A stretch of DNA of 64,000 nt from the IMG/VR virus record IMGVR_UViG_3300033182_000674, positions 1-64,000 of that record, one strand, 5' to 3'. The notes beneath the pieces are model-generated. The model worked only from the letters and a program-made list of their open reading frames with translations, made no database searches and had not been told where the DNA came from. Position numbers and translations under genes: made by a program. Positions 1 through 64,000 of the stretch are shown in pieces. Numbering within the stretch: position 1 is the first letter of the stretch; each line of letters begins with the position of its first letter.

Positions 1-1
1 A

Positions 2-787
2 GAAGCATTAAAAGAATTGGCTAAGGTGCCAAGTAATGCAATGGATGCTATTAATGATTTCCCTTGGTTAAGAGCAACTGCATTTGTTGCAGCTGGTGGA
101 TCAATGGAAGTAAGTGGTGCTAAAGTATATGCTAAGAGTAATGATGCGCCACCAAGTGCAGAAAAAACAGTTACAAAAGCAGAAGCAGTTAAACAAATTG
201 CAGCTAAGACACCAAGTGGTTCAACCGAATGGACACCAATGTCTCATAAAGATCCTAATTATAAAGGACCTCAAAAAGCTACTATTTTAGGTAAAGGTGC
301 TTTAACAAAAGAACAAATTCGTGAAGGTATTAAAGACGGATCTATAAAAAGATCACTTGGTAATAAAGCGCTTAAAGTAATTGATATGAAAGAAAAAGCG
401 CATAAGGTTGCTGTTGCACAAGCTGCAAAAGGTGAAAAAGGTCCAGTGAAAGCAACACTACAAGGTGGCGAAGTTACTGAAGTTAAAACTCTACCTGAAA
501 AAGGTCCAGTTGATGTAACAAATAAACCTAGCGTTTTGGATACCTTTATTAAGACTGCCGAAGATAGTAATTTAGATATTGCTAGAATTAAAGATACCAG
601 AAGAGCTGATTTTATGCAAGCTCGTAATATAGAAAATCAGGAGATGAATAGACCATCATCTCCTGTTCTCAATCATGTAATGTCTGGCGGGAATACCACC
701 AATAATACCAGTAATACAACTGTTCTTAATCAGGGTGGTACTCCTAGCGCCAGTGATACAAGCGATAAGCCTTACTTTGTTTGGTAA
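2..787 (+). CDS. 3' part of a large structural protein, possibly baseplate hub/tail-length type; 5'-truncated by the window
   Basis: Frame is open from position 2; low-complexity N/T/S-rich C-terminus; converges on gp32. Function inferred from context only. Confidence 0.35.
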   Translation, partial: EALKELAKVPSNAMDAINDFPWLRATAFVAAGGSMEVSGAKVYAKSNDAPPSAEKTVTKAEAVKQIAAKTPSGSTEWTPMSHKDPNYKGPQKATILGKGALTKEQIREGIKDGSIKRSLGNKALKVIDMKEKAHKVAVAQAAKGEKGPVKATLQGGEVTEVKTLPEKGPVDVTNKPSVLDTFIKTAEDSNLDIARIKDTRRADFMQARNIENQEMNRPSSPVLNHVMSGGNTTNNTSNTTVLNQGGTPSASDTSDKPYFVW

Positions 788-1717
788 TTAATCGTCATTA
801 ACCAATTTAGCAAAGTAGCTCATTGTATCATCTTCGGTTTCATCAACCATTGATGCTGCTTCTGCAGTACGCTCTTCAGCAGTAAAAGGTGCTGGTTCAG
901 CTGCTTTAAAATCATTAGCAGGCATTTCATCAGTCATCTTTACTTCTTCACGAAGAGATGGTGCACCAGCATTAGCTTCTTCACCAAGAACACTTACCAA
1001 TTTAGCTTTAAGCTCATCATATGATTTATAGTTCTTAGGATCAGTGAAGTCACGTAGATCATGCATAGAGTTATAGATCTTCTCCAACTCTTCATCGCTT
1101 TGTGATACTGCTGATACTTCCGCAAATTCAGATTTATCATAGTTACGATAACCTTCCACATCACGAATCTTCAACTTGAAGTTAGCACCTTCCCAGAAAT
1201 CAAATGGATTTACTGGAGTTTCATCATCAAACTCTGGTTGCATAGCATCCATCAACTTATCAAAGATCTTTTTACCATACTGATAAAGGAATACTTTACC
1301 TTCATTAGCAGGATTACCTGGATCATTAACAACCATTATATTCGAAACATAATGTAGACGACGCTTTTGAACACGTGCTTTTTGTTTATCAGATTCTAGA
1401 CCTGTATTCCACAAACGGCTGTTTAATTCACCAACTGGATCATTTTGACCAATAGAAGTCAATGAACGTTCAATGTACCATTTACCGGTAGGACCTTTAA
1501 AACCATGATCCCAATAACGATTCCACGGTAGATCTGAACCTTCTGAGGCGGGGAGGAAACGGATAACGGCATAACCGTTGTTAGACTTATCTACGGTTGG
1601 TTTCCAGAATCGGTCATCACCGTAGCTTTGTTTGTTTTGGTTGCCACCAACAGATTCTGCTGCTTGAACCAACTTACTGATTTGATCGCGATTGCGCTTA
1701 AGATTAGCAAAAGACAT
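788..1717 (-). CDS. 32: T4-like single-stranded DNA-binding protein gp32
   Basis: DDRFWKPTVDK, GYAVIRFLPA, HGFKGPTGKWYIE, FDFWEGANFKLKIR, NYDKSEF motifs and acidic C-terminal tail. Confidence 0.97.
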   Translation of the reverse strand: MSFANLKRNRDQISKLVQAAESVGGNQNKQSYGDDRFWKPTVDKSNNGYAVIRFLPASEGSDLPWNRYWDHGFKGPTGKWYIERSLTSIGQNDPVGELNSRLWNTGLESDKQKARVQKRRLHYVSNIMVVNDPGNPANEGKVFLYQYGKKIFDKLMDAMQPEFDDETPVNPFDFWEGANFKLKIRDVEGYRNYDKSEFAEVSAVSQSDEELEKIYNSMHDLRDFTDPKNYKSYDELKAKLVSVLGEEANAGAPSLREEVKMTDEMPANDFKAAEPAPFTAEERTAEAASMVDETEDDTMSYFAKLVNDD

Positions 1718-1787
1718 ATGTATTCTCCTTGTATTGCTGTATTGTTACTGAAATATTATACACCATATTAACTATAATGTACATAGT

Positions 1788-1795
1788 TATTTATA
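1788..1795 (-). promoter_or_regulatory. T4-type late promoter TATAAATA upstream of gp32
   Basis: tatttata on + strand in the gp33-gp32 spacer; matches the gp55 late promoter consensus. Confidence 0.7.
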
Positions 1796-1800
1796 GCGAT

Positions 1801-2058
1801 TTAATCAAAAAGTAGAGTATTTTGTTTCGGTAAGAAATTTAATTCTTGAGCTTCAACTTCTATTTTTTGTTTTATTGATGGCGAGATATATTTCTTTATA
1901 TCTGCTGGATCAATTTGAGTTTCCTCACACATATGAACAACTGCATCAATATAAGATAATCGAGTATCTCTTACACAGTTCTCAATGAGTTTGGTAAATT
2001 TAGCTTTAGTCATGAAATTAGCATCATCTTCTTTCTTTGGCTTTTCTTCTTCTGTCAT
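1801..2058 (-). CDS. 33: Late transcription coactivator gp33
   Basis: KFTKLIE...SYIDAVVHMCEE..ID....KYISPSIKQKIEVEAQELNFLPK pattern; next to gp32. Confidence 0.9.
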   Translation of the reverse strand: MTEEEKPKKEDDANFMTKAKFTKLIENCVRDTRLSYIDAVVHMCEETQIDPADIKKYISPSIKQKIEVEAQELNFLPKQNTLLFD

Positions 2059-3215
2059 TTGTCAACTACCCTTAATAAGATTGTATCTTCGTTAATTCGC
2101 CCATTAGCTACTGTTGTTTTTGTAGTAAGATTACTCCATTCCTTATTAATTTGCAATGGTGTTTTCTTTAATACAATTTTTAAGAAGTCTTCAGGCTTTC
2201 TAAGTTTAGTTGACCTACTTTGTTCTACATCAATGCCTTGAATAGTTGTACCTTTAACTTCAAGGCCATCTGCTTTAATTGTTACTAATTCAGATAATGT
2301 TCTATTCTTAGTATTGAATACATAGAGTCTAAATGATCCAGGTATCGACATTGGATCAATTGAAGCCAACTTGTATTCGTTATCTTCCTTCTTATATTTA
2401 AGTTTAGCAACTTGTTTATCTGCTGTACGTGGTTTCTTAACACGTGTTTTACGAGTTGCTTTCTTAGCATTAAGGAAGTTATCACAATCATTAATAATTT
2501 CTGTAATGAATGCTAGGAATTTCTTTTGTTGTGGTTTGGACATAAAGGAATAACCTTCAGCCAATTGAGATTGCATATCATCTTGCTGACTTGCAGTTGG
2601 TAGATCAACTAATTCTTGTAAATCAGCTTGTAATGGTGTATATACATCTTTAATGTTTCTTGCCATTTGTGCTGATGCTTCAACTTTTTTCAATTCATTA
2701 AACATTGAAAACTTACCATCATGCTTACCAGCAATAAAGTCATCAATAAGACCTTCTACATTTTCACCAAGATAATCATTTGTTTTCTCTTTTATGATTT
2801 CAGTTGGAGATTTCCGTACTACTTCTGGTGCGTCTTCATCAGAAGTTTCAACATAATTTTCTTCTGCTTTCTTTTTTAGATTTTCTACATACTCATCCCA
2901 AGCACGAGTAAAGTTCCAATTATCAGGTAATGGAAACTCTTTTTTTAACCATAAAATAGAAGAAGCAATCCAAACAGGATGATGGAACATCCACTCAGGA
3001 TTATGTGTGATAAGATATGATGCTTCATTTTTAGGAAAGATCTCCTTAATGTAGTTTTTAATTGTAGTAGAGATTTCTTTATTATCACATTCATTGCGAA
3101 TATAATAATTGAAGTCTTGAAAACTTGTAATAGGCGCTGTTGCCAGACCAGTCTTAGGACGTCTAGCAAAACGCTGTGTTTTCTTTTTCTTAGTTGATAT
3201 AGACTTCAATGACAT
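2055..3215 (-). CDS. Conserved T4-like phage protein of unknown function (386 aa)
   Basis: Long ORF translationally coupled to gp33; C-terminal VFNTKNRTL..KGTTIQG..KLRKPE..GRINEDTILL pattern recalled from marine T4-like phages. Confidence 0.6.
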   Translation of the reverse strand: MSLKSISTKKKKTQRFARRPKTGLATAPITSFQDFNYYIRNECDNKEISTTIKNYIKEIFPKNEASYLITHNPEWMFHHPVWIASSILWLKKEFPLPDNWNFTRAWDEYVENLKKKAEENYVETSDEDAPEVVRKSPTEIIKEKTNDYLGENVEGLIDDFIAGKHDGKFSMFNELKKVEASAQMARNIKDVYTPLQADLQELVDLPTASQQDDMQSQLAEGYSFMSKPQQKKFLAFITEIINDCDNFLNAKKATRKTRVKKPRTADKQVAKLKYKKEDNEYKLASIDPMSIPGSFRLYVFNTKNRTLSELVTIKADGLEVKGTTIQGIDVEQSRSTKLRKPEDFLKIVLKKTPLQINKEWSNLTTKTTVANGRINEDTILLRVVDK

Positions 3216-3275
3216 AAGTATAACTCCACATTCAAAGATATATTATAATATAGTTTCATAACAAAGTAAACAGTT

Positions 3276-3497
3276 TTATACTATTTCGTCTACAATATTT
3301 TCTCGTGACTTAATAATATTAGCATTTTTATCATATAACTCATACTTAGCAGAAGACAATGGCGTAACAATGTGGCCTTTTCCAGTCACATTGGTATGCT
3401 TATGTAATTCCATCTGATTTGTTATGGGATTAATCTTAGTGTATTGACTCAAAACTTGCATATTATATAGATCTGCTGTATTTACATTATCGGTCAT
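3276..3497 (-). CDS. Hypothetical protein (73 aa)
   Basis: ORF in co-oriented gene string, overlaps the upstream gene. Confidence 0.5.
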   Translation of the reverse strand: MTDNVNTADLYNMQVLSQYTKINPITNQMELHKHTNVTGKGHIVTPLSSAKYELYDKNANIIKSRENIVDEIV

Positions 3498-3690
3498 ATT
3501 CGTTTAGTTTAATCAGTTCAACTTCACCGTCCATGTTGATTTGATGTTTAACATATCCTTCATCAATTAACCAATCAATAACGTTACCGATTTTTTCTTC
3601 GTCATTCTTTCGACCGAGATGATAACCGCAAAAGACGAGAACGCCACCATAAATTAGTGTTGAGAATAAAGTATCTAATGGTAAATCCAT
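3487..3690 (-). CDS. Small membrane protein
   Basis: GGAG RBS; one N-terminal hydrophobic helix. Confidence 0.6.
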   Translation of the reverse strand: MDLPLDTLFSTLIYGGVLVFCGYHLGRKNDEEKIGNVIDWLIDEGYVKHQINMDGEVELIKLNEYDR

Positions 3691-3723
3691 GATGAGTTCT
3701 CCTTTTATAGTTATTTTAATTAT

Positions 3724-3999
3724 TTATACAGAATCAGCAATTACTTTTACATCATTAATGCTTGATAATGCAAAACTACGCCAACCTTCTTTTTCTATAT
3801 CCCATACTGGTAGAACATTAACATTAACAACACGGTCTTTGCTTTCTTCTTTTAATGCTTGAGCAACTTTTTCAGGCATACGATTAGTATCCAAAGTACA
3901 ACGCATTACACGTTCAGTACCATCTTTCTTTTGAAAGTTAACTTCCAAAATATTTTCACGAGCCAAGTCAGCTATAAATTCGCGATTAAACTTCATCAT
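3724..3999 (-). CDS. WYL_2/SH3-like small phage protein
   Basis: VNFQKKDGTERVMRCTL ... VWDIEKEGWRSF signature. Confidence 0.75.
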   Translation of the reverse strand: MMKFNREFIADLARENILEVNFQKKDGTERVMRCTLDTNRMPEKVAQALKEESKDRVVNVNVLPVWDIEKEGWRSFALSSINDVKVIADSV

Positions 4000-4339
4000 A
4001 TAATTTATCTCCAATTAACCAATCAATTTCTAAAATGTTTTCTGGCATTTCACATAAACATTGTAATGTACCACTAGAGTTTTCAACATAATCGTTTAAT
4101 ACTCCACCAGCATATGAACCAAGTTCTCCATAACCTTTTTTATGACATGAATACACTGATCCAGATGTGCCTTTAAATAGATAGTTATCACCTTCTAATT
4201 TGACACTTACAATACCAGAATTCATACGCCATGAATCACCGTCAACAAAACTACCACGCCATGAACCAAAAACTCTATAATGTGGATCAGTACCTGTTAT
4301 CTTAACTAGTACCCAACCATCAGGATTATATTCATTCAT
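3986..4339 (-). CDS. Conserved phage hypothetical protein
   Basis: YNPDGWVLVKI..YRVFGSWRG.F.DGDSWRMNSGI motif; start refined to MNEYNPD. Confidence 0.65.
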   Translation of the reverse strand: MNEYNPDGWVLVKITGTDPHYRVFGSWRGSFVDGDSWRMNSGIVSVKLEGDNYLFKGTSGSVYSCHKKGYGELGSYAGGVLNDYVENSSGTLQCLCEMPENILEIDWLIGDKLYDEV

Positions 4340-4529
4340 TATAACCAATCCTCTTTGATAATACTTTATCGATTGAAATAAGTTGATCTTGACCAAGTGA
4401 CTTTGCAACTTTAGCCATTATACCACTAGTTTCTGTAGATGGTAATGCATCAATTAAAGCTTTGATTGTAACTCTACATGCAGCTAGTTCTCCACGTGCT
4501 TCTGAACATTCAAAAAAATAATCGTCCAT
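4332..4529 (-). CDS. Hypothetical protein (65 aa)
   Basis: GAGG RBS; fits the operon. Confidence 0.55.
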   Translation of the reverse strand: MDDYFFECSEARGELAACRVTIKALIDALPSTETSGIMAKVAKSLGQDQLISIDKVLSKRIGYNE

Positions 4530-4530
4530 A

Positions 4531-4926
4531 TTAACCTCTTCTCATTTTAGAAATTTCTTCAGCTTGTTCTTGATTAATAACAGGTACTGCATTTGATTTG
4601 TGCATTGTCGCAATACCTGTTACTAATGTGCCAGTATATTTACTTGATTCAACTTTACCAGTACAACAACCACCTGCGTCTAAGCTAGGATAATTTGGTG
4701 TTTCTCTACGATAGACACTAGCTGGTTTATAATCATTTGTCTTTGGCTGTGTAGTTTTTACTTTACCATGACAATAATCAATATATTCTTGAAGAGTCAA
4801 TCGTTCATTATGACGATGTTGTTGCTTTAATCGTTTATTAAATTTACGATGCTCAACAATATACTTATCAAGTTGTACTTTAGTTATTTTCATTAAACAA
4901 TAATACCTGTCACTGCTTGACGCCAA
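4531..4926 (-). CDS. Conserved T4-like hypothetical protein
   Basis: C-terminal YTGTLVTGIATMHKSNAVPV motif; true start probably MKITKV. Confidence 0.7.
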   Translation of the reverse strand: MASSSDRYYCLMKITKVQLDKYIVEHRKFNKRLKQQHRHNERLTLQEYIDYCHGKVKTTQPKTNDYKPASVYRRETPNYPSLDAGGCCTGKVESSKYTGTLVTGIATMHKSNAVPVINQEQAEEISKMRRG

Positions 4927-5159
4927 GCTGATTCTACGTCATCATTAGTCTTTACCATAAAGACCACTGAACGGAATGCAACCTCACTAGGATTATTTTT
5001 ACCAGTAAGTGCTACACCATTTGCAAAACCCATACCTTGTTCGTTTTGAACTAGCATACGAGGATCTTCTAAGACAACAACACTGTCATTATCTTCTTTA
5101 AGTTTACCAACAAATTCACCTGAAATTGTTAGTACCGTTACGACATCACCTTTTTCCAT
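4893..5159 (-). CDS. Sm-like-fold small protein
   Basis: GDVVTVLTISGEFVGKL...LEDPRML beta-rich pattern; GGAG RBS. Confidence 0.55.
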   Translation of the reverse strand: MEKGDVVTVLTISGEFVGKLKEDNDSVVVLEDPRMLVQNEQGMGFANGVALTGKNNPSEVAFRSVVFMVKTNDDVESAWRQAVTGIIV

Positions 5160-5333
5160 TTTAAGCTCCTATTAAGTTTGTAAGATAAACGACCAAAAAG
5201 ACAAGGAATACAATAGGAGCTAACTTCCATAAAACTTTAACTGTAGCAGCTGCCACACCAAAGAAAAATCCAATTAACAAACCTAGGATACCTAATCCTA
5301 AAATAGCACTATATAATACTTCAAATTCTTGCA

Positions 5334-5732
5334 TTATTTTTCCATTAAAACATCATATATTGGTTTAATAAAGTCTTGCTTATCTGCATTAATATCTTCT
5401 TTTTGTGCAGCAATCCAAGCTTTACGATCTAACGCTTGCAAACCCATCAATTCCTGTTCTAAGTAATCTGCTGCATCACGCAAATCATTTACAATATTAA
5501 ATGTTTTTTTAATATCATCTTTATCATCAAATGGCACGATGTCTGTGTTTGGAACAACTTGCATTTCAATTTCTTCTTTTGCAAGGTCTTCCCAAGTTAA
5601 TAACATCTCTTCGCCATCGTCTTCATCATGAGTCCATACATGAAGATGAATACCTTTATCACTAACAAAAGGCATGAATTCTAATCTATGGTTAACTCTA
5701 AGTTTAAATGTACTTGACATAATTAATCCCAT
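5334..5732 (-). CDS. Hypothetical acidic protein
   Basis: ORF in operon; start probably MSSTFK. Confidence 0.55.
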   Translation of the reverse strand: MGLIMSSTFKLRVNHRLEFMPFVSDKGIHLHVWTHDEDDGEEMLLTWEDLAKEEIEMQVVPNTDIVPFDDKDDIKKTFNIVNDLRDAADYLEQELMGLQALDRKAWIAAQKEDINADKQDFIKPIYDVLMEK

Positions 5733-6007
5733 TCGTTATCAAAACGAGTTGTTTCACGATAAACTTCGCCATAATGCTTTTCAGCATATTTTTCAGAATC
5801 AGTCCAAGCATTGATATTAGTATAATCATCTGCTGGAATATCTTTTTCATATTTAGATTCAACAGTATCTGTCCAACGTTGAGCTCGACGTCCAGCAACT
5901 TTAACTTTATTACTTGCTTTTTTAATAGCTTGTAATTTTTGCTGACGCTGTGCAATGTGTTTGATCATATTGTAACGAGCTTCTTTTTGTTCAGGAGTCA
6001 TATTCAT
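5723..6007 (-). CDS. Hypothetical protein (94 aa)
   Basis: AAGG RBS; C-terminal YGEVYRETTRFDNEWD. Confidence 0.6.
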   Translation of the reverse strand: MNMTPEQKEARYNMIKHIAQRQQKLQAIKKASNKVKVAGRRAQRWTDTVESKYEKDIPADDYTNINAWTDSEKYAEKHYGEVYRETTRFDNEWD

Positions 6008-6043
6008 ACCTTTTTCATTAATGAAGATTAATTATAAACTAGT

Positions 6044-6544
6044 TTACTTGATTTGTAAACCTTTTTGTTTGTTAATTTTGAGACAATTTTCGACTTTGTA
6101 ATTGCAGTATTTGAAACCACGTGTTGACATATAAGAATCACTTAATTCTTTTTCTAAGCGATGAGCTTCTGTTTCCCAAGGACGATTCTTATAAGACATA
6201 TTAGTATAATACTTTTTAGTACGAAAACGAGTGGTTGAAGGATCACGTGCATATTCATATAATTCTTTACGTGCGTATTGACGTACATGAACCATTTCAT
6301 GGCAAAGTGTTGCAACAAATTCTGACATTTTGATATTAGGATCAATACGAATAGTAAATGTACGATCGTCAATATGTTCACAATCGCCAAAGACACCTTC
6401 TTTGTAGAGTAGTCCTGGAACCAACTCGAGGGTCAGATCGAGGTTATTCATGCGAGGGAATAGGTTATCCTTAGTAAAAGAACAAATATCCTCTGCGAGG
6501 TTTCTGACCTTTTTGGTGGCACCTTTAGAATTAAAGAAAATCAT
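6044..6544 (-). CDS. Zincin-like metallopeptidase (HExxH)
   Basis: TLCHEMVHVRQY plus downstream PWETEA; directly downstream of a promoter cassette. Confidence 0.75.
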   Translation of the reverse strand: MIFFNSKGATKKVRNLAEDICSFTKDNLFPRMNNLDLTLELVPGLLYKEGVFGDCEHIDDRTFTIRIDPNIKMSEFVATLCHEMVHVRQYARKELYEYARDPSTTRFRTKKYYTNMSYKNRPWETEAHRLEKELSDSYMSTRGFKYCNYKVENCLKINKQKGLQIK

Positions 6545-6561
6545 TTAAGAGAAACTCCGGC

Positions 6562-6676
6562 TTTTCCAATTTATAGTGCTATTCTACCACAGTTTTCCGG
6601 AAATGTACACTGTTTTTTTCATTATTTTTTCCTTATAAATCAATGGCTTAGAGCACATTTTCGTAAGCCATTGATT
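6562..6676 (-). repeat. Promoter/stem-loop cassette copy 1 (PeSL-like)
   Basis: 13-bp perfect inverted repeat AATCAATGGCTTA (6638-6650)/TAAGCCATTGATT (6664-6676); -35 TGTACA, 17 nt, -10 TAGAAT on minus strand. Confidence 0.85.
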
Positions 6677-6719
6677 CTAAAGGGTTTTTTCTTTATAAAA
6701 GTTTTTTATAGAGATATAA

Positions 6720-7013
6720 TTATTTGTTATAAATGCCTTGGAGGAAGGTCTCAAACTGCTCAACCTTAGCCAACCTATTAGGCCAATGGATATAGTCCTT
6801 CTCAGGGTTCTTCTTGAGGTTATTCAGCAACGGAATGATGGCATTATATAGATTATCCACCTTGTCCTGTAGAGAGGCTGCAGAGGCCTGAGATGCCTCA
6901 GCCTGAGTGGTAATCTCCTGAATCTTTTCAAGCTCATCTTCAGTTACTGCCGTAAATCCAAAATCAAATAAATCGTCTGACATAATTACTCCTTGGCTTT
7001 TGCCGTTCTCCAT
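6720..7013 (-). CDS. Conserved T4-like hypothetical protein
   Basis: MSDDLFDFGFTAV...IIPLLNNLKKNPEKDYIHWPNR; start probably MSDDL. Confidence 0.65.
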   Translation of the reverse strand: MENGKSQGVIMSDDLFDFGFTAVTEDELEKIQEITTQAEASQASAASLQDKVDNLYNAIIPLLNNLKKNPEKDYIHWPNRLAKVEQFETFLQGIYNK

Positions 7014-7150
7014 TTTTCATATTGAAATAAATTCCAGTGATATTTTACCACATTTGGATGATGTTGTATATAGGGAATTTTCATTCCATATTTTTCAGCG
7101 AACTCTAATAAGAGCTCATCATTTGCTTTTGATATATCTATAAAGTTCAT
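6986..7150 (-). CDS. Small hypothetical protein
   Basis: AAGGA RBS immediately after the last propeller gene; MNFIDISK start. Confidence 0.5.
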   Translation of the reverse strand: MNFIDISKANDELLLEFAEKYGMKIPYIQHHPNVVKYHWNLFQYEKWRTAKAKE

Positions 7151-7157
7151 ATATTCC

Positions 7158-8561
7158 TTAGTATTGCATGCCGCCAGAACCATGTCTGCCTGAGGTTAGA
7201 TTGCCTACATTGACTCCATTTGCATCTGATGCAAATGGAAACTTTTCTACAACGCTTGTTGTGCCTGAACCATTTTGGCCACCACTAACATATCCATGTG
7301 TAGTCGACGATTGTCCAGAACACCCTTCTCTTCCCGTTGGTAAACTAAGAACATTTACAGCAGTTCCGACTGATGCAAATGGAAATTTAGTAACTAAACT
7401 CTGAAAACCTGGATTTCCAGCTGATGTATAGCCATAAGTATCAGATTGATTTCCAGCGGCGTAATGTTGATTCACGCCGGTATCACCAACATTAGTTGCG
7501 TTACCATCTGACGAATACGAGAATTGATCAATAACATTTGTGCCATAACCGCTTGTTGAATAACCATTATTAGTTGATGATACTCCGTTTAATAGTCTTC
7601 GTGCAACAGTTAAATCACCTATATCATATCTTCCAGTGTTATTTACAAAGCCAACTTTCTCAATATCACTGTTTACTGGATTACCTCCAGTTGCATAACC
7701 ATAGTATTCAGATGAATGGCCAGCTGCTTGAACTTTATTTGTTAATCCACTTGCTGAAAATACACCAAATGATTCTGAAGGAAAATGGAATTGTATATAG
7801 GCATTAGAATATAATATTGCACCCCATTCCGGAGCTGACATGCCAACAGCAGGATAACTAATCGATGACCAAGTTGATCCAATTAGTGCCGCATTACCGT
7901 CTGAAGCAAATGAAAATCTATCAAGTGTAGAGCCAGATGCTCCCACACCTGGGTTAGATGATCCTCCTGAAACATAACCACTAACAGTTCCTTGCGCTGT
8001 AAAAGGTATGAAAAATGCTATCGTAAATTCTGACAAAGCAGTTGCTAGATTAGCGCCATCAGATGCTCTAAATGTTATACTAAATATACCACCAGAAGAA
8101 TCATAACCTGCTGATAAAATATCTTCAAGTGACTTAGCGATAATGGTGAATGTACCATTTGAATCATTACTTACTGTAGCAAGATCATTACCAGAATCCG
8201 TAATCGAATAACCCCACTGAATTGGTAGTCCATCTGGATCGGTAGCGGATAGTGTAATACTAGTTGCTATGCCACCAATAGAATCTAGTTCATATTCTGC
8301 ATCTGGCTGACCACCTGAATCCCATGTTGGTGTTTGATTAATTAATGCAATATTATACCAACTAGTGCCAGTCCAAATATAAAGACTATTTGTTTCAGCG
8401 ACATAAGCTTGATCACCAACTTGATTATTAGTCGTCGACAAATCATTTACTTCTGAATAATCTTCAGTGCCTAAAGGAACATCTGATGATATTTTTTCCT
8501 TAGTTAGCTTTTCGTTATCACCTAACAAATTTGCTAAATTTCTACCATTTGATTGAGCCAT
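7158..8561 (-). CDS. Array A paralog 5: anchor/cadherin-like N-module plus degenerate kelch-like propeller
   Basis: Shared PLGTEDY..GDQAYV..LYIWTG..WYNIALIN.TPTWDS module; GY.SGG..KFPFASD repeats; ends GMQY. Confidence 0.8.
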   Translation of the reverse strand: MAQSNGRNLANLLGDNEKLTKEKISSDVPLGTEDYSEVNDLSTTNNQVGDQAYVAETNSLYIWTGTSWYNIALINQTPTWDSGGQPDAEYELDSIGGIATSITLSATDPDGLPIQWGYSITDSGNDLATVSNDSNGTFTIIAKSLEDILSAGYDSSGGIFSITFRASDGANLATALSEFTIAFFIPFTAQGTVSGYVSGGSSNPGVGASGSTLDRFSFASDGNAALIGSTWSSISYPAVGMSAPEWGAILYSNAYIQFHFPSESFGVFSASGLTNKVQAAGHSSEYYGYATGGNPVNSDIEKVGFVNNTGRYDIGDLTVARRLLNGVSSTNNGYSTSGYGTNVIDQFSYSSDGNATNVGDTGVNQHYAAGNQSDTYGYTSAGNPGFQSLVTKFPFASVGTAVNVLSLPTGREGCSGQSSTTHGYVSGGQNGSGTTSVVEKFPFASDANGVNVGNLTSGRHGSGGMQY

Positions 8562-8570
8562 TATTATTCC

Positions 8571-9962
8571 TTAGTATTGTTGTCCAGTACCACTCATAGC
8601 GTATGTCAAATCACCAACATCTGTTGCATTAGCATCTGATGCGAATGGAAACTTATCAATAACGTTTGATGCTCCAGCAGGTGTACCACCACCAGAAGTA
8701 TATCCATAATCAGTAGATGATTGTCCTGCTGGAGAACCTCTATCTACAGACAAAGTTCCGACAGATGTTGCGTTAGCATCTGATGCGAATGAGAACTTGT
8801 CGATGGGATCACCACCAGCAGTATATCCATAGTTAGCAGAGTTTTGTCCTGTTGCTCCAAGTTTACCAACTGTTAGATCTCCGACATCTGTTGAGTTCGC
8901 ATTAGTTGCAAATGGAAACTTTTCGATAACATTTTGAATTGGATGACCAGCACCAGCGAATCCGCCTGTATTATATCCATAATCAGCAGATGATTGTCCT
9001 GCTACGCCGTATTTAGCAGAAGTTAGATCACCAACATCTGTTGCGTTCGAATTAGTTGCAAATGGAAACTTGTCGATGATGTTTGTTACTCCATCACCTC
9101 CAGAAGTATATCCATAATCAGTAGATGATTGTCCTGCTGCATCACGTCTATCAAGAGTTAATTCACCAACACCTGTTGCTGTACCGTCTGCTGCGAATGG
9201 GAATTTATCAATCTTTACATACCATACATTGTAAGTATTACCACCAGAGTTATATCCATATTCAGAAGATGATTGGCCTGCTGTTTCTCCTCTAGCAAGT
9301 GATAATGAACCAACATTTGTTGCATTAGTATCTGATGTTAATGAGAACTTACTAATTATGTTTTGGTTTGAAGTATATCCAAAGTTAGATCCCTGTGCGT
9401 GAGTGCTTGATGCTTTAAATGCTATCGTAAATTCTGACAAAGCTGTTGCAAGGTTTACACCATCAGATGCTCTGAAAGTAACATCAAAAGTACCACCAGA
9501 AGAATCATAACCGGCTGATAAAATATCATCAAGCGACTTAGCGGTAATTGTAAACGTACCGTTTGAATCATTACTTATTGTTGCTAAGTCGTTACCAGAA
9601 TCGGTAATCGAATAAGTCCATTCAATTGGTAGGCCATCTGGATCAGTTGCTGATAGTACGATTGAAGTAGCAGTGCCACCAATTGAATCTAAATCATATG
9701 CAGCTTCTGGTAAACCACCTGAATCCCATGTTGGTGTTTCATTAATCAATGCGATATTATACCAACTTACACCAGTCCAAATATAAAGACGATTCGTTGC
9801 TTCAATATAAACTTGATCGCCCACTTGGTTGTTAGTTGCTGGTAAATCATTTACAGTTGAAATATCTTTAGTACCTAAAGGAACATCCGATGATACACTT
9901 TCTGTAGTTAACTTTTCGTTATCACCTAACAAATTTGCTAAATTTCTACCATTTGACGCCAT
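8571..9962 (-). CDS. Array A paralog 4: N-module plus kelch-like propeller
   Basis: Same N-module; ~46-50 aa repeats GYTSGG..IDKFPFA.D.NATDVGDLT..GQSS; ends GQQY. Confidence 0.85.
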   Translation of the reverse strand: MASNGRNLANLLGDNEKLTTESVSSDVPLGTKDISTVNDLPATNNQVGDQVYIEATNRLYIWTGVSWYNIALINETPTWDSGGLPEAAYDLDSIGGTATSIVLSATDPDGLPIEWTYSITDSGNDLATISNDSNGTFTITAKSLDDILSAGYDSSGGTFDVTFRASDGVNLATALSEFTIAFKASSTHAQGSNFGYTSNQNIISKFSLTSDTNATNVGSLSLARGETAGQSSSEYGYNSGGNTYNVWYVKIDKFPFAADGTATGVGELTLDRRDAAGQSSTDYGYTSGGDGVTNIIDKFPFATNSNATDVGDLTSAKYGVAGQSSADYGYNTGGFAGAGHPIQNVIEKFPFATNANSTDVGDLTVGKLGATGQNSANYGYTAGGDPIDKFSFASDANATSVGTLSVDRGSPAGQSSTDYGYTSGGGTPAGASNVIDKFPFASDANATDVGDLTYAMSGTGQQY

Positions 9963-9967
9963 TTTAA

Positions 9968-11044
9968 TTATCCGATAACTATATTTTGATTTGCTGCTAA
10001 TGTAAATGGATCATATGTCCAAAGTGAAGAATTTGTTACAATATGTCCTGGTTGTACATCAGCACTCGATCCATCAGATCTACATAAATAATATGTTCCT
10101 GCTGTTGCGGTATAAGATGAAATATATATTCCATCAAACCAATAATAAACTTCACCTGTTGCAGTATTAAATAACATTGATTGTGTTCTGCCACCAATGT
10201 TATCCCATTCTTTTATGTGATCAGCAGCTGATCCTAAATGGTTAGGCGATAAATATGTGCTTGTTAAACCAAACCCTAAAGTTCCCCAAGGACCAGAACT
10301 CGTTGGTTGAAACTCTACATAGTACCATGCTGGATCACCACTTCCCATTGTATAACCAACACTACTGAACCCTAATGTTCCTAATTGTGGTGTTTGTGTT
10401 ACAGTATAACCATAACTACTAAAAGAACCAGCCCAAGAACTACTAAGAGCAAAATTAGTAGTTGTAGATCCAAGATCAATTGGTATTAATTCTGGACCAG
10501 TTATATAACTAATTTCAAATGATGAAGTCGTTGATATTAAGTTAACTCCATCTGTTGCTTTAAAGATTATATCAAATGTACCGCCTTGTGAATCATATCC
10601 AGCAGCAATAATATCATTTAATGATTTTGTAGTAATTGTCATTAATGATGAATCTTGTGTAATATCAACAAAAGATTGTGCAGAATCAGAAGCAGTATAA
10701 CTATATGTAACAGGTAAACTTTCTGGATCAAAAGCAGAAAATGATATTGTTAATGGATTACCACCATTTGAATCTAAAATATAACTTTCATTTGGCGCGC
10801 TATCCCAACTTGGTGGATCATTAATTACAGCAATACTATACCAACCTTGGCCAGTCCACATAAATAAACGACTTGTTTCTTCAACAAATGCTTTTGCACC
10901 AACTGCATTATTAGCTGCAGGCAAACTCGCAGCATTAGAATATGATTTAGTACCTAATGGAAAATCAGCTACTAAATCATCTGCTGATATAGTAGTTTCA
11001 GTTCCTAATAAATTAGCTAGATTTCTGGCATTTGATTGAGCCAT
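9968..11044 (-). CDS. Array A paralog 3: N-module plus unrelated beta-rich C-terminal domain
   Basis: N-module recognisable; C-terminal ~175 aa lacks propeller repeats (WYYVEF..GTLGFGLT, possibly SPRY/ConA-like). Confidence 0.75.
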   Translation of the reverse strand: MAQSNARNLANLLGTETTISADDLVADFPLGTKSYSNAASLPAANNAVGAKAFVEETSRLFMWTGQGWYSIAVINDPPSWDSAPNESYILDSNGGNPLTISFSAFDPESLPVTYSYTASDSAQSFVDITQDSSLMTITTKSLNDIIAAGYDSQGGTFDIIFKATDGVNLISTTSSFEISYITGPELIPIDLGSTTTNFALSSSWAGSFSSYGYTVTQTPQLGTLGFSSVGYTMGSGDPAWYYVEFQPTSSGPWGTLGFGLTSTYLSPNHLGSAADHIKEWDNIGGRTQSMLFNTATGEVYYWFDGIYISSYTATAGTYYLCRSDGSSADVQPGHIVTNSSLWTYDPFTLAANQNIVIG

Positions 11045-11054
11045 TTATTATTCC

Positions 11055-12518
11055 TTAGTATTGTTGTCCAGATGCATTAAATCTTTTAACTGTTAAATCG
11101 CCAATACTTGTTGCACTAGCATCTGCCGCAAATGGATATTTGTCAATTGTAGTTCTACCAAATGGCGCCAAACCATATCCGCCATCGATAGGGAAGAAAT
11201 ATAAACCGCCAGAAGAATATCCATAACCATCAGAAGATTGGCCAGCACCAAGTTGTCTATTTTGTGTTAATGTACCAACAGATGTTGCAGTACCACCCGA
11301 CGCAAATGGGAATTTATCAATTACATTTGTTGCCCCAGCGTTTGAACCACCAGCAATATAACCATGTGTAGCAGATGAACTTGTAGCAAGGCCTTGTCTA
11401 GCAACTGATAAAGTGGCTGCTGAAGATGCATTAGTATCTGATGCAAATGGGAACTTATCAATCGTATCAAAGTATGTAGTACCAGGACTAGTACCACCAC
11501 TTGAAAAGCCTTCTTCGGCAGATGAATGACCATCAAGGTTTTGTCTTGCTATAGAAAGGTCTGCAGTATAAGATGAATTTCCATCAACAGCAAATGGGAA
11601 TTTATCAATTCTAGAAGTTACGCCTGGAGTCCAACCACCAGCAGCATAGCCATTTTCTGTTGAACTGTGACCAGCTATATTTTGTCTTGCATCTGTTAAA
11701 CTACCAATTTGAGATGCATTACCATCACTAGAAAAAGCAAACTTATCCATTACCGCACTCCATGATGGAGTTACACCACCGGTATCATATCCGTTTTCTG
11801 CAGAAGATTGACCAGCACCACCTTGTCTTACTTGCGTAAGATTACCAACATCAGTTGCGTTTGCATCGGATGCAAATGGAAACTTGTCGATAACATTGAA
11901 AGTTGCATCTACTGGATTTTCATCATAGCCGCCAGATGTATATCCATAGTTTGTTCCACCAAAACCAGCGATTTTAAATGAAATAGAAAATTCAGACAAA
12001 GCGGTTGCTAGATTAACACCATCAGATGCTCTGAAAGTAACATCAAAAGTACCACCAGATGAATCATAACCTGCATTTAATATATCAGTAAGGGACTTAG
12101 CGGTAATAGTGAATGTTCCGTTCGAATCATTTGTAATAGTAGCGAGGTCGTTGCCCGAATCTGCAATCGAATAAGTCCATTGAACTGCTAGTCCATCTGG
12201 ATCTGTTGCTGCGAGTGTAATAGTAGTTGCAGTTCCACCAATAGAATCCAGTTCGTATGCAGCTTCTGGTAAACCACCAGAATCCCAAGTAGGTGTTTGA
12301 TTAATCAATGCAATATTATACCAACCTTGACCTGTCCAAATGTATAAACGATTTGTCTCTGTTACAAATACTTGATCACCTACACTTGCTGTTCCTGGTA
12401 AAGATGCTGCTGTTGCATATTCTTCGGTACCTAATGGAATATCTGATGATAAACTTTCAGCTGGTATAGTAGCACTAGGACCTAAAAGTTTTGCTAAATT
12501 AACTGCGTTTGTTGTCAT
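11055..12518 (-). CDS. Array A paralog 2: N-module plus six-repeat propeller
   Basis: Six DK(F/Y).F repeats; ends GQQY. Confidence 0.85.
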   Translation of the reverse strand: MTTNAVNLAKLLGPSATIPAESLSSDIPLGTEEYATAASLPGTASVGDQVFVTETNRLYIWTGQGWYNIALINQTPTWDSGGLPEAAYELDSIGGTATTITLAATDPDGLAVQWTYSIADSGNDLATITNDSNGTFTITAKSLTDILNAGYDSSGGTFDVTFRASDGVNLATALSEFSISFKIAGFGGTNYGYTSGGYDENPVDATFNVIDKFPFASDANATDVGNLTQVRQGGAGQSSAENGYDTGGVTPSWSAVMDKFAFSSDGNASQIGSLTDARQNIAGHSSTENGYAAGGWTPGVTSRIDKFPFAVDGNSSYTADLSIARQNLDGHSSAEEGFSSGGTSPGTTYFDTIDKFPFASDTNASSAATLSVARQGLATSSSATHGYIAGGSNAGATNVIDKFPFASGGTATSVGTLTQNRQLGAGQSSDGYGYSSGGLYFFPIDGGYGLAPFGRTTIDKYPFAADASATSIGDLTVKRFNASGQQY

Positions 12519-12528
12519 TTCTTATTCC

Positions 12529-13965
12529 TTAGTGTTGTTGTCCTGCTGCACCATGTCTAGCAACGGTTATATCGCCGACGTCAGTCGCATTACCGTCTGC
12601 TGCAAATGGGAACTTATCAATTACATTAGAAACTCCTGGTAAAAAACCACCAGAAGCATATCCATAATCAGTAGATGATTGTCCGACAGCCCATAATCTA
12701 GCAACTGTTAGATTACCAACGTCTGTTGCATTAGCGTCAGTTGCGAATGGAAACTTGTCGATTACATTTGTTGGACCTGGAAATCCACCAGAAGCGTATC
12801 CATATTCAGAAGATGATTGACCTGCTAGAGCATTTTTAACACCAGTTAGATCACCAACATCTGTTGCGTTGCCATCAGATGTAAATGAGAACTTGTCGAT
12901 AACATTCGAATATGCAGTTCCATAACCGCCTGCAGAATATCCGTTTTCAGATGATGATTGTCCTGTTACTCTATATCTAGCAACGGTTAGATCTCCGATA
13001 TCTGTTGCGTTAGTGTCTGTTGCGAACGGGAACTTGTCGATGACGTTGGATGGACCTCCACCACCAGAAGCATACCCATAGTCAGAAGAAGATTGTCCTG
13101 CAGGTGTGTTATTCCTAGCAACGGTTAGATCACCAACATCTGTTGCATTAGCATCGGTTGCGAATGGAAACTTGTCGATAACGTCTGATATTCCTGCATC
13201 ATAACCAGCAGAAGTATATCCAGATTCAGATGATGATTGTCCTGCTGCAGAATATCTAGCACTCGTTAAATCACCAACATCTGTTGCGTTGCCATCAGAT
13301 GTAAATGAGAATTTATCAATTACATTTACAACAGCAGGATCTTGGCCACCAGTAGCATATCCATAGTTAGAACCTTGGAAAGAATACGGTAAAGCAAATG
13401 CTATTGTAAATTCAGATATGGCTGTAGCGATATTGATATCATCGGTTGCTTTAAAGGTAACATCAAATACACCACCATTAGAATCATAACCTGCTGCAAT
13501 AATATCTGCAAGGGATTTTGCAGTAATAGTGAATGTACCATTTGAATCATTAGTAATAGTCGCAAGGTCATTTGCAGAATCTGTAACAGAATATGTCCAC
13601 TTAATAGGTAAACCTTCAGGATCTGTTGCAGATAATTGAATTACTGTAGCAGTACCGCCAATTGAATCTAGTTCGTATGCAGCTTCTGGTAAACCGCCAG
13701 AATCCCACGTTGGGCTTTCATTAACAATTGCAATATTATACCAGCCTGCGCCAGTCCAAATGTATAAACGATTTGTTGCTTGAACAAATGCTTGATCACC
13801 AATTTGATTTCCTGATGCGGGTAAATCATTAGCAGTTGAATAATCTTCAGTACCTAATGGAATATCTGCTGATAATTGAGATGCATCGATTGTACCAATG
13901 GATGAACTGGTGACCGTACCATCGTTATTAATGAGTTTACCTAATAATAGACTTTTTGTTGGCAT
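12529..13965 (-). CDS. Array A paralog 1: N-module plus six-repeat kelch-like propeller
   Basis: Six highly regular VIDKF(P/S)F..D.NATD(V/I)G(D/N)(L/I)T repeats; ends GQQH. Confidence 0.88.
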   Translation of the reverse strand: MPTKSLLLGKLINNDGTVTSSSIGTIDASQLSADIPLGTEDYSTANDLPASGNQIGDQAFVQATNRLYIWTGAGWYNIAIVNESPTWDSGGLPEAAYELDSIGGTATVIQLSATDPEGLPIKWTYSVTDSANDLATITNDSNGTFTITAKSLADIIAAGYDSNGGVFDVTFKATDDINIATAISEFTIAFALPYSFQGSNYGYATGGQDPAVVNVIDKFSFTSDGNATDVGDLTSARYSAAGQSSSESGYTSAGYDAGISDVIDKFPFATDANATDVGDLTVARNNTPAGQSSSDYGYASGGGGPSNVIDKFPFATDTNATDIGDLTVARYRVTGQSSSENGYSAGGYGTAYSNVIDKFSFTSDGNATDVGDLTGVKNALAGQSSSEYGYASGGFPGPTNVIDKFPFATDANATDVGNLTVARLWAVGQSSTDYGYASGGFLPGVSNVIDKFPFAADGNATDVGDITVARHGAAGQQH

Positions 13966-13999
13966 TTAAAATAGCTCCGAACATTTTTCGATATAAAGC

Positions 14000-14007
14000 T
14001 ATTTATA
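14000..14007 (-). promoter_or_regulatory. Late promoter upstream of array A
   Basis: TATAAATA ~35 nt upstream of the 13965 start codon. Confidence 0.8.
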
Positions 14008-14013
14008 TATTTT

Positions 14014-14217
14014 TCACCAACTACCGTCGTCGAATACAAACAATACTCTTAGAAACAAGAGTTGAAAATCTAATTTGTACATATTAGGATTTAAATCATC
14101 TGGTTTTATAACTTCCCAATCAAAACGCCAATGGAAAGGATTAACAATTATATGGATCCATATACCAGAATAATATATCCATTTAAAAATTTTATTCACT
14201 AATGATTCTTGGTTCAT
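14014..14217 (-). CDS. Hypothetical protein (67 aa)
   Basis: YSGIWI.I.VNPFHW..W motif; aromatic-rich. Confidence 0.55.
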   Translation of the reverse strand: MNQESLVNKIFKWIYYSGIWIHIIVNPFHWRFDWEVIKPDDLNPNMYKLDFQLLFLRVLFVFDDGSW

Positions 14218-14328
14218 TTAATAATTTTCCAAAAGTTAAGAAGTAACCTTTTGCTTGTAAATAGTTATCAGCACGCGTAGTTAATACTGTTGGTATTCCC
14301 TTTAGATCAACTTTGCATTCCCACAATT

Positions 14329-14706
14329 TCATGTTATTAACCAATCATCTTCATTTTGTAATACAACAGTTTCCATACCATCAAATTCAGAAATACGAAA
14401 AAGAGTTCCAATTGGAATCCATTTAATTTCAAGTTCTTCAGCACCACCAAGATATTTAAATTCTTTATTAGGGTAATCTTTTAAATAATCTTCAATATTA
14501 TCTAACCAATCCATAAATGAATTATTTGTGGTACTTTTCTTTAGTTCTTCAAGCATATAAATTAAGCTTGGATCATATAGTAACTCTTCTACTTTATGCC
14601 ATGAATACCACCCATAACCATAAGTAGGTTTGTAAATAACACCAACTTTACCATCACGAATTTCTTTTTTCATTTTACTGCTCTCAGTGCCGGAAACCAT
14701 TGCCAT
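14329..14706 (-). CDS. Conserved phage hypothetical protein
   Basis: KVGVIYKP.YG.GWYSW...LLYDP...W.P.GT.FRI.EFDG.E motif; start probably MKKEIRDG. Confidence 0.7.
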   Translation of the reverse strand: MAMVSGTESSKMKKEIRDGKVGVIYKPTYGYGWYSWHKVEELLYDPSLIYMLEELKKSTTNNSFMDWLDNIEDYLKDYPNKEFKYLGGAEELEIKWIPIGTLFRISEFDGMETVVLQNEDDWLIT

Positions 14707-14891
14707 TCTTCATCACCTTGTAATTCATGAGGATATGCAAATCGCATAACCATTTTTTTATCATCCCATATTTCCATACAATCAATAGGACGCATCCATT
14801 CACGAAACTCTAATCCTAATTCCATCAATGGAATCATATCTCCACTATGACCATATAAATTATTATTGATTCTTAGATAATACATTTTCAA
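14670..14891 (-). CDS. Hypothetical protein (73 aa)
   Basis: ORF in operon overlapping its neighbours. Confidence 0.5.
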   Translation of the reverse strand: MKMYYLRINNNLYGHSGDMIPLMELGLEFREWMRPIDCMEIWDDKKMVMRFAYPHELQGDEEWQWFPALRAVK

Positions 14892-15213
14892 GTTCCATTA
14901 TACGTTTCTTTAATGTATATATTTCAGCTTCTTGCTTGCGTATAATATTTACAAGATCATGCTTTTCTTGTTGTTCCATATTTGCACGTCTACCGTTTTT
15001 CCAATTACCACAAGTCGCTTTAACAGCATCAAGATATTCTATTTGTTTATCTGTTGTAGCATCTTCCCATTGCTTTGGATAAAGTATTTTAATCTCATCA
15101 CAATCAACCATACCCGCATCATCTAAATGCAAGTTACCATTACGAATATGTTGCTTAAGCTCTTTAGGTTTTAATCCTAAAAGTTTAGCGACTTTGTGAA
15201 GATATAGAACCAT
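14863..15213 (-). CDS. Putative HTH DNA-binding protein with C-terminal coiled coil
   Basis: LHKVAKLLGLKPKELKQHIRNGNL resembles excisionase/MerR-type HTH; GGAAG RBS before MVLYL. Confidence 0.55.
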   Translation of the reverse strand: MVLYLHKVAKLLGLKPKELKQHIRNGNLHLDDAGMVDCDEIKILYPKQWEDATTDKQIEYLDAVKATCGNWKNGRRANMEQQEKHDLVNIIRKQEAEIYTLKKRIMELENVLSKNQ

Positions 15214-15696
15214 TGTTCTTCCTGTGTGTAGGTGGACGGAAGTGTTTATCGTAACGTTGTAAATGTAAGCAACTAGTTTGTTCAAATGAAAGAGCATATT
15301 GTTCTTGATAAACTTCACACGACTCACGTGTTGGTAATTCCATAATAGGAATCATTCCTCCATGAGTGCTAATGAATAATACAAATACATCAATCATTGG
15401 TATGACCTTTAAACAATTTATGTTCACCAGGCGGAGCAAACTCATCCATCGTACAAATTGCATCTTCCTTACGTCTGAAATACATGCAAACACCAAGTGG
15501 AGTACAAATATACCACATATTTACTTTTTCATCATATTTAATATCTGACTCTTTCATTTTGTTACTGCCATAAACAAACCAATATTAGAGAAAGCATAAC
15601 CAAGATAAGCTAATCCCATGCCGGTATTACCTTTTATAAACTGATCAACGAACACATAGGTATAGATAACACCTGTTACTGCAATTAAATGTCCAC

Positions 15697-15933
15697 TCAT
15701 GCTATAAACCACCTATAAATTCCCCATAAATCTATAAAGATAAAGAAGAAGTTTTGTATAAACATTGGTACATCTTTATGTTTTATAAACAAATAAGATA
15801 ATGCGATATGACCACTCAAGAATATAAAGAAACCATATCGACTAATTTCAATATTAGAAGATAGTAATAGTGCTGCAGTTAAAAAACATGCAGTACCAAA
15901 CCATTTTAAAAATTCTATTCTTTTTTCACTCAT
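15697..15933 (-). CDS. Small multi-pass membrane protein
   Basis: Three hydrophobic segments; KWFGT..FL..A.LL and QN.FF..ID.WGIYRW pattern. Confidence 0.65.
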   Translation of the reverse strand: MSEKRIEFLKWFGTACFLTAALLLSSNIEISRYGFFIFLSGHIALSYLFIKHKDVPMFIQNFFFIFIDLWGIYRWFIA

Positions 15934-16385
15934 TTATAAAACTTCACAGTGCGTGATTGACCTTGATCATCAGTAAATGTAATTGTTGAATGACTATACA
16001 CTCGTTCTTCTCGACGAGAATGTCGTGTTACTTCTGAGCAAGTTTCTTCTTGACGATAACCAACTACACCACCTTCACGTTTAGCACCTTGTCTAGCACC
16101 AATGATAGCGCCTAATGCGGTCATTGCATCTTTACCACTACCACTACCAAATTGATGTCCAATAGCACCACCAATAATTGTACCTGTAATAGCACCAGCT
16201 ACATCATCATTTCGAGTTTGACCATAAATTGGAACCTCTACCGTTCGACATTCATGATGTGTTTGTGGTACTAATGTGGTTACCATTTTATAATGATCAG
16301 TTACATAACCATTCGCGACAGCGCCTTCTGCATTAGCTAATCCAGAAGTTAATGCCAATGCCATTACAATACTAATCTTTTTCAT
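15930..16385 (-). CDS. Glycine-zipper 2TM (YcfJ-like) envelope protein
   Basis: Signal peptide; GAITGTIIGGAIGHQFGSGSGKDAMTALGAIIGA glycine zipper; C...EVPIY and C.EV Cys pair. Confidence 0.85.
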   Translation of the reverse strand: MKKISIVMALALTSGLANAEGAVANGYVTDHYKMVTTLVPQTHHECRTVEVPIYGQTRNDDVAGAITGTIIGGAIGHQFGSGSGKDAMTALGAIIGARQGAKREGGVVGYRQEETCSEVTRHSRREERVYSHSTITFTDDQGQSRTVKFYK

Positions 16386-17007
16386 TAATCTTCTCTCTCA
16401 TTTTTTGCATTTTAACATATGATTCATACCATTCAGATGGAGTCATCATTTCAGTTTTACGATATCCCATCTTTAATCCAACTTCACGATATGATTTCTT
16501 TAATATCTTAGCAGCTTTAGTGCCAAGGAATCGTGATACTAGTTTAATATGAGTTAGTCTAAATGGTAAACCATGATGAGCATTACCAGCTGAATGAGCC
16601 AACTCATGAAGCAGTGTATCCATTTTAAGACCATACCTAGGACACAACTGAATCTTGTTATGCCATGCTAGTCCAGCAGTGCCGCTTCTATAACCCATAT
16701 CTTTCTTTTCTAAGATTTCAACTTCATGACCAGCAATGTCTTTCCAAAGTTTAGATTTAAGAATACGTTTAGTTACCTTACGTGCTTCTTTATAATCCTC
16801 AAACTTTAGAATCTTAATGCCTTCTTCAATCCATTTAGAACGAGCAATACGTTCAGCTTTATAAACCTTGCTTTGTTCTGAATCTTTAAAAGCAGTTCGA
16901 CCTTTACGACGTTGCTTCATAGTATGCTTATGACAATAGTCAGCATACTTATTCGCTAACTCAGTTGAACCAAGAATGTCAGCCCATTTGTCAAATTCAT
17001 ACAACAT
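16372..17007 (-). CDS. Putative zincin metallopeptidase
   Basis: TLLHELAH followed by HG..F motif. Confidence 0.65.
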   Translation of the reverse strand: MLYEFDKWADILGSTELANKYADYCHKHTMKQRRKGRTAFKDSEQSKVYKAERIARSKWIEEGIKILKFEDYKEARKVTKRILKSKLWKDIAGHEVEILEKKDMGYRSGTAGLAWHNKIQLCPRYGLKMDTLLHELAHSAGNAHHGLPFRLTHIKLVSRFLGTKAAKILKKSYREVGLKMGYRKTEMMTPSEWYESYVKMQKMREKINEKD

Positions 17008-17008
17008 G

Positions 17009-17287
17009 TTAAGCAGCTTTAAGAAGTGAAGCAGTTACATTCCATGTGCCATCGAATTCAGTAATAACAACGATGTTTTTAGGATTGACCTTTTTAATAA
17101 TACCTGACATTTTGCCATTCTTACCAGTCCATTTGACTTTATCACCAACTGAAAATTTAGCAGCAGCTTTACGTGAATTCATTTTAGTTTGATAATTGAA
17201 TTGATCAGCAATCAAATTCATATCTGATGCTGATGCTTTAGCGAAAAGATCTGCAATGGTTTTTAATTCGTTTGAAGTAAGACTCAT
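17009..17287 (-). CDS. Small protein with SH3/KOW-like C-terminus
   Basis: FSVGDKVKW.GKNG...G.IKKVN.K.IVV..WNV; first gene after promoter cassette 2. Confidence 0.65.
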   Translation of the reverse strand: MSLTSNELKTIADLFAKASASDMNLIADQFNYQTKMNSRKAAAKFSVGDKVKWTGKNGKMSGIIKKVNPKNIVVITEFDGTWNVTASLLKAA

Positions 17288-17289
17288 AG

Positions 17290-17417
17290 TTTCTATCCTT
17301 TTTCCAATTTATGGTTATATTCTACCATGATTCTTCTCAAATGTACACCTTTTTGTGAAAAAAGTTTTTCCTTTAAAATCAATGGCTTAGGAGATAGTGT
17401 GACGTAAGCCATTGATT
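17290..17417 (-). repeat. Promoter/stem-loop cassette copy 2 (PeSL-like)
   Basis: IR arms 17377-17389 and 17405-17417; TGTACA-17-TAGAAT; leader CCATAAATTGGAAAAAGGATAGAAA with SD. Confidence 0.9.
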
Positions 17418-17477
17418 CTATTAACTATTTTATTTTTTAATAGGGGTATAAATCTTAATTAATTTCTTTAATAATGG

Positions 17478-17687
17478 TCAAATATTCCATTCTTTTTGCT
17501 CATCAATAGCTATCCGAGCACATTGGATATAATCTTTGTCTTCTTCTGACATGACACTCCAGAATTTAGTGACGCTATCAATAACTTCATTGACTACTTC
17601 TGGATTCTTTAAGTGATAGTTACCTTCCATCCAATGTTGTATTGCGTTCATTCGATCGTTAATTTTATCGTAAATATTTGCCATCAC
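17478..17687 (-). CDS. Conserved T4-like hypothetical protein
   Basis: WMEGNYHL..PE.V...I.SV.KFWSV.SEEDKDYIQCA. Confidence 0.65.
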   Translation of the reverse strand: MMANIYDKINDRMNAIQHWMEGNYHLKNPEVVNEVIDSVTKFWSVMSEEDKDYIQCARIAIDEQKEWNI

Positions 17688-17816
17688 TTATCTCCTTAAA
17701 TAAAGTCCAGTTACCGGATCTGGAGTGACCATATCGTTGCCACGGCTCAATGTCATCATAATAATCACGCATGATCTATCGTGTCATGTAACGCTCAGCT
17801 CTCACGGAGAGGCGAG

Positions 17817-18845
17817 TTATAGAGTATATTCATCTAGCTTTTCATTAAGTAAACGAATAGATTTTGCTCCATTTTCTGTTGGACGTCTCATTTCTTGTTC
17901 CAACGTATTTGCTAATTCGAGAATTAACATTTGATAATGTTTTTTCTCATTCCATTCTTCGCTATTATTATATATTCTAGCAAAGCGAGATTTTAAATCA
18001 CAAAATGTGTATGCTAAATCTTCAGCTTCTTCACCAATTTGTTCAATCACTTCTTCACGAGTAATATCTAATTTTCCATCAAAGAATTCAGTACCATAAA
18101 CTGAATGATATAGTGCAGCCTTTACAACTTCAGGACCAACCTGTTTACCACTTTCAGCAATCAACGCAGTACGATGTAAATGTTCAAATAGTGTAATACC
18201 TGAATGTGGAATCTCATCTGTACGGTCTTTAATCCATTTTACAAATGATTGATTATATTCAGGGCCGGCAGTTTTAAATACTAATACTGATCTAAATACT
18301 GGACACGCTCTTGTAAGACCACGTGCTGAATGCCAGATATCTGAATTGAAGATTACACCACGATTTCGTTTAGGAAAAGCTGCACCCTTAAAATTATCAT
18401 TATCATCTAAGAATGTTGTTTCACCACCCCAATCACGATCCCATTCTTCTTCATTCATATAAATCAAAATAGTTTCTGATACTGCGTCAGGACCATATTC
18501 GTCTTTAATCCAAATATCATCTTTGTGATAATAAGCATCAGTGCCATAGGTATAACCATTTACATATGCTCTTACTAATACACGATCTCCAATTACTTTT
18601 TGGATTTGATCCCAAAGCTCTTGAATTTTTGGATGTGCATTAATATAAGGAAGTTCATTATGGTCATAACCTACAACACGGCTACTCTTTAAAAGCATAT
18701 TATTCCAATGGCCATAGTCATATGTGCGGCGTGGATTTGATTTCCAGCCATATGACATACCACGACCATTTGAAATATAGAGATCTCTAATCTCGTCAAT
18801 TAATGGCTCTAAACCATCTAAATTGAATATGCCAATTTCGTCCAT
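17817..18845 (-). CDS. 2OG-Fe(II) oxygenase fused to an HD-like (DUF6817-type) domain
   Basis: YYHKD..WGGET..WHSAR...RSVLVFK oxygenase motifs, then LFEHL...ALYHSVYGTEFF. Confidence 0.75.
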   Translation of the reverse strand: MDEIGIFNLDGLEPLIDEIRDLYISNGRGMSYGWKSNPRRTYDYGHWNNMLLKSSRVVGYDHNELPYINAHPKIQELWDQIQKVIGDRVLVRAYVNGYTYGTDAYYHKDDIWIKDEYGPDAVSETILIYMNEEEWDRDWGGETTFLDDNDNFKGAAFPKRNRGVIFNSDIWHSARGLTRACPVFRSVLVFKTAGPEYNQSFVKWIKDRTDEIPHSGITLFEHLHRTALIAESGKQVGPEVVKAALYHSVYGTEFFDGKLDITREEVIEQIGEEAEDLAYTFCDLKSRFARIYNNSEEWNEKKHYQMLILELANTLEQEMRRPTENGAKSIRLLNEKLDEYTL

Positions 18846-19114
18846 TATGCTACCTCTACTAGATAACCTTCATCTGTTGTAGAGATACGAACAATCTCAC
18901 GATCATCAACTTTAGTGCCAAGAGCAATATAAGGACCGCCAGAAGGATCGAACATCCCTAAGTCGTTCAAATCCAAACCGTCTTGACCTTCTTTACCGCC
19001 TACACGACCATAGCCAAAATCTTCAATAATAAACTTATAGGTATTATCTGTTATAGCATTAAAACTATATTCTTTATTAGAACGGTTTTTATATGTTGTA
19101 TTACTTTCGTACAT
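18845..19114 (-). CDS. Conserved phage hypothetical protein
   Basis: R.G..EG...D.NDLGMFDPSGGPYIA.G motif. Confidence 0.6.
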   Translation of the reverse strand: MYESNTTYKNRSNKEYSFNAITDNTYKFIIEDFGYGRVGGKEGQDGLDLNDLGMFDPSGGPYIALGTKVDDREIVRISTTDEGYLVEVA

Positions 19115-19638
19115 TATAGACCTTCTCCACCAACAATACGATTAGCACCACAAAGCATACCATAATCACCTTTTTGAGTTGAATCAAGTACACGTAGAAC
19201 TTCTGATGCATTACGACCAACATTCAAACCATGCATTGAAACATGTTTGATTACACCATTTGGATCAACAATATAAGTTACACGATATGGAACGTTAGCT
19301 TCTTCAGAAACAATACCCATCATTGTAGCAAGCTTATTACCAGAATCTGCAACCAAAGTATGCTTAAGGTCTTTTAAATCTGGATGTGAATCGCGCCAAC
19401 CTAAATGACAGTATTCATTATCAGGAGATACACCATAAACGGTTGCATCTAATTCAGCAAACTGATCAACATGATTATCAAAGTCTACAATTTCAGTAGG
19501 ACAAACAAAAGTAAAATCTTTTGGATAGAAATAAATTACTTTCCATCCTTCAGCTTTAGCCATATCGACTTTTTCAAATTGACGATCTGCTGTCAATGCT
19601 TCTAATTCCAATTCAGGAAATGGTTTATCTAAATACAT
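19114..19638 (-). CDS. ahpC: Peroxiredoxin (AhpC/TSA family)
   Basis: FYPKDFTFVCPTEI peroxidatic motif; GRNASEVLRVLD; C-terminal LCGANR. Confidence 0.93.
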   Translation of the reverse strand: MYLDKPFPELELEALTADRQFEKVDMAKAEGWKVIYFYPKDFTFVCPTEIVDFDNHVDQFAELDATVYGVSPDNEYCHLGWRDSHPDLKDLKHTLVADSGNKLATMMGIVSEEANVPYRVTYIVDPNGVIKHVSMHGLNVGRNASEVLRVLDSTQKGDYGMLCGANRIVGGEGL

Positions 19639-19660
19639 ATATCACCTATATAAGTTAAAA

Positions 19661-19737
19661 TGGTCTCGGTGGCTGGATTCGAACCAACGACCCCGTGGTC
19701 CCAAACCACGTATTCTACCAGACTGAACTACACCGAG
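19661..19737 (-). tRNA. tRNA-Pro(TGG)
   Basis: Cloverleaf: CTCGGTG/CACCGAG acceptor, CGTGG-TTTGGGA-CCACG anticodon arm, GTTCGAATC, encoded CCA. Confidence 0.96.
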
Positions 19738-19742
19738 TAGAT

Positions 19743-19816
19743 TGGAGCGGGTAGCGAGAATCGAACTCGCAGCATCAGCTTGGAAGGCTGAGGTATTACC
19801 ATTATACGATACCCGC
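19743..19816 (-). tRNA. tRNA-Gly(TCC)
   Basis: GCGGGTA/TACCCGC acceptor, TCAGC-CTTCCAA-GCTGA, encoded CCA. Confidence 0.96.
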
Positions 19817-19817
19817 A

Positions 19818-20363
19818 TTATATTAAGTATGTACAATTCTTATCAGATTTATGATTATAATACATTTGACCTTCATTGTACATAGATTTTTTAATAAATT
19901 TTTTAAAGTCTTTTTCTACTTTAGTAATTAACATCCATGAAACACTATATGTATTATCTACATTATTGATTGTTTCGTAATCACCTACGATAAGTTGCTC
20001 AACATAATCGATGTTTTTCAAAAAAGTCGACACATTTTCAGGTTTATCCCAAGAATACCAACGAACATCTGGCTTACTAAGAAACTTCATACGCTTGACT
20101 TCAGTTCGTTTACCATTCCACATCACATCCCATGCGTAAGTACTACGATCTTTTTCATCAAATTTAGAAGGATTCTTTGTAGCGCCTTGACGCTTTAAGG
20201 CCAGTTCAAGAATAACACCCGCTTTAACAGAGTTATAAACTTGAGCATATCCTCTATTTCGATTACGCTTAGGACAGGCATGAATGTCTTTAGCCATTGT
20301 TTCTATGAAGTCTAACTCTTCGTCAGACATTTTAAAAGTAATATTCTTAAGCTTCATAATCAA
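19818..20363 (-). CDS. Hypothetical protein, possible PD-(D/E)xK nuclease fold, inside the tRNA cluster
   Basis: G..LE helix, then WDV..and TEVKR spaced like a PD-(D/E)xK core; stop abuts tRNA-Gly. Confidence 0.45.
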   Translation of the reverse strand: MIMKLKNITFKMSDEELDFIETMAKDIHACPKRNRNRGYAQVYNSVKAGVILELALKRQGATKNPSKFDEKDRSTYAWDVMWNGKRTEVKRMKFLSKPDVRWYSWDKPENVSTFLKNIDYVEQLIVGDYETINNVDNTYSVSWMLITKVEKDFKKFIKKSMYNEGQMYYNHKSDKNCTYLI

Positions 20364-20373
20364 CTCTAAAAAT

Positions 20374-20449
20374 TGGAGCCAGTGATAGGAATCGAACCTA
20401 CGACATCCACATTACAAGTGTGGTGCTCTGCCTGCTGAGCTACACTGGC
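20374..20449 (-). tRNA. tRNA-Thr(TGT)
   Basis: GCCAGTG/CACTGGC acceptor, CCACA-CTTGTAA-TGTGG, CCA. Confidence 0.96.
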
Positions 20450-20531
20450 AAATTAGACAGTTTCTTAACTTGTCTAGGTTAGCCCAGATGGTGCACCACT
20501 CATTCAATTATGTGGAATGAGACACAAAATT
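20450..20531 (-). ncRNA. Candidate small structured RNA between tRNA-Leu and tRNA-Thr
   Basis: Stems TAGACA/TGTCTA and CTCATTC/GAATGAG plus palindrome TGGTGCACCA cover most of the 82-nt spacer. Confidence 0.3.
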
Positions 20532-20619
20532 TGGTACCAGCGGGCGGACTCGAACCGCCATGACCATTACAGTCGAGGGATTTTAAGTCCCTTGTGTCTA
20601 CCAATTTCACCACGCTGGC
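20532..20619 (-). tRNA. tRNA-Leu(TAA)
   Basis: GCCAGCG/CGCTGGT acceptor, AGGGA-CTTAAAA-TCCCT, long variable arm, CCA. Confidence 0.96.
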
Positions 20620-20657
20620 AAAGCAGCCTCCCCATAAGGAGAGGCCTGTGCATTTAT

Positions 20658-20903
20658 TTATGCAGCGCCATTAGCAGCGTAGTATGCTGCAACCATAGCA
20701 CGAGTAGGAGTGCCAAGACGATAGAAATTCTTGGTTTCACCTTTGCTATTAGTACGAGCATTAGAATAAACGGCGTAACCTTTCATGCGAAGCTGACGAA
20801 CAGCCTCATGTGGGTTACCAACTTTGAAACGAGCAGCGATTTGCTTCGCAGTCATCTCTTCGCCAGCTTTAAATGCTTCTAGTACACGTGCAGTTTTTGA
20901 CAT
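20658..20903 (-). CDS. Winged-helix DNA-binding protein
   Basis: VLEAFKAGEEMTAKQIAARF...VRQLRMKGYAVY...YRLGTPTRAMVAA; GGAG RBS. Confidence 0.75.
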   Translation of the reverse strand: MSKTARVLEAFKAGEEMTAKQIAARFKVGNPHEAVRQLRMKGYAVYSNARTNSKGETKNFYRLGTPTRAMVAAYYAANGAA

Positions 20904-20969
20904 AATAAATTACTCCATTTTGAGTTTAAGTTAAAATTGCATTATAATTTATAATGCGTTATCAGCTCA

Positions 20970-21158
20970 TTATTGAGCAGATTCATCTGAAGGCTTTTTA
21001 AGTTCACCTTCTAATTCCATTAGCATTTCAAAGACACCTTCGAAATGGTTATATGTATCAAGACCATCAGGTAAACCTAAATAGATTTCAACCTGATTGA
21101 TAATTTCATTAAGTAAGTTTTCAGCTCTAACAGTCATCATTAACAAATGCTCCATCAA
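20970..21158 (-). CDS. Hypothetical protein (62 aa)
   Basis: ORF in small-gene string. Confidence 0.45.
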   Translation of the reverse strand: MMEHLLMMTVRAENLLNEIINQVEIYLGLPDGLDTYNHFEGVFEMLMELEGELKKPSDESAQ

Positions 21159-21309
21159 TATAACCTGCGATATATTCTTCAGACACAGGACCTATAGTTG
21201 ATTGCAGCATTGGACGTACATGTTCTTTTTGAAAGTCTGAAGGAATCCAATCTTTTGCTCGATCATCTTGACCAGCACTAACACCTTTAAAATAATCCAT
21301 AAAATTCAT
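21127..21309 (-). CDS. Hypothetical protein
   Basis: GGAG RBS before MNFMDY. Confidence 0.5.
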   Translation of the reverse strand: MNFMDYFKGVSAGQDDRAKDWIPSDFQKEHVRPMLQSTIGPVSEEYIAGYIDGAFVNDDC

Positions 21310-21669
21310 AGTAACTCCTAATCGCAATTATCTGCCATATAATTAGAAACGCTATCATAAATTTGTTTTAAGAAATTTTCTGGAACCATTGAAAGAACGG
21401 TTTCAACATCAATTTCACCAGTATTAACCATACCAGCTAAAAGTTCTTGATAATTTTTATCCATTGAATTTGTCCTCGTAAAGATATATTATAACACAGT
21501 TTTCTGAGAAAGTAAACACTTTATTCAAATTCAATTCGCAAACGTTGCTCATCAATTTGTTTAACCATTTCAGGTGTAACATCTGTCATATCAGCAATTT
21601 GCTCATATGTGTTATAAGGAAACTCGGCAAGAAGTTCACTAATTTCTAAAACTTTATTACCCATTTTAC

Positions 21670-21891
21670 TCATTTTGTACCTTCCTTTTCAAACATATCC
21701 AAAACATAATCCCAACCAAGATCTTTCACTGCAGCATTCACCAACTCTTCATCATTGATGTTGGCTTCCATATATGAAGGTGAATAACCCATGCCACTCA
21801 TAATCATTTGCAAGCGAAAACGCATTACATTATTAAGACCACAAGTACGAACATATGTCATTGTTTCAACTATATCAGATGCTGATACCAT
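21670..21891 (-). CDS. Hypothetical protein (73 aa)
   Basis: GGAG RBS; small-gene string. Confidence 0.5.
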   Translation of the reverse strand: MVSASDIVETMTYVRTCGLNNVMRFRLQMIMSGMGYSPSYMEANINDEELVNAAVKDLGWDYVLDMFEKEGTK

Positions 21892-22166
21892 TAAAATACT
21901 CCAAGAGAAATTAATAAATCACGAGAAAAATGCATTACCAATGCAATAGCAAGTAGAGTTAAACCAATCACTTGAGAACGATTCATATTAACCTTCCATC
22001 CGTTTAATGTATTCTTGATAGACAGGTTCGAACTCTGGATTAGATTTTACTGCTTCTCGAATTGCTTTAGATTCAGCTTCACCTTTAGTATAAACACGAT
22101 GATCATCTGAATAAGAATACCAGAAGTCATGACGCGAAAGCATTGTTTCAAATTCTTCTAAAGTCA

Positions 22167-22349
22167 TTATACATACTCCACAGTGCGATCATATTCAGCA
22201 CGTTTAGCAACATACTCTGCTTGCAATTTTTTAATATGCTCATCAGTGCAGCCATCATTCATATAGATTTCGTGAGTGATACGCCGTGATAGTTTACTCA
22301 TCTCGTCCATCAATAAACGAATTTGCCAAGTTAGTTTAATCTTTTTCAT
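22167..22349 (-). CDS. Hypothetical protein (60 aa)
   Basis: AAGGAG RBS. Confidence 0.55.
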   Translation of the reverse strand: MKKIKLTWQIRLLMDEMSKLSRRITHEIYMNDGCTDEHIKKLQAEYVAKRAEYDRTVEYV

Positions 22350-22360
22350 AATATATCTCC

Positions 22361-22717
22361 TTAGGTGTAGAAAGTTTCACCAGTGAAAACATTAACAACC
22401 TGTTCACCAGGTCCTAATGCTGCACGAGCTTCTAAACGTTCTTCCTCAATTTGTTCAGGTGTACGATTTTTGCGAGCTTCAATATATTTGGCAATCGCTT
22501 CAGCATCTTGTTTATCTTTATAAGAAAGAGTGCGGCGAACATCAATAAATGAAATGAAACCAGCTTCACAAAAATCAGTTAACATATCTTCAAATGGACA
22601 ACGGTCATTTGACTTCCAAAAGATTACACCATCAGACATATAAGTACGTTCATAGTTTTCAGCAATTGTTTTTGCATCATAACCAGTGAAGGTGTTTGTT
22701 AATTTTGATCTAATCAT
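22361..22717 (-). CDS. Conserved phage hypothetical protein
   Basis: WKSNDRCPFEDML...E.RLEARAALGPG.QVVNVFTGE; first gene after cassette 3. Confidence 0.7.
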   Translation of the reverse strand: MIRSKLTNTFTGYDAKTIAENYERTYMSDGVIFWKSNDRCPFEDMLTDFCEAGFISFIDVRRTLSYKDKQDAEAIAKYIEARKNRTPEQIEEERLEARAALGPGEQVVNVFTGETFYT

Positions 22718-22719
22718 GT

Positions 22720-22847
22720 TTTCTATCCTTTTTCCAATTTATGGTTATATTCTACCATGATTCTTCTCAAATGTACACTTTTTTGCGAAAATAATTTTTC
22801 CTTATAAATCAATGGCTTACGCAAAACTCGGCTCTAAGCCATTGATT
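22720..22847 (-). repeat. Promoter/stem-loop cassette copy 3 (PeSL-like)
   Basis: 22720-22778 identical to 17290-17348; IR arms 22807-22819 and 22835-22847. Confidence 0.9.
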
Positions 22848-22888
22848 TTATTAATTATTTTATTTTTTAATAATGGTATAAATTTTCT

Positions 22889-23200
22889 TTATTTTGCTTT
22901 AGATTTACTGATTTCTGTGATTTTTCCATTAGAAACCTTAATATAGACGTCTTGCCACTGTCCAGTGTCTTTATCTGTGTCATAGAAATGGATATCTCCA
23001 CTAATATCTTCTCGAAATACCCAATCCCAGAAGACTTCTTTTATACGTCTGCCATCTTTGACATCCTGCATCCAATCTCTATCGACTTTCTTAAACCATA
23101 ATTCATCCTTTCGAATTTCATATAATTCAAGACATTGTTCAGGTGTATCTTTTGTTTGATACAATTTACCATTATAGTTTATATAATCAAACATACCCAT
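22889..23200 (-). CDS. Conserved phage hypothetical protein
   Basis: MGMFDYI..YQTKD...Y.IRKDELW motif. Confidence 0.65.
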   Translation of the reverse strand: MGMFDYINYNGKLYQTKDTPEQCLELYEIRKDELWFKKVDRDWMQDVKDGRRIKEVFWDWVFREDISGDIHFYDTDKDTGQWQDVYIKVSNGKITEISKSKAK

Positions 23201-23379
23201 TATTTCTTTTCATCAAAATATAATTGATTCCATGCTATAGAATAAGTTCCTTTATTAGTGACTAATTGCCAACCATTAAAGGATTCGATTTTTTCATTTG
23301 TATTTTTTTCTAGGTATTCTCTAAACTGAATTAGTGTATCCCATTTACGGTCAAAAATCGATTTTTCTTTTTTCAAGAT

Positions 23380-23967
23380 TTATTCTCCAGTTATGATATT
23401 ATAGATTTCTTTCCAATTGTTTACACGAATTACTTCGTCTTTTACTTCAACATCTTTGTTATGATCGTGATTCATTAGAATACTTTCTAATCCCATCTTA
23501 ACACCAACATCAGCGTTTTCTGGTTTATCTTCAATCCACCAACAACCTGTATCGGCATAGTGTGATAGCGCTTCATCTTTATCTGCACCAGTGTCTAAGT
23601 AGATATACTTTTCAAAGACAGATGGTCCAAACATTTCAATAAGGTTTTTAGTACGTAGACGTTGGCTATATTCATCATCACTTAATGAACTAATTATGTG
23701 GAAAACATAACCGTGTTCTTCATGTAGTTTTTTAATAAATTTAATTGCATCTTTATATGGTGGAAGTTTACGAATCCATGCAGACTCATTAAACATCCTT
23801 GCATACATTTTACCTTCATGGCGTGGAAGACCATAACGATCAGCGACTTTGTAGATATCGCGACCAACTATATTTTTGCCATGACGTTTCATCCAACCAT
23901 CAAATGCGTATAACCAGTCAAATAGTACACCATCAGCATCGGTTAGAATTACTTTTTCATTGATCAT
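23380..23967 (-). CDS. HAD-superfamily nucleotidase-like protein
   Basis: ILTDADGVLFDW (DxD), IISSL, WWIEDKPENA motifs. Confidence 0.85.
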   Translation of the reverse strand: MINEKVILTDADGVLFDWLYAFDGWMKRHGKNIVGRDIYKVADRYGLPRHEGKMYARMFNESAWIRKLPPYKDAIKFIKKLHEEHGYVFHIISSLSDDEYSQRLRTKNLIEMFGPSVFEKYIYLDTGADKDEALSHYADTGCWWIEDKPENADVGVKMGLESILMNHDHNKDVEVKDEVIRVNNWKEIYNIITGE

Positions 23968-24149
23968 TTATCAGCTTTTCCTTTTTCATACATTTCATTA
24001 CTATAATTAAACAACCAGGTTATAAAGTCGTCTATGTCCATCTTATCAAAAAAGATTTGTTCATAAACGGCGCCAGCCATTTGGCCAAACTCCCGGTCAT
24101 TCTTAGGCTTATTTTCATTGCTCATAAGAACCTCCATAATTTTACTAAT

Positions 24150-24222
24150 ATATTATATAACAGTCTTTTGGAAATGTACACTCTTTTGTGAAATTAAAAT
24201 TGCTTTAAAATCAATGGCTTAG
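24150..24222 (-). repeat. Partial promoter/stem-loop cassette copy 4
   Basis: aaatgtacac plus aatcaatggcttag present; the second IR arm is absent, its place taken by the end of the upstream gene. Confidence 0.7.
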
Positions 24223-24225
24223 AAA

Positions 24226-24555
24226 TTATTTTATTGGAAGGTTAGAAAAAACCTTAAGTTTATCTCTTTTTTGCTGCTTTCTAGACTCTAAATGTTTATC
24301 CATTAATAGATATGGATCAATTGCTTCATATTCTTTCATTAAATCAATGATGCATAACATGTCGCCAATCTCAGCAGCGAGGTGATGTTGATTAGTACTT
24401 GAATCGCCAAAGCGAATAATCTTAGAACATTGCTGTTGGATTTCAGCACATTCTTCCATAAGAATAGTTAGAAGTTCTTGTTGTTGTTCTAAATTTTGTA
24501 AGTCTTTACTTTTAGGCGTATAGTCCAAATTCATTTTAATACCTTTCACAATCAT
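24226..24555 (-). CDS. MazG-like NTP pyrophosphohydrolase
   Basis: LMEECAEIQQQCSKIIRFG...LAAEIGDML. Confidence 0.75.
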   Translation of the reverse strand: MIVKGIKMNLDYTPKSKDLQNLEQQQELLTILMEECAEIQQQCSKIIRFGDSSTNQHHLAAEIGDMLCIIDLMKEYEAIDPYLLMDKHLESRKQQKRDKLKVFSNLPIK

Positions 24556-24745
24556 TACAAGATGATGATGTACAACCAGTACAGTGTGTTGCTAATTCTC
24601 TGTTTATATATCCAATTCTTAACATTGCTACTTCTAATGTACTTGGATATGAGATTATATGGTGTCCGTCGTGTATCTTATAATTATAGTTTACATCATC
24701 ATAAAAGATCGTATATTGACCTTTTCTAATTACTTCTTGATACAC
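24536..24745 (-). CDS. Small protein with Cys-rich tail
   Basis: GGAG RBS; ends HCTGCTSSSCNDC. Confidence 0.5.
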   Translation of the reverse strand: MYQEVIRKGQYTIFYDDVNYNYKIHDGHHIISYPSTLEVAMLRIGYINRELATHCTGCTSSSCNDCERY

Positions 24746-24823
24746 TTGGCATTTCTCCTATCATAACTAGCAATTTTATTTATAAATATTATAACCTATA
24801 AACCAATAAAAGTACACACAATA

Positions 24824-25279
24824 ATGATAAAATTAATAAGTGTAGGTGTCTTGGTTTTCTTTATATATGGCTGTGAAAACTTTAATAGTGTCTTTACTTA
24901 CTCTGAAACTGGAGTAAAATATGGAATTGAAAATAAACCAAATGCTGAACAAATCTCTAATGGAAAGAGATTATTTAAAAATATACTTGAGCCAATTAGT
25001 AATCAATATGGCGGCTTAGTAGTAACTAGTGCTTTTCGTAATGAAAGGATTAATAAACTAGTAGGTGGATCATTAAACTCTCAACACATGACTGGTGAAG
25101 CATTAGACTTTCGTGTACCAGGAAAATCTCATAAAGAAGTTGCGAGATGGATTATTGATAACTTAGAGTTTGATCAATTAATATTAGAACCGACATGGAT
25201 TCATATATCTTATTCTGATAAAAATAGAAATGAAGTTTTAACTTATAAGAATAATAGATTTTATAGGGGTATAAAATAA
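24824..25279 (+). CDS. Peptidase M15A (zinc D-Ala-D-Ala carboxypeptidase-like), probable endolysin
   Basis: VTSAFRNERINKLVGGSLNSQHMTGEALDF...DQLILE..WIHISY; TATAAATA at 24781-24788; N-terminal hydrophobic segment ending IYGC. Confidence 0.88.
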   Translation: MIKLISVGVLVFFIYGCENFNSVFTYSETGVKYGIENKPNAEQISNGKRLFKNILEPISNQYGGLVVTSAFRNERINKLVGGSLNSQHMTGEALDFRVPGKSHKEVARWIIDNLEFDQLILEPTWIHISYSDKNRNEVLTYKNNRFYRGIK

Positions 25280-25281
25280 AA

Positions 25282-25301
25282 AAGGACTCCGAAGAGTCCT
25301 T
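25282..25301. terminator. Intrinsic terminator between convergent M15A and pstS
   Basis: AAGGACTC-CGAA-GAGTCCTT stem with A-tract on the left (U-tract and UUCG loop on minus strand). Confidence 0.8.
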
Positions 25302-25354
25302 ATGTATAGATGCTAGTTACTTATCCCACTGTACGCCACTAGCAAAGCGAGTTC

Positions 25355-26302
25355 TTACTTGTCGATTGTTATTAATCCAAGTTCTTCAAGTTTTCCTTCT
25401 GGTTCTGCCATACGCTTGAACAAGTCATCATATGCTTCGATTCCTGGAATCTTACCAATATGCTCTTTCTTCATATAGTAGTAAAGAGGACGTGAGATTG
25501 GATACGAACCATCCGCAATCGTTTCAAAGTCTATATCAACACCATTGATTGAAGCACCTTGTACCTTATCACGATTGTTATCTAAGAATGAGAAACCAAA
25601 GATACCAAAACGATTCTTTTCGGCAGTTAGTTTCATAATAACAACATTATCATTCTCACCAACTTCAGTTACATGACCATCTTCACGTAATGATGAGCAT
25701 ACTGCTTTATATCCATCTGGACCTTTTTTACCCATTTTGTAATCTTTCTTACAAGTCTTATGCATTACCAATTCAACAAATGCATCACGAGTACCAGATG
25801 TTGGTGGAGGAGAAAGAATATCAATCTTTATATTAGGTAAATCTGGATTAATTTGATTCCATGTTGTATATGGATTTTTAACCCACTTACCGTCAATTAA
25901 TACTATTTTAGAAATTGCTTTGAATAATTCTTCTTTTGTTACAGAGATCTTTTCACCATCTTTACTATTAGCAAATGCAATACCATCAAAACCAATTAAT
26001 CTTTCAATTGGAGTAACACCATTCTTCTTACATGTATCGATTTCTGATTGTTTGATTTGACGTGATGAGTTTGTAACGTCTGGAGTATCAACACCAATGC
26101 CTTTACAGAACAACTTCATGCCACCGCCTGAACCTGTTGATTCAATAACTGGTGCTTTGTATGTACCATATTTTCCGAGAGTTTCTGCCACGACTGTAGC
26201 GAATGGATAAACTGTAGATGAACCTACAATTTGAATTTGATCACGAGCTAATGCTGATGTAGTTATTAATAAAGCGCCTATCGCTAAAAGAGTTTTTTTC
26301 AT
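25355..26302 (-). CDS. pstS: Phosphate ABC transporter substrate-binding protein
   Basis: Signal peptide; IVGSSTVYPF, STGSGGGMKLFC, SGTRDAFVEL, YPISRPLYYY. Confidence 0.95.
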   Translation of the reverse strand: MKKTLLAIGALLITTSALARDQIQIVGSSTVYPFATVVAETLGKYGTYKAPVIESTGSGGGMKLFCKGIGVDTPDVTNSSRQIKQSEIDTCKKNGVTPIERLIGFDGIAFANSKDGEKISVTKEELFKAISKIVLIDGKWVKNPYTTWNQINPDLPNIKIDILSPPPTSGTRDAFVELVMHKTCKKDYKMGKKGPDGYKAVCSSLREDGHVTEVGENDNVVIMKLTAEKNRFGIFGFSFLDNNRDKVQGASINGVDIDFETIADGSYPISRPLYYYMKKEHIGKIPGIEAYDDLFKRMAEPEGKLEELGLITIDK

Positions 26303-26387
26303 TTTTTCTTTTCCTATTAAACATAGTACTACGTGGTACAATACTATCTATTGTTAACATCTAGAAAAATGAAAGTTAATTAACAAT

Positions 26388-26405
26388 CTGTAATATAGCT
26401 GTAAT
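26388..26405. promoter_or_regulatory. Pho-box-like 11-bp-period direct repeat upstream of pstS
   Basis: CTGTAAT-ATAG-CTGTAAT versus the PhoB consensus CTGTCAT-N4-CTGTCAT; lies on the non-coding strand. Confidence 0.45.
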
Positions 26406-26430
26406 AAAAAAGCACCCGAAGGTGCTTTAG
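26406..26430 (-). terminator. Intrinsic terminator after the sulfur-relay operon
   Basis: AAAGCACC-TTCG-GGTGCTTT followed by T-tract on minus strand. Confidence 0.88.
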
Positions 26431-26455
26431 AGTGGTAATATATCAAATACTATTG

Positions 26456-26563
26456 TGGGATATGTTGTAGCAAGATGTGCTACACATTGTAGAGCAAGTT
26501 CATAAGTGGCATATACTCGATCAATAGTAGTGCCTGAACTAGTATGTACTACAACATATCCCA
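26456..26563 (-). ncRNA. Candidate structured RNA in the 3' UTR of the dsrC-like operon
   Basis: Perfect 15-bp closing stem (26456-26470/26549-26563) with nested stems; a 45-codon ORF also overlaps. Confidence 0.4.
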
Positions 26564-26569
26564 TAGCAT

Positions 26570-26911
26570 TTAATAACCGCCTTTACGAGCAACGTATGGC
26601 AATCCTGCAATACGGTTACCCTGCTTTGATGGAGCACCTGGGAACAATTGGTACAAGTCTTTAGAACTTAACTTCTTATTCCAAATCTTACTCATACCTT
26701 TGTTAATAACACGTTCCATTGGTTGCTCATTGTGATCAAAGTACTGCTCACGCAAGTACTCAATCACATCAAAGTGTTCGGTTGTAAGTTCACTCATTGT
26801 GTCATCAGCTGCCGCCATTGCGTGTGCAACTTCTTCTGTCCAATCAGCGATATTAACCAAGTTACCATGCTCGTCAGTTTCGATGGTAACACCATTTACT
26901 TCTAATGCCAT
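26570..26911 (-). CDS. DsrC/TusE-family protein lacking both C-terminal cysteines
   Basis: IETDEHGNLVNIADWTEEVA..LT.EHFDVIEYLRE..LYQLFPGAPSKQGNRIAGLP; ends YVARKGGY with no Cys; AAGGAGG RBS. Confidence 0.85.
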   Translation of the reverse strand: MALEVNGVTIETDEHGNLVNIADWTEEVAHAMAAADDTMSELTTEHFDVIEYLREQYFDHNEQPMERVINKGMSKIWNKKLSSKDLYQLFPGAPSKQGNRIAGLPYVARKGGY

Positions 26912-26921
26912 GATAACCTCC

Positions 26922-27233
26922 TTAGATACAACCAGTCGGCTTTGGTAGTCCTGCAATCTTACAGCCTTGCTTACCAGGACCATATGGGAATAGTTCGTAC
27001 AAGTATTTGTTTGTACCATACTGTTTACCAAACTTCTTACCTACTGCTTTTGTTAATACACGAACTGCTGGAGCAATTTGAAACTCCTCATAGTATTCGC
27101 GTAGGAAGTTAATAATATCCCAGTGACGATCGGTTAATTCGATCTCTTCGTCTTTTGCTAGTTCTTCGGCAATTGCTGGAGTCCAGTCATTAATGTTTGC
27201 CAAGTAACCTTCTTCATCTACATCGTAACTCAT
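26922..27233 (-). CDS. dsrC: DsrC with both conserved cysteines (CX10C)
   Basis: DEEGYL..INDWTP.IA..LA..LYELFPYGPGKQGCKIAGLPKPTGCI. Confidence 0.92.
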   Translation of the reverse strand: MSYDVDEEGYLANINDWTPAIAEELAKDEEIELTDRHWDIINFLREYYEEFQIAPAVRVLTKAVGKKFGKQYGTNKYLYELFPYGPGKQGCKIAGLPKPTGCI

Positions 27234-27249
27234 TGTACATACCTCTTCA

Positions 27250-27333
27250 TTATTTGCCAATCTGTTTCTTCACGAATCGGATTGCTTTCGGAACGGGACA
27301 CTTGTCCCACCATAGTTGGAAGATTGTGTTCAT
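27250..27333 (-). CDS. Unannotated 27-aa peptide MNTIFQLWWDKCPVPKAIRFVKKQIGK
   Basis: Strong AAGGAG RBS; fills the tusA-dsrC spacer; below the ORF-track cutoff. Confidence 0.55.
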   Translation of the reverse strand: MNTIFQLWWDKCPVPKAIRFVKKQIGK

Positions 27334-27343
27334 TTCTTACTCC

Positions 27344-27571
27344 TTAAGTTTTTCTAATAGTAAATTTAAACTGGCCATTTAAATGCCCTGTGCTTTCAAG
27401 TACATCACCAGTTTGATTACAGAACGCTTCAAAATCCTTTACACTACCAGGATCTGTTGCGATAATTTCCAAGATCTGACCGCTTTCCATGCCTTTAAGA
27501 CTTTTCTTTGCGCGTAAGATAGGTAATGGACAATTTAGACCAGTGGCGTCTAATAATACTACATCTGCCAT
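27344..27571 (-). CDS. tusA: TusA sulfurtransferase
   Basis: LDATGLNCPLPILRAKKSL..GQILEIIATDPGSVKDF. Confidence 0.95.
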   Translation of the reverse strand: MADVVLLDATGLNCPLPILRAKKSLKGMESGQILEIIATDPGSVKDFEAFCNQTGDVLESTGHLNGQFKFTIRKT

Positions 27572-27587
27572 ATCTTATACTCCTATG

Positions 27588-27617
27588 GTAAAAAAAGGGG
27601 AGCCCAATTGCTCCCCC
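27588..27617 (-). terminator. Intrinsic terminator after the porin gene
   Basis: GGGGAGC/GCTCCCC stem with T-tract on minus strand. Confidence 0.8.
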
Positions 27618-27653
27618 CATTATTTTATTTATATAGAATTATATTATAAATTC

Positions 27654-28508
27654 TTAAAATACCATGCGCATACCAACAATAGTAGTTGGATCTGTTGCAT
27701 CGTTATCATCAGTGCTATAGTTTACATATGCAGCAGTTGACTTAGAGAAGTTATGTGCCAACTCAGCAATATAAGTTTGATCACCATTCTCTACATCTTC
27801 GATACCACCACGAAGAGTGTTATTGCCAAAATCAGTTGCAGCAACTGCAGTAACAGTTACAGTATCATCATTAGCAATTTCATAAGTAGCACCTACAGAT
27901 AATGCACCAACGTTAGTTGTAGCACCAAATTGCTTAGTTGTTGCTGAAGTAGCTTTGTCTTCAGTATATACACCAGAAACACCTACAGCACCAAAGTCGT
28001 GTGAGATAGCAACTTCATAAGAATCAATCTTATCTTCACCACCATTGTCTTGAACTGTAGCAATAGAAACATCACCAACAGAAATAGCAACTACTGAATC
28101 AGCACGAGTACCACCGTCTGCACCAAATGAAGCGCCTTCAAAGATGTCAACAGTTGAGCTAGTAACTTGCTTAGTTAGATTTGACATACGACCAGCCATA
28201 ACAGTAAAGTCTACCATATCCAATGCAACATATGCATCACGTGTAGCAGAAGAACCTTGGTCAGTATTTTCAGTATCAAGATCTAAAGAAATGTTAGCAG
28301 TAGCTGATGCGCCATTACCCAAATCTTCAGATACAGTAAAACCTACGTATGCATCATCTGCTGATGCGTCAGTGGCGCCATTGCTCATAGTGATTTGCTG
28401 ATCAAGCTGGCCATAAACAACTGCACCTGCTGCTTTTGCATCCTTCTCTGGTGCGCAAGCTGCGATTAATGTTGCTGCTACAGCAACTGCTAATAAAGAC
28501 TTTTTCAT
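27654..28508 (-). CDS. Gram-negative outer-membrane porin (Porin_4-like)
   Basis: Signal peptide; VYGQLD, GFTVSEDLGNG, RDAYVAL..TVMAGR, HNFSKSTAAYVNY; C-terminal Phe (GMRMVF). Confidence 0.88.
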   Translation of the reverse strand: MKKSLLAVAVAATLIAACAPEKDAKAAGAVVYGQLDQQITMSNGATDASADDAYVGFTVSEDLGNGASATANISLDLDTENTDQGSSATRDAYVALDMVDFTVMAGRMSNLTKQVTSSTVDIFEGASFGADGGTRADSVVAISVGDVSIATVQDNGGEDKIDSYEVAISHDFGAVGVSGVYTEDKATSATTKQFGATTNVGALSVGATYEIANDDTVTVTAVAATDFGNNTLRGGIEDVENGDQTYIAELAHNFSKSTAAYVNYSTDDNDATDPTTIVGMRMVF

Positions 28509-28537
28509 ATTAACTCCTTAAGTTTTTAAAAAAGAAA

Positions 28538-28586
28538 CTGTATCATAAAATATACAAATGACACAGCTGTATCATAAAATATACAG
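28538..28586. promoter_or_regulatory. Tandem duplicated dyad-symmetric site upstream of the porin
   Basis: CTGTATCATAAAATATACA at 28538-28556 and 28567-28585; second copy is CTGTAT-N8-ATACAG. Confidence 0.55.
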
Positions 28587-28680
28587 TATTATGTATATCT
28601 TTTTTTCCTAATATATTAGTATAATTACTAATATTCCTATTCAGATTTTTTATAATGGATAAAAATTTTTTATAGGATAT

Positions 28681-28704
28681 AAAAAACCCCTCATGAAGAG
28701 GGGC
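28681..28704 (-). terminator. Intrinsic terminator
   Basis: CCCCTC/GAGGGG stem with T-tract on minus strand. Confidence 0.75.
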
Positions 28705-28732
28705 TGGAATTTATAGCAGAATTGTATAAAGG

Positions 28733-29191
28733 TTATGACTTACCTAGATAGAATGCTCCTGCTGCAAGAATGGATGTTTTTAACCATTCAAAATGTACAA
28801 CTGCATTTTCTAATCTAATAAACTCTGTTTGAGTTTTTGTTGTATCAATTAGACCAAGTAAATTAAAACCTGTAGTACGTTCAACTGGTACGACAACATC
28901 GAGTCCAGTTAAACCTGCTATCATTGCCCAAGCTCCCATACCAAGCATGGATAACACAAAAATTCTACGTGTTAATTTTGCAAATGGGTCATTACCAACT
29001 CGAGCTGCTGCAGCATCAGATGCTTTTGTTGCTCTTTTAGAAGCTTTATCAGCTTCCTCAGATTTAGCTTTCATCATGCCAATCATCATTTCTTGTTGGG
29101 CTTGTTTGGCTTTTTGTGCCTGATCCATGAATTTAAACAGGCCACCCATAGCTGCGCCACCAGCCATTGTTATGAGTTCCATAGGTATCAT
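28733..29191 (-). CDS. Membrane protein, holin-like
   Basis: N-terminal hydrophobic helix, coiled coil, TM after RRIFVL, hydrophobic C-terminus (GAFYLGKS). Confidence 0.45.
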   Translation of the reverse strand: MIPMELITMAGGAAMGGLFKFMDQAQKAKQAQQEMMIGMMKAKSEEADKASKRATKASDAAAARVGNDPFAKLTRRIFVLSMLGMGAWAMIAGLTGLDVVVPVERTTGFNLLGLIDTTKTQTEFIRLENAVVHFEWLKTSILAAGAFYLGKS

Positions 29192-29538
29192 TGTTTTGTT
29201 CTCCTATTTATTATATGGTGCCTAATTTTATTTATAATAAAGAGGATTCCAGATATCAATGGAATAATTACAATAAACCAAGGGAATTCGCGAACGGCTT
29301 CAATTGATTTATTAGGATCAAATTTTATATCAGGCGTTGGAATAGGTAATGGCTCACCATTTTCATCGTGAGTTTTTACACTATCTATTTCTACATTAGG
29401 ATCTTCAATTTCATCTTTTTGAGTATCATCAAAAAATAATGATGATTCACCTTTTAGCGCTTTACCTACTGGCAAAAAGGATAAAGTATTACATCCAACT
29501 AACGTAATACTTAACATCATAATAAAGATCAGTTTCAT
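29188..29538 (-). CDS. Lipoprotein with C-terminal TM helix (u-spanin-like topology)
   Basis: Lipobox LVGC at residues 13-16; Pro-rich linker; TM WFIVIIPLISGILFII; basic tail. Confidence 0.5.
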   Translation of the reverse strand: MKLIFIMMLSITLVGCNTLSFLPVGKALKGESSLFFDDTQKDEIEDPNVEIDSVKTHDENGEPLPIPTPDIKFDPNKSIEAVREFPWFIVIIPLISGILFIINKIRHHIINRRTKQ

Positions 29539-29539
29539 A

Positions 29540-29986
29540 TCATGCTTTTTGAACTACCATAAAAGATTTAAACATCCATCTTAATTTTCTATGATAGTCA
29601 AGTCTTTCTTCCAGAAAGTTCACTAGTCCAAATTGTTGTGCTTCATCAGCCATATTGCGTGTTTCCAAGATTAAAGCTAATAGCTTATCATTATCTTGAT
29701 TAATACGATCAATCATAACTCTTGAAGCTGGAATAGTTGTTTCATCTTCAATGATGCTTAGTTCACTAAATCTACCAAGTGAACCAGGCGCAAATGAATC
29801 TAATGCACGAATTTGTTCTGCATACTTATCTACAGAATTCCAAACGTCTTCATAAATATCACCAAAGAAATCGTGGAATTCATAAAAATCTGAACCTACA
29901 ACATTCCAATGGTAATAGTGCGTTTTTAGATAGAATGCAAAGGTTGTAGCCAATGATTCTTTCATTTTATCAAGTAACTCTTCCAT
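29540..29986 (-). CDS. dps: Dps/ferritin-like DNA-protection protein
   Basis: HYYHWNVVGSDFYEFHDFF..IYE...D.YAEQIRAL; late promoter at 30018-30025. Confidence 0.92.
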   Translation of the reverse strand: MEELLDKMKESLATTFAFYLKTHYYHWNVVGSDFYEFHDFFGDIYEDVWNSVDKYAEQIRALDSFAPGSLGRFSELSIIEDETTIPASRVMIDRINQDNDKLLALILETRNMADEAQQFGLVNFLEERLDYHRKLRWMFKSFMVVQKA

Positions 29987-30025
29987 TTAAATTTCCTTTC
30001 TCGTTGGAATACATTACTATTTATA

Positions 30026-30283
30026 TCACTTTTGCACGGTGTTAATCATTTCTTCGTACAAAATTTCAACTTCATCCATTTCATTACGAACTTCAGATAA
30101 GTTTTGTTTGTGATAAATGTTTGCAATCTTACGGACATATTTCTTTTCAACATCCAATTCTTCTGAGATGTCATTAATAATATCACGTTGAAGATCTTTT
30201 TCAGAGTCAACTCTTGTCATAGAGTTAGACATTTCAACGACTGCATTATATAGTTTCTTGCGATCTTCAGGACTAGATAGCAT
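30026..30283 (-). CDS. dsbA: T4-like dsDNA-binding protein DsbA
   Basis: VEMSNSMTRVDSEKDL..DI......E...KKYVRKIANIYHKQN. Confidence 0.75.
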   Translation of the reverse strand: MLSSPEDRKKLYNAVVEMSNSMTRVDSEKDLQRDIINDISEELDVEKKYVRKIANIYHKQNLSEVRNEMDEVEILYEEMINTVQK

Positions 30284-30462
30284 TTTTTTCTCCTTTTAAA
30301 GATTGAGGCTTTTGCCGATTGTACGATCTAACTCTTCGAGAGTAACCATATCTTGTTGTTTTTCAAGAACAGTTCTCTTTGGATTTAGATTGAATTTCTT
30401 TTCGAACCAAAAGTTAATAGTATCAAACTGATCTATTAACCATCTAAAAATTTTACGTTTCA

Positions 30463-30837
30463 TTAAAATAATTCTTTTTCAGTTAATACTTTAAATTCAT
30501 ATGATTGTTGATTACACCATTCTTGTGCATACTTCCATTTAGCCTTATTGATATCCCATCGCTTTTGATAATAAGGTTTAATTTCAACTATTATTTTTCT
30601 ATTGTCATATGTTTTAATCACAAAGTCTGGATAATAGTTATGCCACTTTTTATCCTTAGGTGAAACATATGGGATATGTAATTCTTCTGAACTCCATTCA
30701 AGTACTTTAGGACTACGATCACAATATAACATAAATCGTCTTTCCCATAGACTTCTATATGTTATACGATTGATATTACCAGAATATTTTTCTTTATTCT
30801 TTGGTTTATATCTTCCACGAATTGCTGTATTCTTCAT
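30463..30837 (-). CDS. 4: Head completion nuclease gp4 (TnsA-N-like)
   Basis: GRYKPKNKEKY.G....ITYRSLWERRFM.YCD....V.EWSSEE..IPY.SP...HNYYPDF..VEIKP; start refined past the tRNA remnant. Confidence 0.9.
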   Translation of the reverse strand: MKNTAIRGRYKPKNKEKYSGNINRITYRSLWERRFMLYCDRSPKVLEWSSEELHIPYVSPKDKKWHNYYPDFVIKTYDNRKIIVEIKPYYQKRWDINKAKWKYAQEWCNQQSYEFKVLTEKELF

Positions 30838-30841
30838 AATT

Positions 30842-30865
30842 TGGTGGGCCCACAAGGACTTGAAC
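30842..30865 (-). pseudogene. 3' remnant of a split tRNA (T-loop, acceptor 3' strand, ACCA)
   Basis: GTTCAAGTCCTTGTGGGCCCACCA; TGGGCCC pairs with GGGCCTA of the remnant at 31606-31640. Confidence 0.85.
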
Positions 30866-30873
30866 TTAAAAAA

Positions 30874-30950
30874 TGGTGCGCCGTGTCCGATTCGAACGGA
30901 CGACCCCTCCGTTATGAGCGGAACGCTACTGACCACTGAGCTAACGGCGC
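30874..30950 (-). tRNA. tRNA with CAT anticodon, probably Ile2 (lysidine type) rather than Met
   Basis: GCGCCGT/ACGGCGC acceptor, TTCCG-CTCATAA-CGGAG, CCA; C4:G69 and C5:G68 match E. coli TilS determinants. Confidence 0.88.
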
Positions 30951-31561
30951 AATAAATCTTCTATAGTCATATCATCTAACTTGTTTATCAATTTGGAGTC
31001 TATAACTATAAGTGTTTCTGTAAAGTGAGACCATTTTGCTTCATCACGATCCGTTTTGTATCCTTTTACTTCAATATATACATCTTCTTGCGGCAAATAG
31101 AAATCTGGGAAATAAGTTCTTTCGCTGCCATTCCATGTATAAGAGAATCCTTTCGGTTCATTATACCACTTTATATTTTGTTCGTCAAACCATTTAGCAA
31201 CAGTTAATTCCCATTGACCTTTAAGTTTGCAACCGCTATACTCAACGATTTTTACTCTACCACACACATTATTCTTTGTATAAGATTCCGGATGTTTTTT
31301 AACTGCCTTCTGCATTGCTAAAGAATGACAGGCTCGCCTTTCATCATCCCAAGATTGGTTCTTACTCGCTTCAGAAATCTTCTTACGGGTTTCTTCAGAC
31401 ATTTCAGCACCGTATGTATATTGGTTACTACCTTTCTTACCCTTCATTCCATACGAAGGTTTTTTAATCTTCCTGTTTGGATTTGAATGACAGTATACTT
31501 CATGTGCTACATTGCTAGTCTTGGTCTTTGCTTCTCTTCTACAATATTGACAAATAAACAT
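30941..31561 (-). CDS. Free-standing homing-type endonuclease (Zn-finger, NUMOD3-like, PD-(D/E)xK)
   Basis: CxxC..HxxxC N-terminus; MSEETRKKISEA; KGQWE..YFPDFYLP..YIEVKG; GGAGG RBS; stop codon lies inside the tRNA 5' end. Confidence 0.85.
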   Translation of the reverse strand: MFICQYCRREAKTKTSNVAHEVYCHSNPNRKIKKPSYGMKGKKGSNQYTYGAEMSEETRKKISEASKNQSWDDERRACHSLAMQKAVKKHPESYTKNNVCGRVKIVEYSGCKLKGQWELTVAKWFDEQNIKWYNEPKGFSYTWNGSERTYFPDFYLPQEDVYIEVKGYKTDRDEAKWSHFTETLIVIDSKLINKLDDMTIEDLLRR

Positions 31562-31578
31562 ATTAACACCTCCATGTT

Positions 31579-31586
31579 TATTTATA
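31579..31586 (-). promoter_or_regulatory. Late promoter carried by the endonuclease cassette
   Basis: TATAAATA between the tRNA 5' remnant and the endonuclease RBS. Confidence 0.75.
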
Positions 31587-31605
31587 TGCTTATTTATCAT
31601 TTCCA

Positions 31606-31640
31606 GAGTCCACTGCTCTAACCAACTGAGCTATAGGCCC
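31606..31640 (-). pseudogene. 5' remnant of tRNA-Ile2-like gene broken at the anticodon
   Basis: GGGCCTA-TA-GCTC-AGTTGGTTA-GAGC-A-GTGGA-CT-C, then unrelated sequence. Confidence 0.88.
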
Positions 31641-31892
31641 TTAATAGATTCCGTAAACTGATTCTTCTGAAATCAATGCTGCTTGTGAATTATCAACACT
31701 GACTGCTAAAGCATCTCCCCATTTAACCGCAACTTTATCTCCAACTTGTACATCCTTTACATCAGGTCCAATCGCTAAAACAATTCCTGGTTTAGAACCT
31801 GTTTCTGCAGATCCTGTTAATACAATACCAGATTCTGTTGTGGTCTCTGATTTACCTTCTGCTAATAAGATATAGTCTTTTAATGGTTTCAT
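31641..31892 (-). CDS. groES: GroES-type co-chaperonin
   Basis: MKPLKDYILL..ETTTESGIVL...GIVLAIGPDV..V.VGDKV...ISEESVYGI. Confidence 0.88.
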   Translation of the reverse strand: MKPLKDYILLAEGKSETTTESGIVLTGSAETGSKPGIVLAIGPDVKDVQVGDKVAVKWGDALAVSVDNSQAALISEESVYGIY

Positions 31893-32566
31893 AATGTTTC
31901 CTTAAATTGTTCCTTAAATTGGCGTCCCGTAGGACAAAACTTTTTACATTGTTCTATAGATTCTATTATAACAATATTTTTATATTGTGTCAATAGTCTA
32001 TCTAACTTTTTCTTTTGAACTTTTACTGCTTGAGGATTTTTTGGATCTAAAAATAAATCGTAATCTTCAAGATAAAAGTCAGGAAAATAATTGTGTGTTA
32101 CACCTTCTTCATCTATCCAAGGTATAGGATCTGGTCTTACCCACTTAATTTTTAATTCATCTAATCTTTTAGCTAATTCTAATTCCCAAGACGAATCTAA
32201 TAGAATTCCTTTATACTCAACTGTTCCCTTTTTCAATCTTCTATGAGGAGATGCTAATGCTTTTTCTCTTAGAAGTTGTTTTGTCTCTTTAGTGTGCTTT
32301 TTACCTAAAAATGTTCCTGGTTTACCTTTCATTGGTGATTCAGGAACTTCTTTACCATCTAACCTAGCAACGGTATATTGATTTGTTCGGCCAGATTGTC
32401 GTCTGGCTTCATTCATCGCCTCAACATTATTTCTTCCCAAAGCATCAGCATATTCTTTTCTTTTAGGATTTTTATCGCACCATCTAGAATGGTTCGCCAT
32501 CCAGCCGCTTGGTTTATCGGAAATATCAAATTCAGTTTTACAATGTTTGCACTTTCTTATATTCAT
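31889..32566 (-). CDS. Second homing-type endonuclease (Zn-finger, NUMOD3-like, PD-(D)xK)
   Basis: CKHC..H..WC; GKKHTKETKQLLREKAL; DSSWELELAK..YFPDFYL..FLDPKN. Confidence 0.85.
   Translation of the reverse strand: MNIRKCKHCKTEFDISDKPSGWMANHSRWCDKNPKRKEYADALGRNNVEAMNEARRQSGRTNQYTVARLDGKEVPESPMKGKPGTFLGKKHTKETKQLLREKALASPHRRLKKGTVEYKGILLDSSWELELAKRLDELKIKWVRPDPIPWIDEEGVTHNYFPDFYLEDYDLFLDPKNPQAVKVQKKKLDRLLTQYKNIVIIESIEQCKKFCPTGRQFKEQFKETL
31920..31935 (-). pseudogene. Probable decayed tRNA 3' remnant (GTCCTACGGGACGCCA) now read through by the endonuclease ORF
   Basis: Ends GCCA (G discriminator, Arg-like); two nt short of a full T-stem plus acceptor strand. Confidence 0.45.
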
Positions 32567-32585
32567 AATAGTAACCTTTAGTAAT

Positions 32586-32660
32586 TGGCGGGCATACCAG
32601 GATTCGAACCTGGAACGAGGGTTTAGAAGACCCTTGTGATATCCCTTTCACCATATGCCC
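32586..32660 (-). tRNA. tRNA-Arg(TCT)
   Basis: GGGCATA/TATGCCC acceptor, AGGGT-CTTCTAA-ACCCT, CCAGG-TTCGAAT-CCTGG, GCCA. Confidence 0.95.
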
Positions 32661-32670
32661 TTGTTACTAC

Positions 32671-32678
32671 TATTTATA
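32671..32678 (-). promoter_or_regulatory. Late promoter upstream of tRNA-Arg and the endonuclease
   Basis: TATAAATA between the tRNA 5' remnant and the intact tRNA. Confidence 0.75.
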
Positions 32679-32691
32679 TAAACTAAGTTTT

Positions 32692-32719
32692 CTGCTCTAT
32701 CCTACTGAGCTACTGCGAG
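32692..32719 (-). pseudogene. 5' remnant of an Arg-type tRNA
   Basis: CTCGCAG-TA-GCTC-AGTAGGATA-GAGC-AG: complete D-arm with GGA(20), then sequence diverges. Confidence 0.7.
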
Positions 32720-32760
32720 ATTATGATTAATATTATAATACAGAAAATTGTAAATGTAAA

Positions 32761-33381
32761 CTACTTTTTGCCTTTTTTATTCAAAACAACTTCAACATTA
32801 TCTGGTAGTGGTACATGTGAATGACCAGAAGCTGAAGTACTATATAGTACAAATTTTCTATCTTTGAACTCGTTAAACATACCTTTCCAAATAGGTCTCC
32901 AACGAGATGTGAGTCTCTCAGTATTTAAATTATCACGAGAGGATTTCATATATGAATCAGACGAACTGGTAATATCAAATGCAAATATAGAATCAAATCC
33001 ATACATATGAATTTCATCAGCTTTAAGCTTATTCATGATATAATGTGTAGCCATATGACCGCAGTTAAAGTCAGTATAGTTTGGTGCATACTTAGGTAAT
33101 ACAGTATAGAATTCTTTAATTTGATGAGCATGCTTCATGTAAAATGGTGCACGCATTTCCATATACTTCTTAGGTCTAGCTCCAAGTGTCCAATCACCTG
33201 GTACTTCAATAACGCCATCATCAATAGCTTTCATCATTTTAAAATCAACTAGAACAGATGTGTATAATCCTGGAATAGCAAAAGGAGGAATATTACATGC
33301 AACCTTTAATCCTTTCTTTTCACCTTTTAGAAACATTCCCGCTGATTTACCATTTCCAATTAAATGTACAGTCTTAGCCAT
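32761..33381 (-). CDS. Putative glycosyltransferase of the sialyltransferase/Maf-like fold
   Basis: VHLIGNGKS near the N-terminus; GHMATHY...ADEIHMYGFD. Confidence 0.5.
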   Translation of the reverse strand: MAKTVHLIGNGKSAGMFLKGEKKGLKVACNIPPFAIPGLYTSVLVDFKMMKAIDDGVIEVPGDWTLGARPKKYMEMRAPFYMKHAHQIKEFYTVLPKYAPNYTDFNCGHMATHYIMNKLKADEIHMYGFDSIFAFDITSSSDSYMKSSRDNLNTERLTSRWRPIWKGMFNEFKDRKFVLYSTSASGHSHVPLPDNVEVVLNKKGKK

Positions 33382-33386
33382 TTATT

Positions 33387-33935
33387 TTATTCCTTATGTG
33401 TATACCAAATATTATCTGGTCCAATGTTATATCCTAAAATACTTATACCTGACAAATGAGTACTACCAAACTCTTCATCTATTGCCTTTTTAACTTCTGG
33501 CATATCAATATCATGTCCAGATACTAAACCACCTTTTTTAACTTTTGGATACCATGCATGAATATCCTTTTTAACTCCAGCATAACTATGATCAGCGTCA
33601 ATAAATACAAAGTCTAATGAATTATCTTCGATATCATTTGCTGCTAATGCTGTAAAATTTCTAACTATTTTTGCTCTAGGTTTATAATTGTCAGCAAACT
33701 CTAATAAATCTTTATACCAAGGTGCTGGCTCTTTTTCTAATAGTTTTTCTGTAGTAGTGATTCCTTCTGCTTTCCAAATTCTATCATTAAAGAATACATC
33801 TACGCCATATAGTGTTAAATTAGGACAATTTTCAATAAGATGTTTAAATGTTGGTCCACGTAATACACCAAGTTCAGCACCTATTTTATAATCATTATCT
33901 TTTATAATTTTCTCAAGCCATAATTTTCTATTCAC
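33387..33935 (-). CDS. Class I SAM methyltransferase (Methyltransf_24-like)
   Basis: GAELGVLRG, LYGVD, SLDFVFIDADHSY..VKKDI..W..KVKKGG.VSGHD. Confidence 0.88.
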   Translation of the reverse strand: MNRKLWLEKIIKDNDYKIGAELGVLRGPTFKHLIENCPNLTLYGVDVFFNDRIWKAEGITTTEKLLEKEPAPWYKDLLEFADNYKPRAKIVRNFTALAANDIEDNSLDFVFIDADHSYAGVKKDIHAWYPKVKKGGLVSGHDIDMPEVKKAIDEEFGSTHLSGISILGYNIGPDNIWYTHKE

Positions 33936-34594
33936 AATTTGCTCCTAATATATTCTTTACCTTTTGGTCCAGTCCAATGCACTGCTTTCTTCTTATTGCT
34001 GTCTTGACCATCTAATAATTGAATACGTAACCAATTATATTCGTTTGGTACATCATTAATATACATTAATCTTGTTAGAGGATTATTCATCATTGAGTGT
34101 AGAACCTCTTGATCTCCAACCTGTGGATTTTGTTCTACATTATAAGCCCATTGATGTAAAATCTGTGGTGAATCTTTAAAAGCCACAACTCCTGAATTAT
34201 GCCATGTCATACCACGACGTTTAGTCCAAGGCTTATCTTCCACCATTGCTAACTTATTATCTATACAATAATTAAAAACACCTGAGATATCATCCAATAC
34301 TTCGATATCAGTATCTATCCAACATGTATAATTAGCTTTTTTAGAAGCAGTAATCATTGACTTTGGTTTTTTAAACCAACCTTGTTCAGTTAAATGTGAT
34401 AGATCAATTACTTCTGATACTTTAGATTTTTCTAATTTATTTAATGCTTCTTTTGACATACCAAAGTTAGCAACAATCATTGGTGTATCATTATGTTTAA
34501 AATAACCATCTAAAAACCATTCTAGCATCCATTCAGTATTTGTATCGCATCCTGTTAAGAATACTTTATCATACGATGTCATAACCAGTTCCAC
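33932..34594 (-). CDS. GT-A glycosyltransferase (GT8/GT77-like)
   Basis: WFKKP, CWIDTD (DxD), HNSGVV, GDQEVL, YNWLR, HWTG.KGK. Confidence 0.75.
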   Translation of the reverse strand: MELVMTSYDKVFLTGCDTNTEWMLEWFLDGYFKHNDTPMIVANFGMSKEALNKLEKSKVSEVIDLSHLTEQGWFKKPKSMITASKKANYTCWIDTDIEVLDDISGVFNYCIDNKLAMVEDKPWTKRRGMTWHNSGVVAFKDSPQILHQWAYNVEQNPQVGDQEVLHSMMNNPLTRLMYINDVPNEYNWLRIQLLDGQDSNKKKAVHWTGPKGKEYIRSKL

Positions 34595-35219
34595 CTTTCC
34601 AATTGTGTTTTGCTAAACAACCTTCTTCTTTTTGAATTGTAGTAAATGTATCTCTAGCTTCTACTGCCCAAGGATAATATTCTTCAAGCCAAGGGAAATT
34701 ACTTGTATTTAGAAATACATCTGTTGGTCTAGCATCAGTCTTTGCTTTTTCAATAATAGCTTTTGCGCCTAATCTATTTAGCATATAAGCATGAGCACCA
34801 GGTAAATATGGTTTAGACGTTAAAGGATTAACACCAAACATATTAGGTGTATTATATTTACCATATGATGGGTGACCAAATGAAATAAGTTTATTATAAA
34901 CTACAATTTTTGGAATAGGTCCAACAAAATATGCATCATGCTCTAGTATAAGATAATCATCATTATCTTTTGCTGCCATTTCCCATAATGAATAATGAGA
35001 TAAAAATGCTGCAACACAATTTTCTAAACGAGAATACTTCTCATTGAATCCATCTACGGGAATTCCTTTTTCTTCTAATAGCTTTAATGGATTATCTGAT
35101 GGTGTAATAGCTTTAAATATTTGAACATCAATATCATAAGTCTTAGCTGTATCAATACATCTATTTGCAGCCTTCATAGATAATTCATTATCTTCTATAG
35201 CAATAACAAAAGCTTTCAT
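34569..35219 (-). CDS. Glycosyltransferase family 25
   Basis: FKAITP, AAFLSHYSLWE, LILEHDA, GAHAYML. Confidence 0.85.
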   Translation of the reverse strand: MKAFVIAIEDNELSMKAANRCIDTAKTYDIDVQIFKAITPSDNPLKLLEEKGIPVDGFNEKYSRLENCVAAFLSHYSLWEMAAKDNDDYLILEHDAYFVGPIPKIVVYNKLISFGHPSYGKYNTPNMFGVNPLTSKPYLPGAHAYMLNRLGAKAIIEKAKTDARPTDVFLNTSNFPWLEEYYPWAVEARDTFTTIQKEEGCLAKHNWKGGTGYDIV

Positions 35220-35228
35220 TTCAAAACC

Positions 35229-35924
35229 TCATTCGGTCGTGGTCGATTTTAATTTTTGTGTATCAGTGTAATATGTTTTAGTTACACCTAATTCACCTGG
35301 CATTAATTGTTTACACATTATAGCATCATTAGGCCATAACCCAAATTGATTAACCAACTCTATTAGATGCTTAGCTGCACTAGGTTTAATTATATATGCA
35401 GAGTTTCCAGCCAAACCTTGTGGTACGTTATCAGAATCTATTGATGGTACTGGTTGAAAATCATTATCTTTACTTTGAATTTTACTATCAAACAAATGAG
35501 CTTTACGAGTATTACCAATAGGATTGTTGATACCTATTATACCATATTTTGTATCAGTCGTGTTAAAATTTATTTTCTTTTTAAAAATTGCATCATGTTC
35601 TAATATAAGAATTGGCTCATCATCTTCAACACATTTCTTCCATAGATTATAATGACTCATAGCACAAGCAATTCTACTATCTGGATTCTTTGTAGGATAT
35701 GCTTTCTTTAGTAAGCCAGAAGCCATATCAAGCCCACCACCAGTCCAAGGATAATTCCATTTAACACCATTAATGGCCATATCTTTATTTACATTAATAG
35801 GTGTGATTGCATCAAATCTTTCAATTTGAAAATCATTACTAACTTTTTCAGAGCTTTCTACTAATTTAGAATAAGCAGACTCAGATAATTCGTTATCTTT
35901 TATTACTATACAATATGCTTTCAT
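35229..35924 (-). CDS. Glycosyltransferase family 25
   Basis: RFDAITP, IACAMSHYNLWKK, ILILEHDA, GNSAYIIKP.AAK.L, PND. Confidence 0.88.
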   Translation of the reverse strand: MKAYCIVIKDNELSESAYSKLVESSEKVSNDFQIERFDAITPINVNKDMAINGVKWNYPWTGGGLDMASGLLKKAYPTKNPDSRIACAMSHYNLWKKCVEDDEPILILEHDAIFKKKINFNTTDTKYGIIGINNPIGNTRKAHLFDSKIQSKDNDFQPVPSIDSDNVPQGLAGNSAYIIKPSAAKHLIELVNQFGLWPNDAIMCKQLMPGELGVTKTYYTDTQKLKSTTTE

Positions 35925-36598
35925 ATTTTCTTAGATGAAGAATTTAATTCTTTTTCCTTTATATATTTTACTGGAGATGGATGAATATAATACAAAGAGA
36001 ATAATTCATCGTCAAACAATAAATCGTTTTGTGTCCAGCCGTTTGTTTTACACCAATCAACAATAATTTTACACGCTTCTGGTGTTAGAATATACCCAGT
36101 ACCGCCTGCAAAATATTTTTTACCGTGAGGATGTACATAAAACACTTTATGTAATCCATCACCATTTATATTTAATTGTGTTGTATTCTTTAAATTATTA
36201 TAATGCTTTAAGGCAATAAGCATACTATCAGTTGTTAATTGTATACCTAATGGAGTATTCATATTAAAATTATTTGGAATATTTAAATCACCACAACAAA
36301 CTGTATCATGTTCAACAATAGCAATAGGTTCATTTAATTCTATACATTTTACCCATAATTCATAATGTGAATAGAAACAAGCTTTCTTTGTTAATGCTAA
36401 TTTTTGATTACTATATTTTTTAGTTAATTCACCAGTCTTAATATTATACTTTTTATCGTAATCATTTAATATTGAAGGATAACATCCATCATGTAATTGT
36501 GGTTCCCATCCTTTATATTTTAAAAAGGTATCATAAGATTCTTTGGCAATCTTTTCAGATTGATCATATATTGAATTATATACTATAAATGTTTTCAT
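35921..36598 (-). CDS. Glycosyltransferase family 25
   Basis: ACFYSHYELW.KC...IAIVEHD, GTGYILTPEAC..I. Confidence 0.82.
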   Translation of the reverse strand: MKTFIVYNSIYDQSEKIAKESYDTFLKYKGWEPQLHDGCYPSILNDYDKKYNIKTGELTKKYSNQKLALTKKACFYSHYELWVKCIELNEPIAIVEHDTVCCGDLNIPNNFNMNTPLGIQLTTDSMLIALKHYNNLKNTTQLNINGDGLHKVFYVHPHGKKYFAGGTGYILTPEACKIIVDWCKTNGWTQNDLLFDDELFSLYYIHPSPVKYIKEKELNSSSKKI

Positions 36599-36600
36599 AA

Positions 36601-37263
36601 TTAAAAATCGTAATTAAATGCTTCAATATCTCTTTTATACAAATTAGCAATTAAATCTTTACTCTCGGTTGAAAATAATTCTTTATAAGCTTTATTATTA
36701 TTTTTAGACGGATTAGTCCTTTTGTCAAAAGACTTGTCTTTAAAAAATGGTATTTGTTGCATATCATCTTTTAAATTTTCAATTTTACAAATTTTGTCGA
36801 ATATTGATACATCTTTTATCCATGTCATTTGATCATGTGCTAAGCTAAACCAAGTATTATTCCAAGGGAGGTTAACATTAATGTGTAACCATTCATTAAA
36901 ATCTTTTTCCATTAAATTAAGTTCATTTAATAAAATAGTATCTGGTACTCTTTTAAACTTTCTAATTCGACTAGTTGTTTTTTTATATAATGAATTTGCT
37001 AATATTTCTTTTCTAAAAAAATACCAACTGCATACTCTATCCCAAGGATTTCTAACAACAGTAAACTTATAATATGAATTAAAATCAGGAATTTGTTTTT
37101 GACACATATCAATTGTAGAATGATAATTACCATCTGTTGTTTTATTATTAGTTACTTCATAGATATCTTTATTAATTCTGCCCATTGCAACTCTAACTGA
37201 TTTACCAGCAGTTTTAGGAATATGAACAAAGAGTAATTTTTCTTTTGGTGAATATACACTCAT
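36601..37263 (-). CDS. Sulfotransferase family 2
   Basis: FVHIPKTAGKS (5'-PAPS loop), FTVVRNPWDRVCSWY, YKRDIEAFNYDF. Confidence 0.9.
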   Translation of the reverse strand: MSVYSPKEKLLFVHIPKTAGKSVRVAMGRINKDIYEVTNNKTTDGNYHSTIDMCQKQIPDFNSYYKFTVVRNPWDRVCSWYFFRKEILANSLYKKTTSRIRKFKRVPDTILLNELNLMEKDFNEWLHINVNLPWNNTWFSLAHDQMTWIKDVSIFDKICKIENLKDDMQQIPFFKDKSFDKRTNPSKNNNKAYKELFSTESKDLIANLYKRDIEAFNYDF

Positions 37264-37904
37264 TAAGTAATATCCTTAGTAAAAATAATATTATATTGAT
37301 TAGTATATTCTTCATCTCTAAAAGATGAAGTAAAACCTTGAGAATGTAAAAAGTCTATAATCTTATTATCTATAACCTGATCTTTCCAGAATTGTTTGCT
37401 TTCTACTTCTATCTTTATCAAAGATGTTTTTTCTAAAATTGATTTAGCACCAACTAATACTTCGTAGCCAACACCTTCAACGTCTATCCACATTGCAATA
37501 TTATTATATTCATTAGAAAACATATGATCGATTTTATCTACAGAAACTGTAACATGTTCATAATGAACATTACTTTCTGTTCTTTCAAGTATAGAATTAT
37601 TCTTTTTGGTTTTAGGCATGATTCTGCCATTATTAGTCAATTGAACATAAAATGTAGTTTTACCAACATAATCTGATATTGCTAAATTATTAAATTCAAT
37701 ATTAGAAGGAAGTGTATCTTTAAACATATCATAATTATAAGGATTAGCTTCGTATGCAATTACTCTACATTCAGGAACTAATTTTTTTACTTTACAACTT
37801 GTTTGTGCATTAAATGAACCAATTTCTAAAAATAAGTCAGGTTTAGTATCAGAAATTAAAGAATAAAATTTCTGATCTAACTCATTTACATCTAATGTTT
37901 TCAT
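37263..37904 (-). CDS. FkbM-family methyltransferase
   Basis: FLEIGSFNA, IAYEANP, NLAISD, MWIDVEG.GYEVL.GA. Confidence 0.88.
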   Translation of the reverse strand: MKTLDVNELDQKFYSLISDTKPDLFLEIGSFNAQTSCKVKKLVPECRVIAYEANPYNYDMFKDTLPSNIEFNNLAISDYVGKTTFYVQLTNNGRIMPKTKKNNSILERTESNVHYEHVTVSVDKIDHMFSNEYNNIAMWIDVEGVGYEVLVGAKSILEKTSLIKIEVESKQFWKDQVIDNKIIDFLHSQGFTSSFRDEEYTNQYNIIFTKDIT

Positions 37905-38686
37905 AATATAACCTTTTTTAATTGTTCTATGTTATTACCACGATCTAGTAGTTTATCTCTTAAGAAGAAATGAACAAAGTATGCTTCCTTAATCTTATCA
38001 TCAATAACACCTTTATACAAAGCATTCCATTTCCAATCCATGTTTTTTACTTTCATCTTTTCTCTCTTAACCCATGTATTTAAAAGAGTCTGATCTGTAG
38101 ACCATTTCCACGCACCGATGCCATCAACAAAATCTTTAAATTCTGGACGGCGAATAAATTGTTCTGGCGTATCACCTCTTAGGTAAGTATCTATACTTTT
38201 ATTAAAGACCATTAATCCCATATTAAAGAATTCAGCACCAAGACTATTCCACTTCCAATCAACATCTTTTAATGAATCATATTGCATTCTAGAATAATTA
38301 ATAATCTTTCTTTTATAGTCTTCAGTTAATGGCATTTCACGTTCTACAACTCCGCCAAAATCGTAACTCGAATCCAAATCATCAAAAATATTAGGTGCTG
38401 TATCACGTATATAGATGTCAGCGTCCACAATAGAAATTTGATCGTATTGCCCCAAATAACCAAAAGCATTTTCTTTTTCATAGATTGGCAAAAAGCCTCC
38501 ATGTTTTTCATAAGACTCTTTACTACGATTAGTAGCAAATACATCAGGCTTAATTGCAAGAATAGGATGTCGTTGTACAATATGATCTATATCGTATTTC
38601 TTACAATACGCTGCAACTGATTCTACACAAAAATCATATAGTTTATTTCGTTGGCCAACATAGACCTGATAGATTAATCGTTTCAC
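37901..38686 (-). CDS. GT-A glycosyltransferase (GT8-like)
   Basis: IVDADIYI (DxD), FFNMGLMV, TDQTLLN, KWNAL, FVHFF. Confidence 0.8.
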   Translation of the reverse strand: MKRLIYQVYVGQRNKLYDFCVESVAAYCKKYDIDHIVQRHPILAIKPDVFATNRSKESYEKHGGFLPIYEKENAFGYLGQYDQISIVDADIYIRDTAPNIFDDLDSSYDFGGVVEREMPLTEDYKRKIINYSRMQYDSLKDVDWKWNSLGAEFFNMGLMVFNKSIDTYLRGDTPEQFIRRPEFKDFVDGIGAWKWSTDQTLLNTWVKREKMKVKNMDWKWNALYKGVIDDKIKEAYFVHFFLRDKLLDRGNNIEQLKKVIL

Positions 38687-39522
38687 TTCAATACCTCTGG
38701 ATAAAATGCTTCATAGAACCATTTATTACTATTAATAATATGATTATGAAATCCATCACTTAATTTTCTATTTGGTTCTTTCCACGGTAATAATTGTGGT
38801 TTAGTTACATGTTCTGTTTTTTCTGCGAAGTAAGCATTATCATGTTCAAACATTTCTGATTGAGTAATATTATTTAGATCATGTTTATATGGTTTAAGCT
38901 CTAAGAATTCATATACCTTTTCTATGATATATATTGGATCTTTAAGGAAGTCTTCGTAACGAAGAAACTGAATTCTTTCTGGTTGTTCATTCCACAGGTA
39001 CATAAGCTTTCTAACTTCTTTATTTAAGCCTTCATGTAAACTTGTTTCTTTAAAATCTAAATAATAAGATAGCTTTTCATTTTCTGTCATAGAATTATAA
39101 GGCGTATCATTTTGACCAAGAGTATCATATGCAGCAAAAGAAGAATTTAATTTATCAAAGCTTTCTATTACATCTCGTAGATCACGAATAGTAACAAGTA
39201 TCTTTGACTTTGGAAAGAGGTGATGTAAATCACTCCAGTTTCTGGCTTTTGATATAACACTTGGTTTATTAGTTAAACCTGAATACCAGCCTTGAGCACC
39301 ATAAGTAATTAATCCATGATAAGCCGCATCAGCTTGTCTAACAGACATTGCTTGGACTTGTTCATTATAGCGTGAACGAGTTAATATCTTCTTATGAAGA
39401 ATAAAAGGAAGCGGATCAGTTGTAGTGGTAAATACTTCTGGATTCTGTTGAAGTATATTCATCAATACTGTAGATCCAGAACGTGGTAAACCACTACATA
39501 AATGTAAATTTTTCATATTCAT
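38683..39522 (-). CDS. Sulfotransferase (P-loop type)
   Basis: SGLPRSGSTVL..IL.QNP, KILVTIRDLRDVIES, LRYEDFL.DP. Confidence 0.9.
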   Translation of the reverse strand: MNMKNLHLCSGLPRSGSTVLMNILQQNPEVFTTTTDPLPFILHKKILTRSRYNEQVQAMSVRQADAAYHGLITYGAQGWYSGLTNKPSVISKARNWSDLHHLFPKSKILVTIRDLRDVIESFDKLNSSFAAYDTLGQNDTPYNSMTENEKLSYYLDFKETSLHEGLNKEVRKLMYLWNEQPERIQFLRYEDFLKDPIYIIEKVYEFLELKPYKHDLNNITQSEMFEHDNAYFAEKTEHVTKPQLLPWKEPNRKLSDGFHNHIINSNKWFYEAFYPEVLK

Positions 39523-39565
39523 AGTATATATTATATCACAAAATAATGTTAATGTAAATTATTCT

Positions 39566-40984
39566 TTAGTATTGTTGTCCTGCTGACCTATATCTACCAG
39601 AGGTTATATCACCTACATCTGTTGCATTAGCATCTGATGCGAATGGGAACTTATCTATAACATTAACATAGCCATCAGTTGCATTAAAGCCACCAGATGA
39701 ATAACCATCTGATGTAGATGATTGACCTGTTACACCCCATCTAGAATGAGTCAGATCACCAACATCGGTTGCATTGCCATCGGTTGCAAATGAAAACTTG
39801 TCGATGATCGTCTGAACCGAACCGGCGTCGCCACCAGAAGTATAACCATGCTCAGAAGAAGATTGACCTGCTGCACCATATCTAGTAACGGTTATATCAC
39901 CGACATCTGTTGCATTAGCATCAGTTGCGAATGGGAATTTGTCTATAACATTGCCACCATAATTTAGTCCACCTGAAGTATAACCATGCTCAGAAGAAGA
40001 TTGTCCTGCTGAATAACCTCTAGCAATGGTTAGATCGCCGACATCAGTCGCATTTCCATTTGTTGCAAACGGGAATTTGTCAATTACATTTATATTATAA
40101 GCACCAGAATTGTATCCATACTCAGTTGATGATTGGCCTGATAAATAATATCTACCAACGGTTAGATTACCGACATCTGTTGCATTAGCATCAACTGCGA
40201 ATGGGAATTTGTCTATAACATTTCCAACTGCTGGTACGGGTGAACCACCAGAAGTATATCCATTTTCTGCAGAAGATTGACCTGCTGGATAACTTCGGTT
40301 TGTAGTACTTAAATTAGCAACAAATATTGAGTTCGCATCAGATGCAAATGGGAACTTTTCAATGAGAGTTTCACCACCGGCACCACCACTATTGTATCCA
40401 TAATTAGAACCTTGAGCTTGAGTGCCACCTGCAGCAAATGATATAGTAAATTCAGACAACGCAGTAGCAAGGTTATTACCATCAGATGCTCTGAAAGTAA
40501 CATCAAAAGTACCGCCTTCTGAATCATAACCAGCACTTAATATATCTGCAAGGGACTTAGCAGTAATCGTAAACGTACCATTAGAATCGTTCGTAATAGT
40601 CGCAAGATCATTACCCGAATCTGTTACTAAGTAAGACCATTGAATTGGAAATCCATCTGGATCTGTCGCGGCCAATGTAATAGTAGTTGCAATTCCACCA
40701 ATAGAGTCTAGATCATAAGCAGCTTCTGGTAAACCACCAGAATCCCAAGTAGGAGTAGCATTAATTAAAGCAATACTATACCAACCAGATCCATTCCAGA
40801 TGTATAGTTTATTATTTGATGCTACAAATGCTTGATCACCAATTTGATTGCCGGTTGCTGGTAAATTATCAATAGTAGCATAATCTTCAGTGCCTAAAGG
40901 AACATCTGCTGAAATAGCAGTTTCACCAATTTTACCATCTTGGCCGATGATTTTTGTTAGATAAAAAGATTTAGTAATTGCCAT
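39566..40984 (-). CDS. Array B paralog 4: N-module plus six-repeat propeller
   Basis: Same N-module and IDKFPFA.DANATDVGD repeats as 12529-13965; ends GQQY. Confidence 0.88.
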   Translation of the reverse strand: MAITKSFYLTKIIGQDGKIGETAISADVPLGTEDYATIDNLPATGNQIGDQAFVASNNKLYIWNGSGWYSIALINATPTWDSGGLPEAAYDLDSIGGIATTITLAATDPDGFPIQWSYLVTDSGNDLATITNDSNGTFTITAKSLADILSAGYDSEGGTFDVTFRASDGNNLATALSEFTISFAAGGTQAQGSNYGYNSGGAGGETLIEKFPFASDANSIFVANLSTTNRSYPAGQSSAENGYTSGGSPVPAVGNVIDKFPFAVDANATDVGNLTVGRYYLSGQSSTEYGYNSGAYNINVIDKFPFATNGNATDVGDLTIARGYSAGQSSSEHGYTSGGLNYGGNVIDKFPFATDANATDVGDITVTRYGAAGQSSSEHGYTSGGDAGSVQTIIDKFSFATDGNATDVGDLTHSRWGVTGQSSTSDGYSSGGFNATDGYVNVIDKFPFASDANATDVGDITSGRYRSAGQQY

Positions 40985-40996
40985 TTCTTTTATTCC

Positions 40997-42451
40997 TTAA
41001 ATTTGATAACCACCGGTATGTTCTGGTCCGCCAGTCATTGATAAAACTGATTGTGAAGTAATTTCATTTGCATAAGCAAATTTTATTTTCTGACTGCTGC
41101 TGCCGGTGCTTACATATGCACTTGTTAATTCACATGAAGAAGCGCCATATTGATTACTTTGTGATAAATCTCCAACATTTGAAGTATTCCCTTCATTGGC
41201 AAATGGCATTTTTCTTAATGTTGCGTAGTAAGTACCAAATATTAAATCTCGGCCGCCATATGCATAACCATCAGTTGCACTAGCAGCACCCACAGGACCA
41301 TTACGAGCTCCATCTATGTTACCTATATTACCTAAAGAACCATTACTTGCAAAACTATATTTTTGTATATTACTCAATGCCGCTTGAGATGGGGGAAAAT
41401 ACTGGCCGCCAGCAACATAACCATTCTCTACACCGTTCATTGGTGCTTGATCTACTGATTTTTGTGTTAAACTACCACTGTTTATTGGTGTTTCGGATGC
41501 AAAAGGATATCGTTTAACTGCAGCTTGAACTGGTGGATTCCATGAATATGGGTTATAACCGCCCATTCTATAACCATCTGTTTCGGAAGACATTCCAGCT
41601 CCACCATATAGATTGTAAGCAAAACTACTTTCTATTGAGGTTGTTGGAAAAGTAACAGTTGAGCCACCTGCTGCAAATGGAAATTTTGCAACGTTATTAT
41701 TATTTCCATTTGGTACTCCTGGATAAGTATAACCACTAAATACATATCCAGCTTCTTTTGATGACATACCTACATGATAGCCTCGTACACTTGGCGCTCC
41801 ATTAATTGGGTGATATGCTTCAGTTGTAATAGTTTCAGAAGCATATGGAAATCTTAGTATTTGATTAGCAGTTGTATAATAACCAGTAGTTGATCCTTGA
41901 AATACATATGGAATATATAAACTAATTGTAAATTCAGACAAAGCTGAGGCAATATTAATTCCATCTGTTGCTCTAAAAGTAACATTAAACGTTCCACCTG
42001 TTGAATCATATGATTCAATTTGAGATGTTGGTAATGCTGTAATAGTAAATACACTTGAATCTTGTTGAATAGTTGCCAAATATTGAGCAGAATCAGATGC
42101 TGAATAATCCCACGTAATAGGTAATCCTTCAGGATCAGATGCTGATAATTGTATAATAGTTGAACCAACATTATACGAATCTAATTCGTATTCTGCTGCA
42201 GGTTGACCACCAGAATCCCATGTGGGACTCTGATTGATTAAAGCGATATTATACCAACCGGCTCCAGTCCAAATGTATAAACGATTTGTCGCTTGTACAA
42301 ATGCTTGATCACCTACTTGATTACCAGTTGCAGGTAAGTCATTTGCTGTAGTATAATCTTCAGTACCTAATGGAACATCGGCACTCAACTTTTCAGTATT
42401 AATTGTAGTTGAGGTATTTAATAGTTTTGATAAATTAACTGAATTAGACAT
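40997..42451 (-). CDS. Array B paralog 3: N-module plus divergent propeller
   Basis: N-module intact; repeats diverged (RFPYASE, KFPFAAG, RYPFASE, KYSFASN, KMPFANE). Confidence 0.8.
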   Translation of the reverse strand: MSNSVNLSKLLNTSTTINTEKLSADVPLGTEDYTTANDLPATGNQVGDQAFVQATNRLYIWTGAGWYNIALINQSPTWDSGGQPAAEYELDSYNVGSTIIQLSASDPEGLPITWDYSASDSAQYLATIQQDSSVFTITALPTSQIESYDSTGGTFNVTFRATDGINIASALSEFTISLYIPYVFQGSTTGYYTTANQILRFPYASETITTEAYHPINGAPSVRGYHVGMSSKEAGYVFSGYTYPGVPNGNNNNVAKFPFAAGGSTVTFPTTSIESSFAYNLYGGAGMSSETDGYRMGGYNPYSWNPPVQAAVKRYPFASETPINSGSLTQKSVDQAPMNGVENGYVAGGQYFPPSQAALSNIQKYSFASNGSLGNIGNIDGARNGPVGAASATDGYAYGGRDLIFGTYYATLRKMPFANEGNTSNVGDLSQSNQYGASSCELTSAYVSTGSSSQKIKFAYANEITSQSVLSMTGGPEHTGGYQI

Positions 42452-42461
42452 TTTTTATTTC

Positions 42462-43556
42462 CTATACCGTTATGATACTGCCTTCTGTTATGTTTGACCA
42501 TGTAGGATTACCATTTGTTTGATTTGATCTCAATGTCGCAAAGGTTACCCAATTTGCTGCATCATAAGTACCGTTTAAATTTCCAGTGTAATATTGTAAT
42601 AATGTTTCTTGTGGGCATCTATTAGGTCGTGCACCAATAAATGTTCTCAAATTTAATGAACCACCTTCCATTGCAGTGTATTCAATTGGATCATGTAAAT
42701 ACCATGCGATCCAATGTCCTGTTCCAGATGACCAAGATGTTCTTGCACCATTAAACATATTACCAGGACCAGCATCCCAACCACCATTATACGTTGTTTG
42801 TGTAAATGGATCACTGGCGTTTGAAGTATATATGCCATATTTTCCAGGAACTGGTATTTGCCCATATGTTGCGGACATAGCAGTTCCAGATGTTCCTGAC
42901 GTTGATAATCTAGTACCATCGCCTAAATAAATTCCTCCAGCATTATCAATATCCCAGAGATAATAACTTGGACCAACACTAGCATATAATCTCCACAATT
43001 GGAAAGTATTTGGCGCCCAACCTAATGTAAAGTTTGAACTTGCTGTTGCTGTATTTACTCCATCAGATGCTTTAAATGTAATATCAAATGAACCACCACT
43101 TGAATCATATCCAGCATCTAAAATATTTTGTAATGACTTTGGTGCAATTATAAACGTTCCATTTGAATCATTTGTAACTGTAACAAAATCATCACCTGAA
43201 TCCATTTCGTAAGTCCAATTTAAGACTTGCTCTTCTGGATCAGTTGCGATCAAATTAATTGTTGTTGAAGCAACAGAATCTAATACATACGCTGCTTCAG
43301 GTAATCCTGCAGAATCCCATATTGGAGATTCATTTACTAATGATATATTGTACCAACCTTGTCCATTCCAAAGATATAATCTATTTGTAGAAGCAACATA
43401 GGCTGTATCACCAGTATCATTACCACTTAATGGTAAATCATTTGGCGTTGCATAATCTTCAGTACCTAATGGTACTTCATCGGAAATAGCAGTTTGAACA
43501 ATCTTACCATTATCTCCAATTATTAAACCAAGATTAAAAGACTTTGAAACGGCCAT
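42462..43556 (-). CDS. Array B paralog 2: N-module plus unrelated C-terminal domain (possibly discoidin-like)
   Basis: N-module, then NMFNG..SW..WIAWY..PNRCP..LQY..NWV pattern. Confidence 0.72.
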   Translation of the reverse strand: MAVSKSFNLGLIIGDNGKIVQTAISDEVPLGTEDYATPNDLPLSGNDTGDTAYVASTNRLYLWNGQGWYNISLVNESPIWDSAGLPEAAYVLDSVASTTINLIATDPEEQVLNWTYEMDSGDDFVTVTNDSNGTFIIAPKSLQNILDAGYDSSGGSFDITFKASDGVNTATASSNFTLGWAPNTFQLWRLYASVGPSYYLWDIDNAGGIYLGDGTRLSTSGTSGTAMSATYGQIPVPGKYGIYTSNASDPFTQTTYNGGWDAGPGNMFNGARTSWSSGTGHWIAWYLHDPIEYTAMEGGSLNLRTFIGARPNRCPQETLLQYYTGNLNGTYDAANWVTFATLRSNQTNGNPTWSNITEGSIITV

Positions 43557-43559
43557 ATA

Positions 43560-44714
43560 TTAATCCATTGTTAATGTATCAATATAATCATTAGCATCCA
43601 TCATACGAACAGATGGTGTAGTGCCAGATCTTCTATTACAGCTAGCACCAATGTATGTTACACCACTAACTGTACCATCACCAATTTTAACCCAGTTATT
43701 ACTAGTATGACTAGATTGTCTATACCACCAACGTGATACGCCATTTGCAACTCTTACAGCAAACCACCAATCAGTACAAGTAGAACCTTGATATGCATTA
43801 TATGTAGTGTCAATACCAGTAAAACCAAAGCCATTCGAATCAGTATCATTACTTAATCGACTAACACCTTCAACAACTTGATTACTTGCGTTGTATAAGT
43901 ACATACCACCACCACCTCTATTACTGAAGCTGGTCGCATAACCAGAGAAATAATATACTGCTAAGTATTCATCACCTAATTCCATTGTCCTTGGTTGAAC
44001 ATGCATACCATCAAACATTTTGGTTGTACTTGTAAGAGTCCATGTCCCAGTGTTAGCATCGTATGAATCAGTCCATGTACCACCATCACTATACGCATCT
44101 AATAAAACACGAGTTGAATTAGCCCAAGCATCTCCTTGAGTATCTAAGTTAACTGCAACACCATTGGAAAAGGTAATTGTAAATTCTGATACAGCACCAA
44201 TGATATTAATACCATCAGTCGCTCTAAATGTTACAGCAGCAGTACCACCTGCAGAATCATATCCAGCTGCTAGAATATCTTCAAGTGTTTTCGCAGTAAT
44301 TGTAAACTCATCATTGTTTTGAGAAATTGTAAATAGATCTGCAGCAGAATCAGCTGCTTCATATGTCCATTGTATAGGTAAACCTTCTGGATCAGATGCA
44401 GCCAATTGAATTACAATAGGTGTTCCACTATTTGAATCCAGTTCATATGCAGCTTGAGGTTGGCCATTGGAGTCCCATATTGGACTTTCATTAATTAAAG
44501 CAATATTATACCAGCCAGCTCCAGTCCAGACATAAAGACGATTTGTTTCAGCGACATAAGCTTGATCACCAACTTGATTACCAGTAGATGGTAATTGCGT
44601 GGCTGTACTATAGTCTTCGGTTCCTAGTGGAATATCTTCAGACAAAGCTTGTGTTGATATCTTGTTATCTTGTCCAAGAATTAAGCCTAAATTAAAAGAC
44701 TTAGATACAGCCAT
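43560..44714 (-). CDS. Array B paralog 1: N-module plus unrelated beta-sandwich-like C-terminus
   Basis: N-module, then Trp/Tyr-rich strands (WWFAVRV..VSRWWYR..WVKIG). Confidence 0.72.
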   Translation of the reverse strand: MAVSKSFNLGLILGQDNKISTQALSEDIPLGTEDYSTATQLPSTGNQVGDQAYVAETNRLYVWTGAGWYNIALINESPIWDSNGQPQAAYELDSNSGTPIVIQLAASDPEGLPIQWTYEAADSAADLFTISQNNDEFTITAKTLEDILAAGYDSAGGTAAVTFRATDGINIIGAVSEFTITFSNGVAVNLDTQGDAWANSTRVLLDAYSDGGTWTDSYDANTGTWTLTSTTKMFDGMHVQPRTMELGDEYLAVYYFSGYATSFSNRGGGGMYLYNASNQVVEGVSRLSNDTDSNGFGFTGIDTTYNAYQGSTCTDWWFAVRVANGVSRWWYRQSSHTSNNWVKIGDGTVSGVTYIGASCNRRSGTTPSVRMMDANDYIDTLTMD

Positions 44715-44726
44715 GATTGTTTCCTA

Positions 44727-45668
44727 TTAGTTATCAGTTGTTTCTTCGGTTGGTTCTTTATAACCAATCATCTTATCATAACTAATACCTTCTGTGATAC
44801 CATTCTTGAATCCCATCGTATTCATACGAATTTCATCAACTTTCACCACATCAATCAATTCATTGACTACTGTATCTACGAATTCATGTAGACCACTAGT
44901 GTCCCAGCTACCAGTAGATAACTCTTGCTGAATATAAGCTTTAATTGTTACCAACATTTTAGTTGGATTAACGCCTATTTGCTCAAGGTATTCCTGTTCG
45001 CCTTTGGTAATAGAACCATATTGTCTTACGTCACGAATACATTGAACAACACTTCTTTTCAGATGAGCTTTTGACTCTTGTTTCTCAATGTCTTCTTCAT
45101 TAAATTCGCCCATATTTTCTTGTAATTGTTCATACAAGTCAGTAAGAGCTAGAATGTCTTTCATAGCACCTTCAATATATGTTGTGCCACTTGCCATTCC
45201 TTCTTTTAATTCGAGAAGTTTTACTTTAAGATCAACTTCTCTCCAGTATTCGATTTCAGGATTAGAAAGTTCTTCTTCTATCTTTTTAATCTTAACTTCG
45301 TTTTTAACTTGTCGCCACTTAGCTTCATTCAAAGCTGATTTCTTACTAGAAATCTCAGCAGCAATTTGTCTCATATTCTTTTCAGGACTATGGTAAGATA
45401 AATTAATATGTTTCCACATCCATTGTGTATGGCTTCTATTCCAAATGTTTTGAAGATCTTGAGTCTTCGCTAACGCTTGGTCAACCATAACACTATTCTC
45501 TACAAGACTTCTACCACCAAATGATTCAGTCTTTGCGAGTGTACCATGTCCAAATACTTTTGATACAGGTACATTATATTCAGATCCGTCGGTTACAATT
45601 AAATCTTGTCTAATCTCTTCAAATAGAGTTAATTCAGTATTTAATTCTTTAGTGTCTGTTTCAGCCAT
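44727..45668 (-). CDS. Coiled-coil-rich protein heading array B (313 aa)
   Basis: WNRSHTQWMWK..NMRQIAAEI..KK.AL.E motif; co-transcribed with the array. Confidence 0.65.
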   Translation of the reverse strand: MAETDTKELNTELTLFEEIRQDLIVTDGSEYNVPVSKVFGHGTLAKTESFGGRSLVENSVMVDQALAKTQDLQNIWNRSHTQWMWKHINLSYHSPEKNMRQIAAEISSKKSALNEAKWRQVKNEVKIKKIEEELSNPEIEYWREVDLKVKLLELKEGMASGTTYIEGAMKDILALTDLYEQLQENMGEFNEEDIEKQESKAHLKRSVVQCIRDVRQYGSITKGEQEYLEQIGVNPTKMLVTIKAYIQQELSTGSWDTSGLHEFVDTVVNELIDVVKVDEIRMNTMGFKNGITEGISYDKMIGYKEPTEETTDN

Positions 45669-45811
45669 TATATTTTATCCTCAACTAATTCCTTAAGAAG
45701 ATCATAAGCATCTTTTTCTTGCATGCTTAAAGTTCTTAGGATTTCACTTAGTTCAATTGTTGTTAAATCTAATATAGATTCTGCTAGTTGCATTTCCATA
45801 GTTCTTTCCTA

Positions 45812-45819
45812 TATTTATA
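45812..45819 (-). promoter_or_regulatory. Late promoter upstream of array B
   Basis: TATAAATA just before the AGGAAAG RBS of a 43-aa ORF that precedes the 313-aa gene. Confidence 0.75.
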
Positions 45820-47151
45820 TCATTTAAACCTATCAGGCCCATGAATCCATATAACAAGTGTCCATCTTTCACCTTTTGTTACAGGATGTACTTTGTGTAA
45901 ACAGAATGATGGGAAGGTTGTAATTGCACCACGTTCCATAATTGCATCAACAAGATTACCATTATTATTCACTTCAAGTTTACCACCTTCATATGATGAA
46001 GGATCTGATAATTGAATAACAACAGATAATTTACGAGTAGCAGATTGACCAGCTCCAGCATCAATATGCCAGTCATAATGACCACCTTCTTTATAATGTA
46101 ATAGCTGAAGACTATGAGTAATACCTAATAGATCAAACTTATAAAGCTCTTTATTTAGATGCTCTGCCGCAGCAGCAATCTTAGTATAAATCCATTTATA
46201 TTTCTCTTCTAAAGGAATATTATAAACATCTACTGTTCTTGTTTCAGCAGCATATGTACCTTCGTAATCACCAGCTCCAACAGTACCTTTGACTTCATAA
46301 AGATCATCTTTAGATTCAATAATCGATTGGCATTCTTCTGGTGTTAACATTGCTGATGGCATATTATGAGAACCTAGAGTGGCAATTCCTGGGAAAGTAT
46401 CATCACATCGGCGTATCATAATACCGTCTTCAATAATATTTTTATTCATACCAAAATCAAATGGTTCACGTTCTTGCTCTTCAGGTTGAGGTGCACGCTC
46501 TGGAAAATCTTCCATTTGTGGTATTTCACGCGGTGGAATAACAAATGTTGGTCGTTTAATTTCTTGTACATTAGGAGTAGTTTCTCCTTTAATACGAACT
46601 AAATCACCAGCATGACCAGCATTCTGACCTTCTGCATCTACAAAATGAAAGAATACTTGTGTTTGCCATTTTCCTTTATATGTTGTACGCCAATGTGGTA
46701 ATTCTTCACCACGATACATAACCATATCACCAACATCAATTTGAACTTGTTCACCAATTCTATCATCCATATCTTTACCAAAATAAATTGGCCAAATACG
46801 AGATTCTTCTGCGTGTCCAAGAGTTAATGTACCAGAAATTTCGCATGCTGGTCGATCAGTATGCCATTCTAATGTTTCACCTGGTTTATAAATTCTAGAG
46901 TAACAATAAGCAGGCAAAAGCTTTATACCCAATTGATCGGATAATGGTTCTGCAAGATTGTTTAGAATTTGTTTTAAATAGACATCATTATAAATGCTTT
47001 CAGATAAAGGACACTGATCGTCTTGTTCAAGTTTACCTTCTTTAGAAAGTTCAAATAAATGGTTGGTCAAATCAGAACATGCTTGTTTATCAAGAACACC
47101 ACTAAGATATACCCAACCTTTATCTTTAAAGGCATCTGCCACTGGATTCAT
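45820..47151 (-). CDS. Tandem two-domain 2OG-Fe(II) oxygenase
   Basis: Domain 1 WHTDRPACEISGTL..HWR..VFFHF; domain 2 YDWHID..RKLSVVIQLSDP..GGKL..HKV.PVTKGER.TLV.W. Confidence 0.88.
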   Translation of the reverse strand: MNPVADAFKDKGWVYLSGVLDKQACSDLTNHLFELSKEGKLEQDDQCPLSESIYNDVYLKQILNNLAEPLSDQLGIKLLPAYCYSRIYKPGETLEWHTDRPACEISGTLTLGHAEESRIWPIYFGKDMDDRIGEQVQIDVGDMVMYRGEELPHWRTTYKGKWQTQVFFHFVDAEGQNAGHAGDLVRIKGETTPNVQEIKRPTFVIPPREIPQMEDFPERAPQPEEQEREPFDFGMNKNIIEDGIMIRRCDDTFPGIATLGSHNMPSAMLTPEECQSIIESKDDLYEVKGTVGAGDYEGTYAAETRTVDVYNIPLEEKYKWIYTKIAAAAEHLNKELYKFDLLGITHSLQLLHYKEGGHYDWHIDAGAGQSATRKLSVVIQLSDPSSYEGGKLEVNNNGNLVDAIMERGAITTFPSFCLHKVHPVTKGERWTLVIWIHGPDRFK

Positions 47152-47174
47152 AATCTACTCCAATTATGTAATAA

Positions 47175-47393
47175 TTATTCTGCTGCTTCTTCGATTTCCT
47201 CGTTAGCAACTTCTTGTGCTTCTTTTTGCTTAGCCATAAAATCTTCTACGATTACATTAAGCTTATCAAATACAGCACCAACAGTAGAAAGATCTTCTGC
47301 TTTAAAAATGCCGGCACGGCTTGATACATCTACAATTTGACGCAATACAACCAAATCATTCATATTAATTTCAATATTTGCGTTTTCAGTCAT
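47175..47393 (-). CDS. Small hypothetical protein
   Basis: GGAG RBS; DL..LRQIVD..SRAG.FKAEDL..VG.VFDKL; late promoter at 47437-47444. Confidence 0.65.
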   Translation of the reverse strand: MTENANIEINMNDLVVLRQIVDVSSRAGIFKAEDLSTVGAVFDKLNVIVEDFMAKQKEAQEVANEEIEEAAE

Positions 47394-47780
47394 TATTATC
47401 TCCTATGATAATTTCAAGTAAAAAGGGTTACTTCTCTATTTATATAGATAAACAGAGACATTAATTAAAAAATTATGATATAATATAGACTTAACTTAAT
47501 TATAGAAGTATTCGTCTTCCGAAGATGAGTTTATATCATCAATCGTGTAATTCGTTTTCGATCGTTTCTTAGTATCGATATCATGAATTTTAGAATCTCT
47601 GTTTAGACGATAATTAGTTTTATTTCGATTCTGTTTCTTATTTCTAGGATCAAATCGTGTATACTTAGCCATAATTCCTTCTTATGAGTTATTGTTTAAA
47701 TCAAATAGTGGTATACTCCATCCGGGGTAACCATCTATAATATTATACACCAAAAAAATGGTTTTGTAAACAGTTAATTA

Positions 47781-47788
47781 TATAAATA
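47781..47788 (+). promoter_or_regulatory. Late promoter for the plus-strand envelope operon
   Basis: TATAAATA ~77 nt upstream of 47865. Confidence 0.65.
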
Positions 47789-47864
47789 GTATCATATACA
47801 TTGCTTACAAATATATGTATACTTGATTGATTTTTGACATAATCAATAATATGGAGAATAAAAG

Positions 47865-48461
47865 ATGTTTAGAAAATTAACTACTTTGCTGGTTTGCAGC
47901 ATTTTATCATTTTCTGTTATAGCAGAAGAAGCTGCAACTGATGCGCCAGTGTTGACCGGTGCAGGTACTTTAACAGATCCAATTACTACGCACTCAACTG
48001 GTAATAGCACTGTAACCACAAACGGAAGTATGACCACTAAAGTAGAGTCTCCTCCTCCTTCAGCTATTTCACCGCAATTTAGTGCAGGTAGTAATAGTGA
48101 TTTATGTACAGTTGGAGTTGCTGGTGCAGTACAAACACAAATTTTAGGTATCTCAGCTGGTACAACTTTCACTGAAGATAACTGTATTAGATTAAAGAAT
48201 GCAAAAACATTATATGATATGGGCATGAAGGTTGCTGCAGTATCAGTAATGTGTGGTGACCCCAAAGTATTTGATGCTATGATGATGGCTGGTACGCCAT
48301 GCCCTTATGATGGTATGATTGGAGTTGAAGCTAAAACAGCTTGGGAGAATGATCCTGAGCGTGATCCACGTTTCTTAAAGGAGAAAGAGGATGATGATAT
48401 ACGTAAGACCTTTAGCGCTAGCAGCGTGCTCGGTGCTTTGGGCTGGTTACTCATATTCTGA
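47865..48461 (+). CDS. Secreted Cys-containing protein with C-terminal membrane anchor
   Basis: Signal peptide; PPPSAISP..DLC..DNCIRLK..MC..TPCP; hydrophobic C-terminus. Confidence 0.75.
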   Translation: MFRKLTTLLVCSILSFSVIAEEAATDAPVLTGAGTLTDPITTHSTGNSTVTTNGSMTTKVESPPPSAISPQFSAGSNSDLCTVGVAGAVQTQILGISAGTTFTEDNCIRLKNAKTLYDMGMKVAAVSVMCGDPKVFDAMMMAGTPCPYDGMIGVEAKTAWENDPERDPRFLKEKEDDDIRKTFSASSVLGALGWLLIF

Positions 48462-49281
48462 TCCAGGATATACGTATGGATATACCCCTAACGCTGTTAC
48501 CAACGGTTATAGTTGGTCTATGGATAATGTTTTACCTTCTGCTCCAGGGCTAGATATTAATGGTGTTATTTACAGATATAGAACAGTAAAAGATCCAGAT
48601 GATCCAATGAAAGTTCATGTGCAGAATGAAAATGCAAATGGAAATGGTTATATCTTTAGAGAAACAGATGATTGGTCGGGAGTTCCTGGCAATTCAATCA
48701 ACAAATTAGTTTCAATTGATAATATTCCCAGATCAAACTGGGGTGATGGATCAATTGAAATAGAAGGCATTGGTACTATTGAAGAACCAAGTGTGATTTA
48801 TACTTATAGAGTAGATCCATGTTTTAATCCTCAATTGGATCCAGCGTGTGAAGGCTATATTCCACCACCAGAACCAACTCAACTTACTGTTGATGTGAAT
48901 GATTTATATAATGCTTTAGATGATGATGCAGTAAAAAATGCAATGAAGGAATACGACGACGGTGAGATCTACGACGAAGAAGAAAAAGAAAACAATAAAG
49001 AAGATAATGAAAAAGAAAAAAGTAAAAATCGTTTAGAAAAAGCAATGTCGGCCGTTGATAATAATCAAATGATGGCAGATGCTTTTGCTCAAGCGCAAAT
49101 GTTACAAGCTATGAATAATGTCATACCAATGAACTCTTATTATGTTGGCACTATTGATGGCGGAACATATAGTGAGACTGTCACATTAGATGGCGGTCAA
49201 ATACAGGATAATCCTGCTGGACGTAGAAATAATATGGCTCAGCAGAAACTGCATAAAGATATGGTTGATATGCAATACTAA
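48391..49281 (+). CDS. Secreted protein with beta-rich N-domain, Cys pair and acidic linker
   Basis: Signal peptide ending YSYS-DP; DPCFNPQLDPACEGY; QQKLHKDMVDMQY end. Confidence 0.72.
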   Translation: MMIYVRPLALAACSVLWAGYSYSDPGYTYGYTPNAVTNGYSWSMDNVLPSAPGLDINGVIYRYRTVKDPDDPMKVHVQNENANGNGYIFRETDDWSGVPGNSINKLVSIDNIPRSNWGDGSIEIEGIGTIEEPSVIYTYRVDPCFNPQLDPACEGYIPPPEPTQLTVDVNDLYNALDDDAVKNAMKEYDDGEIYDEEEKENNKEDNEKEKSKNRLEKAMSAVDNNQMMADAFAQAQMLQAMNNVIPMNSYYVGTIDGGTYSETVTLDGGQIQDNPAGRRNNMAQQKLHKDMVDMQY

Positions 49282-49334
49282 TTATTATGTTGTTATTATG
49301 GTAAAAACTAAAACACAACTAGGAGAAATTACAA

Positions 49335-49835
49335 ATGTTTAAGAAAACATTGTTAATCGCTGCTTTAAGTTTTTGTACTGGTTCGGCTTTAGCTGAAGAA
49401 GTACCTATTATTGGAAATGTACAATCTAAGTGTGTCATTAATATTGATACAATTGGTGTATATGGAAACCCTACTGCAGATAAACTAAGTACAACAAGAG
49501 CCGATGGCGGTATTGAACCAATCATTCGTTATGACGTATCTCTTGCTGATGCTTATAAAGCTAAAGTTACACATCCAAATAGCTTTTCAACTTCACCATC
49601 ATTAGATGATAATGTTACATGGGCTGGATCTACTTCTGTTGCTGATACTTCAGATGCAGGAATGTCTGGTTATGATGCAGCAAAAGTAGAATATGATAAT
49701 GTAACTGAATTTGATTTAACTGTTGCTGGATCTACTTGGTTTAAAGTATCATCTACTGCTACATATGGTTATGGTAAAGCATTACCAAGCGGTGAGTATC
49801 GTTCAATTGTACAAGCGGAGTGTATTGCAAAATAA
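49335..49835 (+). CDS. Secreted pilin-like (Csu/SCPU-like) protein
   Basis: Signal ALA-EEVP; GNVQSKCVI start strand and LPSGEYRSIVQAEC end strand recall chaperone-usher pilins; AGGAG RBS. Confidence 0.5.
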   Translation: MFKKTLLIAALSFCTGSALAEEVPIIGNVQSKCVINIDTIGVYGNPTADKLSTTRADGGIEPIIRYDVSLADAYKAKVTHPNSFSTSPSLDDNVTWAGSTSVADTSDAGMSGYDAAKVEYDNVTEFDLTVAGSTWFKVSSTATYGYGKALPSGEYRSIVQAECIAK

Positions 49836-49845
49836 GGTATAAATT

Positions 49846-50220
49846 ATGCGCTATATGATGTTAGCTTTGATGTTGGTTGTCAGTAGTTCTTATGCACATG
49901 AGATGACGCCAACATACCCTAAATTAACACCATCACACGTTGACGGAGTATCTGTAACTACAATGCAGATGTTCAATAAACGAAAAGATGTTGAATATTA
50001 TGAAATTGCTGTATTTGATTCAGAATGGAATCCTATTCCATTTGTTACATCATATAATGTAATTAAGATTAATTATCTCGGTCATGTTACGTTTGATATT
50101 TACATTCGTAATAAAGACCGAGATAAAGCAACATATATTTGTTCTAGATCTAAATTAAAGAGCGATGATTCTGCAGCAACATTAGTATCATCTAAAATAT
50201 GTTCTAAATTGAAGAAATGA
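49846..50220 (+). CDS. Secreted Ig-like protein, possible PapD-like chaperone domain
   Basis: Signal SYA-HEMTP; MFNKR..YYEI.VFD.EW.PIPF; ICSRSK...ICSK Cys pair. Confidence 0.45.
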   Translation: MRYMMLALMLVVSSSYAHEMTPTYPKLTPSHVDGVSVTTMQMFNKRKDVEYYEIAVFDSEWNPIPFVTSYNVIKINYLGHVTFDIYIRNKDRDKATYICSRSKLKSDDSAATLVSSKICSKLKK

Positions 50221-50222
50221 AT

Positions 50223-50627
50223 ATGAAAAAAATTGTTATTATATTATCGTTGCTTAGTGCAACTGCGATGGCTGAGACCAGTTCGTTAAATTTGGCATTA
50301 CCAAATATGGGTTCAACCTATGGATCTGATTCTATCAGAGCAGGCGATTTAGATTGTAAAAACTCTATCGGTGGCGCAACTAATTTAGAGTTTGGTGTAA
50401 CTGGTATTATTGATAATGCTGTAGGTCCTTTTGATAATGAGGATCCATTGAATCCACAATCTAAGGATATAGGCCTCTATGCAAGGATTACAATCCCTCT
50501 GGATGCGCCTAAGGAAAGAATTAACTGCAATACATTATATCAATTAGAACTACAAAAGAAAAGACTAGAAGTAATGAAACTTCAACAAGAATTAAGAAGA
50601 TTGCGTCAAATGCAATTTGAGAACTAA
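50223..50627 (+). CDS. Secreted protein with Cys pair and C-terminal coiled coil
   Basis: Signal AMA-ETSS; LDCKNSIGG..LEFG..GLYARITIPL..RINC..LELQKK. Confidence 0.7.
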   Translation: MKKIVIILSLLSATAMAETSSLNLALPNMGSTYGSDSIRAGDLDCKNSIGGATNLEFGVTGIIDNAVGPFDNEDPLNPQSKDIGLYARITIPLDAPKERINCNTLYQLELQKKRLEVMKLQQELRRLRQMQFEN

Positions 50628-50641
50628 ACCTGGAGCGATAT

Positions 50642-51091
50642 ATGGCAAAGGATCTCGGCGACGAATTAGAAAACATCGAAGAAGGTGTTGAAAATTTAAA
50701 GAACAAAGAATTCGAACTATTTGGTATTAAAATGACACCTATGACGATTGGTGCTGCTTTTGCTGCGCTATCAACAGTTGTTGGTGCATTATATGGTGGA
50801 TTTGTTATGTACCAAAAAGTTGAAGAGATTGCTAGCTTAGATCTAGGTTCATATGAACAACAAATGGTTGAAACCAGCAACCAAATAGAAATTCAAGGTA
50901 AATTGTTAGAATCTATTGAACAGAATCTACGTGATACTAAACAATTAACTTATGATATTGAAAAACGTGTCAACGACAAAGTCGTATATTTTGAAAATAA
51001 AATGGATAAATTTGAAAATAAAGTGGAAAACACGAAAACAGAATTAGAAGAAAAACTTCAAAAAGCTTTAGATAATCCATTGGCTAATTAA
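50642..51091 (+). CDS. Single-pass membrane protein with long coiled coil
   Basis: TM IGAAFAALSTVVGALYGGFVMY; heptad region; ends ALDNPLAN. Confidence 0.7.
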   Translation: MAKDLGDELENIEEGVENLKNKEFELFGIKMTPMTIGAAFAALSTVVGALYGGFVMYQKVEEIASLDLGSYEQQMVETSNQIEIQGKLLESIEQNLRDTKQLTYDIEKRVNDKVVYFENKMDKFENKVENTKTELEEKLQKALDNPLAN

Positions 51092-51104
51092 GGAGACACA
51101 ACTG

Positions 51105-51461
51105 ATGGTAGCAAAAGATGTATTAGATGAAATTGATATCGATGGTGATGGTTCAATTTCAGAACAAGAGATGCAAATCTATCTTGAAGCAAAACGCAGG
51201 GAGATGGAAGATGAAGATGCTAAAAGAGATCAACAACGTAAAATGGTTTGGTTCGCTCTTTTTGGTATGTTGCTTTATCCTTTGTTTGTATTTGGAACTG
51301 AAGCTTTGGGCTTCACTAATGCTTCTGGAGTAATTGGTGATATGGCACCAACTTATTTCATGTCTGTATCATTAGTAGTTGGCGCATTCTTTGGTGCTGA
51401 TGCTTATGTAAAAGGCAAAGACAAAAAAGGTGATAAGAATGATAAAAAAGATAAGAAATAA
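51105..51461 (+). CDS. Two-TM holin-like protein with an EF-hand-like loop
   Basis: DIDGDGSISEQE loop; two TM segments; basic C-terminal tail. Confidence 0.6.
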   Translation: MVAKDVLDEIDIDGDGSISEQEMQIYLEAKRREMEDEDAKRDQQRKMVWFALFGMLLYPLFVFGTEALGFTNASGVIGDMAPTYFMSVSLVVGAFFGADAYVKGKDKKGDKNDKKDKK

Positions 51462-51465
51462 AATT

Positions 51466-51837
51466 ATGTTGGTTGCATTAATCGCTAGTGCTTCTATAGC
51501 ACTAGCACAACCAGACATTCCTGAAATTCCACAGCCACAGCCTGAAAATCATAAGGGTATGGCATTGCCAATGATCCTTAGATGTTTTGATTATCCAGCT
51601 GATGAAGGCTTAAAGAATAGTTTTGGTGAGCTACCATTTGTTGAAGGCAATGGTGATATTGAGTTTACTAATTCTAAAGGATCTGTTCCTATTAAGATGA
51701 AGTTGTATGTTAATCCAGATACTCGCTCATGGACAACTGTATTCATCTTAAGTCCTACACTTAATTGTGTTGCTAGTGGTGGTGGTGCTGATTCATTTGG
51801 GCCAGCGAATGTAGCTGAAGAAGGAATCAGAATGTGA
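51466..51837 (+). CDS. Secreted hypothetical protein
   Basis: Signal MLVALIASASIALA-QPD; LYVNPDTRSWT...C motif. Confidence 0.6.
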   Translation: MLVALIASASIALAQPDIPEIPQPQPENHKGMALPMILRCFDYPADEGLKNSFGELPFVEGNGDIEFTNSKGSVPIKMKLYVNPDTRSWTTVFILSPTLNCVASGGGADSFGPANVAEEGIRM

Positions 51838-52747
51838 AATGGGTATTAATCTATATTACGCTACAAGGTGACTTTGGTAAAATGGCATCTTACGGTGAAT
51901 ATGATACAATGGACGGGTGCTTCGATGCTCGTGATAAATTAATCGAAGTGGTGGGTCGACCGATAGTAAACTATCAAGCTATTTGTGTAATAAAAGATGA
52001 GGAGCACTTTTAATGAGTGCAACAGAATTCGAAACTTTATCTCCTGAATTAAAAAAATTACAGTTAGATATGTTAGAAGGACATTGGTGCATCATAGCAT
52101 ATAATCCGTGGTATATTACATTGCGCAATCATACCACTGGTGAATTAAAGCAAGAAAGATATAGAGATTAACACCAACAACTATTTGGTTTACAGTCTTC
52201 TATTTTCTTTTTTCCAACACACATGTTATATACTGTTATTTTTAGATTTTGAGCATCAGTGGCAAAATCAACGCCACCACATTTAATATAGAGATTAATA
52301 CACTCTTTAAAACCTTTCATTGTTTCAAATTGTATAACCATTATAGATTATGCTCTTGAACAATTTCTCTAAGTTGACGTGCTATTTTATTATATTTGTA
52401 TTCCCAATTTTGTGATACTGCTAATTGATTTTCATACAAAGCTTTATAATCTACTTTCTTTGGAAAGAACTTATTAAATAAATTTTTAAACCACTCAATC
52501 ATTTCCAGTCATCCTCTGATAATCTTTGCTTTAACATATAATTCTCAGCCTCAAGGTGTCTGATTCTATTCAATAATTTCTTAGGATCAAGATTTTCAGT
52601 AGAATCAGAACCTTTTTGGCGAGAAGTTTCTTTTATTGCTTCACAATATTTTAGCATGTCTTTCGACATTATTCAGATATCCATTGAATAATAATCGATG
52701 TCATAAGACCTATAACGAAGCCAATACCAATATTAACAATATCCATT

Positions 52748-52903
52748 TTATAACTCCTCAAGTTCTCGAATAGTTTTCTTTAAGTTGCGTTTGATGATCT
52801 CTTTTGCAACTTCTTTCTTTTGTCCTTTTTGTTTACGGAGTGTTTCCCAAAGGTACGCAATCTTAGCAATCAGACCATTTACTTTTCCAAATACAAAAGG
52901 CAT
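52748..52903 (-). CDS. Small basic protein downstream of the TusE-like gene
   Basis: AAGGAG RBS before MPFVFG; Lys-rich. Confidence 0.5.
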   Translation of the reverse strand: MPFVFGKVNGLIAKIAYLWETLRKQKGQKKEVAKEIIKRNLKKTIRELEEL

Positions 52904-52913
52904 AATATTCTCC

Positions 52914-53210
52914 TTACACACACCCTGTTGGCTTTGGAAGACCACCATACTTAGCAATTTGTTTCATTGGTCCAGACTTCCAAATATCATAAAGTGCTTT
53001 TGCTTTACGATCCATACCAAGTGCTTTACCAAAGTCGCGTACACGAGGTACCATACCATCGTTTTCATACATCTCACGTGCTAAATTAATATGTTCTACC
53101 ATTTCTGGTTTTAAAACTACACCATCGGCGATTGCCATTTCATTCATTACTTCTGGAGTCCAATCATTCATATTGATTAAGAAACCATCACCATCACGTT
53201 CTAAACTCAT
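52914..53210 (-). CDS. tusE: DsrC/TusE-family protein with only the C-terminal cysteine
   Basis: ERDGDGFLINMNDWTPEV..MA..LYDIWKSGPMKQIAKYGGLPKPTGCV. Confidence 0.85.
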   Translation of the reverse strand: MSLERDGDGFLINMNDWTPEVMNEMAIADGVVLKPEMVEHINLAREMYENDGMVPRVRDFGKALGMDRKAKALYDIWKSGPMKQIAKYGGLPKPTGCV

Positions 53211-53513
53211 TTATTTTTCTCCTGTTGATATTTAAATTCACGCTTTAACCACCATTTATATTGGTTAAAGTATTCAGATAATGTGTCATACTTATCTTCT
53301 ATTCTCCATGCATCAGTTTCTAACTTATTGTCATGGAAAAGATTATTTACCCATAAACGAAAATTACTTGCTTTTTTCATGATACACTCTCCATTTAGTT
53401 ATACTAATTATATCATAAAATAGAATCATTGTAAATAGTTTTTTAAGTTTTTTTATCTCTTTGGATTTTATGAAAAACCTTAAGCCATTCTACATATGAT
53501 TTCTGGAAGTCGT

Positions 53514-53792
53514 TCATGGCATCATCATTCCCCAAGGACTCATACGACTACGCATACCACCTAAACGATTATTCATTTCCCACATACGTTTATCCATAGA
53601 ACGTACTGCTGAATCCATATTAGTAGTGTCCTTTTGCATTTTTTCTACAGATTCTGCCATAACTTCCCAGCTATACACCATTCTTTCCATGTGTTGATTT
53701 GCAAGATAGCCAACATATAGTACACAAGCGGCTACAGTTAATTGAGATAATGCAGTTATCCAACCACATATTTTCGTTGAATCACAGTTCAT
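53514..53792 (-). CDS. Single-TM Met-rich coiled-coil protein
   Basis: TM then M..SVE.M..D...MD.AV.SMD..M..M..R.GGMRSRMSPWGMMMP; late promoter at 53819-53826. Confidence 0.65.
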   Translation of the reverse strand: MNCDSTKICGWITALSQLTVAACVLYVGYLANQHMERMVYSWEVMAESVEKMQKDTTNMDSAVRSMDKRMWEMNNRLGGMRSRMSPWGMMMP

Positions 53793-53832
53793 ATGTTTTC
53801 CTTATACTGCCTAAAACATATTTATACAATAG

Positions 53833-53859
53833 AAAAAGGGAGCTTTGCGCTCCCTTTTG
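53833..53859. terminator. Intrinsic terminator
   Basis: AAAAAGGGAGC-TTTGC-GCTCCCTTTT. Confidence 0.82.
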
Positions 53860-53874
53860 TTTTAAACCGAGAAA

Positions 53875-54195
53875 TTATTTAAATAAAGATTTAAACTTAT
53901 CCCAGAGAGATTCCGAAGTTTCAACAACCGTATCGGTTGCTTCGGTAGTAGTTTCAACGATTGTGTCGACTACCTCTTCAGTTTTTTCTACTACAACATC
54001 AGTTGCCTCGGTAGTAGTTTCAACAACTGCATCAACTACAGTTTTTTCTTCTACAACAGGTTGAGCAGGGGATTGCTCAATTGTAGTAGTAACTTCCGTG
54101 TTTTGAGCAACTGATTGCTCAGTAGTAGTTTCTTGATCCTGCGCTAGAGCAGAAGTGGATGCAATAATCATCATTGCAATTAAAGTTTTTTTCAT
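53875..54195 (-). CDS. Secreted acidic T/E/V-rich repeat protein
   Basis: Signal ALA-QDQ; VVETTTEATDVVVE / IVETTTEATDTVVE repeat; amphipathic WDKFKSLFK end; late promoter at 54245-54252. Confidence 0.7.
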   Translation of the reverse strand: MKKTLIAMMIIASTSALAQDQETTTEQSVAQNTEVTTTIEQSPAQPVVEEKTVVDAVVETTTEATDVVVEKTEEVVDTIVETTTEATDTVVETSESLWDKFKSLFK

Positions 54196-54253
54196 TTTAT
54201 ATACCTCAGTTTAAAATTTGAAATGAGTTATAATAACTCACTTTTATTTATAC

Positions 54254-54553
54254 TCATTGTTCTTTAGGTTGATAATTACGGAAGATACGAATTTCGCTTA
54301 CATAAGGATCACATCCTTCGCCTTCGCCTTCCATTTTACCTCCCATCCACATCTGAAAAGAATCTTCATCATGGAATTGTTGAACAATATGTTGAGTTTC
54401 ATCTGGCAATTCACGAGTAATTTCTACTCGCACTTCCCCCGCAATTGCTTCAGATAATGCACTAAATAATACAATAAGTACCATTAGTAATCCAGCAGCA
54501 AGTGCTGGAATCCAACCTGGACAGTTTTTTTCATTACAGCTTGAGCCTATCAC
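54254..54553 (-). CDS. Single-TM hypothetical protein
   Basis: GGAG RBS; TM WIPALAAGLLMVLIVLF. Confidence 0.55.
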   Translation of the reverse strand: MIGSSCNEKNCPGWIPALAAGLLMVLIVLFSALSEAIAGEVRVEITRELPDETQHIVQQFHDEDSFQMWMGGKMEGEGEGCDPYVSEIRIFRNYQPKEQ

Positions 54554-54585
54554 TATAGATCTCCTAAAACCCCCCCTAAGTTAAA

Positions 54586-54606
54586 GAAACCCCTCCGAAG
54601 AGGGGT
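54586..54606 (-). terminator. Intrinsic terminator after the SGP-like gene
   Basis: CCCCTC-TTCG-GAGGGG-TTTCTT on minus strand. Confidence 0.78.
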
Positions 54607-54613
54607 GGTTTTA

Positions 54614-55060
54614 TTATTGTGCAGGTGCGTAGTAATATGGAGTTGAAACAGATGAGAATCCGTTGTTGTTATCCATGTTACCATTGCCTTTGAAGTCACC
54701 TGCAGCTTTACCGCGACCAGAGAAGTTGAAAGAGAACTTAGCAGAACCTGCTGCATCACCTTCACCACGTCCGTTAGCTGCTGCATCAGCAAGACCATTT
54801 ACACGACCATCGGTTGCATCATTGTCTGAAGCCAAACCATTTGCTGCGCCATTAGTAGTACCGTTACCAGTCAATTGACCAGCAGTTTTACCAGTACCTT
54901 CGAAAACCATACCAAAAGTTGCTTCACCTTCACCAGTTGCATTGCCAACTACGTCAGCGTTGCCGTTGTTAACGAAAGAACCTGAAGAGTTGCTGTCGTC
55001 AAAGAAAGCGAAAGTTTGAGTTGAAGCCAAGATTGCTGCGATTGCGATAATTTTTTTCAT
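54614..55060 (-). CDS. Secreted Gly/Asn-rich protein resembling sulfur globule envelope proteins
   Basis: Signal TFA-FFDD; duplicated GEG..F.(M/F).F.G.GK motif; PYYYAP end; SGP resemblance from memory, not from a search. Confidence 0.5.
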   Translation of the reverse strand: MKKIIAIAAILASTQTFAFFDDSNSSGSFVNNGNADVVGNATGEGEATFGMVFEGTGKTAGQLTGNGTTNGAANGLASDNDATDGRVNGLADAAANGRGEGDAAGSAKFSFNFSGRGKAAGDFKGNGNMDNNNGFSSVSTPYYYAPAQ

Positions 55061-55224
55061 GAGAATATCTCCTAATTTTAAATAAAAAGTTGTGGATGTA
55101 CTTATAACATTTTATTATATTATTAAATGTTAATATACTGTTTAATTTTATATATACGATTTTTACTGTAAAACCGTATATTTTGTATTAAAAGTTTTTT
55201 ATACCATATAAAGAAATTTTATGG

Positions 55225-55464
55225 CTAACATCCAGGTTCAAACGGATCAGGTTCGAATTCACGCATAACGATATGTTCTGCTGCTCGTTTAGCGTCTACT
55301 AGGTTTACATATTTTATGGCAGACTCGTCGCCATTAATCAAAACTCGCCATAACTCAACGTCAGTTTCATCTTCAGGATAATCTGGTTTATAAATTTCAC
55401 CAATATGATTATTACCATTATAGACTAAAAAACTCTGATTATGGAGTTTAGAAAATGTCAACAT
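55225..55464 (-). CDS. Hypothetical protein (79 aa)
   Basis: ORF coupled to the upstream gene. Confidence 0.55.
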   Translation of the reverse strand: MLTFSKLHNQSFLVYNGNNHIGEIYKPDYPEDETDVELWRVLINGDESAIKYVNLVDAKRAAEHIVMREFEPDPFEPGC

Positions 55465-55763
55465 TAAGCTACCTCCACATGAGAACCATCTTCATTGTAA
55501 ACTGGACGACCAATACGCTTGATATAATACTTATTCATTGTATCAATGTACCATTTCTTATTATCTTCTTTTAAGATACCAAGAGGTGATTCACCATTAG
55601 ATAAACGTTCAAAATAAGTATCAACATCATGATTCTTAATCAATTCACGCTTAAATTCAGCTTTAGTGATAGGACGACCAGATTTGAAACGACCTACAAA
55701 ACGATTGCCATACTTTAAATATTCGCCGTCGTTACGGAAGTTGTCTCTAATGAAGTTTTTCAT
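55464..55763 (-). CDS. Conserved phage hypothetical protein
   Basis: FVGRFKSGRPITKAEFKRELIKNH.V..YF; first gene after cassette 5. Confidence 0.65.
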   Translation of the reverse strand: MKNFIRDNFRNDGEYLKYGNRFVGRFKSGRPITKAEFKRELIKNHDVDTYFERLSNGESPLGILKEDNKKWYIDTMNKYYIKRIGRPVYNEDGSHVEVA

Positions 55764-55766
55764 TTT

Positions 55767-55926
55767 TTCTATCCTTTTTCCAATTTATGGATATATTATA
55801 AGCTAAGCTCACGAGAAAGTACAATTTAATTTTTTAATCATAAATGAAAAATGATTAATTTCTTTAATAATTCGAAAAAACCTTTATAAATCAATAACTT
55901 AGAGAGGACGGCCTAAGCCATTGATT
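55767..55926 (-). repeat. Promoter/stem-loop cassette copy 5 (PeSL-like)
   Basis: Same 25-nt leader; TGTACT-17-TATAAT; imperfect IR AATCAATAACTTAG/CTAAGCCATTGATT; extra spacer between hairpin and promoter. Confidence 0.82.
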
Positions 55927-55959
55927 TTAAAGGGAAAAACTGACCACCATCACTTTTTA

Positions 55960-56493
55960 TTACATATATAAACTTACCGGCATAGTCAATCTCATATTGC
56001 CATGAAATTCATCTACAGAATGGTACAGAAAGCTCGGAAAGATTAGAAAATCTCCTGTCTTTGGTTTAATAACCATTGGTTCAAACCATTCTCTGAAAGC
56101 ACTAGAGAGGCCTCTATTTGCGTTTACTCTAGGATCATATAGAGTAATTTCACCACCTTTATCTCTTTCTTCACAGAAGAGATAAAACACTCCAACTACG
56201 GATGATCCTAAATGATTGTGTGTTCTAATCTTGTGGTTCTTTTTAACACCAATCCTTAGATTCATATGAGCTGGTGTCTTTACACCACTTAATTCAAGGA
56301 AATCTGTAAATGCTGGAATAATTACATTACGCTTAAATTTTTGAATCTCTGAAATATCACTCATATCGTCATGAATTTCTTTATCGATTTTTTGTGTTAA
56401 AACAAAGTTAGTCACTTCATCTAAAAGCGCTCTTTTTTCACCGTACAATGTATCATATAAAATAGGTGTATTCCACCCTTGAATCAATTTCAT
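55960..56493 (-). CDS. 2OG-Fe(II) oxygenase (TIGR02466-like)
   Basis: HNHLGSSVVGVFYL..GGEITLYDPR..PKTGDFLIFPSFLYHSV..R. Confidence 0.82.
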   Translation of the reverse strand: MKLIQGWNTPILYDTLYGEKRALLDEVTNFVLTQKIDKEIHDDMSDISEIQKFKRNVIIPAFTDFLELSGVKTPAHMNLRIGVKKNHKIRTHNHLGSSVVGVFYLFCEERDKGGEITLYDPRVNANRGLSSAFREWFEPMVIKPKTGDFLIFPSFLYHSVDEFHGNMRLTMPVSLYM

Positions 56494-56495
56494 AA

Positions 56496-57827
56496 TTAAT
56501 ATAATTTACCAAATGGACCAAATTTAGGTCCTTTCTTTTGTGCCATAAAGAATAAATCTCTAATAAATTCTTTTCTTCTTTTTGCAGTCATTTTTGCTAT
56601 GATATATGCGAATGTAAAGATTTGTGATATAACCACATTATCTTTTGCTCTACCATTTGTATCCCAAGACTTTTCAAGATTACTCACAAACTTATTTAAA
56701 TCGCCATTAATATTAAAAATAGTTTTATTTGATTTAATTACTTTTAACTTACTTTCAAAATCTTTTTTATCAAATTTCATAAAGTGTGAATGTTCTGGCA
56801 TTTTTTGATTATCAGTAGATAATTCTAATTTGAGCATATCTTTTGGTACTTTACCAAGGAAAGCTGCTGCACCAGATCCAACAAACTCGTATGTGATATT
56901 ACCAATACTAGCTTGATTACTTTTAATACCCATTGAATATGTTCCACCATGATATTTAACAGATAATTTACTTGTAACCGAAGTAAACTTATTTGTATTG
57001 GTGTCAAATGGGATATTCAAATCAAATCCTAGAAATTCAACCTCTTCTTCTTTTGCGTTAGATTTAAGATTAACCAAATCATAATTAAGATTTTTACCAT
57101 TATTCTTTTTAAGAGATACACCAACAATATCATATTTGTTATATGCTGTTACTAATATAGCATTCACTTCTTGTATTGTTTGTGCATCATTTAATTTTTT
57201 CTGATACTTATCATACGTACTAGATTTAAGTAACCAAATATCTGCTGGATTCCAAGAGTCTTTCTTTGCTATTTCAAATTTAGAATTAACAAGTTTAGTT
57301 ATCCAATCCATAAAACCACCATCACGATTGAATACATCAAAGTTATTATTTGGTAGTTTAGTTATAGCAGATATCTTTTTAAATTGTAATGCAAATGAAT
57401 TATACCATGACTTTTCTTCTGTAATTCCAGGATATATCTTCATTAATGTTGGTAACATTTGTTCAAAGTTAGTATAATTCTGAGTAGAACTAGACAATAA
57501 CTCTTCAAATATTGCAAGTGTACAAAGCTCTTGTTGCTGAGTTGTAGGAGCATTACTTGTTGGTCTTGAACCATTACCAAACTTTAAAGCAATTCCAGGA
57601 TATTTCTTTTTATAAACTTCTATATCAAGTAATTGTTTAAAGTCATCTAATATTTTAACATTACCAAATCCGCTTGATCCAGTTTCAATCGTAATAAATT
57701 CTTCATATGAAGCACCATAATTTGCTTTCATATCTTTAAATAGTTGCAAAACCACCTTAGCTTTAGTGCTAGGTAGTTTCATTTTTGTAATGTCGGCTTG
57801 TTTTCTAGGACGATAGTTATATGCCAT
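56496..57827 (-). CDS. Large hypothetical protein, possible PD-(D/E)xK-like nuclease
   Basis: TQQQEL, KDSWNPADIWL, IVGVSLKK motifs; late promoter at 57855-57862. Confidence 0.45.
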   Translation of the reverse strand: MAYNYRPRKQADITKMKLPSTKAKVVLQLFKDMKANYGASYEEFITIETGSSGFGNVKILDDFKQLLDIEVYKKKYPGIALKFGNGSRPTSNAPTTQQQELCTLAIFEELLSSSTQNYTNFEQMLPTLMKIYPGITEEKSWYNSFALQFKKISAITKLPNNNFDVFNRDGGFMDWITKLVNSKFEIAKKDSWNPADIWLLKSSTYDKYQKKLNDAQTIQEVNAILVTAYNKYDIVGVSLKKNNGKNLNYDLVNLKSNAKEEEVEFLGFDLNIPFDTNTNKFTSVTSKLSVKYHGGTYSMGIKSNQASIGNITYEFVGSGAAAFLGKVPKDMLKLELSTDNQKMPEHSHFMKFDKKDFESKLKVIKSNKTIFNINGDLNKFVSNLEKSWDTNGRAKDNVVISQIFTFAYIIAKMTAKRRKEFIRDLFFMAQKKGPKFGPFGKLY

Positions 57828-57857
57828 TGTTATCCCTACAAATAGTGTTTTTACTAT

Positions 57858-58046
57858 TTATAGAGATTTTAGTTCTTTAAATTTACGGTTGCGACGATCA
57901 AAGAAGATTGGTTTAGAAAACATAATCTTTTCGGTTGTTCCTTCTTTTATATAACCAATGGCTTTAATTCCATTAATCATATAAATGTGATTAGGAACAC
58001 GATATTCACACTTCCAATTATCAGTAACTTCTTGTAGATATTTCAT
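57858..58046 (-). CDS. Conserved phage hypothetical protein
   Basis: LQEVT..W....PNHIY......GY....FDRRNRKF. Confidence 0.6.
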   Translation of the reverse strand: MKYLQEVTDNWKCEYRVPNHIYMINGIKAIGYIKEGTTEKIMFSKPIFFDRRNRKFKELKSL

Positions 58047-58395
58047 TATTAAGGCCTATAAGGTAACTTTCGTATCGCTTCAAGACACGCTAACTTAATT
58101 ATTTCTGCTTCTAAATCTCTAAGTGGAACACTAGGAACACTCATAATAATTCTCCTCTAATAGACAGAAACTGCCTGTCCATTCTCTATAAATTTCTTTG
58201 TAGCTACCTTCAATACGTAACCACTCTAGGCGACCAGCAACCATTCGCTCAACACAATACACAAAAGGTTTCATACAGTGCGAACCTCTTTTGCAAGTTC
58301 ATCAGCAGTCATCCCAAAGTGTTGAGCGACAGTGATTATATCATATGGGGTATTTGCTAACCAGTAAATTGCCAATTTCTTATCTTCAACACTCA

Positions 58396-58791
58396 TTACG
58401 CTACCTCCTCACGTTCATTACGAATAAATGGTAAGAATTCTTTTTCATATCCTTTATTATATGGTAGACCTAAACAATAACAAACGTAACCAGGATCCCA
58501 TTCAAATTCGAATTCATTAGCTTCGATTTGATAACGAATAGCTGTTGCACGATCACAACCCGCAGCTTTCATGGTTATAGCAAGACCATCTTCAAACTCT
58601 TTAACTGCTTGTGCTTCGCGACGCTCATTCTCTTTAATAGCATCCTCGAGGTCTTGGATAGCTACGTCCCACAACCACTGACGATGTTCGTCGGTCGTAT
58701 CCTCATCATAGAATGAACTATTGTGAGGACGGAAGCCATAAGCATCCTTATGAAGGTCAGAATAAAGATCATAATCAAAAGTGAATTCCAT
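58396..58791 (-). CDS. Conserved phage hypothetical protein
   Basis: LYSDLHKDAYGFRP...GCDRATAIR....Y.CY.LGLPY; AAGGAG RBS. Confidence 0.7.
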   Translation of the reverse strand: MEFTFDYDLYSDLHKDAYGFRPHNSSFYDEDTTDEHRQWLWDVAIQDLEDAIKENERREAQAVKEFEDGLAITMKAAGCDRATAIRYQIEANEFEFEWDPGYVCYCLGLPYNKGYEKEFLPFIRNEREEVA

Positions 58792-58971
58792 AATATTCTC
58801 CTTAAGGCTTTCTACCAGTTGTGATTTGTTTACGGCCTACATTCCATATTGAACCATATTCCATCTTAGGTTTTTTATTTCTTGCAGGTTTAAGAGTTTC
58901 AATTTTGCCGCCATTAGATAAGAAGGCTTTAATATCCGCATCGATATTTCTGCGTTCAATACTTCTATTCA

Positions 58972-59151
58972 TTATGCGTCTCCTTTTTTATTATCACAAT
59001 ATTGAGCAAATGCTTCGAACAACTCACTACGTTGATTACGATTGAAACCCCAAGCTTCACCAAAAGCACGAACTGCTTCCATTGGATGCCAACCATCAAC
59101 TTTGACTTTGTTGTAAATATCTTCTAAAAGTACTTTACTAAATTCCATAAT
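58972..59151 (-). CDS. Hypothetical protein
   Basis: GGAG RBS before MEFSKV. Confidence 0.5.
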   Translation of the reverse strand: MMEFSKVLLEDIYNKVKVDGWHPMEAVRAFGEAWGFNRNQRSELFEAFAQYCDNKKGDA

Positions 59152-59252
59152 AATCTCCAATTAAAATGACATGACAAATAACATGCCAAGACCTAAACCA
59201 ATACAAGTAAATGTGAATGTAGAAATAAATACTTTTACGTTATTGCTCATTT

Positions 59253-59376
59253 TTCTATCCTTTTTCCAATTTATGGATATATTATAAGCTAATTCTTCTC
59301 AAATGTACACAGTTTTTTTCATAAAAAAACCCTTTAGAATCAACCACTTAGTGAGGACAAATCTAAGCCATTGATT
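59253..59376 (-). repeat. Promoter/stem-loop cassette copy 6 (PeSL-like)
   Basis: Same leader; TGTACA-17-TATAAT; IR AATCAACCACTTAG/CTAAGCCATTGATT. Confidence 0.85.
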
Positions 59377-59572
59377 TTAAAGGGAAAAAACTATATAAAA
59401 GTTTTTAATTAAGGTGTAAATCTTAATTAATTTTGGTAATAATTAACGACCTTGACCCCGATATTTCTTAAAACTAGCCTTTTTTCCTTTATTCATAGAA
59501 GAAAATTTGACGTTTTTATGACCAATTGAAGTCTTCTTATTCACTGGATCTGGATGCCAAGATGTACCTGAT

Positions 59573-59755
59573 TTAATTGCCATTATTAAGCTCCTTTTGC
59601 ATTGCTTCTATTTTATCTTCAAGTGCTGTAATATAATCCATTATTATATCTCTATTACAACATTCACCACAGCATTTTTCTAGTTCGTCATGCGCAACTA
59701 AAACTATGCCACAAATACTTTTATCTTCCGAACAACTTCCTTTGTTTGTACTCAT
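59573..59755 (-). CDS. Small Cys-rich hypothetical protein
   Basis: MSTNKGSC...IC...CCGECC; GGAG RBS. Confidence 0.5.
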   Translation of the reverse strand: MSTNKGSCSEDKSICGIVLVAHDELEKCCGECCNRDIIMDYITALEDKIEAMQKELNNGN

Positions 59756-60395
59756 TAATAGTCTCCAGTAATTTACTAGTCCAATTGTCACGATGCTCAA
59801 TGAATACTTGAGGCTCTTCGTTATCTACTGCTATAATTGTAACCAATTGTGTTATAGGCATACCAGTGCGTTCTTCCCACATAATAGCATATGCCGATTC
59901 TTGTACAAAGTATCCTTCAATCCATTCTTTCTTTTTAAGTTTACGAGAAGTTTTAAAGTCTATAATACTAGGCTTACCATCGAAGACACCAACACAGTCA
60001 ACGCGGCCAGCCAAACCAAGATGATGAGAATACAAAGGTGCTTCTTGAGCGTACACATCACCAATCCTGTCGTCGAGGATCGGTCGCACGTTTTCAAAGC
60101 TTTCGATGATATGGGGCATAAAGCTTTCTTTAAAATTCTCTTCATTATCGATATACTTCTCTATGATTAAATGAACTGCGGTACCACGAGTAGATGCTTT
60201 ACGAGAAATCTTATTTGCTTCCTCTTCACCGACTCTTGCTCTCCAAGCTTGAATTGCTTCTTCGCTTAGAATAGATAATACTGTTGTAACTGAAGGATAT
60301 TTATCTCCTTCTGGAGTTACATATTTTCGGCCAGATTCATTTTGTTCTGTTGTTAGATCATCATAACCTAGATCAATATTCACATGATTAAACAT
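59721..60395 (-). CDS. Cas4-like/PD-(D/E)xK exonuclease of T4-like phages
   Basis: YPSVTTVL..W..RVGEEEA..RGT..H..AGRVDC..IIDFKTS..YF.Q..AYA.MWEE. Confidence 0.88.
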   Translation of the reverse strand: MFNHVNIDLGYDDLTTEQNESGRKYVTPEGDKYPSVTTVLSILSEEAIQAWRARVGEEEANKISRKASTRGTAVHLIIEKYIDNEENFKESFMPHIIESFENVRPILDDRIGDVYAQEAPLYSHHLGLAGRVDCVGVFDGKPSIIDFKTSRKLKKKEWIEGYFVQESAYAIMWEERTGMPITQLVTIIAVDNEEPQVFIEHRDNWTSKLLETINEYKQRKLFGR

Positions 60396-60396
60396 A

Positions 60397-60687
60397 TCAT
60401 AATACTCTTTCAGATTCCCATCGTATTTTCTTACCATACTCTGCTTCAAATAACATTATTAGAGAGTCATAGGGCATTACAGTTTCGCCCTTTAGTCTGT
60501 CGAGGAAGTTGCTTAGTGCATTCCAGTCTTCAGTATGCATTGGAGCGAGAGCGTATTCATCCCATCCATCGTATCCATCCTTACTTGAGTCACGAATGTC
60601 GATACGACCTGTAGACCAACAATCACCGTGTTCTTCAACCCACTTCTTATTGATTGGACCCATCCAGTTGATTGAGTAAGAGATCAT
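60397..60687 (-). CDS. Hypothetical protein (96 aa), full-length copy
   Basis: MISYSINWMGPINKKW..HGDCWS.GRIDIRD. Confidence 0.65.
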   Translation of the reverse strand: MISYSINWMGPINKKWVEEHGDCWSTGRIDIRDSSKDGYDGWDEYALAPMHTEDWNALSNFLDRLKGETVMPYDSLIMLFEAEYGKKIRWESERVL

Positions 60688-60845
60688 TTTTTTGTTAAAT
60701 CTTCCAAGTTTTTGTTAATATCAGATGGTTCTGCAGATTTTTTATTAACTGGTTACATATATGTGACCAGTAGTCGTCTCAAAGAACTTGCTTTGATATT
60801 TGATTGCTTCCAGATCCTGTTTGGTTTCTTTCACTTCATCTTTAT

Positions 60846-61127
60846 TCATTTTCGCTCTACCAGTTTAGGACCAGTGCAGTGATCATGCAAACATCCTGGG
60901 GTCATTGGACCGCCACCATCACAACAGATTTGTTCAACTCCCTTACCATGTGTTTTAATCCATTCTCGATACTCTTTTCCTGTTGTGTGGTATTTGATTA
61001 CTGTTAGTAAAGCATTTGCTAACTCTAGATCTCCTTCGAGACTATTATTCAATTCATAATCCAACTTCAGTTCACGCAGAACAATCTCATCAACTGCTTC
61101 ATCTGGAATATCAATTTCAACTTTCAT
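60846..61127 (-). CDS. Hypothetical protein
   Basis: Start refined to MKVEIDIP; Cys-rich tail. Confidence 0.5.
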   Translation of the reverse strand: MKVEIDIPDEAVDEIVLRELKLDYELNNSLEGDLELANALLTVIKYHTTGKEYREWIKTHGKGVEQICCDGGGPMTPGCLHDHCTGPKLVERK

Positions 61128-61302
61128 CTTCCACTTCCTCTTCCCACACTCTCCAACAAAAATACTTACCGTGTGCATCAATTACTTCTTGAGGATATCC
61201 TTGCTCTACAAACCAAGCATGGGAAATTTCTACACCTTCAGGCAAGACTCTAGGGAATCCAAACTTCCATCCCATTGGTGGATCAATCATTGTGACTTTC
61301 AT
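61117..61302 (-). CDS. Conserved phage hypothetical protein
   Basis: MIDPPMGWKFGFPR...W..EQGYP motif. Confidence 0.6.
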   Translation of the reverse strand: MKVTMIDPPMGWKFGFPRVLPEGVEISHAWFVEQGYPQEVIDAHGKYFCWRVWEEEVEDES

Positions 61303-61471
61303 TTCTCTCCTCACTACAATCTTTGCAATCGCATTCCAGTGCCTTTACATACTGTAAGCATTTTTTACAGACAAAGTCTGGTTCTAGCAACCGTTTTTTT
61401 AGATCGTCTGCACCTTCGTAATCACGGTCGCTTATTCGTCTACAACTACAAACAATCATTGTTACTTTCAT
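61283..61471 (-). CDS. Small Cys-rich protein ((2Fe-2S)-binding BFD-like N-terminus)
   Basis: MIVCSCRRISD..I/Y...C.KC pattern. Confidence 0.45.
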   Translation of the reverse strand: MKVTMIVCSCRRISDRDYEGADDLKKRLLEPDFVCKKCLQYVKALECDCKDCSEERNESHND

Positions 61472-61493
61472 TCATCTTCACTTACCGTATTTG

Positions 61494-61673
61494 TCATCCA
61501 TGCGTAGAATTTCTTTCAGTGTGCATTGGAGCAAGAGAATATTCATCCCACCCATCATATCCTTCTTTGCTTGAGTCACGAATGTCAATACGGCCTGCTG
61601 ACCAACATTCACCGTGTTCTTCGATCCACTTTTTGTTGATTGGTCCCATCCAGTTGGTGCTGTAGGTGATCAT
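61494..61673 (-). pseudogene. Truncated duplicate of the 60397-60687 gene
   Basis: MITYSTNWMGPINKKWIEEHGECWSAGRIDIRDSSKEGYDGWDEYSLAPMHTE, then divergence and stop after 59 aa. Confidence 0.8.
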
Positions 61674-61885
61674 TTATAATACTCCGCATTCCATTCTCCA
61701 AACACTGTTGGTGCTTGTTCACTTGCTAGTTCCATATCGTATGTGTGTGGATAGTGCTTCAAACATTGGTATGCTCGTTTTCTAATTTCTTTAGGTACAC
61801 GAGGTGTTGCTTTAGGATCCATTAAGTCTTTTAGAAACTGTTCTGTTCGCAGTACTGCTTGTTTTCTTTCAACTGGTAATGTCAT
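61670..61885 (-). CDS. Conserved phage hypothetical protein
   Basis: MTLP.ER..AV..T.QFL.DL.DP..TPRVP..IR.RA..CLKHYP. Confidence 0.75.
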   Translation of the reverse strand: MTLPVERKQAVLRTEQFLKDLMDPKATPRVPKEIRKRAYQCLKHYPHTYDMELASEQAPTVFGEWNAEYYK

Positions 61886-61887
61886 AA

Positions 61888-62124
61888 TTATTTTACTTTA
61901 ATAGTATTGCCTCGGCCTGAGCCAGATTTCATATTTCTAAGTACATCTCTAAAACCATCTGGTGTTCTAGATAATGTATCTTTTGTGCCTGATAGCAAAC
62001 CAGGCGCGCCATAGATTCGTTCATAGTTACTATTTTCATCTAATAGTTTCTTATAATCATCATACGAACAAAATACTTCAAATTCTTCTTCAGTATCTTT
62101 ATTTCTAATTCTATAAGTTGGCAT
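61888..62124 (-). CDS. FmdB-like small T4-type protein
   Basis: MPTY...N..T.EEFEV...DGFRDVL..MK..S.RGNTI; AGGAG RBS. Confidence 0.6.
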   Translation of the reverse strand: MPTYRIRNKDTEEEFEVFCSYDDYKKLLDENSNYERIYGAPGLLSGTKDTLSRTPDGFRDVLRNMKSGSGRGNTIKVK

Positions 62125-62662
62125 TATTGCTCCTAAACCATTCTGGCATTTCTGTGTAATTCCATTTAGCGAATAATTTCTTTTCGTTAATATAATAGTT
62201 ACGGTATGCTTTAATAGTATCATCACCCTTACAGTCATCTGGCATACACTGAGGTGGTTCTACAAATTTACCACAATCAATATTTTCTGGCTCTAATGCA
62301 AGAATATTACGTAACTTCTTATCTGTTTCATGTTTCTTACCATATCGTTTAGTGTATTCATCACAGGTAGCAACAAATAGTTTATATAAGTAATTATAGT
62401 TACCACATGATTTACGTGTCCAGACTGTATCTGGATGATTCACGTGTGCTGCTTTATATAGCTTTTCGTTACGAGCATCATCAATTTTCCACCGTTTAAT
62501 TCTACGATTATTGGCAGTTAATTCAATATATTCTTCACCATCAAGAATGCGATGTGCTGTAGAAAGCATTTGCGCATACTCGATAACCATTTTAACTACG
62601 TGCTTATCGCAATGTTGTGATGCACATACTACTGGATCTTTGTCTAGATAAAAAATATTCAT
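62111..62662 (-). CDS. denV: Pyrimidine-dimer DNA glycosylase/endonuclease V-like protein
   Basis: MNIFYLD.DP..CA..HCDKHVVKM..EYAQMLSTAHR; H.NHP..VW..NY; AYRNYY. Confidence 0.78.
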   Translation of the reverse strand: MNIFYLDKDPVVCASQHCDKHVVKMVIEYAQMLSTAHRILDGEEYIELTANNRRIKRWKIDDARNEKLYKAAHVNHPDTVWTRKSCGNYNYLYKLFVATCDEYTKRYGKKHETDKKLRNILALEPENIDCGKFVEPPQCMPDDCKGDDTIKAYRNYYINEKKLFAKWNYTEMPEWFRSNNANL

Positions 62663-62682
62663 AATGTATATTATACCACAGT

Positions 62683-63102
62683 TTACTCTTTAATTAAACC
62701 AGGAAATGCTTCTGATACCATATTTTTTGTTACATATGGAATCTTTTGTTTACTAATCATTGAAATAACTAAATCAGCATCTTTAGGGTGAATTGATTCC
62801 AATAAAGCAATATAGATCTTTTCTCTTTTTGCTTTCATCATCTTTTCACCTTGTCCACCTTTTACAAAATAAGTAAATTGTTTATTTTGTCGTAGCAATG
62901 AACTAGGACTATTGTGTCCTTCTGCTGGAGTGAATGGTGGTTTACCATTTGGAATCAACCATTGGATAGTATCATCATATGTTCCACGGAGAATATCTTT
63001 TAGAGCCCAGCTTTCATTCTCTCTTAGAATCTTAATTTTATCTTCTTTTAATCGTGCTTTACGTGCAGCATCAATAACTTCGAATACTTGTTTAGTAGAC
63101 AT
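62683..63102 (-). CDS. Conserved T4-like hypothetical protein
   Basis: K.KILRE...LK.IL...YD....W.IP.G.PP...RE.IYI.LLESIHPKDA.L. Confidence 0.75.
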   Translation of the reverse strand: MSTKQVFEVIDAARKARLKEDKIKILRENESWALKDILRGTYDDTIQWLIPNGKPPFTPAEGHNSPSSLLRQNKQFTYFVKGGQGEKMMKAKREKIYIALLESIHPKDADLVISMISKQKIPYVTKNMVSEAFPGLIKE

Positions 63103-63953
63103 TATAAAAACTCCTGTACATTTTCTAATAAAAGCTTACAGCGCTTTTGTACCAAATATGGAAAAACCTTTCCTTTATTAGGATATGGATCTTGACTTTC
63201 ATACATATTTAGGATCTTTTCTATAACTGGTTCTGGTGTTTCAGATAGATCAATTAGTTTCTTATTACGAATAAAGTTACGATATACATCAGCACCCATA
63301 GCTTTTTCCATATCTTCTGATGCTAACCAAGCTTCCATTTTCTTTTTGGTTACAGGTGTTTGACGACGTCCATCAACAAATACATTGTCATCAGACATAA
63401 CATTAGGTACACCATCACCAGCATCACCTTTAAAGATATGCTCCATTAGTGTTAAACGTGGATTATCTGATTTAACAAATTTCTTTGTCATTGGAGAGAA
63501 TTGTTTGATGTTATCGTATTTCTGTAGTTGTACAAAGTCTTTATCCGCAGAAACAATCATAACTTGTTCATGTTTACCAAACTCTTGTGTGCTTAATGCA
63601 ATATGAGCAATAGCATCATCGGCTTCACAACCATGAACTTGTAGAACATGATAAGGGAAGTTTTCTTTGATTTCTTCTCTAATCATATTAATAATACGGA
63701 AAGCTTCATCCCAATCAATAGGAGATTCTTCACGGCCTTCCTTACGTTTAAATTTATATTGAGGGAAATACTCTTTACGCCAGTTATCTTTGCCATCTGC
63801 AACAATAACTACTTCGCCATAGTCTTTATGAAACTTTTGACGATACATACGAATAGAGTTTAGAATCATATGTCGAAGAAGGTTTTCCTCGACTGCGAGC
63901 TTTTGCACCACTAGGTTGCCAACGGCAATACCGTTAAAATCAATTATAATCAT
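63102..63953 (-). CDS. rnh: T4-like RNase H (5'-3' exonuclease)
   Basis: IIDFNGI, LRHMILNSIR, WRK..FPQYK, EADDAI, IVSADKDFVQLQ, GDAGDGVPN. Confidence 0.95.
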   Translation of the reverse strand: MIIIDFNGIAVGNLVVQKLAVEENLLRHMILNSIRMYRQKFHKDYGEVVIVADGKDNWRKEYFPQYKFKRKEGREESPIDWDEAFRIINMIREEIKENFPYHVLQVHGCEADDAIAHIALSTQEFGKHEQVMIVSADKDFVQLQKYDNIKQFSPMTKKFVKSDNPRLTLMEHIFKGDAGDGVPNVMSDDNVFVDGRRQTPVTKKKMEAWLASEDMEKAMGADVYRNFIRNKKLIDLSETPEPVIEKILNMYESQDPYPNKGKVFPYLVQKRCKLLLENVQEFL

Positions 63954-64000
63954 AATATGTTCCTGTGTTAGTATACTAATTATATCACAGCCGAGTGAGA

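Follow-up and report, generated by a model that had tools for sequence, protein, structure and literature searches.

SegB of phage T4, a free-standing GIY-YIG homing endonuclease encoded in the T4 tRNA cluster and cited alongside F-TflI/II/IV of T5 (PMC2330249), is the closest known system to the locus described in this paper. SegB targets tRNA gene DNA, and spreads itself together with neighbouring tRNA genes into nuclease-free relatives. I-Ssp6803I is a PD-(D/E)xK homing endonuclease that belongs to a group I intron in the cyanobacterial tRNA-fMet gene. Collaborative or trans homing has been described for free-standing nucleases beside introns in T4, i.e. mobE/I-TevIII (PMC2790892), and the 'fractured genes' found in marine metagenomes carry a nuclease gene inserted between the halves of a split-intein gene (PMC2677866). 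In mitochondria, free-standing endonuclease open reading frames (ORFs) bring along a second copy of the terminal part of the gene that they invade, and the original end becomes a pseudogene, e.g. in atp6 of Allomyces.

The locus studied here lies in a 64,000-nt stretch of viral DNA, hereafter the window. An 800-bp insert (positions 31893-32692, minus strand) is located inside the tRNA-Arg(TCT) gene of a marine phage, and contains a T4-type late promoter motif, an intact but divergent tRNA-Arg(TCT) and a gene for a 225-aa nuclease (Table 1). We consider it likely that the insert is a mobile free-standing homing-endonuclease cassette, which entered the resident tRNA-Arg(TCT) at the anticodon loop, destroyed this gene, and compensates for the loss with its own tRNA-Arg(TCT); within this reading, the nuclease-made break, the position of the cut, the immunity of the replacement tRNA and the function of the promoter are inferred.

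The locus resembles that of SegB in that a free-standing nuclease gene sits in a phage tRNA cluster, in T4 beside a tRNA-Arg, and in that both nucleases have a NUMOD3 DNA-binding motif. However, SegB has a GIY-YIG domain whereas the window nuclease has a PD-(D/E)xK core; SegB recognises the T-psi-C block shared by the 3' ends of many tRNA genes whereas the window family is tied to a single tRNA species; and SegB sits between genes whereas the window cassette lies inside its target gene, at the anticodon loop, and brings a complete replacement tRNA. With I-Ssp6803I the locus shares a homing enzyme of the PD-(D/E)xK type and an element in a tRNA anticodon loop, but the self-splicing intron restores the tRNA there, whereas the window shows no sign of intron RNA, has lost target nucleotides and relies on a second gene for the restoring; unlike in a precise intron insertion, the exons in the window are incomplete, 50 nt of the tRNA and a 15-nt spacer having been replaced. 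As in mobE/I-TevIII, a free-standing nuclease would spread an adjoining element that makes the target uncuttable, but the protective partner is an intron there, and a replacement gene combined with disruption of the target here. In the 'fractured genes', likewise from marine phage-like DNA, a free-standing endonuclease gene interrupts a host gene, the function of which is rescued; the rescue is by protein trans-splicing of a protein-coding gene, whereas in the window the target is a tRNA and a second gene copy is supplied. The mitochondrial ORFs follow the same 'bring your own copy' logic and leave a remnant behind, but they carry part of a protein gene fused in frame, whereas the window cassette carries an entire tRNA that folds independently and belongs to a different lineage, and does so in phages. 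No paper describing the layout of split tRNA, replacement tRNA and nuclease was found in the full-text literature searched, which does not exclude that one exists elsewhere.

Table 1. Features of the occupied tRNA-Arg(TCT) locus, listed in the direction of transcription (window positions)
Feature	Position	Strand	Basis or remark
Resident tRNA-Arg(TCT) 5' remnant, first 27 nt (acceptor 5' strand, D arm, nt 26)	32693..32719	-	identity to empty alleles; nhmmer
GAAAACTT, relic of a different tRNA-Arg (anticodon stem 5' strand and loop nt 32-34)	32685..32692	-	comparison with L057 and L227
Spacer with T4-type late-promoter motif TATAAATA (motif 32671-32678)	32661..32684	-	directly upstream of replacement tRNA
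Replacement tRNA-Arg(TCT)	32586..32660	-	ARAGORN; Rfam tRNA 63.8 bits
Spacer with nuclease ribosome-binding site AAAGG	32567..32585	-	conserved in L057 and L227
Nuclease gene, 225 aa	31889..32566	-	ORF; absent from empty alleles
Nuclease read-through, last 14 codons	31933-31892	-	stop positions of homologues
tRNA-Arg 3'-end relic GTCCTACGGGACGCCA (T-stem 3' strand, shortened acceptor strand, GCCA)	31920..31935	-	within 3' end of the nuclease ORF
Spacer with tandem duplication (AATTTAAGGAA x2), new groES ribosome-binding site	31893..31919	-	supplants the 15-nt resident spacer
groES-like co-chaperonin gene, resident right-hand flank	31641..31892	-	Pfam Cpn10 E = 1.8e-13

The insertion, its exact boundaries, the existence of both empty and occupied alleles, and the recurrence of the arrangement in other phages are shown by comparison. 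Two empty alleles, L225 and L228, carry an intact 77-nt tRNA-Arg(TCT) between ORF206 and groES (2409-2485 and 841-917, respectively) and no nuclease. L225 is 98.0-99.6% identical to the window across six flanking genes, groES being 99.6% identical, and L228 is 98-99% identical in two flanking genes. The 5' remnant of the window equals nt 1-27 of the tRNA-Arg(TCT) in both alleles without a mismatch; where the window then has 800 nt, the empty alleles have 65, i.e. the remaining 50 nt of the tRNA and the 15-nt spacer. Metagenome contigs from runs X2 and X4 show the identical empty joint, in which the 800 nt are skipped and 65 letters stand instead. In a second occupied allele, L227, the flanks are 92-96% identical to the window, and the order is resident 5' part, GAAAACT, promoter, replacement tRNA, nuclease, resident 3' half and groES; its nuclease is of 214 aa and ends at its own stop, and the resident 3' half is retained with its acceptor strand and the spacer. 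Hence, at one and the same locus the cassette is present in the window and L227, and absent from L225, L228 and the X2 and X4 contigs. In the canonical forms, represented by L227 and L057, the loss of target amounts to about 9-10 nt of the anticodon arm.

The empty site was located by aligning metagenome contigs to the window and by searching for proteins identical to GroES. Megablast and blastn returned no close relative of the locus among GenBank phages, only tRNA pieces and the N-terminal region of the nuclease being matched. Scans of IMG/VR and JGI metagenomes for relatives of the ORF206 protein (<=70% identity) gave no exact empty site; these relatives have a native tRNA-Arg(TCT) 0.9-4.6 kb downstream of ORF206. 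The GroES scan returned a single distant locus, which lacks a tRNA-Arg, and the exact 27-mer of the 5' remnant is absent from IMG/VR.

The 5' remnant, in which the D arm is complete, is severed from the remainder of the resident tRNA-Arg(TCT). Called tRNAs aside, no place in the genome matches an nhmmer profile of native tRNA-Arg(TCT) better than this remnant (model positions 7-35, E = 1.4e-3). Rfam was silent on the remnants because it does not score internal truncations, and it was the custom nhmmer profile that found the 5' remnant. Next to it, the resident gene has ATGGCCTT where the window has GAAAACTT, as the comparison with L225 shows, and the GAAAACT(T) at this place is the same in L057 and L227. 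Since it is identical in L057 and L227, GAAAACTT is not resident and arrived with the cassette.

The 16-nt 3' relic was missed by the native tRNA-Arg nhmmer profile, so that a fuzzy search with a shuffle control was needed. When the 3'-terminal 17 nt from each of 16 native tRNA-Arg genes were searched for with up to 2 edits, the relic was the sole match in the genome (220 kb, both strands), and it is of the L013 type. Block-shuffled genomes gave 0.26 matches each. A match anywhere in the genome is unremarkable; a match exactly where homologous cassettes have the 3' tRNA half is remarkable, the corresponding chance being roughly 1e-4 to 1e-3. The resident 3' end (L225, L227) differs from the relic, which does not stem from the resident tRNA and resembles a tRNA-Arg of another phage (L013 type). 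An internal deletion has removed the variable loop, the 5' part of the T arm and the stop codon of the nuclease. Homologues of the nuclease end 2-3 residues past a conserved ECKxF motif, whereas the window ORF runs on for 14 codons across the relic, to a TGA that overlaps the groES start codon (ATGA). It counts against the homing reading that a tail of 14 residues might impair the nuclease.

The earlier note, made without database searches, had proposed an Arg-type 5' remnant, TATAAATA, a divergent tRNA-Arg(TCT), a nuclease and a 3' relic on the minus strand, as well as a nuclease frame reading through a tRNA-like 3' end. All of these parts are present where it had placed them, and the read-through is confirmed by the 14 extra codons. 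It had also cautioned that the two remnants do not pair cleanly and must be either decayed or from different tRNAs. The second of these is mainly right: they fail to pair because the 3' relic is foreign to the resident tRNA and is, in addition, internally deleted. Finally, it had held that an empty site without a tRNA-Arg would refute the proposal; the empty allele holds an intact tRNA-Arg(TCT), and the proposal survived.

The replacement tRNA-Arg(TCT) has an unusual D arm (GGTGAAAGGGATATCAC) and an encoded CCA. It differs from the resident tRNA in the anticodon stem, D arm and variable loop, while the arginine identity nucleotide A20 and the anticodon are kept, and the 7-nt anticodon loop is identical in the replacement and the target. 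Between the window and L227 its anticodon stem shows a compensatory change of a G-C to an A-T pair, which indicates that the replacement tRNA is under selection. The same tRNA type also adjoins the closest homologues of the nuclease, and the L071 lineage has a replacement tRNA with a canonical D arm and variable loop. The possibility that this tRNA type occurs exclusively with the nuclease was considered and rejected, as it is present alone in 10 IMG/VR contigs. Of 29 nuclease-adjacent tRNA-Arg genes, 17 have an exact TATAAATA motif in the 40 nt that precede them, versus 1 of 16 solo native ones. The window has 16 such motifs, of which 14 are on the coding strand. We infer from the sequence that TATAAATA acts as a late promoter.

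The nuclease gene is situated between tRNA genes in the phage tRNA cluster. Its product comprises a CCHC zinc finger, a NUMOD3-like linker and a PD-(D/E)xK core (E128, D163, D174, K176); these four core residues are invariant in 28 homologues, and so are C6, C9, H26 and C30. The best fold matches of its structure model (pLDDT 86.7) are all PD-(D/E)xK nucleases, namely TnsA, Bax1, RecE, Vsr, I-Bth0305I and T7 endonuclease I, although all are weak (Foldseek, E > 0.01). Its atlas neighbours are viral Zn-finger, NUMOD3 and Phage_endo_I proteins, with PF05367 in 13-69% of members. NUMOD3 reaches only E = 0.017 in the window protein, below the Pfam cut-off, but up to 3.1e-5 in 8 of 28 homologues; PF05367 (Phage_endo_I) reaches 3.9e-5 in 2 of 28, and the window protein itself has no Pfam match at E <= 0.01. 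No GIY-YIG domain was found in it by Pfam or PHROGs, and the family profile gave nothing significant against PDB sequences. From these weak profile and fold matches, the nuclease likely shares a superfamily with Phage_endo_I and TnsA-like PD-(D/E)xK enzymes, but they do not suffice to place it in the family itself. The catalytic residues are intact, and a site-specific DNA endonuclease domain is inferred from the sequence and the weak fold matches alone. It counts against the homing reading that the catalytic fold is as close to junction-resolving and structure-specific enzymes as to known homing enzymes.

The layout of split tRNA, replacement tRNA and nuclease is present in many unrelated phage contigs. 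A tRNA-Arg(TCT) lies on the same strand within 250 nt upstream in 50 of 77 nuclease-homologue loci, and some of the remaining loci have one downstream or antisense; the surrounding tRNA arrays hold 10-30 tRNA species. With detection set above the 99th percentile of 174 control segments, a 5' tRNA half was found just upstream in 11 of 29 unique adjacency loci, and a 3' half at the nuclease stop in 6 of the 29; at least 11 unique loci thus have the split-tRNA arrangement. No 5' half was detectable in the other 18, so many members of the family may merely adjoin a tRNA-Arg. Among 817 tRNAs the halves match tRNA-Arg(TCT) best, and in 7 of 10 HMM-detected pairs of halves the acceptor strands pair 7/7 though their sequences vary between loci. 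This points to the disruption of 10 or more distinct resident tRNA-Arg genes. Among cassettes, DNA similarity sets in at nt 8 of the 5' half and stops within the 3' half, and the sequences beyond are unrelated. All loci share a homologous 5' junction, which falls at nt 33-35 of the anticodon loop, and each lacks about 9-10 nt of the target, namely what remains of this loop and the 3' strand of the stem. Similarity of the nucleases correlates with that of the tRNAs (Mantel r = 0.22, reached in 0 of 2000 permutations), which weighs little because shared descent could yield it. As the loci were gathered by nuclease similarity, these counts are no unbiased survey. It may be mentioned separately that stray tRNA fragments are abundant in phage tRNA arrays.

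A neighbouring cassette in the window, at a tRNA-Met, is built on the same logic, and an empty allele exists for it as well. Further claims of the earlier note concern the relation between the two: that the nucleases are related Zn-finger/NUMOD3/PD-xK proteins, which holds (27% identity, E = 6e-12), and that the order of tRNA and nuclease is reversed relative to the Met cassette, which also holds. Its inference of a separate event is supported by the 27% nuclease identity, by the differing gene order, and by a metagenome contig from X3 in which the Arg cassette is present and the tRNA-Met intact. A recurring strategy, which it had also inferred, is supported by the many unrelated phage contigs and by a Met-type example of the same layout, L220.

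The mechanism that we propose is as follows. The late promoter would drive a single transcript with the replacement tRNA first and the nuclease mRNA behind it. During mixed infection, the nuclease would break the DNA of cassette-free phages within or close to the anticodon arm of their canonical tRNA-Arg(TCT) genes, with the Zn finger and NUMOD3 serving for DNA recognition and the PD-(D/E)xK core for cutting. The cassette-bearing genome would act as the template for repair of the break, and the flanking tRNA halves, chiefly the conserved GGATAGAGCA and GGTTCGAATCC blocks, as short homology arms. The predicted product has the order 5' half, promoter, replacement tRNA, nuclease and 3' half, and its split target could no longer be cut; the replacement tRNA is presumed to be immune through its differing D arm, anticodon stem and variable loop. 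In the window, the left crossover would have fallen within the D arm, so that the resident acceptor strand was kept, while on the right the 3' half that came with the cassette would have been retained and have subsequently lost about 20 nt, the stop codon among them; through this loss the nuclease would now end 14 codons later, overlapping groES. That the target is the tRNA-Arg gene is inferred only from the site of insertion, as there are no cleavage or homing data. Because target and replacement share the anticodon loop, immunity must depend on neighbouring positions, which is unproven, and the canonical D arm and variable loop of the L071 replacement tRNA count against it. Two further points speak against the mechanism: the homology arms measure only about 27-35 nt, which is little for homologous repair, and the right junction of the window lies outside the tRNA and demands an additional, unexplained event.

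Of the rival explanations, passive rearrangement survives best, though we regard it as unlikely. Here, illegitimate recombination or shuffling of the tRNA array would have placed a tRNA-plus-nuclease block, in which the nuclease is cargo, e.g. a junction resolvase, and not the driver. The likeness of the fold to T7 endonuclease I and TnsA-type enzymes, the wealth of stray tRNA fragments in phage arrays, the occurrence of the replacement tRNA type alone in other phages, and the non-homologous right junction of the window all speak for it. Against it, the junction at nt 33-35 recurs in the same tRNA species in at least 10 resident backgrounds whose acceptor halves pair; tRNA-Arg(TCT) is the specific partner of the nuclease family (50 of 77 loci) despite the 10-30 tRNA species per array; the nuclease has a sequence-reading Zn finger and a NUMOD3 typical of homing enzymes; and presence and absence alternate between phages that are 98-99% identical.

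Very unlikely, in our judgement, is a system acting at the RNA level or driven by a benefit, in which the replacement tRNA evades an anticodon nuclease of the host or a rival, or the nuclease cuts tRNA-Arg RNA while the replacement resists, so that the cassette would be an anti-defence or toxin-antidote module instead of, or besides, a selfish DNA element. In its favour are the alterations of the replacement tRNA in the anticodon stem, D arm and variable loop with A20 and the anticodon kept, and the reported link of phage tRNAs and SegB to escape from tRNA-cutting defences (PMC13096335). However, the nuclease contains modules for binding DNA and its fold is that of a DNA nuclease, the actual observation is a DNA-level insertion in the anticodon region of a gene with no RNA evidence, and a benefit from the tRNA leaves the fixed split position of the resident gene in many phages unexplained.

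Two other explanations are all but excluded. In the intron-like one, the tRNA halves would be exons of a functional tRNA-Arg from which the 800 nt are spliced out; group I introns of bacterial and phage tRNAs do sit in the anticodon loop, and in L221 a true group I intron interrupts a tRNA next to which a relative of the neighbouring nuclease is encoded, but a search that detects this intron found none in L057 or L227 at the gathering score, window positions 30000-34000 gave no group I intron even at E values up to 10, about 9-10 nt of target are missing in every locus, the 3' half in the window is mostly deleted, and the insert holds a complete tRNA. An integrase-type island that integrated into the tRNA gene and duplicated part of it as att sites would fit tRNA genes as classic integration sites, but there is no integrase or recombinase gene within the 800 nt, the flanks are complementary non-overlapping halves of one gene without direct repeats, and the replacement tRNA is of a different lineage than the target.

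The homing-cassette reading can be taken further. On balance we lean, by no wide margin, towards a distinct class of homing element, in which a nuclease gene enters a tRNA at the anticodon loop, kills the gene and brings a nuclease-immune replacement tRNA, the dead halves serving as portable homology arms; the class would move between phage families, have sister lineages at tRNA-Met and perhaps tRNA-Leu, and be a main force shaping phage tRNA arrays. Movement between families would be possible because tRNA-Arg(UCU) is among the few sequences common to unrelated phages.

Homing endonuclease genes usually spare their host by an intergenic position or by a self-splicing intron or intein. The cassette would represent a third solution in natural phage populations, which is to wreck the target gene and bring a spare copy, and with empty and occupied alleles available at up to 99.6% identity it is open to direct testing. 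It would account for the stray tRNA halves and duplicated isoacceptors that are common in phage tRNA arrays, and suggests a route by which a selfish element could cross between unrelated phages with only a conserved tRNA as its landing site. Furthermore, it brings to light what looks like a large, as yet unnamed family of compact nucleases, which may read specific tRNA-gene sequences and possibly serve as tools.

The earlier note had claimed, from the sequence alone, that a nuclease cassette splits a tRNA-Arg gene at this locus; its decisive test, the recovery of an empty-site allele, has been run, an intact tRNA-Arg(TCT) was found there, and the claim held. The source contig (219,676 bp, 34% G+C), of which the window is the first 64 kb, was identified by exact protein match as a JGI metagenome contig and appears to be a marine T4-like phage; six tRNA genes are found in the phage genome, and the genes lie on the minus strand. 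The tRNA-Arg(TCT) carried by the cassette, referred to as the replacement tRNA, scores 63.8 bits in Rfam with every stem paired, and the nuclease ORF beside it is 27% identical (E = 6e-12) to a neighbouring nuclease ORF (31600-30941).

Features of the tRNA-Arg locus (window coordinates)
Feature	Coordinates	Strand	Remark
ORF206	33381-32761	minus	first in order of locus
tRNA 5' piece, 27 nt	32719-32693	minus	
GAAAACTT	32692-32685	minus	8 nt beside resident 5' piece
Spacer, 24 nt		minus	with TATAAATA at 32678-32671
tRNA-Arg(TCT)	32660-32586	minus	
Nuclease ORF, 225 aa	32566-31889	minus	
GroES-like gene	31892-31641	minus	
tRNA-end-like 16 bases	31935-31920	minus	within 3' end of 225-aa ORF

Contig sequences from four metagenomes, marine and estuarine, were compared with 30000-35000; in those of runs X2 and X4, the 800 nt between 31892 and 32693 are missing and 65 different nucleotides link these two positions. 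Two further contigs, L225 (25 kb, from a sediment metagenome, with six flanking genes 98.0-99.6% identical to the window) and L228 (a second such contig), were retrieved as DNA through an exact match of the GroES protein. Between ORF206 and groES, both carry an intact 77-nt tRNA-Arg(TCT), whose acceptor strands pair 7/7, and then a 15-nt spacer, the nuclease being absent. The window shares the first 27 nt of this tRNA gene, and the 40 nt preceding it, without a single difference; its 5' piece is therefore the truncated resident gene, and 31893-32692 is the insert. The occupied allele is seen in a cleaner state in the Logan contig L227 (flanks 92-96% identical to the window), where the resident 5' part and GAAAACT precede the same spacer with its putative promoter and a replacement tRNA (97% identity to that of the window). 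Next come a 214-aa nuclease with its own stop codon (87% DNA identity), the 3' half of the resident tRNA (variable loop, T arm and acceptor strand), the resident spacer and groES. In run X1, the metagenome in which most of the stretch is found, contigs covering 30000-35000 stop exactly at the cassette boundaries 30865, 31609/31892 and 32693, and word depth is 0-7 within the Arg cassette versus 12-24 in the flanks; the coexistence of both alleles in the population would be compatible with this, contig depth being a poor measure. L225 also carries at 1152-1727, in the region from a methyltransferase-like gene to ORF206, a 191-aa gene (weak sulfotransferase match) missing in the window, a further indel between ~99%-identical phages.

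The earlier note had warned that the two remnants do not pair cleanly and were either decayed or from different tRNAs; the latter is mainly the case, with a deletion in the 3' relic as well. The acceptor strand of the resident 3' end reads CTGCGAG in L225 and L227; the relic in the window differs from that end, and its match is a tRNA-Arg of the L013 type, from a related lineage of phages. The lack of pairing is thus mainly explained by the separate origins of the two remnants, the left one being from the resident tRNA-Arg gene and the right one from an incoming tRNA-Arg gene. GAAAACTT, too, was brought in by the cassette: it is common to L227 and another occupied locus, L057, and the resident gene has ATGGCCTT at that position. 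Relative to complete 3' halves (L057, L065, L070 and L227), the relic lacks ~20 nt, including the stop codon, variable loop, T-stem 5' strand and T loop, and the nuclease frame has therefore been fused to it: 27 homologues stop 2-3 residues past a conserved ECKxF motif, and the window protein runs on for 14 residues to an ATGA end with groES. We give no detailed explanation of the right junction. The spacer ahead of groES (31893-31919) contains a tandem duplication of AATTTAAGGAA, which stands where the resident allele has 15 nt of spacer with a GGAG ribosome-binding site; translation of groES is probably now coupled to the nuclease via the ATGA overlap.

A native tRNA-Arg(TCT) profile, run against the whole genome, returned only the six real tRNAs and three partial matches: one is the Arg 5' piece (E = 1.4e-3), and the other two are a 5' and a 3' piece on the two sides of the Met cassette, the neighbouring insert. 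The 3' relic is too short for this profile, and a fuzzy search was used instead: the 3'-terminal 17 nt taken from 16 native tRNA-Arg genes, with two edits allowed, matched the genome once, at the relic. As block-shuffled genomes gave 0.26 matches each, the weight of the relic lies in its position at the nuclease gene end, not in the match itself.

The Met cassette (30842-31640, minus strand) follows the same logic in the opposite order. Its empty allele is the intact 77-nt tRNA-Met(CAT) of L225 (2753-2829) and L228; the window retains nt 1-35 (31640-31606) and nt 54-77 (30865-30842), with acceptor strands pairing 7/7, and 740 nt have replaced 18 nt, bringing TATAAATA, a 219-aa nuclease and a different tRNA-Met. 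A metagenome contig of run X3 has the Arg cassette and an intact tRNA-Met, so the two insertions are independent. The Met layout is repeated in another phage (L220). The earlier reading of a separate event and a recurring strategy, based on the reversed order, is supported on both counts.

Only 4 nt separate the resident tRNA-Met from the start of a TnsA-like PD-(D/E)xK nuclease gene (30463-30837, minus); since the empty allele has this gene as well (L225 2834-3208), it is resident and outside either cassette. It has a 41% identical paralogue at ~210 kb of the full phage genome G000 (210002-210406), and its PHROGs family label, 'head closure', is apparently a misnomer. In L221 (2501-3440), a tRNA gene follows a relative of the Met-type nuclease, and a group I intron (3188-3378; RF00028, 61.5 bits in Rfam) interrupts this gene between the halves 3163-3197 and 3400-3440, again at the anticodon loop; here tRNA function would be rescued through splicing rather than by a spare tRNA. 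Outside the window, G000 97691-98064 (minus) holds an ARAGORN permuted tmRNA-like gene with tag peptide ANDDVYGGYALAA, the 3' part of which also scores as a tRNA 3' fragment.

Scanning IMG/VR with the nuclease yielded 80 loci from many environments, on contigs of up to 382 kb. These loci were gathered by nuclease similarity and many are redundant, hence counts are per unique protein where possible; short tRNA halves escape detection. Of the 77 loci with a near-full-length match, 50 have a same-strand tRNA-Arg(TCT) no more than 250 nt upstream, and a few have one just downstream or antisense; one nuclease sub-lineage adjoins tRNA-Leu(TAA) in place of tRNA-Arg. With a general tRNA profile, tRNA halves were detected outside called genes: among 29 unique adjacency loci, 11 have a 5' half (covering about 1-35 of the model) directly upstream of the tRNA and 6 have a 3' half at the nuclease stop, as judged against 174 control segments taken from these loci; 3' halves were also recognized by eye in L066, L068 and L121. 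When compared with 817 tRNAs of every kind, the halves are closest to tRNA-Arg(TCT), and their acceptor strands vary between loci yet pair within a locus, 7/7 in seven of the ten detected pairs. Six aligned cassettes are similar from nt 8 of the 5' half to inside the 3' half and unrelated outside, and the 5' junction is homologous everywhere (anticodon stem, CT(T)(C/A), A-TTTAT, TATAAATA). Such a pattern would be expected if a single ancestral junction had later been carried, time and again, into different resident tRNA-Arg genes through crossovers within the halves. In L070 the resident anticodon stem extends right to the junction, and conversion tracts can therefore be very short.

In L077 (3807-3932), a tRNA-Arg(TCT) has a ~50-nt insertion exactly after nt 34, bearing an anticodon-arm copy (GTGCGAATCTTCTAAGGCAC), with the putative late-promoter motif and a nuclease homologue after it. 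The tRNA still scores 58.5 bits in Rfam across the insertion, which could be a small intron, could be a scar or could serve to protect the target. L066 (3842-4662) has a split tRNA-Arg (acceptor strands GGTTCCG/CGGAACC, 7/7) around the nuclease and a tRNA-like sequence that is aberrant (TCT anticodon, no normal D arm) and uncalled by ARAGORN, perhaps a decaying or unusual replacement tRNA. In the tRNA-Leu(TAA) sub-lineage (L097-L102, L110 and L127, about 4001-4743), the tRNA start is overlapped by the end of the ORF and tRNA 3' fragments lie on either side, which might reflect a switch of target tRNA.

The catalytic site of the nuclease is conserved: E128, D163, D174 and K176, in the order expected for a PD-(D/E)xK site, are invariant in 28 homologues, as are the zinc-finger residues C6, C9, H26 and C30 and an HRRL stretch after the NUMOD3-like segment. 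The AlphaFold model (pLDDT 86.7) is confident save for the linker and read-through tail, and Foldseek gave only weak matches (E > 0.01), the nuclease ones being of the PD-(D/E)xK superfamily (TnsA, Bax1, RecE, Vsr, the homing enzyme I-Bth0305I, T7 endonuclease I and XisH). No Pfam model matched the core; in the 28 members, Pfam found NUMOD3 in 8 and Phage_endo_I in 2. The PHROGs label is 'endonuclease', and in the ESM Atlas its neighbours are dozens of clusters, all viral and most of them without a name, in which zinc fingers, NUMOD3 and Phage_endo_I occur. The zinc-finger (N-terminal) DNA at 32450-32563 is 75-82% identical over ~100 nt to genes of T4-like phages of Escherichia, Klebsiella, Enterobacter, Providencia and Acinetobacter, located in tRNA clusters for Escherichia, Klebsiella and Acinetobacter; in Acinetobacter phage AB-Navy1 (L138 2863-3944), such a gene lies between tRNA-Asn and tRNA-Ser. 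The C-terminal halves of these genes differ, some being annotated HNH. Judged from sequence alone, the shared region might be a module reading tRNA-gene DNA, and the differing halves hint at a tRNA-cluster DNA-binding module swapped between nuclease types.

The replacement tRNA is of a lineage whose D arm is unusual (GGTGAAAGGGATATCAC) and which is also found beside the closest nuclease homologues. That this type is exclusive to the nuclease was ruled out by ten IMG/VR contigs (L230, L231, L234-L236, L238, L239, L241-L243) in which it stands alone, with neither nuclease nor flanking halves. The phage group in which the nuclease first lived therefore probably had it as its ordinary tRNA-Arg, and those ten phages may represent the lineage of origin of the pair. 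The replacement tRNAs of the window and L227 show only two differences, a compensatory pair in the anticodon stem (G28-C42 to A28-T42), which argues that the tRNA is in use and under selection. It differs from canonical targets in the D arm, anticodon stem and variable loop, and not in the 7-nt loop, so immunity to the nuclease is plausible but unproven. TATAAATA is not more frequent in the window than expected by chance (16 versus 12.8); 14 of the 16 are on the coding strand, and it precedes 17/29 nuclease-linked tRNAs versus 1/16 solo native ones. From this bias and conservation, we infer that it is a late promoter.

The proposed mechanism is inferred, without biochemistry: the nuclease would make a break near the anticodon loop, repair would use the tRNA halves as arms, the replacement tRNA would be immune and TATAAATA would act as a late promoter. 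An RNA-level or anti-defence role of the tRNA-nuclease pair seems unlikely; it cannot be excluded, and could coexist with homing. Passive shuffling is also improbable, as it would hardly account for a fixed junction in a single tRNA species in many backgrounds. An intron-like element is all but excluded, since target nucleotides are missing and intron RNA was looked for in 30000-34000, L057 and L227 and was absent, as is an integrase island, which the gene content contradicts.

The nearest system to the proposed homing cassette is T4 SegB, a free-standing GIY-YIG enzyme of the T4 tRNA cluster that abuts tRNA-Arg, cuts the T-psi-C region of relatives' tRNA genes and spreads itself and neighbouring tRNA genes; similar enzymes occur in T5 (PMC2330249). 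SegB has also been linked to tRNA-gene amplification under defence pressure (PMC13096335). Collaborative homing and 'fractured genes' (PMC2677866) are related ideas. The same holds for tRNA homing enzymes carried by introns and for mitochondrial endonuclease ORFs that arrive with a duplicate of a gene's end. No description of the split-tRNA/replacement-tRNA/nuclease layout was found in the full-text literature searched. Free-standing homing nucleases in phage tRNA clusters are already known from SegB, whereas the Arg cassette differs in its catalytic family, its association with a single tRNA, its insertion within the target at the anticodon loop and the presence of a replacement gene.

What the first reader, a model, noticed from the sequence alone, without database searches (positions are those of the whole stretch)
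32761..39522. Ten-gene glycan-building cluster directly downstream of array B
Six glycosyltransferase-like genes (three GT25, two GT8-like, one sialyltransferase/Maf-like fold), two sulfotransferases and two methyltransferases follow the propeller genes on the same strand. No nucleotide-sugar synthesis or export genes were seen. The acceptor is therefore probably cytoplasmic: the Ser/Thr/Asn-rich array proteins or other virion proteins, giving a sulfated, methylated virion glycan. Host LPS remodelling is the alternative. Sulfotransferases need host PAPS, which links to sulfur metabolism (inference).
Basis: partly seen in the sequence, partly recalled or inferred. Interest (0 to 1): 0.68.

Follow-up and report, generated by a model that had tools for sequence, protein, structure and literature searches.

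The report
Marine phage glycan-building gene island
Ten tightly packed enzyme genes in an uncultured marine T4-like phage are real. They are two modules joined end to end: a sulfotransferase that travels with the phage's propeller-fibre genes, and a widespread, strain-variable sugar-chain assembly island whose target molecule is still unknown.

Summary
Window 32761-39522 carries ten co-oriented, mostly overlapping minus-strand genes. They are three GT25 glycosyltransferases, two GT8-like glycosyltransferases, one sialyltransferase/Maf-like protein, two PAPS-type sulfotransferases and two SAM methyltransferases.

The block is composite. The first gene, g01, is a sulfotransferase whose nearest solved relatives are protein-tyrosine sulfotransferases (weak match). 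In 14 other phage contigs it sits inside propeller-array modules, usually beside a 2OG-Fe(II) oxygenase, and never beside g02-g10.

g02-g10 form a phage-specific glycan island. A conserved frame (g02 ... g06-g07-g08-g10) recurs in well over 100 viral contigs. It brackets a 1.3-8.6 kb swappable cassette that carries GT8, epimerase, UDP-galactopyranose mutase, methyl-, sulfo- and pyruvyl-transferase genes.

The genome holds such genes 65-72 kb away, and relatives hold them inside the island. None of the ten proteins has a membrane segment.

The acceptor is unresolved:
- Phage (virion) protein: about 0.4.
- Host envelope glycolipid: about 0.3.
- hmC-DNA: about 0.12. The genome has a T4 gp42-type hydroxymethylase, but two near-complete frame-bearing relatives show none.

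This is a new variant of the known marine-phage "LPS-like" gene clusters.

The parts
38683..39522 (-). g01: PAPS-type sulfotransferase (279 aa). It is the terminal gene of the propeller-array module, not of the glycan island.
   Evidence: Pfam Sulfotransfer_3 at 8e-17 and Sulfotransfer_1 at 1e-12. The 5'-PSB (GLPRSGST) and 3'-PB (IRDLRDVIES) motifs are visible. The closest solved sequences are TPST1 and TPST2, E 0.005-0.02. In 14 IMG/VR loci it lies beside array-type genes (12 of 14) and a u6-type oxygenase (11 of 14 directly downstream), and never beside g02-g10.
37901..38686 (-). g02: GT8-like retaining GT-A glycosyltransferase (261 aa). It is the conserved upstream anchor of the island.
   Evidence: No Pfam hit. 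At least 588 relatives in IMG/VR. Invariant D88-x-D90, N155/G157, D198/Q199 and H239. hhalign to the g08 family gives 89.7%. AF2 pLDDT 93. Foldseek hits: UGGT 1e-9, A64R 1e-8 (TM by target 0.70), LgtC, glycogenin.
37263..37904 (-). g03: FkbM-family SAM methyltransferase (213 aa), a variable cassette gene.
   Evidence: Pfam Methyltransf_21 at 6e-17; TIGR01444. GC 25%. Not covered at 90% identity or more in run X2, which does hold g01 and g02.
36601..37263 (-). g04: Sulfotransfer_2 (carbohydrate-type) sulfotransferase (220 aa), a variable cassette gene.
   Evidence: Pfam 5.5e-18. phrog_3347, 'galactose-3-O-sulfotransferase'. Distant homologues (24-28% identity) lie in the cassette of about 20 related loci. 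GC 25%.
35921..36598 (-). g05: GT25 glycosyltransferase (225 aa), a variable cassette copy.
   Evidence: Pfam Glyco_transf_25 at 1.8e-14. It is 26-28% identical to g06 and g07 and shares the SH..LW and EHD motifs. GC 26%.
35229..35924 (-). g06: GT25 glycosyltransferase (231 aa), a conserved frame gene.
   Evidence: Pfam 1.7e-19. Present in 97 of 134 related loci in fixed order. E109-H110-D111 conserved in at least 95% of 69 sequences.
34569..35219 (-). g07: GT25 glycosyltransferase (216 aa), a conserved frame gene.
   Evidence: Pfam 2.1e-10. Present in 94 of 134 loci. E93-H94-D95 conserved in at least 95% of 67 sequences.
33932..34594 (-). g08: GT8-like glycosyltransferase (220 aa), a conserved frame gene.
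   Evidence: Weak Nucleotid_trans hit. The family profile hits glycogenin-1 and LgtC (E 2e-3). Invariant D94-x-D96, N133/G135, D161/Q162 and H206..G209.
33387..33935 (-). g09: Methyltransf_24 class-I SAM methyltransferase (182 aa), an insert between g08 and g10.
   Evidence: Pfam 3e-13. In most relatives g08 and g10 are adjacent. g09-like genes occur in 5 of the 134 loci, mostly inside the cassette.
32761..33381 (-). g10: sialyltransferase/Maf-like glycosyltransferase (206 aa), the conserved downstream anchor of the island.
   Evidence: No Pfam or PHROG hit. 1488 unnamed protein clusters, many from marine (Tara) samples. Invariant G9-N10-G11. AF2 pLDDT 90. VIA-align: Maf 5mu5 Z 10.6, CstII Z 9.7, P. 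multocida sialyltransferase Z 9.4.
39530..39558 (-). Sigma-70-like promoter match (TTTACA, 17 nt, TG-n-TATAAT) that fills the 43-nt gap between u1 and g01.
   Evidence: 11 of 12 positions, extended -10; sequence seen. This is a consensus match only. The -10 element ends 7 nt before the ATG, and the motif is not conserved upstream of g01 in other phages.
39566..44714 (-). u1-u4: four propeller-array paralogues ('array B'). Context, and a candidate acceptor.
   Evidence: They share an N-terminal domain of about 185 aa, 42-62% identical among the nine paralogues of arrays A and B. S+T+N+G content is 37-41%, pI about 4. Atlas neighbours are virus-only FG-GAP, Ig or lactonase-like clusters, scores below 0.9.
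44727..47151 (-). u5 (313 aa, acidic, unknown function) and u6 (443 aa, C-terminal 2OG-FeII_Oxy_3). These are array-module partners of g01.
   Evidence: Pfam 7e-19 for u6; phrog_61. u6 and u5 homologues flank g01 homologues in other phages. A TATAAATA motif lies at 45812-45819, upstream of u5.

Best explanation
The interval is two modules that abut in a hyperplastic region of an uncultured marine T4-like myovirus (219.7 kb).

Module 1 is the propeller-array module. It comprises the u6 oxygenase, u5, the array paralogues and the g01 sulfotransferase.

Module 2 (g02-g10) is a phage-specific, self-contained glycan-assembly island.
- Five conserved soluble glycosyltransferases form its frame: GT8-like g02, GT25 g06 and g07, GT8-like g08, and sialyltransferase/Maf-like g10.
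- Inferred: these build a conserved core oligosaccharide step by step in the infected cell's cytoplasm, using host (and in relatives phage-made) nucleotide sugars.
- Swap-in cassette genes add strain-specific sugar, methyl and sulfate decoration from SAM and PAPS. Here they are a third GT25 (g05), the FkbM methyltransferase g03, the carbohydrate-type sulfotransferase g04 and the Methyltransf_24 enzyme g09.

Shown: the gene families, the frame-plus-cassette architecture, its wide distribution, and the g01-array synteny.

Inferred: the acceptor. My best single guess is a phage-made protein displayed on the virion, with the propeller-array fibres as prime candidates. The system would then work like the virus-encoded capsid and fibril glycosylation of chloroviruses and mimiviruses, or like mycobacteriophage virion glycosylation. 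In this reading g01 and u6 separately sulfate and hydroxylate the propeller proteins.
For: Architecture:
- The order g02-[variable]-g06-g07-g08-g10 recurs in about 80-100 of 134 fetched viral loci. The g02-to-g06 gap ranges from 1.3 to 8.6 kb in 71 loci.
- Cassette families in relatives are GT8, SDR epimerase, UDP-galactopyranose mutase, FkbM/MT11/MT24 methyltransferases, ST2/ST4 sulfotransferases, pyruvyl transferase and a cytidylyltransferase-like protein.
- In the window the cassette genes g03-g05 have 25-26% GC, against 31-34% for the frame genes.
- Run X2 holds g01 and g02 at about 96-98% identity but nothing at 90% or more over g03-g05.

Phage-specific:
- The g10 family has 1488 unnamed clusters.
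- All 14 'bacterial' hits are MAG contigs. The eight with enough flanking sequence carry the same frame, and the rest are short or hold g10 alone, so they look like mis-binned phage DNA.

Soluble enzymes:
- No 19-residue window is hydrophobic enough for a membrane helix.
- Frame enzymes g02 and g06-g08 have pI 5.6-6.9; g10 is basic (pI 9.5).

Protein-acceptor leads:
- g02 matches the PBCV-1 capsid glycosyltransferase A64R.
- The top structural match of g10 is the flagellin O-glycosyltransferase Maf.
- The related cyanophage S-8S55 encodes a GT25 + PLOD-GT fusion, annotated as a 2OG-Fe(II) oxygenase-domain protein, in a run of 2OG-oxygenase genes about 1.5 kb downstream of a tail-fibre gene.
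- g01 travels with propeller arrays and a 2OG oxygenase in other phages.
- The array N-domain family has 7-9 paralogues in each of three 84-86%-complete genomes that carry the frame.
- An array gene lies directly upstream of g02 in the window and in 6 of 81 loci.
- A conserved five-enzyme core with variable decoration mirrors the chlorovirus conserved core glycan and the clade-specific mimivirus glycogene clusters, which include methyl-, pyruvyl- and sulfate-related genes (PMC9614988).
Against: - There is no direct evidence of any glycan on any protein.
- In most loci the island lies among DNA-metabolism genes (PhoH, RNase H, exonuclease, SegE), not structural genes.
- No TATAAATA late-promoter motif lies within 120 nt upstream of g02 in 73 distinct loci. 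Sigma-70-like motifs occur where a gap exists, suggesting early expression.
- GT25, GT8 and GT42-like enzymes are also the classic LOS outer-core toolkit (established knowledge). Published work on marine myophages favours host O-chain modification (PMC7029224; PMC12801897).
- GT8/A64R-like phage enzymes have been shown to extend glycans on 5hmC DNA, and this genome encodes a gp42-type hydroxymethylase.
- Genome-level co-occurrence of arrays and island may be shared ancestry only.
- In G006 the g01-array module and g02 lie about 75 kb apart.
Confidence: 0.4

Rival explanations
1. Host-envelope remodelling. The island's soluble or peripheral enzymes extend or decorate a host glycolipid at the inner face of the cytoplasmic membrane. 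That glycolipid could be lipid A-core/LOS or an undecaprenyl-linked O-antigen or capsule unit. Host machinery then exports the altered glycan. The infected cell's surface changes, which would block superinfection, stop progeny adsorbing to infected cells, or alter grazer recognition.
For: - GT25 (Lic2A/LpsA type), GT8 (LgtC/WaaJ type) and CstII-type sialyltransferases are the LOS outer-core enzyme families (established knowledge). Matches to LgtC and CstII appear.
- Sulfo-, methyl- and pyruvyl-transferases and Galf/deoxy-sugar genes in the cassettes are typical of O-antigen and EPS loci.
- A sigma-70-like promoter and a non-structural neighbourhood fit early expression.
- The same hyperplastic region encodes a signal-peptide porin, a lipoprotein and other exported proteins.
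- Strain-level cassette turnover mirrors host O-antigen island diversity.
- This is the published interpretation for pelagimyophages and cyanomyophages.
Against: - A frame of five glycosyltransferases conserved at 45-70% identity across very diverse phages needs a conserved acceptor, whereas host cores and O-units vary.
- No cellular homologues of the g10 family were found.
- The ten genes include no initiating phosphoglycosyl transferase, flippase, polymerase or Gtr-type membrane protein.
- The near-neutral or acidic pI of most frame enzymes is not what I expect of membrane-associated LOS transferases (weak argument).
- No lytic phage has been shown to rebuild LPS with a soluble multi-enzyme cluster, to my knowledge.
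Confidence: 0.3
2. DNA hypermodification. The phage makes 5-hydroxymethylcytosine DNA, and the island's glycosyltransferases build and decorate a glycan on that base to evade restriction. Cassette turnover would then reflect an arms race with glyco-DNA-specific nucleases.
For: - The genome encodes a full-length homologue of T4 dCMP hydroxymethylase (E 9e-71). Beside it lie a dCMP deaminase, a P-loop nucleotide kinase, a C5-methylase-like gene, UDP-galactopyranose mutase and sugar-nucleotide enzymes.
- Such thymidylate-synthase-homologue + kinase + GT + mutase clusters make glycosylated cytosines in RB69, DLP3 and RL38J1 (PMC13326640).
- GT8/A64R-like phage enzymes add second sugars to 5hmC glycans.
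- Mutase and epimerase genes sit inside the island in relatives.
- The island's early-type promoter and DNA-metabolism neighbours would fit.
Against: - Known DNA glycans have at most three sugars. Six glycosyltransferases plus sulfo- and methyl-transferases would be unprecedented and bulky.
- The island lies 65-72 kb from the hydroxymethylase cluster, whereas such pathways are usually clustered.
- Two 84-86%-complete frame-bearing genomes show no thymidylate-synthase homologue.
- No Tet/JBP domain was found in five genomes, but the control was silent, so this is weak.
- The experimentally studied arabinosyl/hexosyl DNA transferases of Lee et al. are GT-B, and the 5hmC-initiating GT-A enzymes are JGT/TarP-like, unlike GT25.
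- The hydroxymethylase cluster contains its own unassigned candidate genes of 381 and 202 aa.
Confidence: 0.12
3. Another acceptor. The island might glycosylate a host protein (flagellin, pilin or S-layer, as Maf does), or make a free or secreted oligosaccharide or small-molecule glycoside during infection.
For: - The best structural match of g10 is Maf, a flagellin glycosyltransferase.
- All ten enzymes are soluble, and no acceptor gene is conserved inside the island.
- FkbM-type methyltransferases and sulfotransferases also occur in natural-product and Nod-factor pathways (established knowledge). There is a faint NoeE match.
Against: No gene context supports it. The conserved neighbours are DNA-metabolism genes and small unknown ORFs. 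The idea is hard to reconcile with conservation across phages that probably have different hosts.
Confidence: 0.08

Closest known systems
'LPS-like' or cell-wall synthesis and modification gene clusters of marine T4-like myophages (P-SSM2, S-SCSM1, S-SCSM2R; pelagimyophage host-recognition clusters)
   Same: These are T4-like marine phages with hyperplastic regions holding many glycosyltransferases (GT8, GT25 and others), sugar epimerases and UDP-glucose dehydrogenase. Their function is untested and is usually ascribed to host O-chain modification (PMC7029224; PMC12801897).
   Different: g02 has no relative in any of about 50,700 deposited phage records. g10 has one only in phage C48C1. In the papers I could search I did not find the fixed five-enzyme frame around a swap cassette, the sulfotransferases, or the unannotated sialyltransferase/Maf-like family. 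This genome lacks psbA and CsgG.
Giant-virus virion glycosylation clusters (chlorovirus A64R and partners; mimivirus 6-33-gene fibril glycogene clusters)
   Same: Soluble virus-encoded GT-A enzymes plus methyl-, pyruvyl- and sulfate-related genes. A conserved core glycan carries clade- or strain-specific decoration. The acceptor is a virus structural protein (PMC9614988). g02 matches A64R structurally.
   Different: Those are eukaryotic viruses with a proven virion glycan. Here no glycan has been observed, the genes are not next to capsid genes, and the island lacks sugar-nucleotide synthesis genes in this genome.
Mycobacteriophage virion glycosylation (Freeman et al. 2023, cited in PMC12619734)
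   Same: Phage-encoded glycosyltransferases modify the phage's own capsid and tail-tube proteins.
   Different: Those clusters are small, in actinobacteriophages, and sit in the structural operon. The enzyme families were not compared here.
LOS outer-core glycosyltransferase sets of Haemophilus, Neisseria and Campylobacter (Lic2A/LpsA GT25, LgtC GT8, CstII/Lic3A GT42)
   Same: The same three enzyme families act together as soluble or peripheral enzymes without dedicated export genes (established knowledge). LgtC and CstII matches appear.
   Different: Sequence identity is very low (9-16% in the structural alignments). There are no cellular orthologues. The lipid A-core acceptor is not shown.
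Phage DNA glycan hypermodification gene clusters (Pyle et al.; Lee et al.)
   Same: These occur in T4-like and other phages. GT8/A64R-like secondary glycosyltransferases, epimerases and UDP-galactopyranose mutase take part. This genome has a gp42 homologue.
   Different: Known clusters sit beside the thymidylate-synthase homologue or the 5mYOX enzyme and add one to three sugars. The island is 65-72 kb away from the hydroxymethylase, has six glycosyltransferases plus sulfo- and methyl-transferases, and occurs in genomes without a detectable thymidylate-synthase homologue.

Membership tests
CAZy/Pfam GT25 (PF01755) | Sequence match above the curated Pfam threshold | tested here: met
   g05 scores 54.5 bits, g06 70.9 bits and g07 41.2 bits against a cut-off of 24; confirmed.
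CAZy/Pfam GT25 (PF01755) | Conserved catalytic-region motif kept across the family | tested here: met
   The S-H..L-W and E-H-D motifs are shared by the three paralogues. They are at least 95% conserved in 67-69 homologues. Transferase activity itself is not testable here.
GT8 (PF01501; LgtC and glycogenin type) | Sequence match to the family model | tested here: not met
   Neither g02 nor g08 reaches PF01501. Only a cassette paralogue in a relative does (27.5 bits). I therefore call them 'GT8-like', not members.
GT8 (PF01501; LgtC and glycogenin type) | Retaining GT-A fold with DxD, NxG, DQ and C-terminal His motifs | tested here: met
   The motifs are invariant in 42 and 39 homologues. The g08 profile hits glycogenin and LgtC. 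g02 is linked to g08 by hhalign. The g02 model matches UGGT, XXYLT1, LgtC, LARGE1 and glycogenin at probability 1.0.
Sialyltransferase GT42/GT29 or Maf (MAF_flag10) family | Sequence match to a family model | tested here: not met
   g10 has no Pfam, PHROG or NCBIfam hit. Neither the single sequence nor the profile gives a PDB sequence hit.
Sialyltransferase GT42/GT29 or Maf (MAF_flag10) family | Shared fold covering the whole domain | tested here: inconclusive
   VIA-align Z is 9.2-10.6 to Maf, CstII and the P. multocida sialyltransferase over 159-181 residues. Pyrophosphokinases and SteA of the same fold score 7.5-9.3. Foldseek TM scores are only 0.36-0.44. The CMP-sugar donor is not testable here.
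PAPS-dependent sulfotransferases | Family match plus 5'-PSB and 3'-PB PAPS-binding motifs | tested here: met
   g01 matches Sulfotransfer_3 at 62.6 bits and g04 matches Sulfotransfer_2 at 66.4 bits. The motifs GLPRSGST / IRDLRD..S (g01) and PKTAGKS / VRNPWDR..S (g04) can be read.
Protein-tyrosine sulfotransferase (TPST/RaxST type), for g01 | Specific similarity to TPSTs and a protein acceptor | tested here: inconclusive
   The seven best PDB sequence hits are TPST1, TPST2 or unnamed protein-tyrosine sulfotransferases, but only at E 0.005-0.02 and only over the PAPS-binding half. Synteny with propeller proteins supports a protein target. The acceptor is not testable here.
Class I SAM methyltransferases (FkbM; Methyltransf_24) | Sequence match above threshold | tested here: met
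   g03 matches PF05050 at 62.7 bits and TIGR01444 at 58.6 bits. g09 matches PF13578 at 51 bits.
Phage seroconversion systems (GtrABC and O-acetylase type) | Integral-membrane flippase or transferase components | tested here: not met
   None of the ten proteins has a hydrophobic 19-residue window (Kyte-Doolittle maximum 1.4 or less).
Complete O-antigen or capsule loci | Initiating phosphoglycosyl transferase plus flippase/polymerase or ABC exporter | tested here: not met
   These are absent from the ten genes. NTP_transferase and CTP_transf_3 are absent from the genome. The whole genome was not scanned for Wzx, Wzy or Wzm.
Phage DNA glycan hypermodification gene cluster | Glycosyltransferases clustered with a base-hydroxy(methyl)ating enzyme and a nucleotide kinase | tested here: not met
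   The gp42 homologue and kinase lie at about 108.4-109.5 kb, and the island at 32.8-38.7 kb. A thymidylate-synthase homologue was found in only 1 of 5 frame-bearing records (the records are 57-86% complete).
Virus-encoded virion glycosylation clusters (giant-virus type) | Glycan demonstrated on a virion protein | not testable with these tools
   No proteomic or chemical data exist for this phage. No RNA run holds the region.

The most novel reading that the evidence does not exclude
An abundant, uncultured clade of marine T4-like phages post-translationally dresses its own multi-paralogue propeller fibres. A phage-built, strain-variable, methylated and sulfated oligosaccharide would come from the island g02-g10. 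Direct protein sulfation and hydroxylation would come from the TPST-like g01 and the 2OG oxygenase u6. To my knowledge this would be the first virion glycosylation and sulfation system described in a phage outside the actinobacteriophages, and a new axis of phage surface diversity.
Probability: 0.3. Interest if true: 0.85.

Novelty: new variant of a known kind. Interest (0 to 1): 0.55.

Why it matters
Clusters of glycosyltransferase genes in marine T4-like phages have been noted for twenty years and are routinely labelled "LPS genes" without any test.

This locus shows that one very common version has a defined anatomy. A conserved five-enzyme core brackets a cassette that is swapped even between near-identical strains. 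It is phage-specific, and it comes close to, but is separable from, a propeller-fibre module that carries its own sulfotransferase and oxygenase.

That anatomy turns a vague annotation into three sharply testable alternatives: virion glycan, host-surface remodelling, or DNA glycan. Each has different consequences for host range, superinfection, restriction evasion and particle stickiness in the ocean.

It also gives names and models to two large unannotated protein families. The g02 family has at least 588 loci, and the g10 family has about 1,500 clusters.

Tried and rejected
- Nucleotide searches of the region and of neighbouring sequence against deposited phages gave only a 135-nt methyltransferase match or nothing.
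- Single-sequence and profile PDB sequence searches for g02 and g10 gave nothing useful.
- A bacterial origin or host assignment from genome contigs was rejected. The hits are MAG contigs of scattered taxonomy, most of them carrying the same phage frame, so mis-binned phage DNA.
- Reading the P-loop kinase at G000 108.4-108.8 kb as an APS kinase that supplies PAPS was considered. Pfam APS_kinase scores 31 bits, but the match is partial. The gene sits beside the gp42 homologue, as the nucleotide kinases of DNA-modification clusters do, and its PDB hits are generic. I left it ambiguous, leaning towards a nucleotide kinase.
- The conserved PLGTEDY motif in the array N-domain (seen in the N-termini printed) was considered as the tyrosine-sulfation site for g01. 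I dropped it because the arrays that accompany g01 in other phages share only the C-terminal propeller domain.
- The sigma-70-like site before g01 as a conserved promoter: it is not conserved in other g01 loci, and overall promoter-like counts equal the shuffled expectation.
- Expression evidence: no RNA run holds the region.
- Cyanophage or pelagimyophage identity: no psbA and no CsgG.
- CMP-sugar or NDP-sugar pyrophosphorylase genes in the genome: none.
- NCBIfam added nothing beyond FkbM.
- The large representative-protein search, the complex prediction and alternative genetic codes were not used because nothing required them.

Full report
**Setting.** The window is the first 64 kb of a 219,676-bp IMG/VR virus record that CheckV rates as 100% complete. 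Its GC content is 34%.
- It is a T4-like marine myovirus. Its gp32 is 59% identical to that of phage C48C1 (Kyanoviridae) and about 54-57% identical to those of OM43 phage Melnitz, pelagiphage HTVC008M and the cyanomyoviruses.
- It lacks psbA and CsgG, so it is neither a typical cyanophage nor a curli-bearing pelagimyophage.
- Near-identical DNA occurs in marine, estuarine and aquaculture metagenomes from ten studies. No RNA run holds it.

**Checking the observation.** Ten minus-strand ORFs fill 32761-39522, and most junctions are overlaps or gaps of a few bases.
- Seven ORFs pass Pfam's curated thresholds: two sulfotransferases (g01 Sulfotransfer_3/1; g04 Sulfotransfer_2), two methyltransferases (g03 FkbM, also TIGR01444; g09 Methyltransf_24), and three GT25 enzymes (g05, g06, g07). 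Both sulfotransferases show the two PAPS-binding motifs in their sequence.
- For the three unassigned genes I built family alignments from related loci.
- The g08 profile hits glycogenin and LgtC.
- The g02 and g08 profiles align at 89.7% probability, with the DxD, NxG, DQ and His motifs in register.
- The g02 model (pLDDT 93) matches GT8/GT24-type retaining GT-A enzymes and the PBCV-1 capsid glycosyltransferase A64R.
- The g10 model (pLDDT 90) matches Maf, CstII and other sialyltransferases at Z 9-10.6. Pyrophosphokinases with the same fold score just below.
GT8 and sialyltransferase hold as 'like', not as membership, because the family models themselves are not matched.

**The block is composite.** Fourteen IMG/VR loci hold a g01 homologue.
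- In 12 of the 14, g01 is embedded among genes that share the C-terminal propeller domain of the window's array proteins.
- In 11 of the 14 it is followed directly by a homologue of u6, the 2OG-Fe(II) oxygenase at 45820-47151, and usually by u5.
- None of the 14 has g02-g10 within 8 kb.
- g01 therefore belongs with the array module. Its nearest solved sequences are protein-tyrosine sulfotransferases, although weakly.
- In the window g01 overlaps g02 by 4 nt, so here the two modules are fused into one transcription unit.

**The glycan island.** g02 has at least 588 relatives in IMG/VR. The g10 family comprises 1488 unnamed 90%-identity clusters.
- Across 134 fetched loci the same-strand order g02 - variable stretch - g06 - g07 - g08 - g10 recurs. 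The g02-to-g06 distance ranges from 1.3 to 8.6 kb in 71 loci.
- The variable stretch holds extra GT8 genes (53 loci), SDR epimerase/dehydratases (37) and UDP-galactopyranose mutase (12). It also holds several methyltransferase classes, Sulfotransfer_2 and Sulfotransfer_4 enzymes, a polysaccharide pyruvyl transferase and a cytidylyltransferase-like gene.
- In the window the cassette is g03-g05. Its GC is 25-26%, against 31-34% for the frame genes. g09 is an extra insert between g08 and g10.
- Run X2 carries g01 and g02 at about 96-98% identity but nothing at 90% or more over g03-g05. Runs X1 and X4 cover 36000-39547 continuously. This points to cassette exchange at the g02/g03 border between close strains. 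The caveat is that contigs show presence, not absence.
- The island is phage-specific. The 14 hits in 185,579 prokaryote genomes are MAG contigs of scattered taxonomy. Most carry the same frame, and the rest are short fragments or hold g10 alone.
- Among deposited phages only C48C1 has a g10 homologue, and none has g02.

**Neighbourhood and timing.**
- In relatives the island is flanked upstream by PhoH, RNase H, DUF6433, an exonuclease and SegE-type genes, and downstream by small ORFs.
- The same flanking genes lie at 59.7-64 kb and at 6-30 kb of the window. Arrays A and B and other material are therefore insertions into a hyperplastic region.
- The late-promoter motif TATAAATA lies 35 nt upstream of the first gene of array A and in the gap before u5. 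It does not occur before g01, nor within 120 nt upstream of g02 in 73 distinct loci.
- A near-consensus sigma-70-type motif fills the 43-nt gap before g01. Similar motifs scoring 10-12 of 12 occur before g02 in most relatives that have a 40-150-nt gap there. These include the loci where an array gene is the upstream neighbour.
- These are consensus matches only. Overall counts equal those in shuffled sequence, and the motif is not conserved before g01 elsewhere.

**Links between arrays and island.**
- The nine array paralogues in the window share an N-terminal domain of about 185 aa and have variable, S/T/N/G-rich, acidic C-terminal domains. Their Atlas neighbours are virus-only propeller-like or Ig-like clusters.
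- The N-domain has 7-9 paralogues in each of three 84-86%-complete genomes that carry the frame.
- G006 (89% complete) has both the g01-array module and g02, about 75 kb apart.
- An array gene lies directly upstream of g02 in 6 of 81 loci.
- The two modules therefore co-occur at genome level and sometimes abut. This may be no more than shared ancestry.

**Sugar and sulfate supply.**
- At about 103-111.5 kb the genome encodes a C5-methylase-like protein, UDP-galactopyranose mutase, an SDR epimerase and a dCMP deaminase.
- The same stretch encodes a P-loop kinase, a cytidylyltransferase-like protein, GcvH, a cupin and a UDP-glucose-dehydrogenase-like protein.
- It also encodes a full-length homologue of T4 dCMP hydroxymethylase (E 9e-71).
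- That set resembles the DNA-hypermodification clusters described by Lee et al.. It probably serves hmC-DNA glycosylation.
- No NTP_transferase or CMP-sugar synthetase domain was found.

**Mechanism and acceptor.** All ten proteins lack membrane segments, and most are neutral to acidic. The chemistry therefore happens in the cytoplasm or at its membrane face.
- A frame of five transferases conserved across phages that differ by 30-55% in these proteins implies a conserved core glycan on a conserved acceptor. The cassette would supply strain-specific decoration.
- That logic is the same as the chlorovirus conserved-core N-glycan and the clade-specific mimivirus clusters, which include methyl-, pyruvyl- and sulfate-related genes.
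- Supporting leads for a phage-protein acceptor are the A64R and Maf structural matches, the g01/u6-array synteny, and a GT25 + PLOD-GT fusion in cyanophage S-8S55. That fusion is annotated as a 2OG-oxygenase-domain protein and lies about 1.5 kb downstream of a tail-fibre gene.
- On this basis I rank a phage-made virion protein as the most likely acceptor, at about 0.4.
- Host-envelope remodelling is close behind, at about 0.3. The three transferase families are the LOS outer-core toolkit, and the decoration enzymes are typical of O-antigen and EPS loci. The promoter motifs and the neighbourhood look early, exported-protein genes lie nearby, and this is the published view.
- DNA glycosylation gets about 0.12. 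It is made credible by the gp42 homologue and by proven GT8-like DNA-glycan extenders. It is weakened by three things: the size and chemistry of the cluster, its 65-72 kb distance from the hydroxymethylase, and frame-bearing genomes without a detectable thymidylate-synthase homologue.

**Novelty.** Multi-glycosyltransferase clusters in marine T4-like phages are a known but untested kind.
- New here are the resolved frame-plus-cassette anatomy, its scale in the virosphere, and the fold assignments for two large unannotated families.
- Also new are the separation of a sulfotransferase/oxygenase/propeller module from the glycan island, and the explicit three-way test of the acceptor.
- I rate it a new variant of a known kind, with interest 0.55.

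Noticed in passing
G000 (own genome) about 103,200-111,500, outside the window; locus L138:7207-15481: A second sugar and nucleotide cluster. It holds a C5-cytosine-methylase-like gene, UDP-galactopyranose mutase, an unknown 381-aa gene, an SDR epimerase, a dCMP deaminase and an unknown 202-aa gene. It also holds a P-loop kinase, a full-length homologue of T4 gp42 dCMP hydroxymethylase (E 9e-71), a cytidylyltransferase-like gene, GcvH, a cupin and a UDP-glucose-dehydrogenase-like gene. ThyX lies nearby. This suggests hmC DNA with a galactofuranose-type or similar sugar modification.
   Followed up: partly
window 7158-13965 (array A) and 39566-44714 (array B): Nine paralogues share an N-terminal domain of about 185 aa and have variable C-terminal domains with internal repeats of about 44 residues. 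TATAAATA lies 35 nt upstream of array A at 14000-14007. In other metagenomes this region assembles only as short, chimeric contigs, which suggests high microdiversity or repeat-driven breaks. Related genomes hold 7-9 such paralogues scattered across the genome.
   Followed up: partly
window 45820-47151 (u6) and 44727-45668 (u5); loci L166-L178: A conserved trio recurs inside propeller arrays of other phages: the g01-type sulfotransferase, a 2OG-Fe(II) oxygenase carrying an N-terminal domain of unknown function (PHROG label 'ferrochelatase'), and an acidic 313-aa protein. This may be a protein hydroxylation and sulfation system.
   Followed up: partly
window 27654-28508, 29188-29538, 25355-26341, 15930-16385: Phage-encoded exported proteins. 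One is a Porin_4 homologue with a signal peptide and a C-terminal Phe. One is a lipobox lipoprotein. Two are signal-peptide proteins, one of which has a glycine-zipper OMP motif.
   Followed up: no
window 30463-32566: A run of nuclease-like or homing-endonuclease-like genes lies immediately downstream of g10. d1 resembles an endonuclease or resolvase, d3 has NUMOD3 and endonuclease I-like matches, and d4 has a TnsA-like N-terminal domain. They could drive rearrangement of this region.
   Followed up: no
L155:3905-5770 (Synechococcus phage S-8S55, OQ504983.1): A 621-aa protein combines GT25 and the PLOD glycosyltransferase domain and is annotated as a 2OG-Fe(II) oxygenase. It lies in a run of 2OG-oxygenase genes about 1.5 kb downstream of a tail-fibre gene, with a tail assembly chaperone further on. 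The architecture resembles a collagen-type lysyl hydroxylase/glycosyltransferase, in a cyanophage.
   Followed up: partly
loci L140-L153 (GTDB genome contigs): Fourteen contigs binned into MAGs of Balneola, Flavobacteriaceae, Rhodobacteraceae, Opitutia, Melainabacteria, Microbacteriaceae and others carry this phage gene, most with the whole frame. They are probably mis-binned phage DNA, so their taxonomy gives no host information.
   Followed up: yes
window 47865-51837: A block of nine co-oriented plus-strand ORFs interrupts the otherwise minus-strand window, with a positive GC skew. TATAAATA lies at 47781-47788 on the plus strand, just upstream. It may be a late transcription unit.
   Followed up: no
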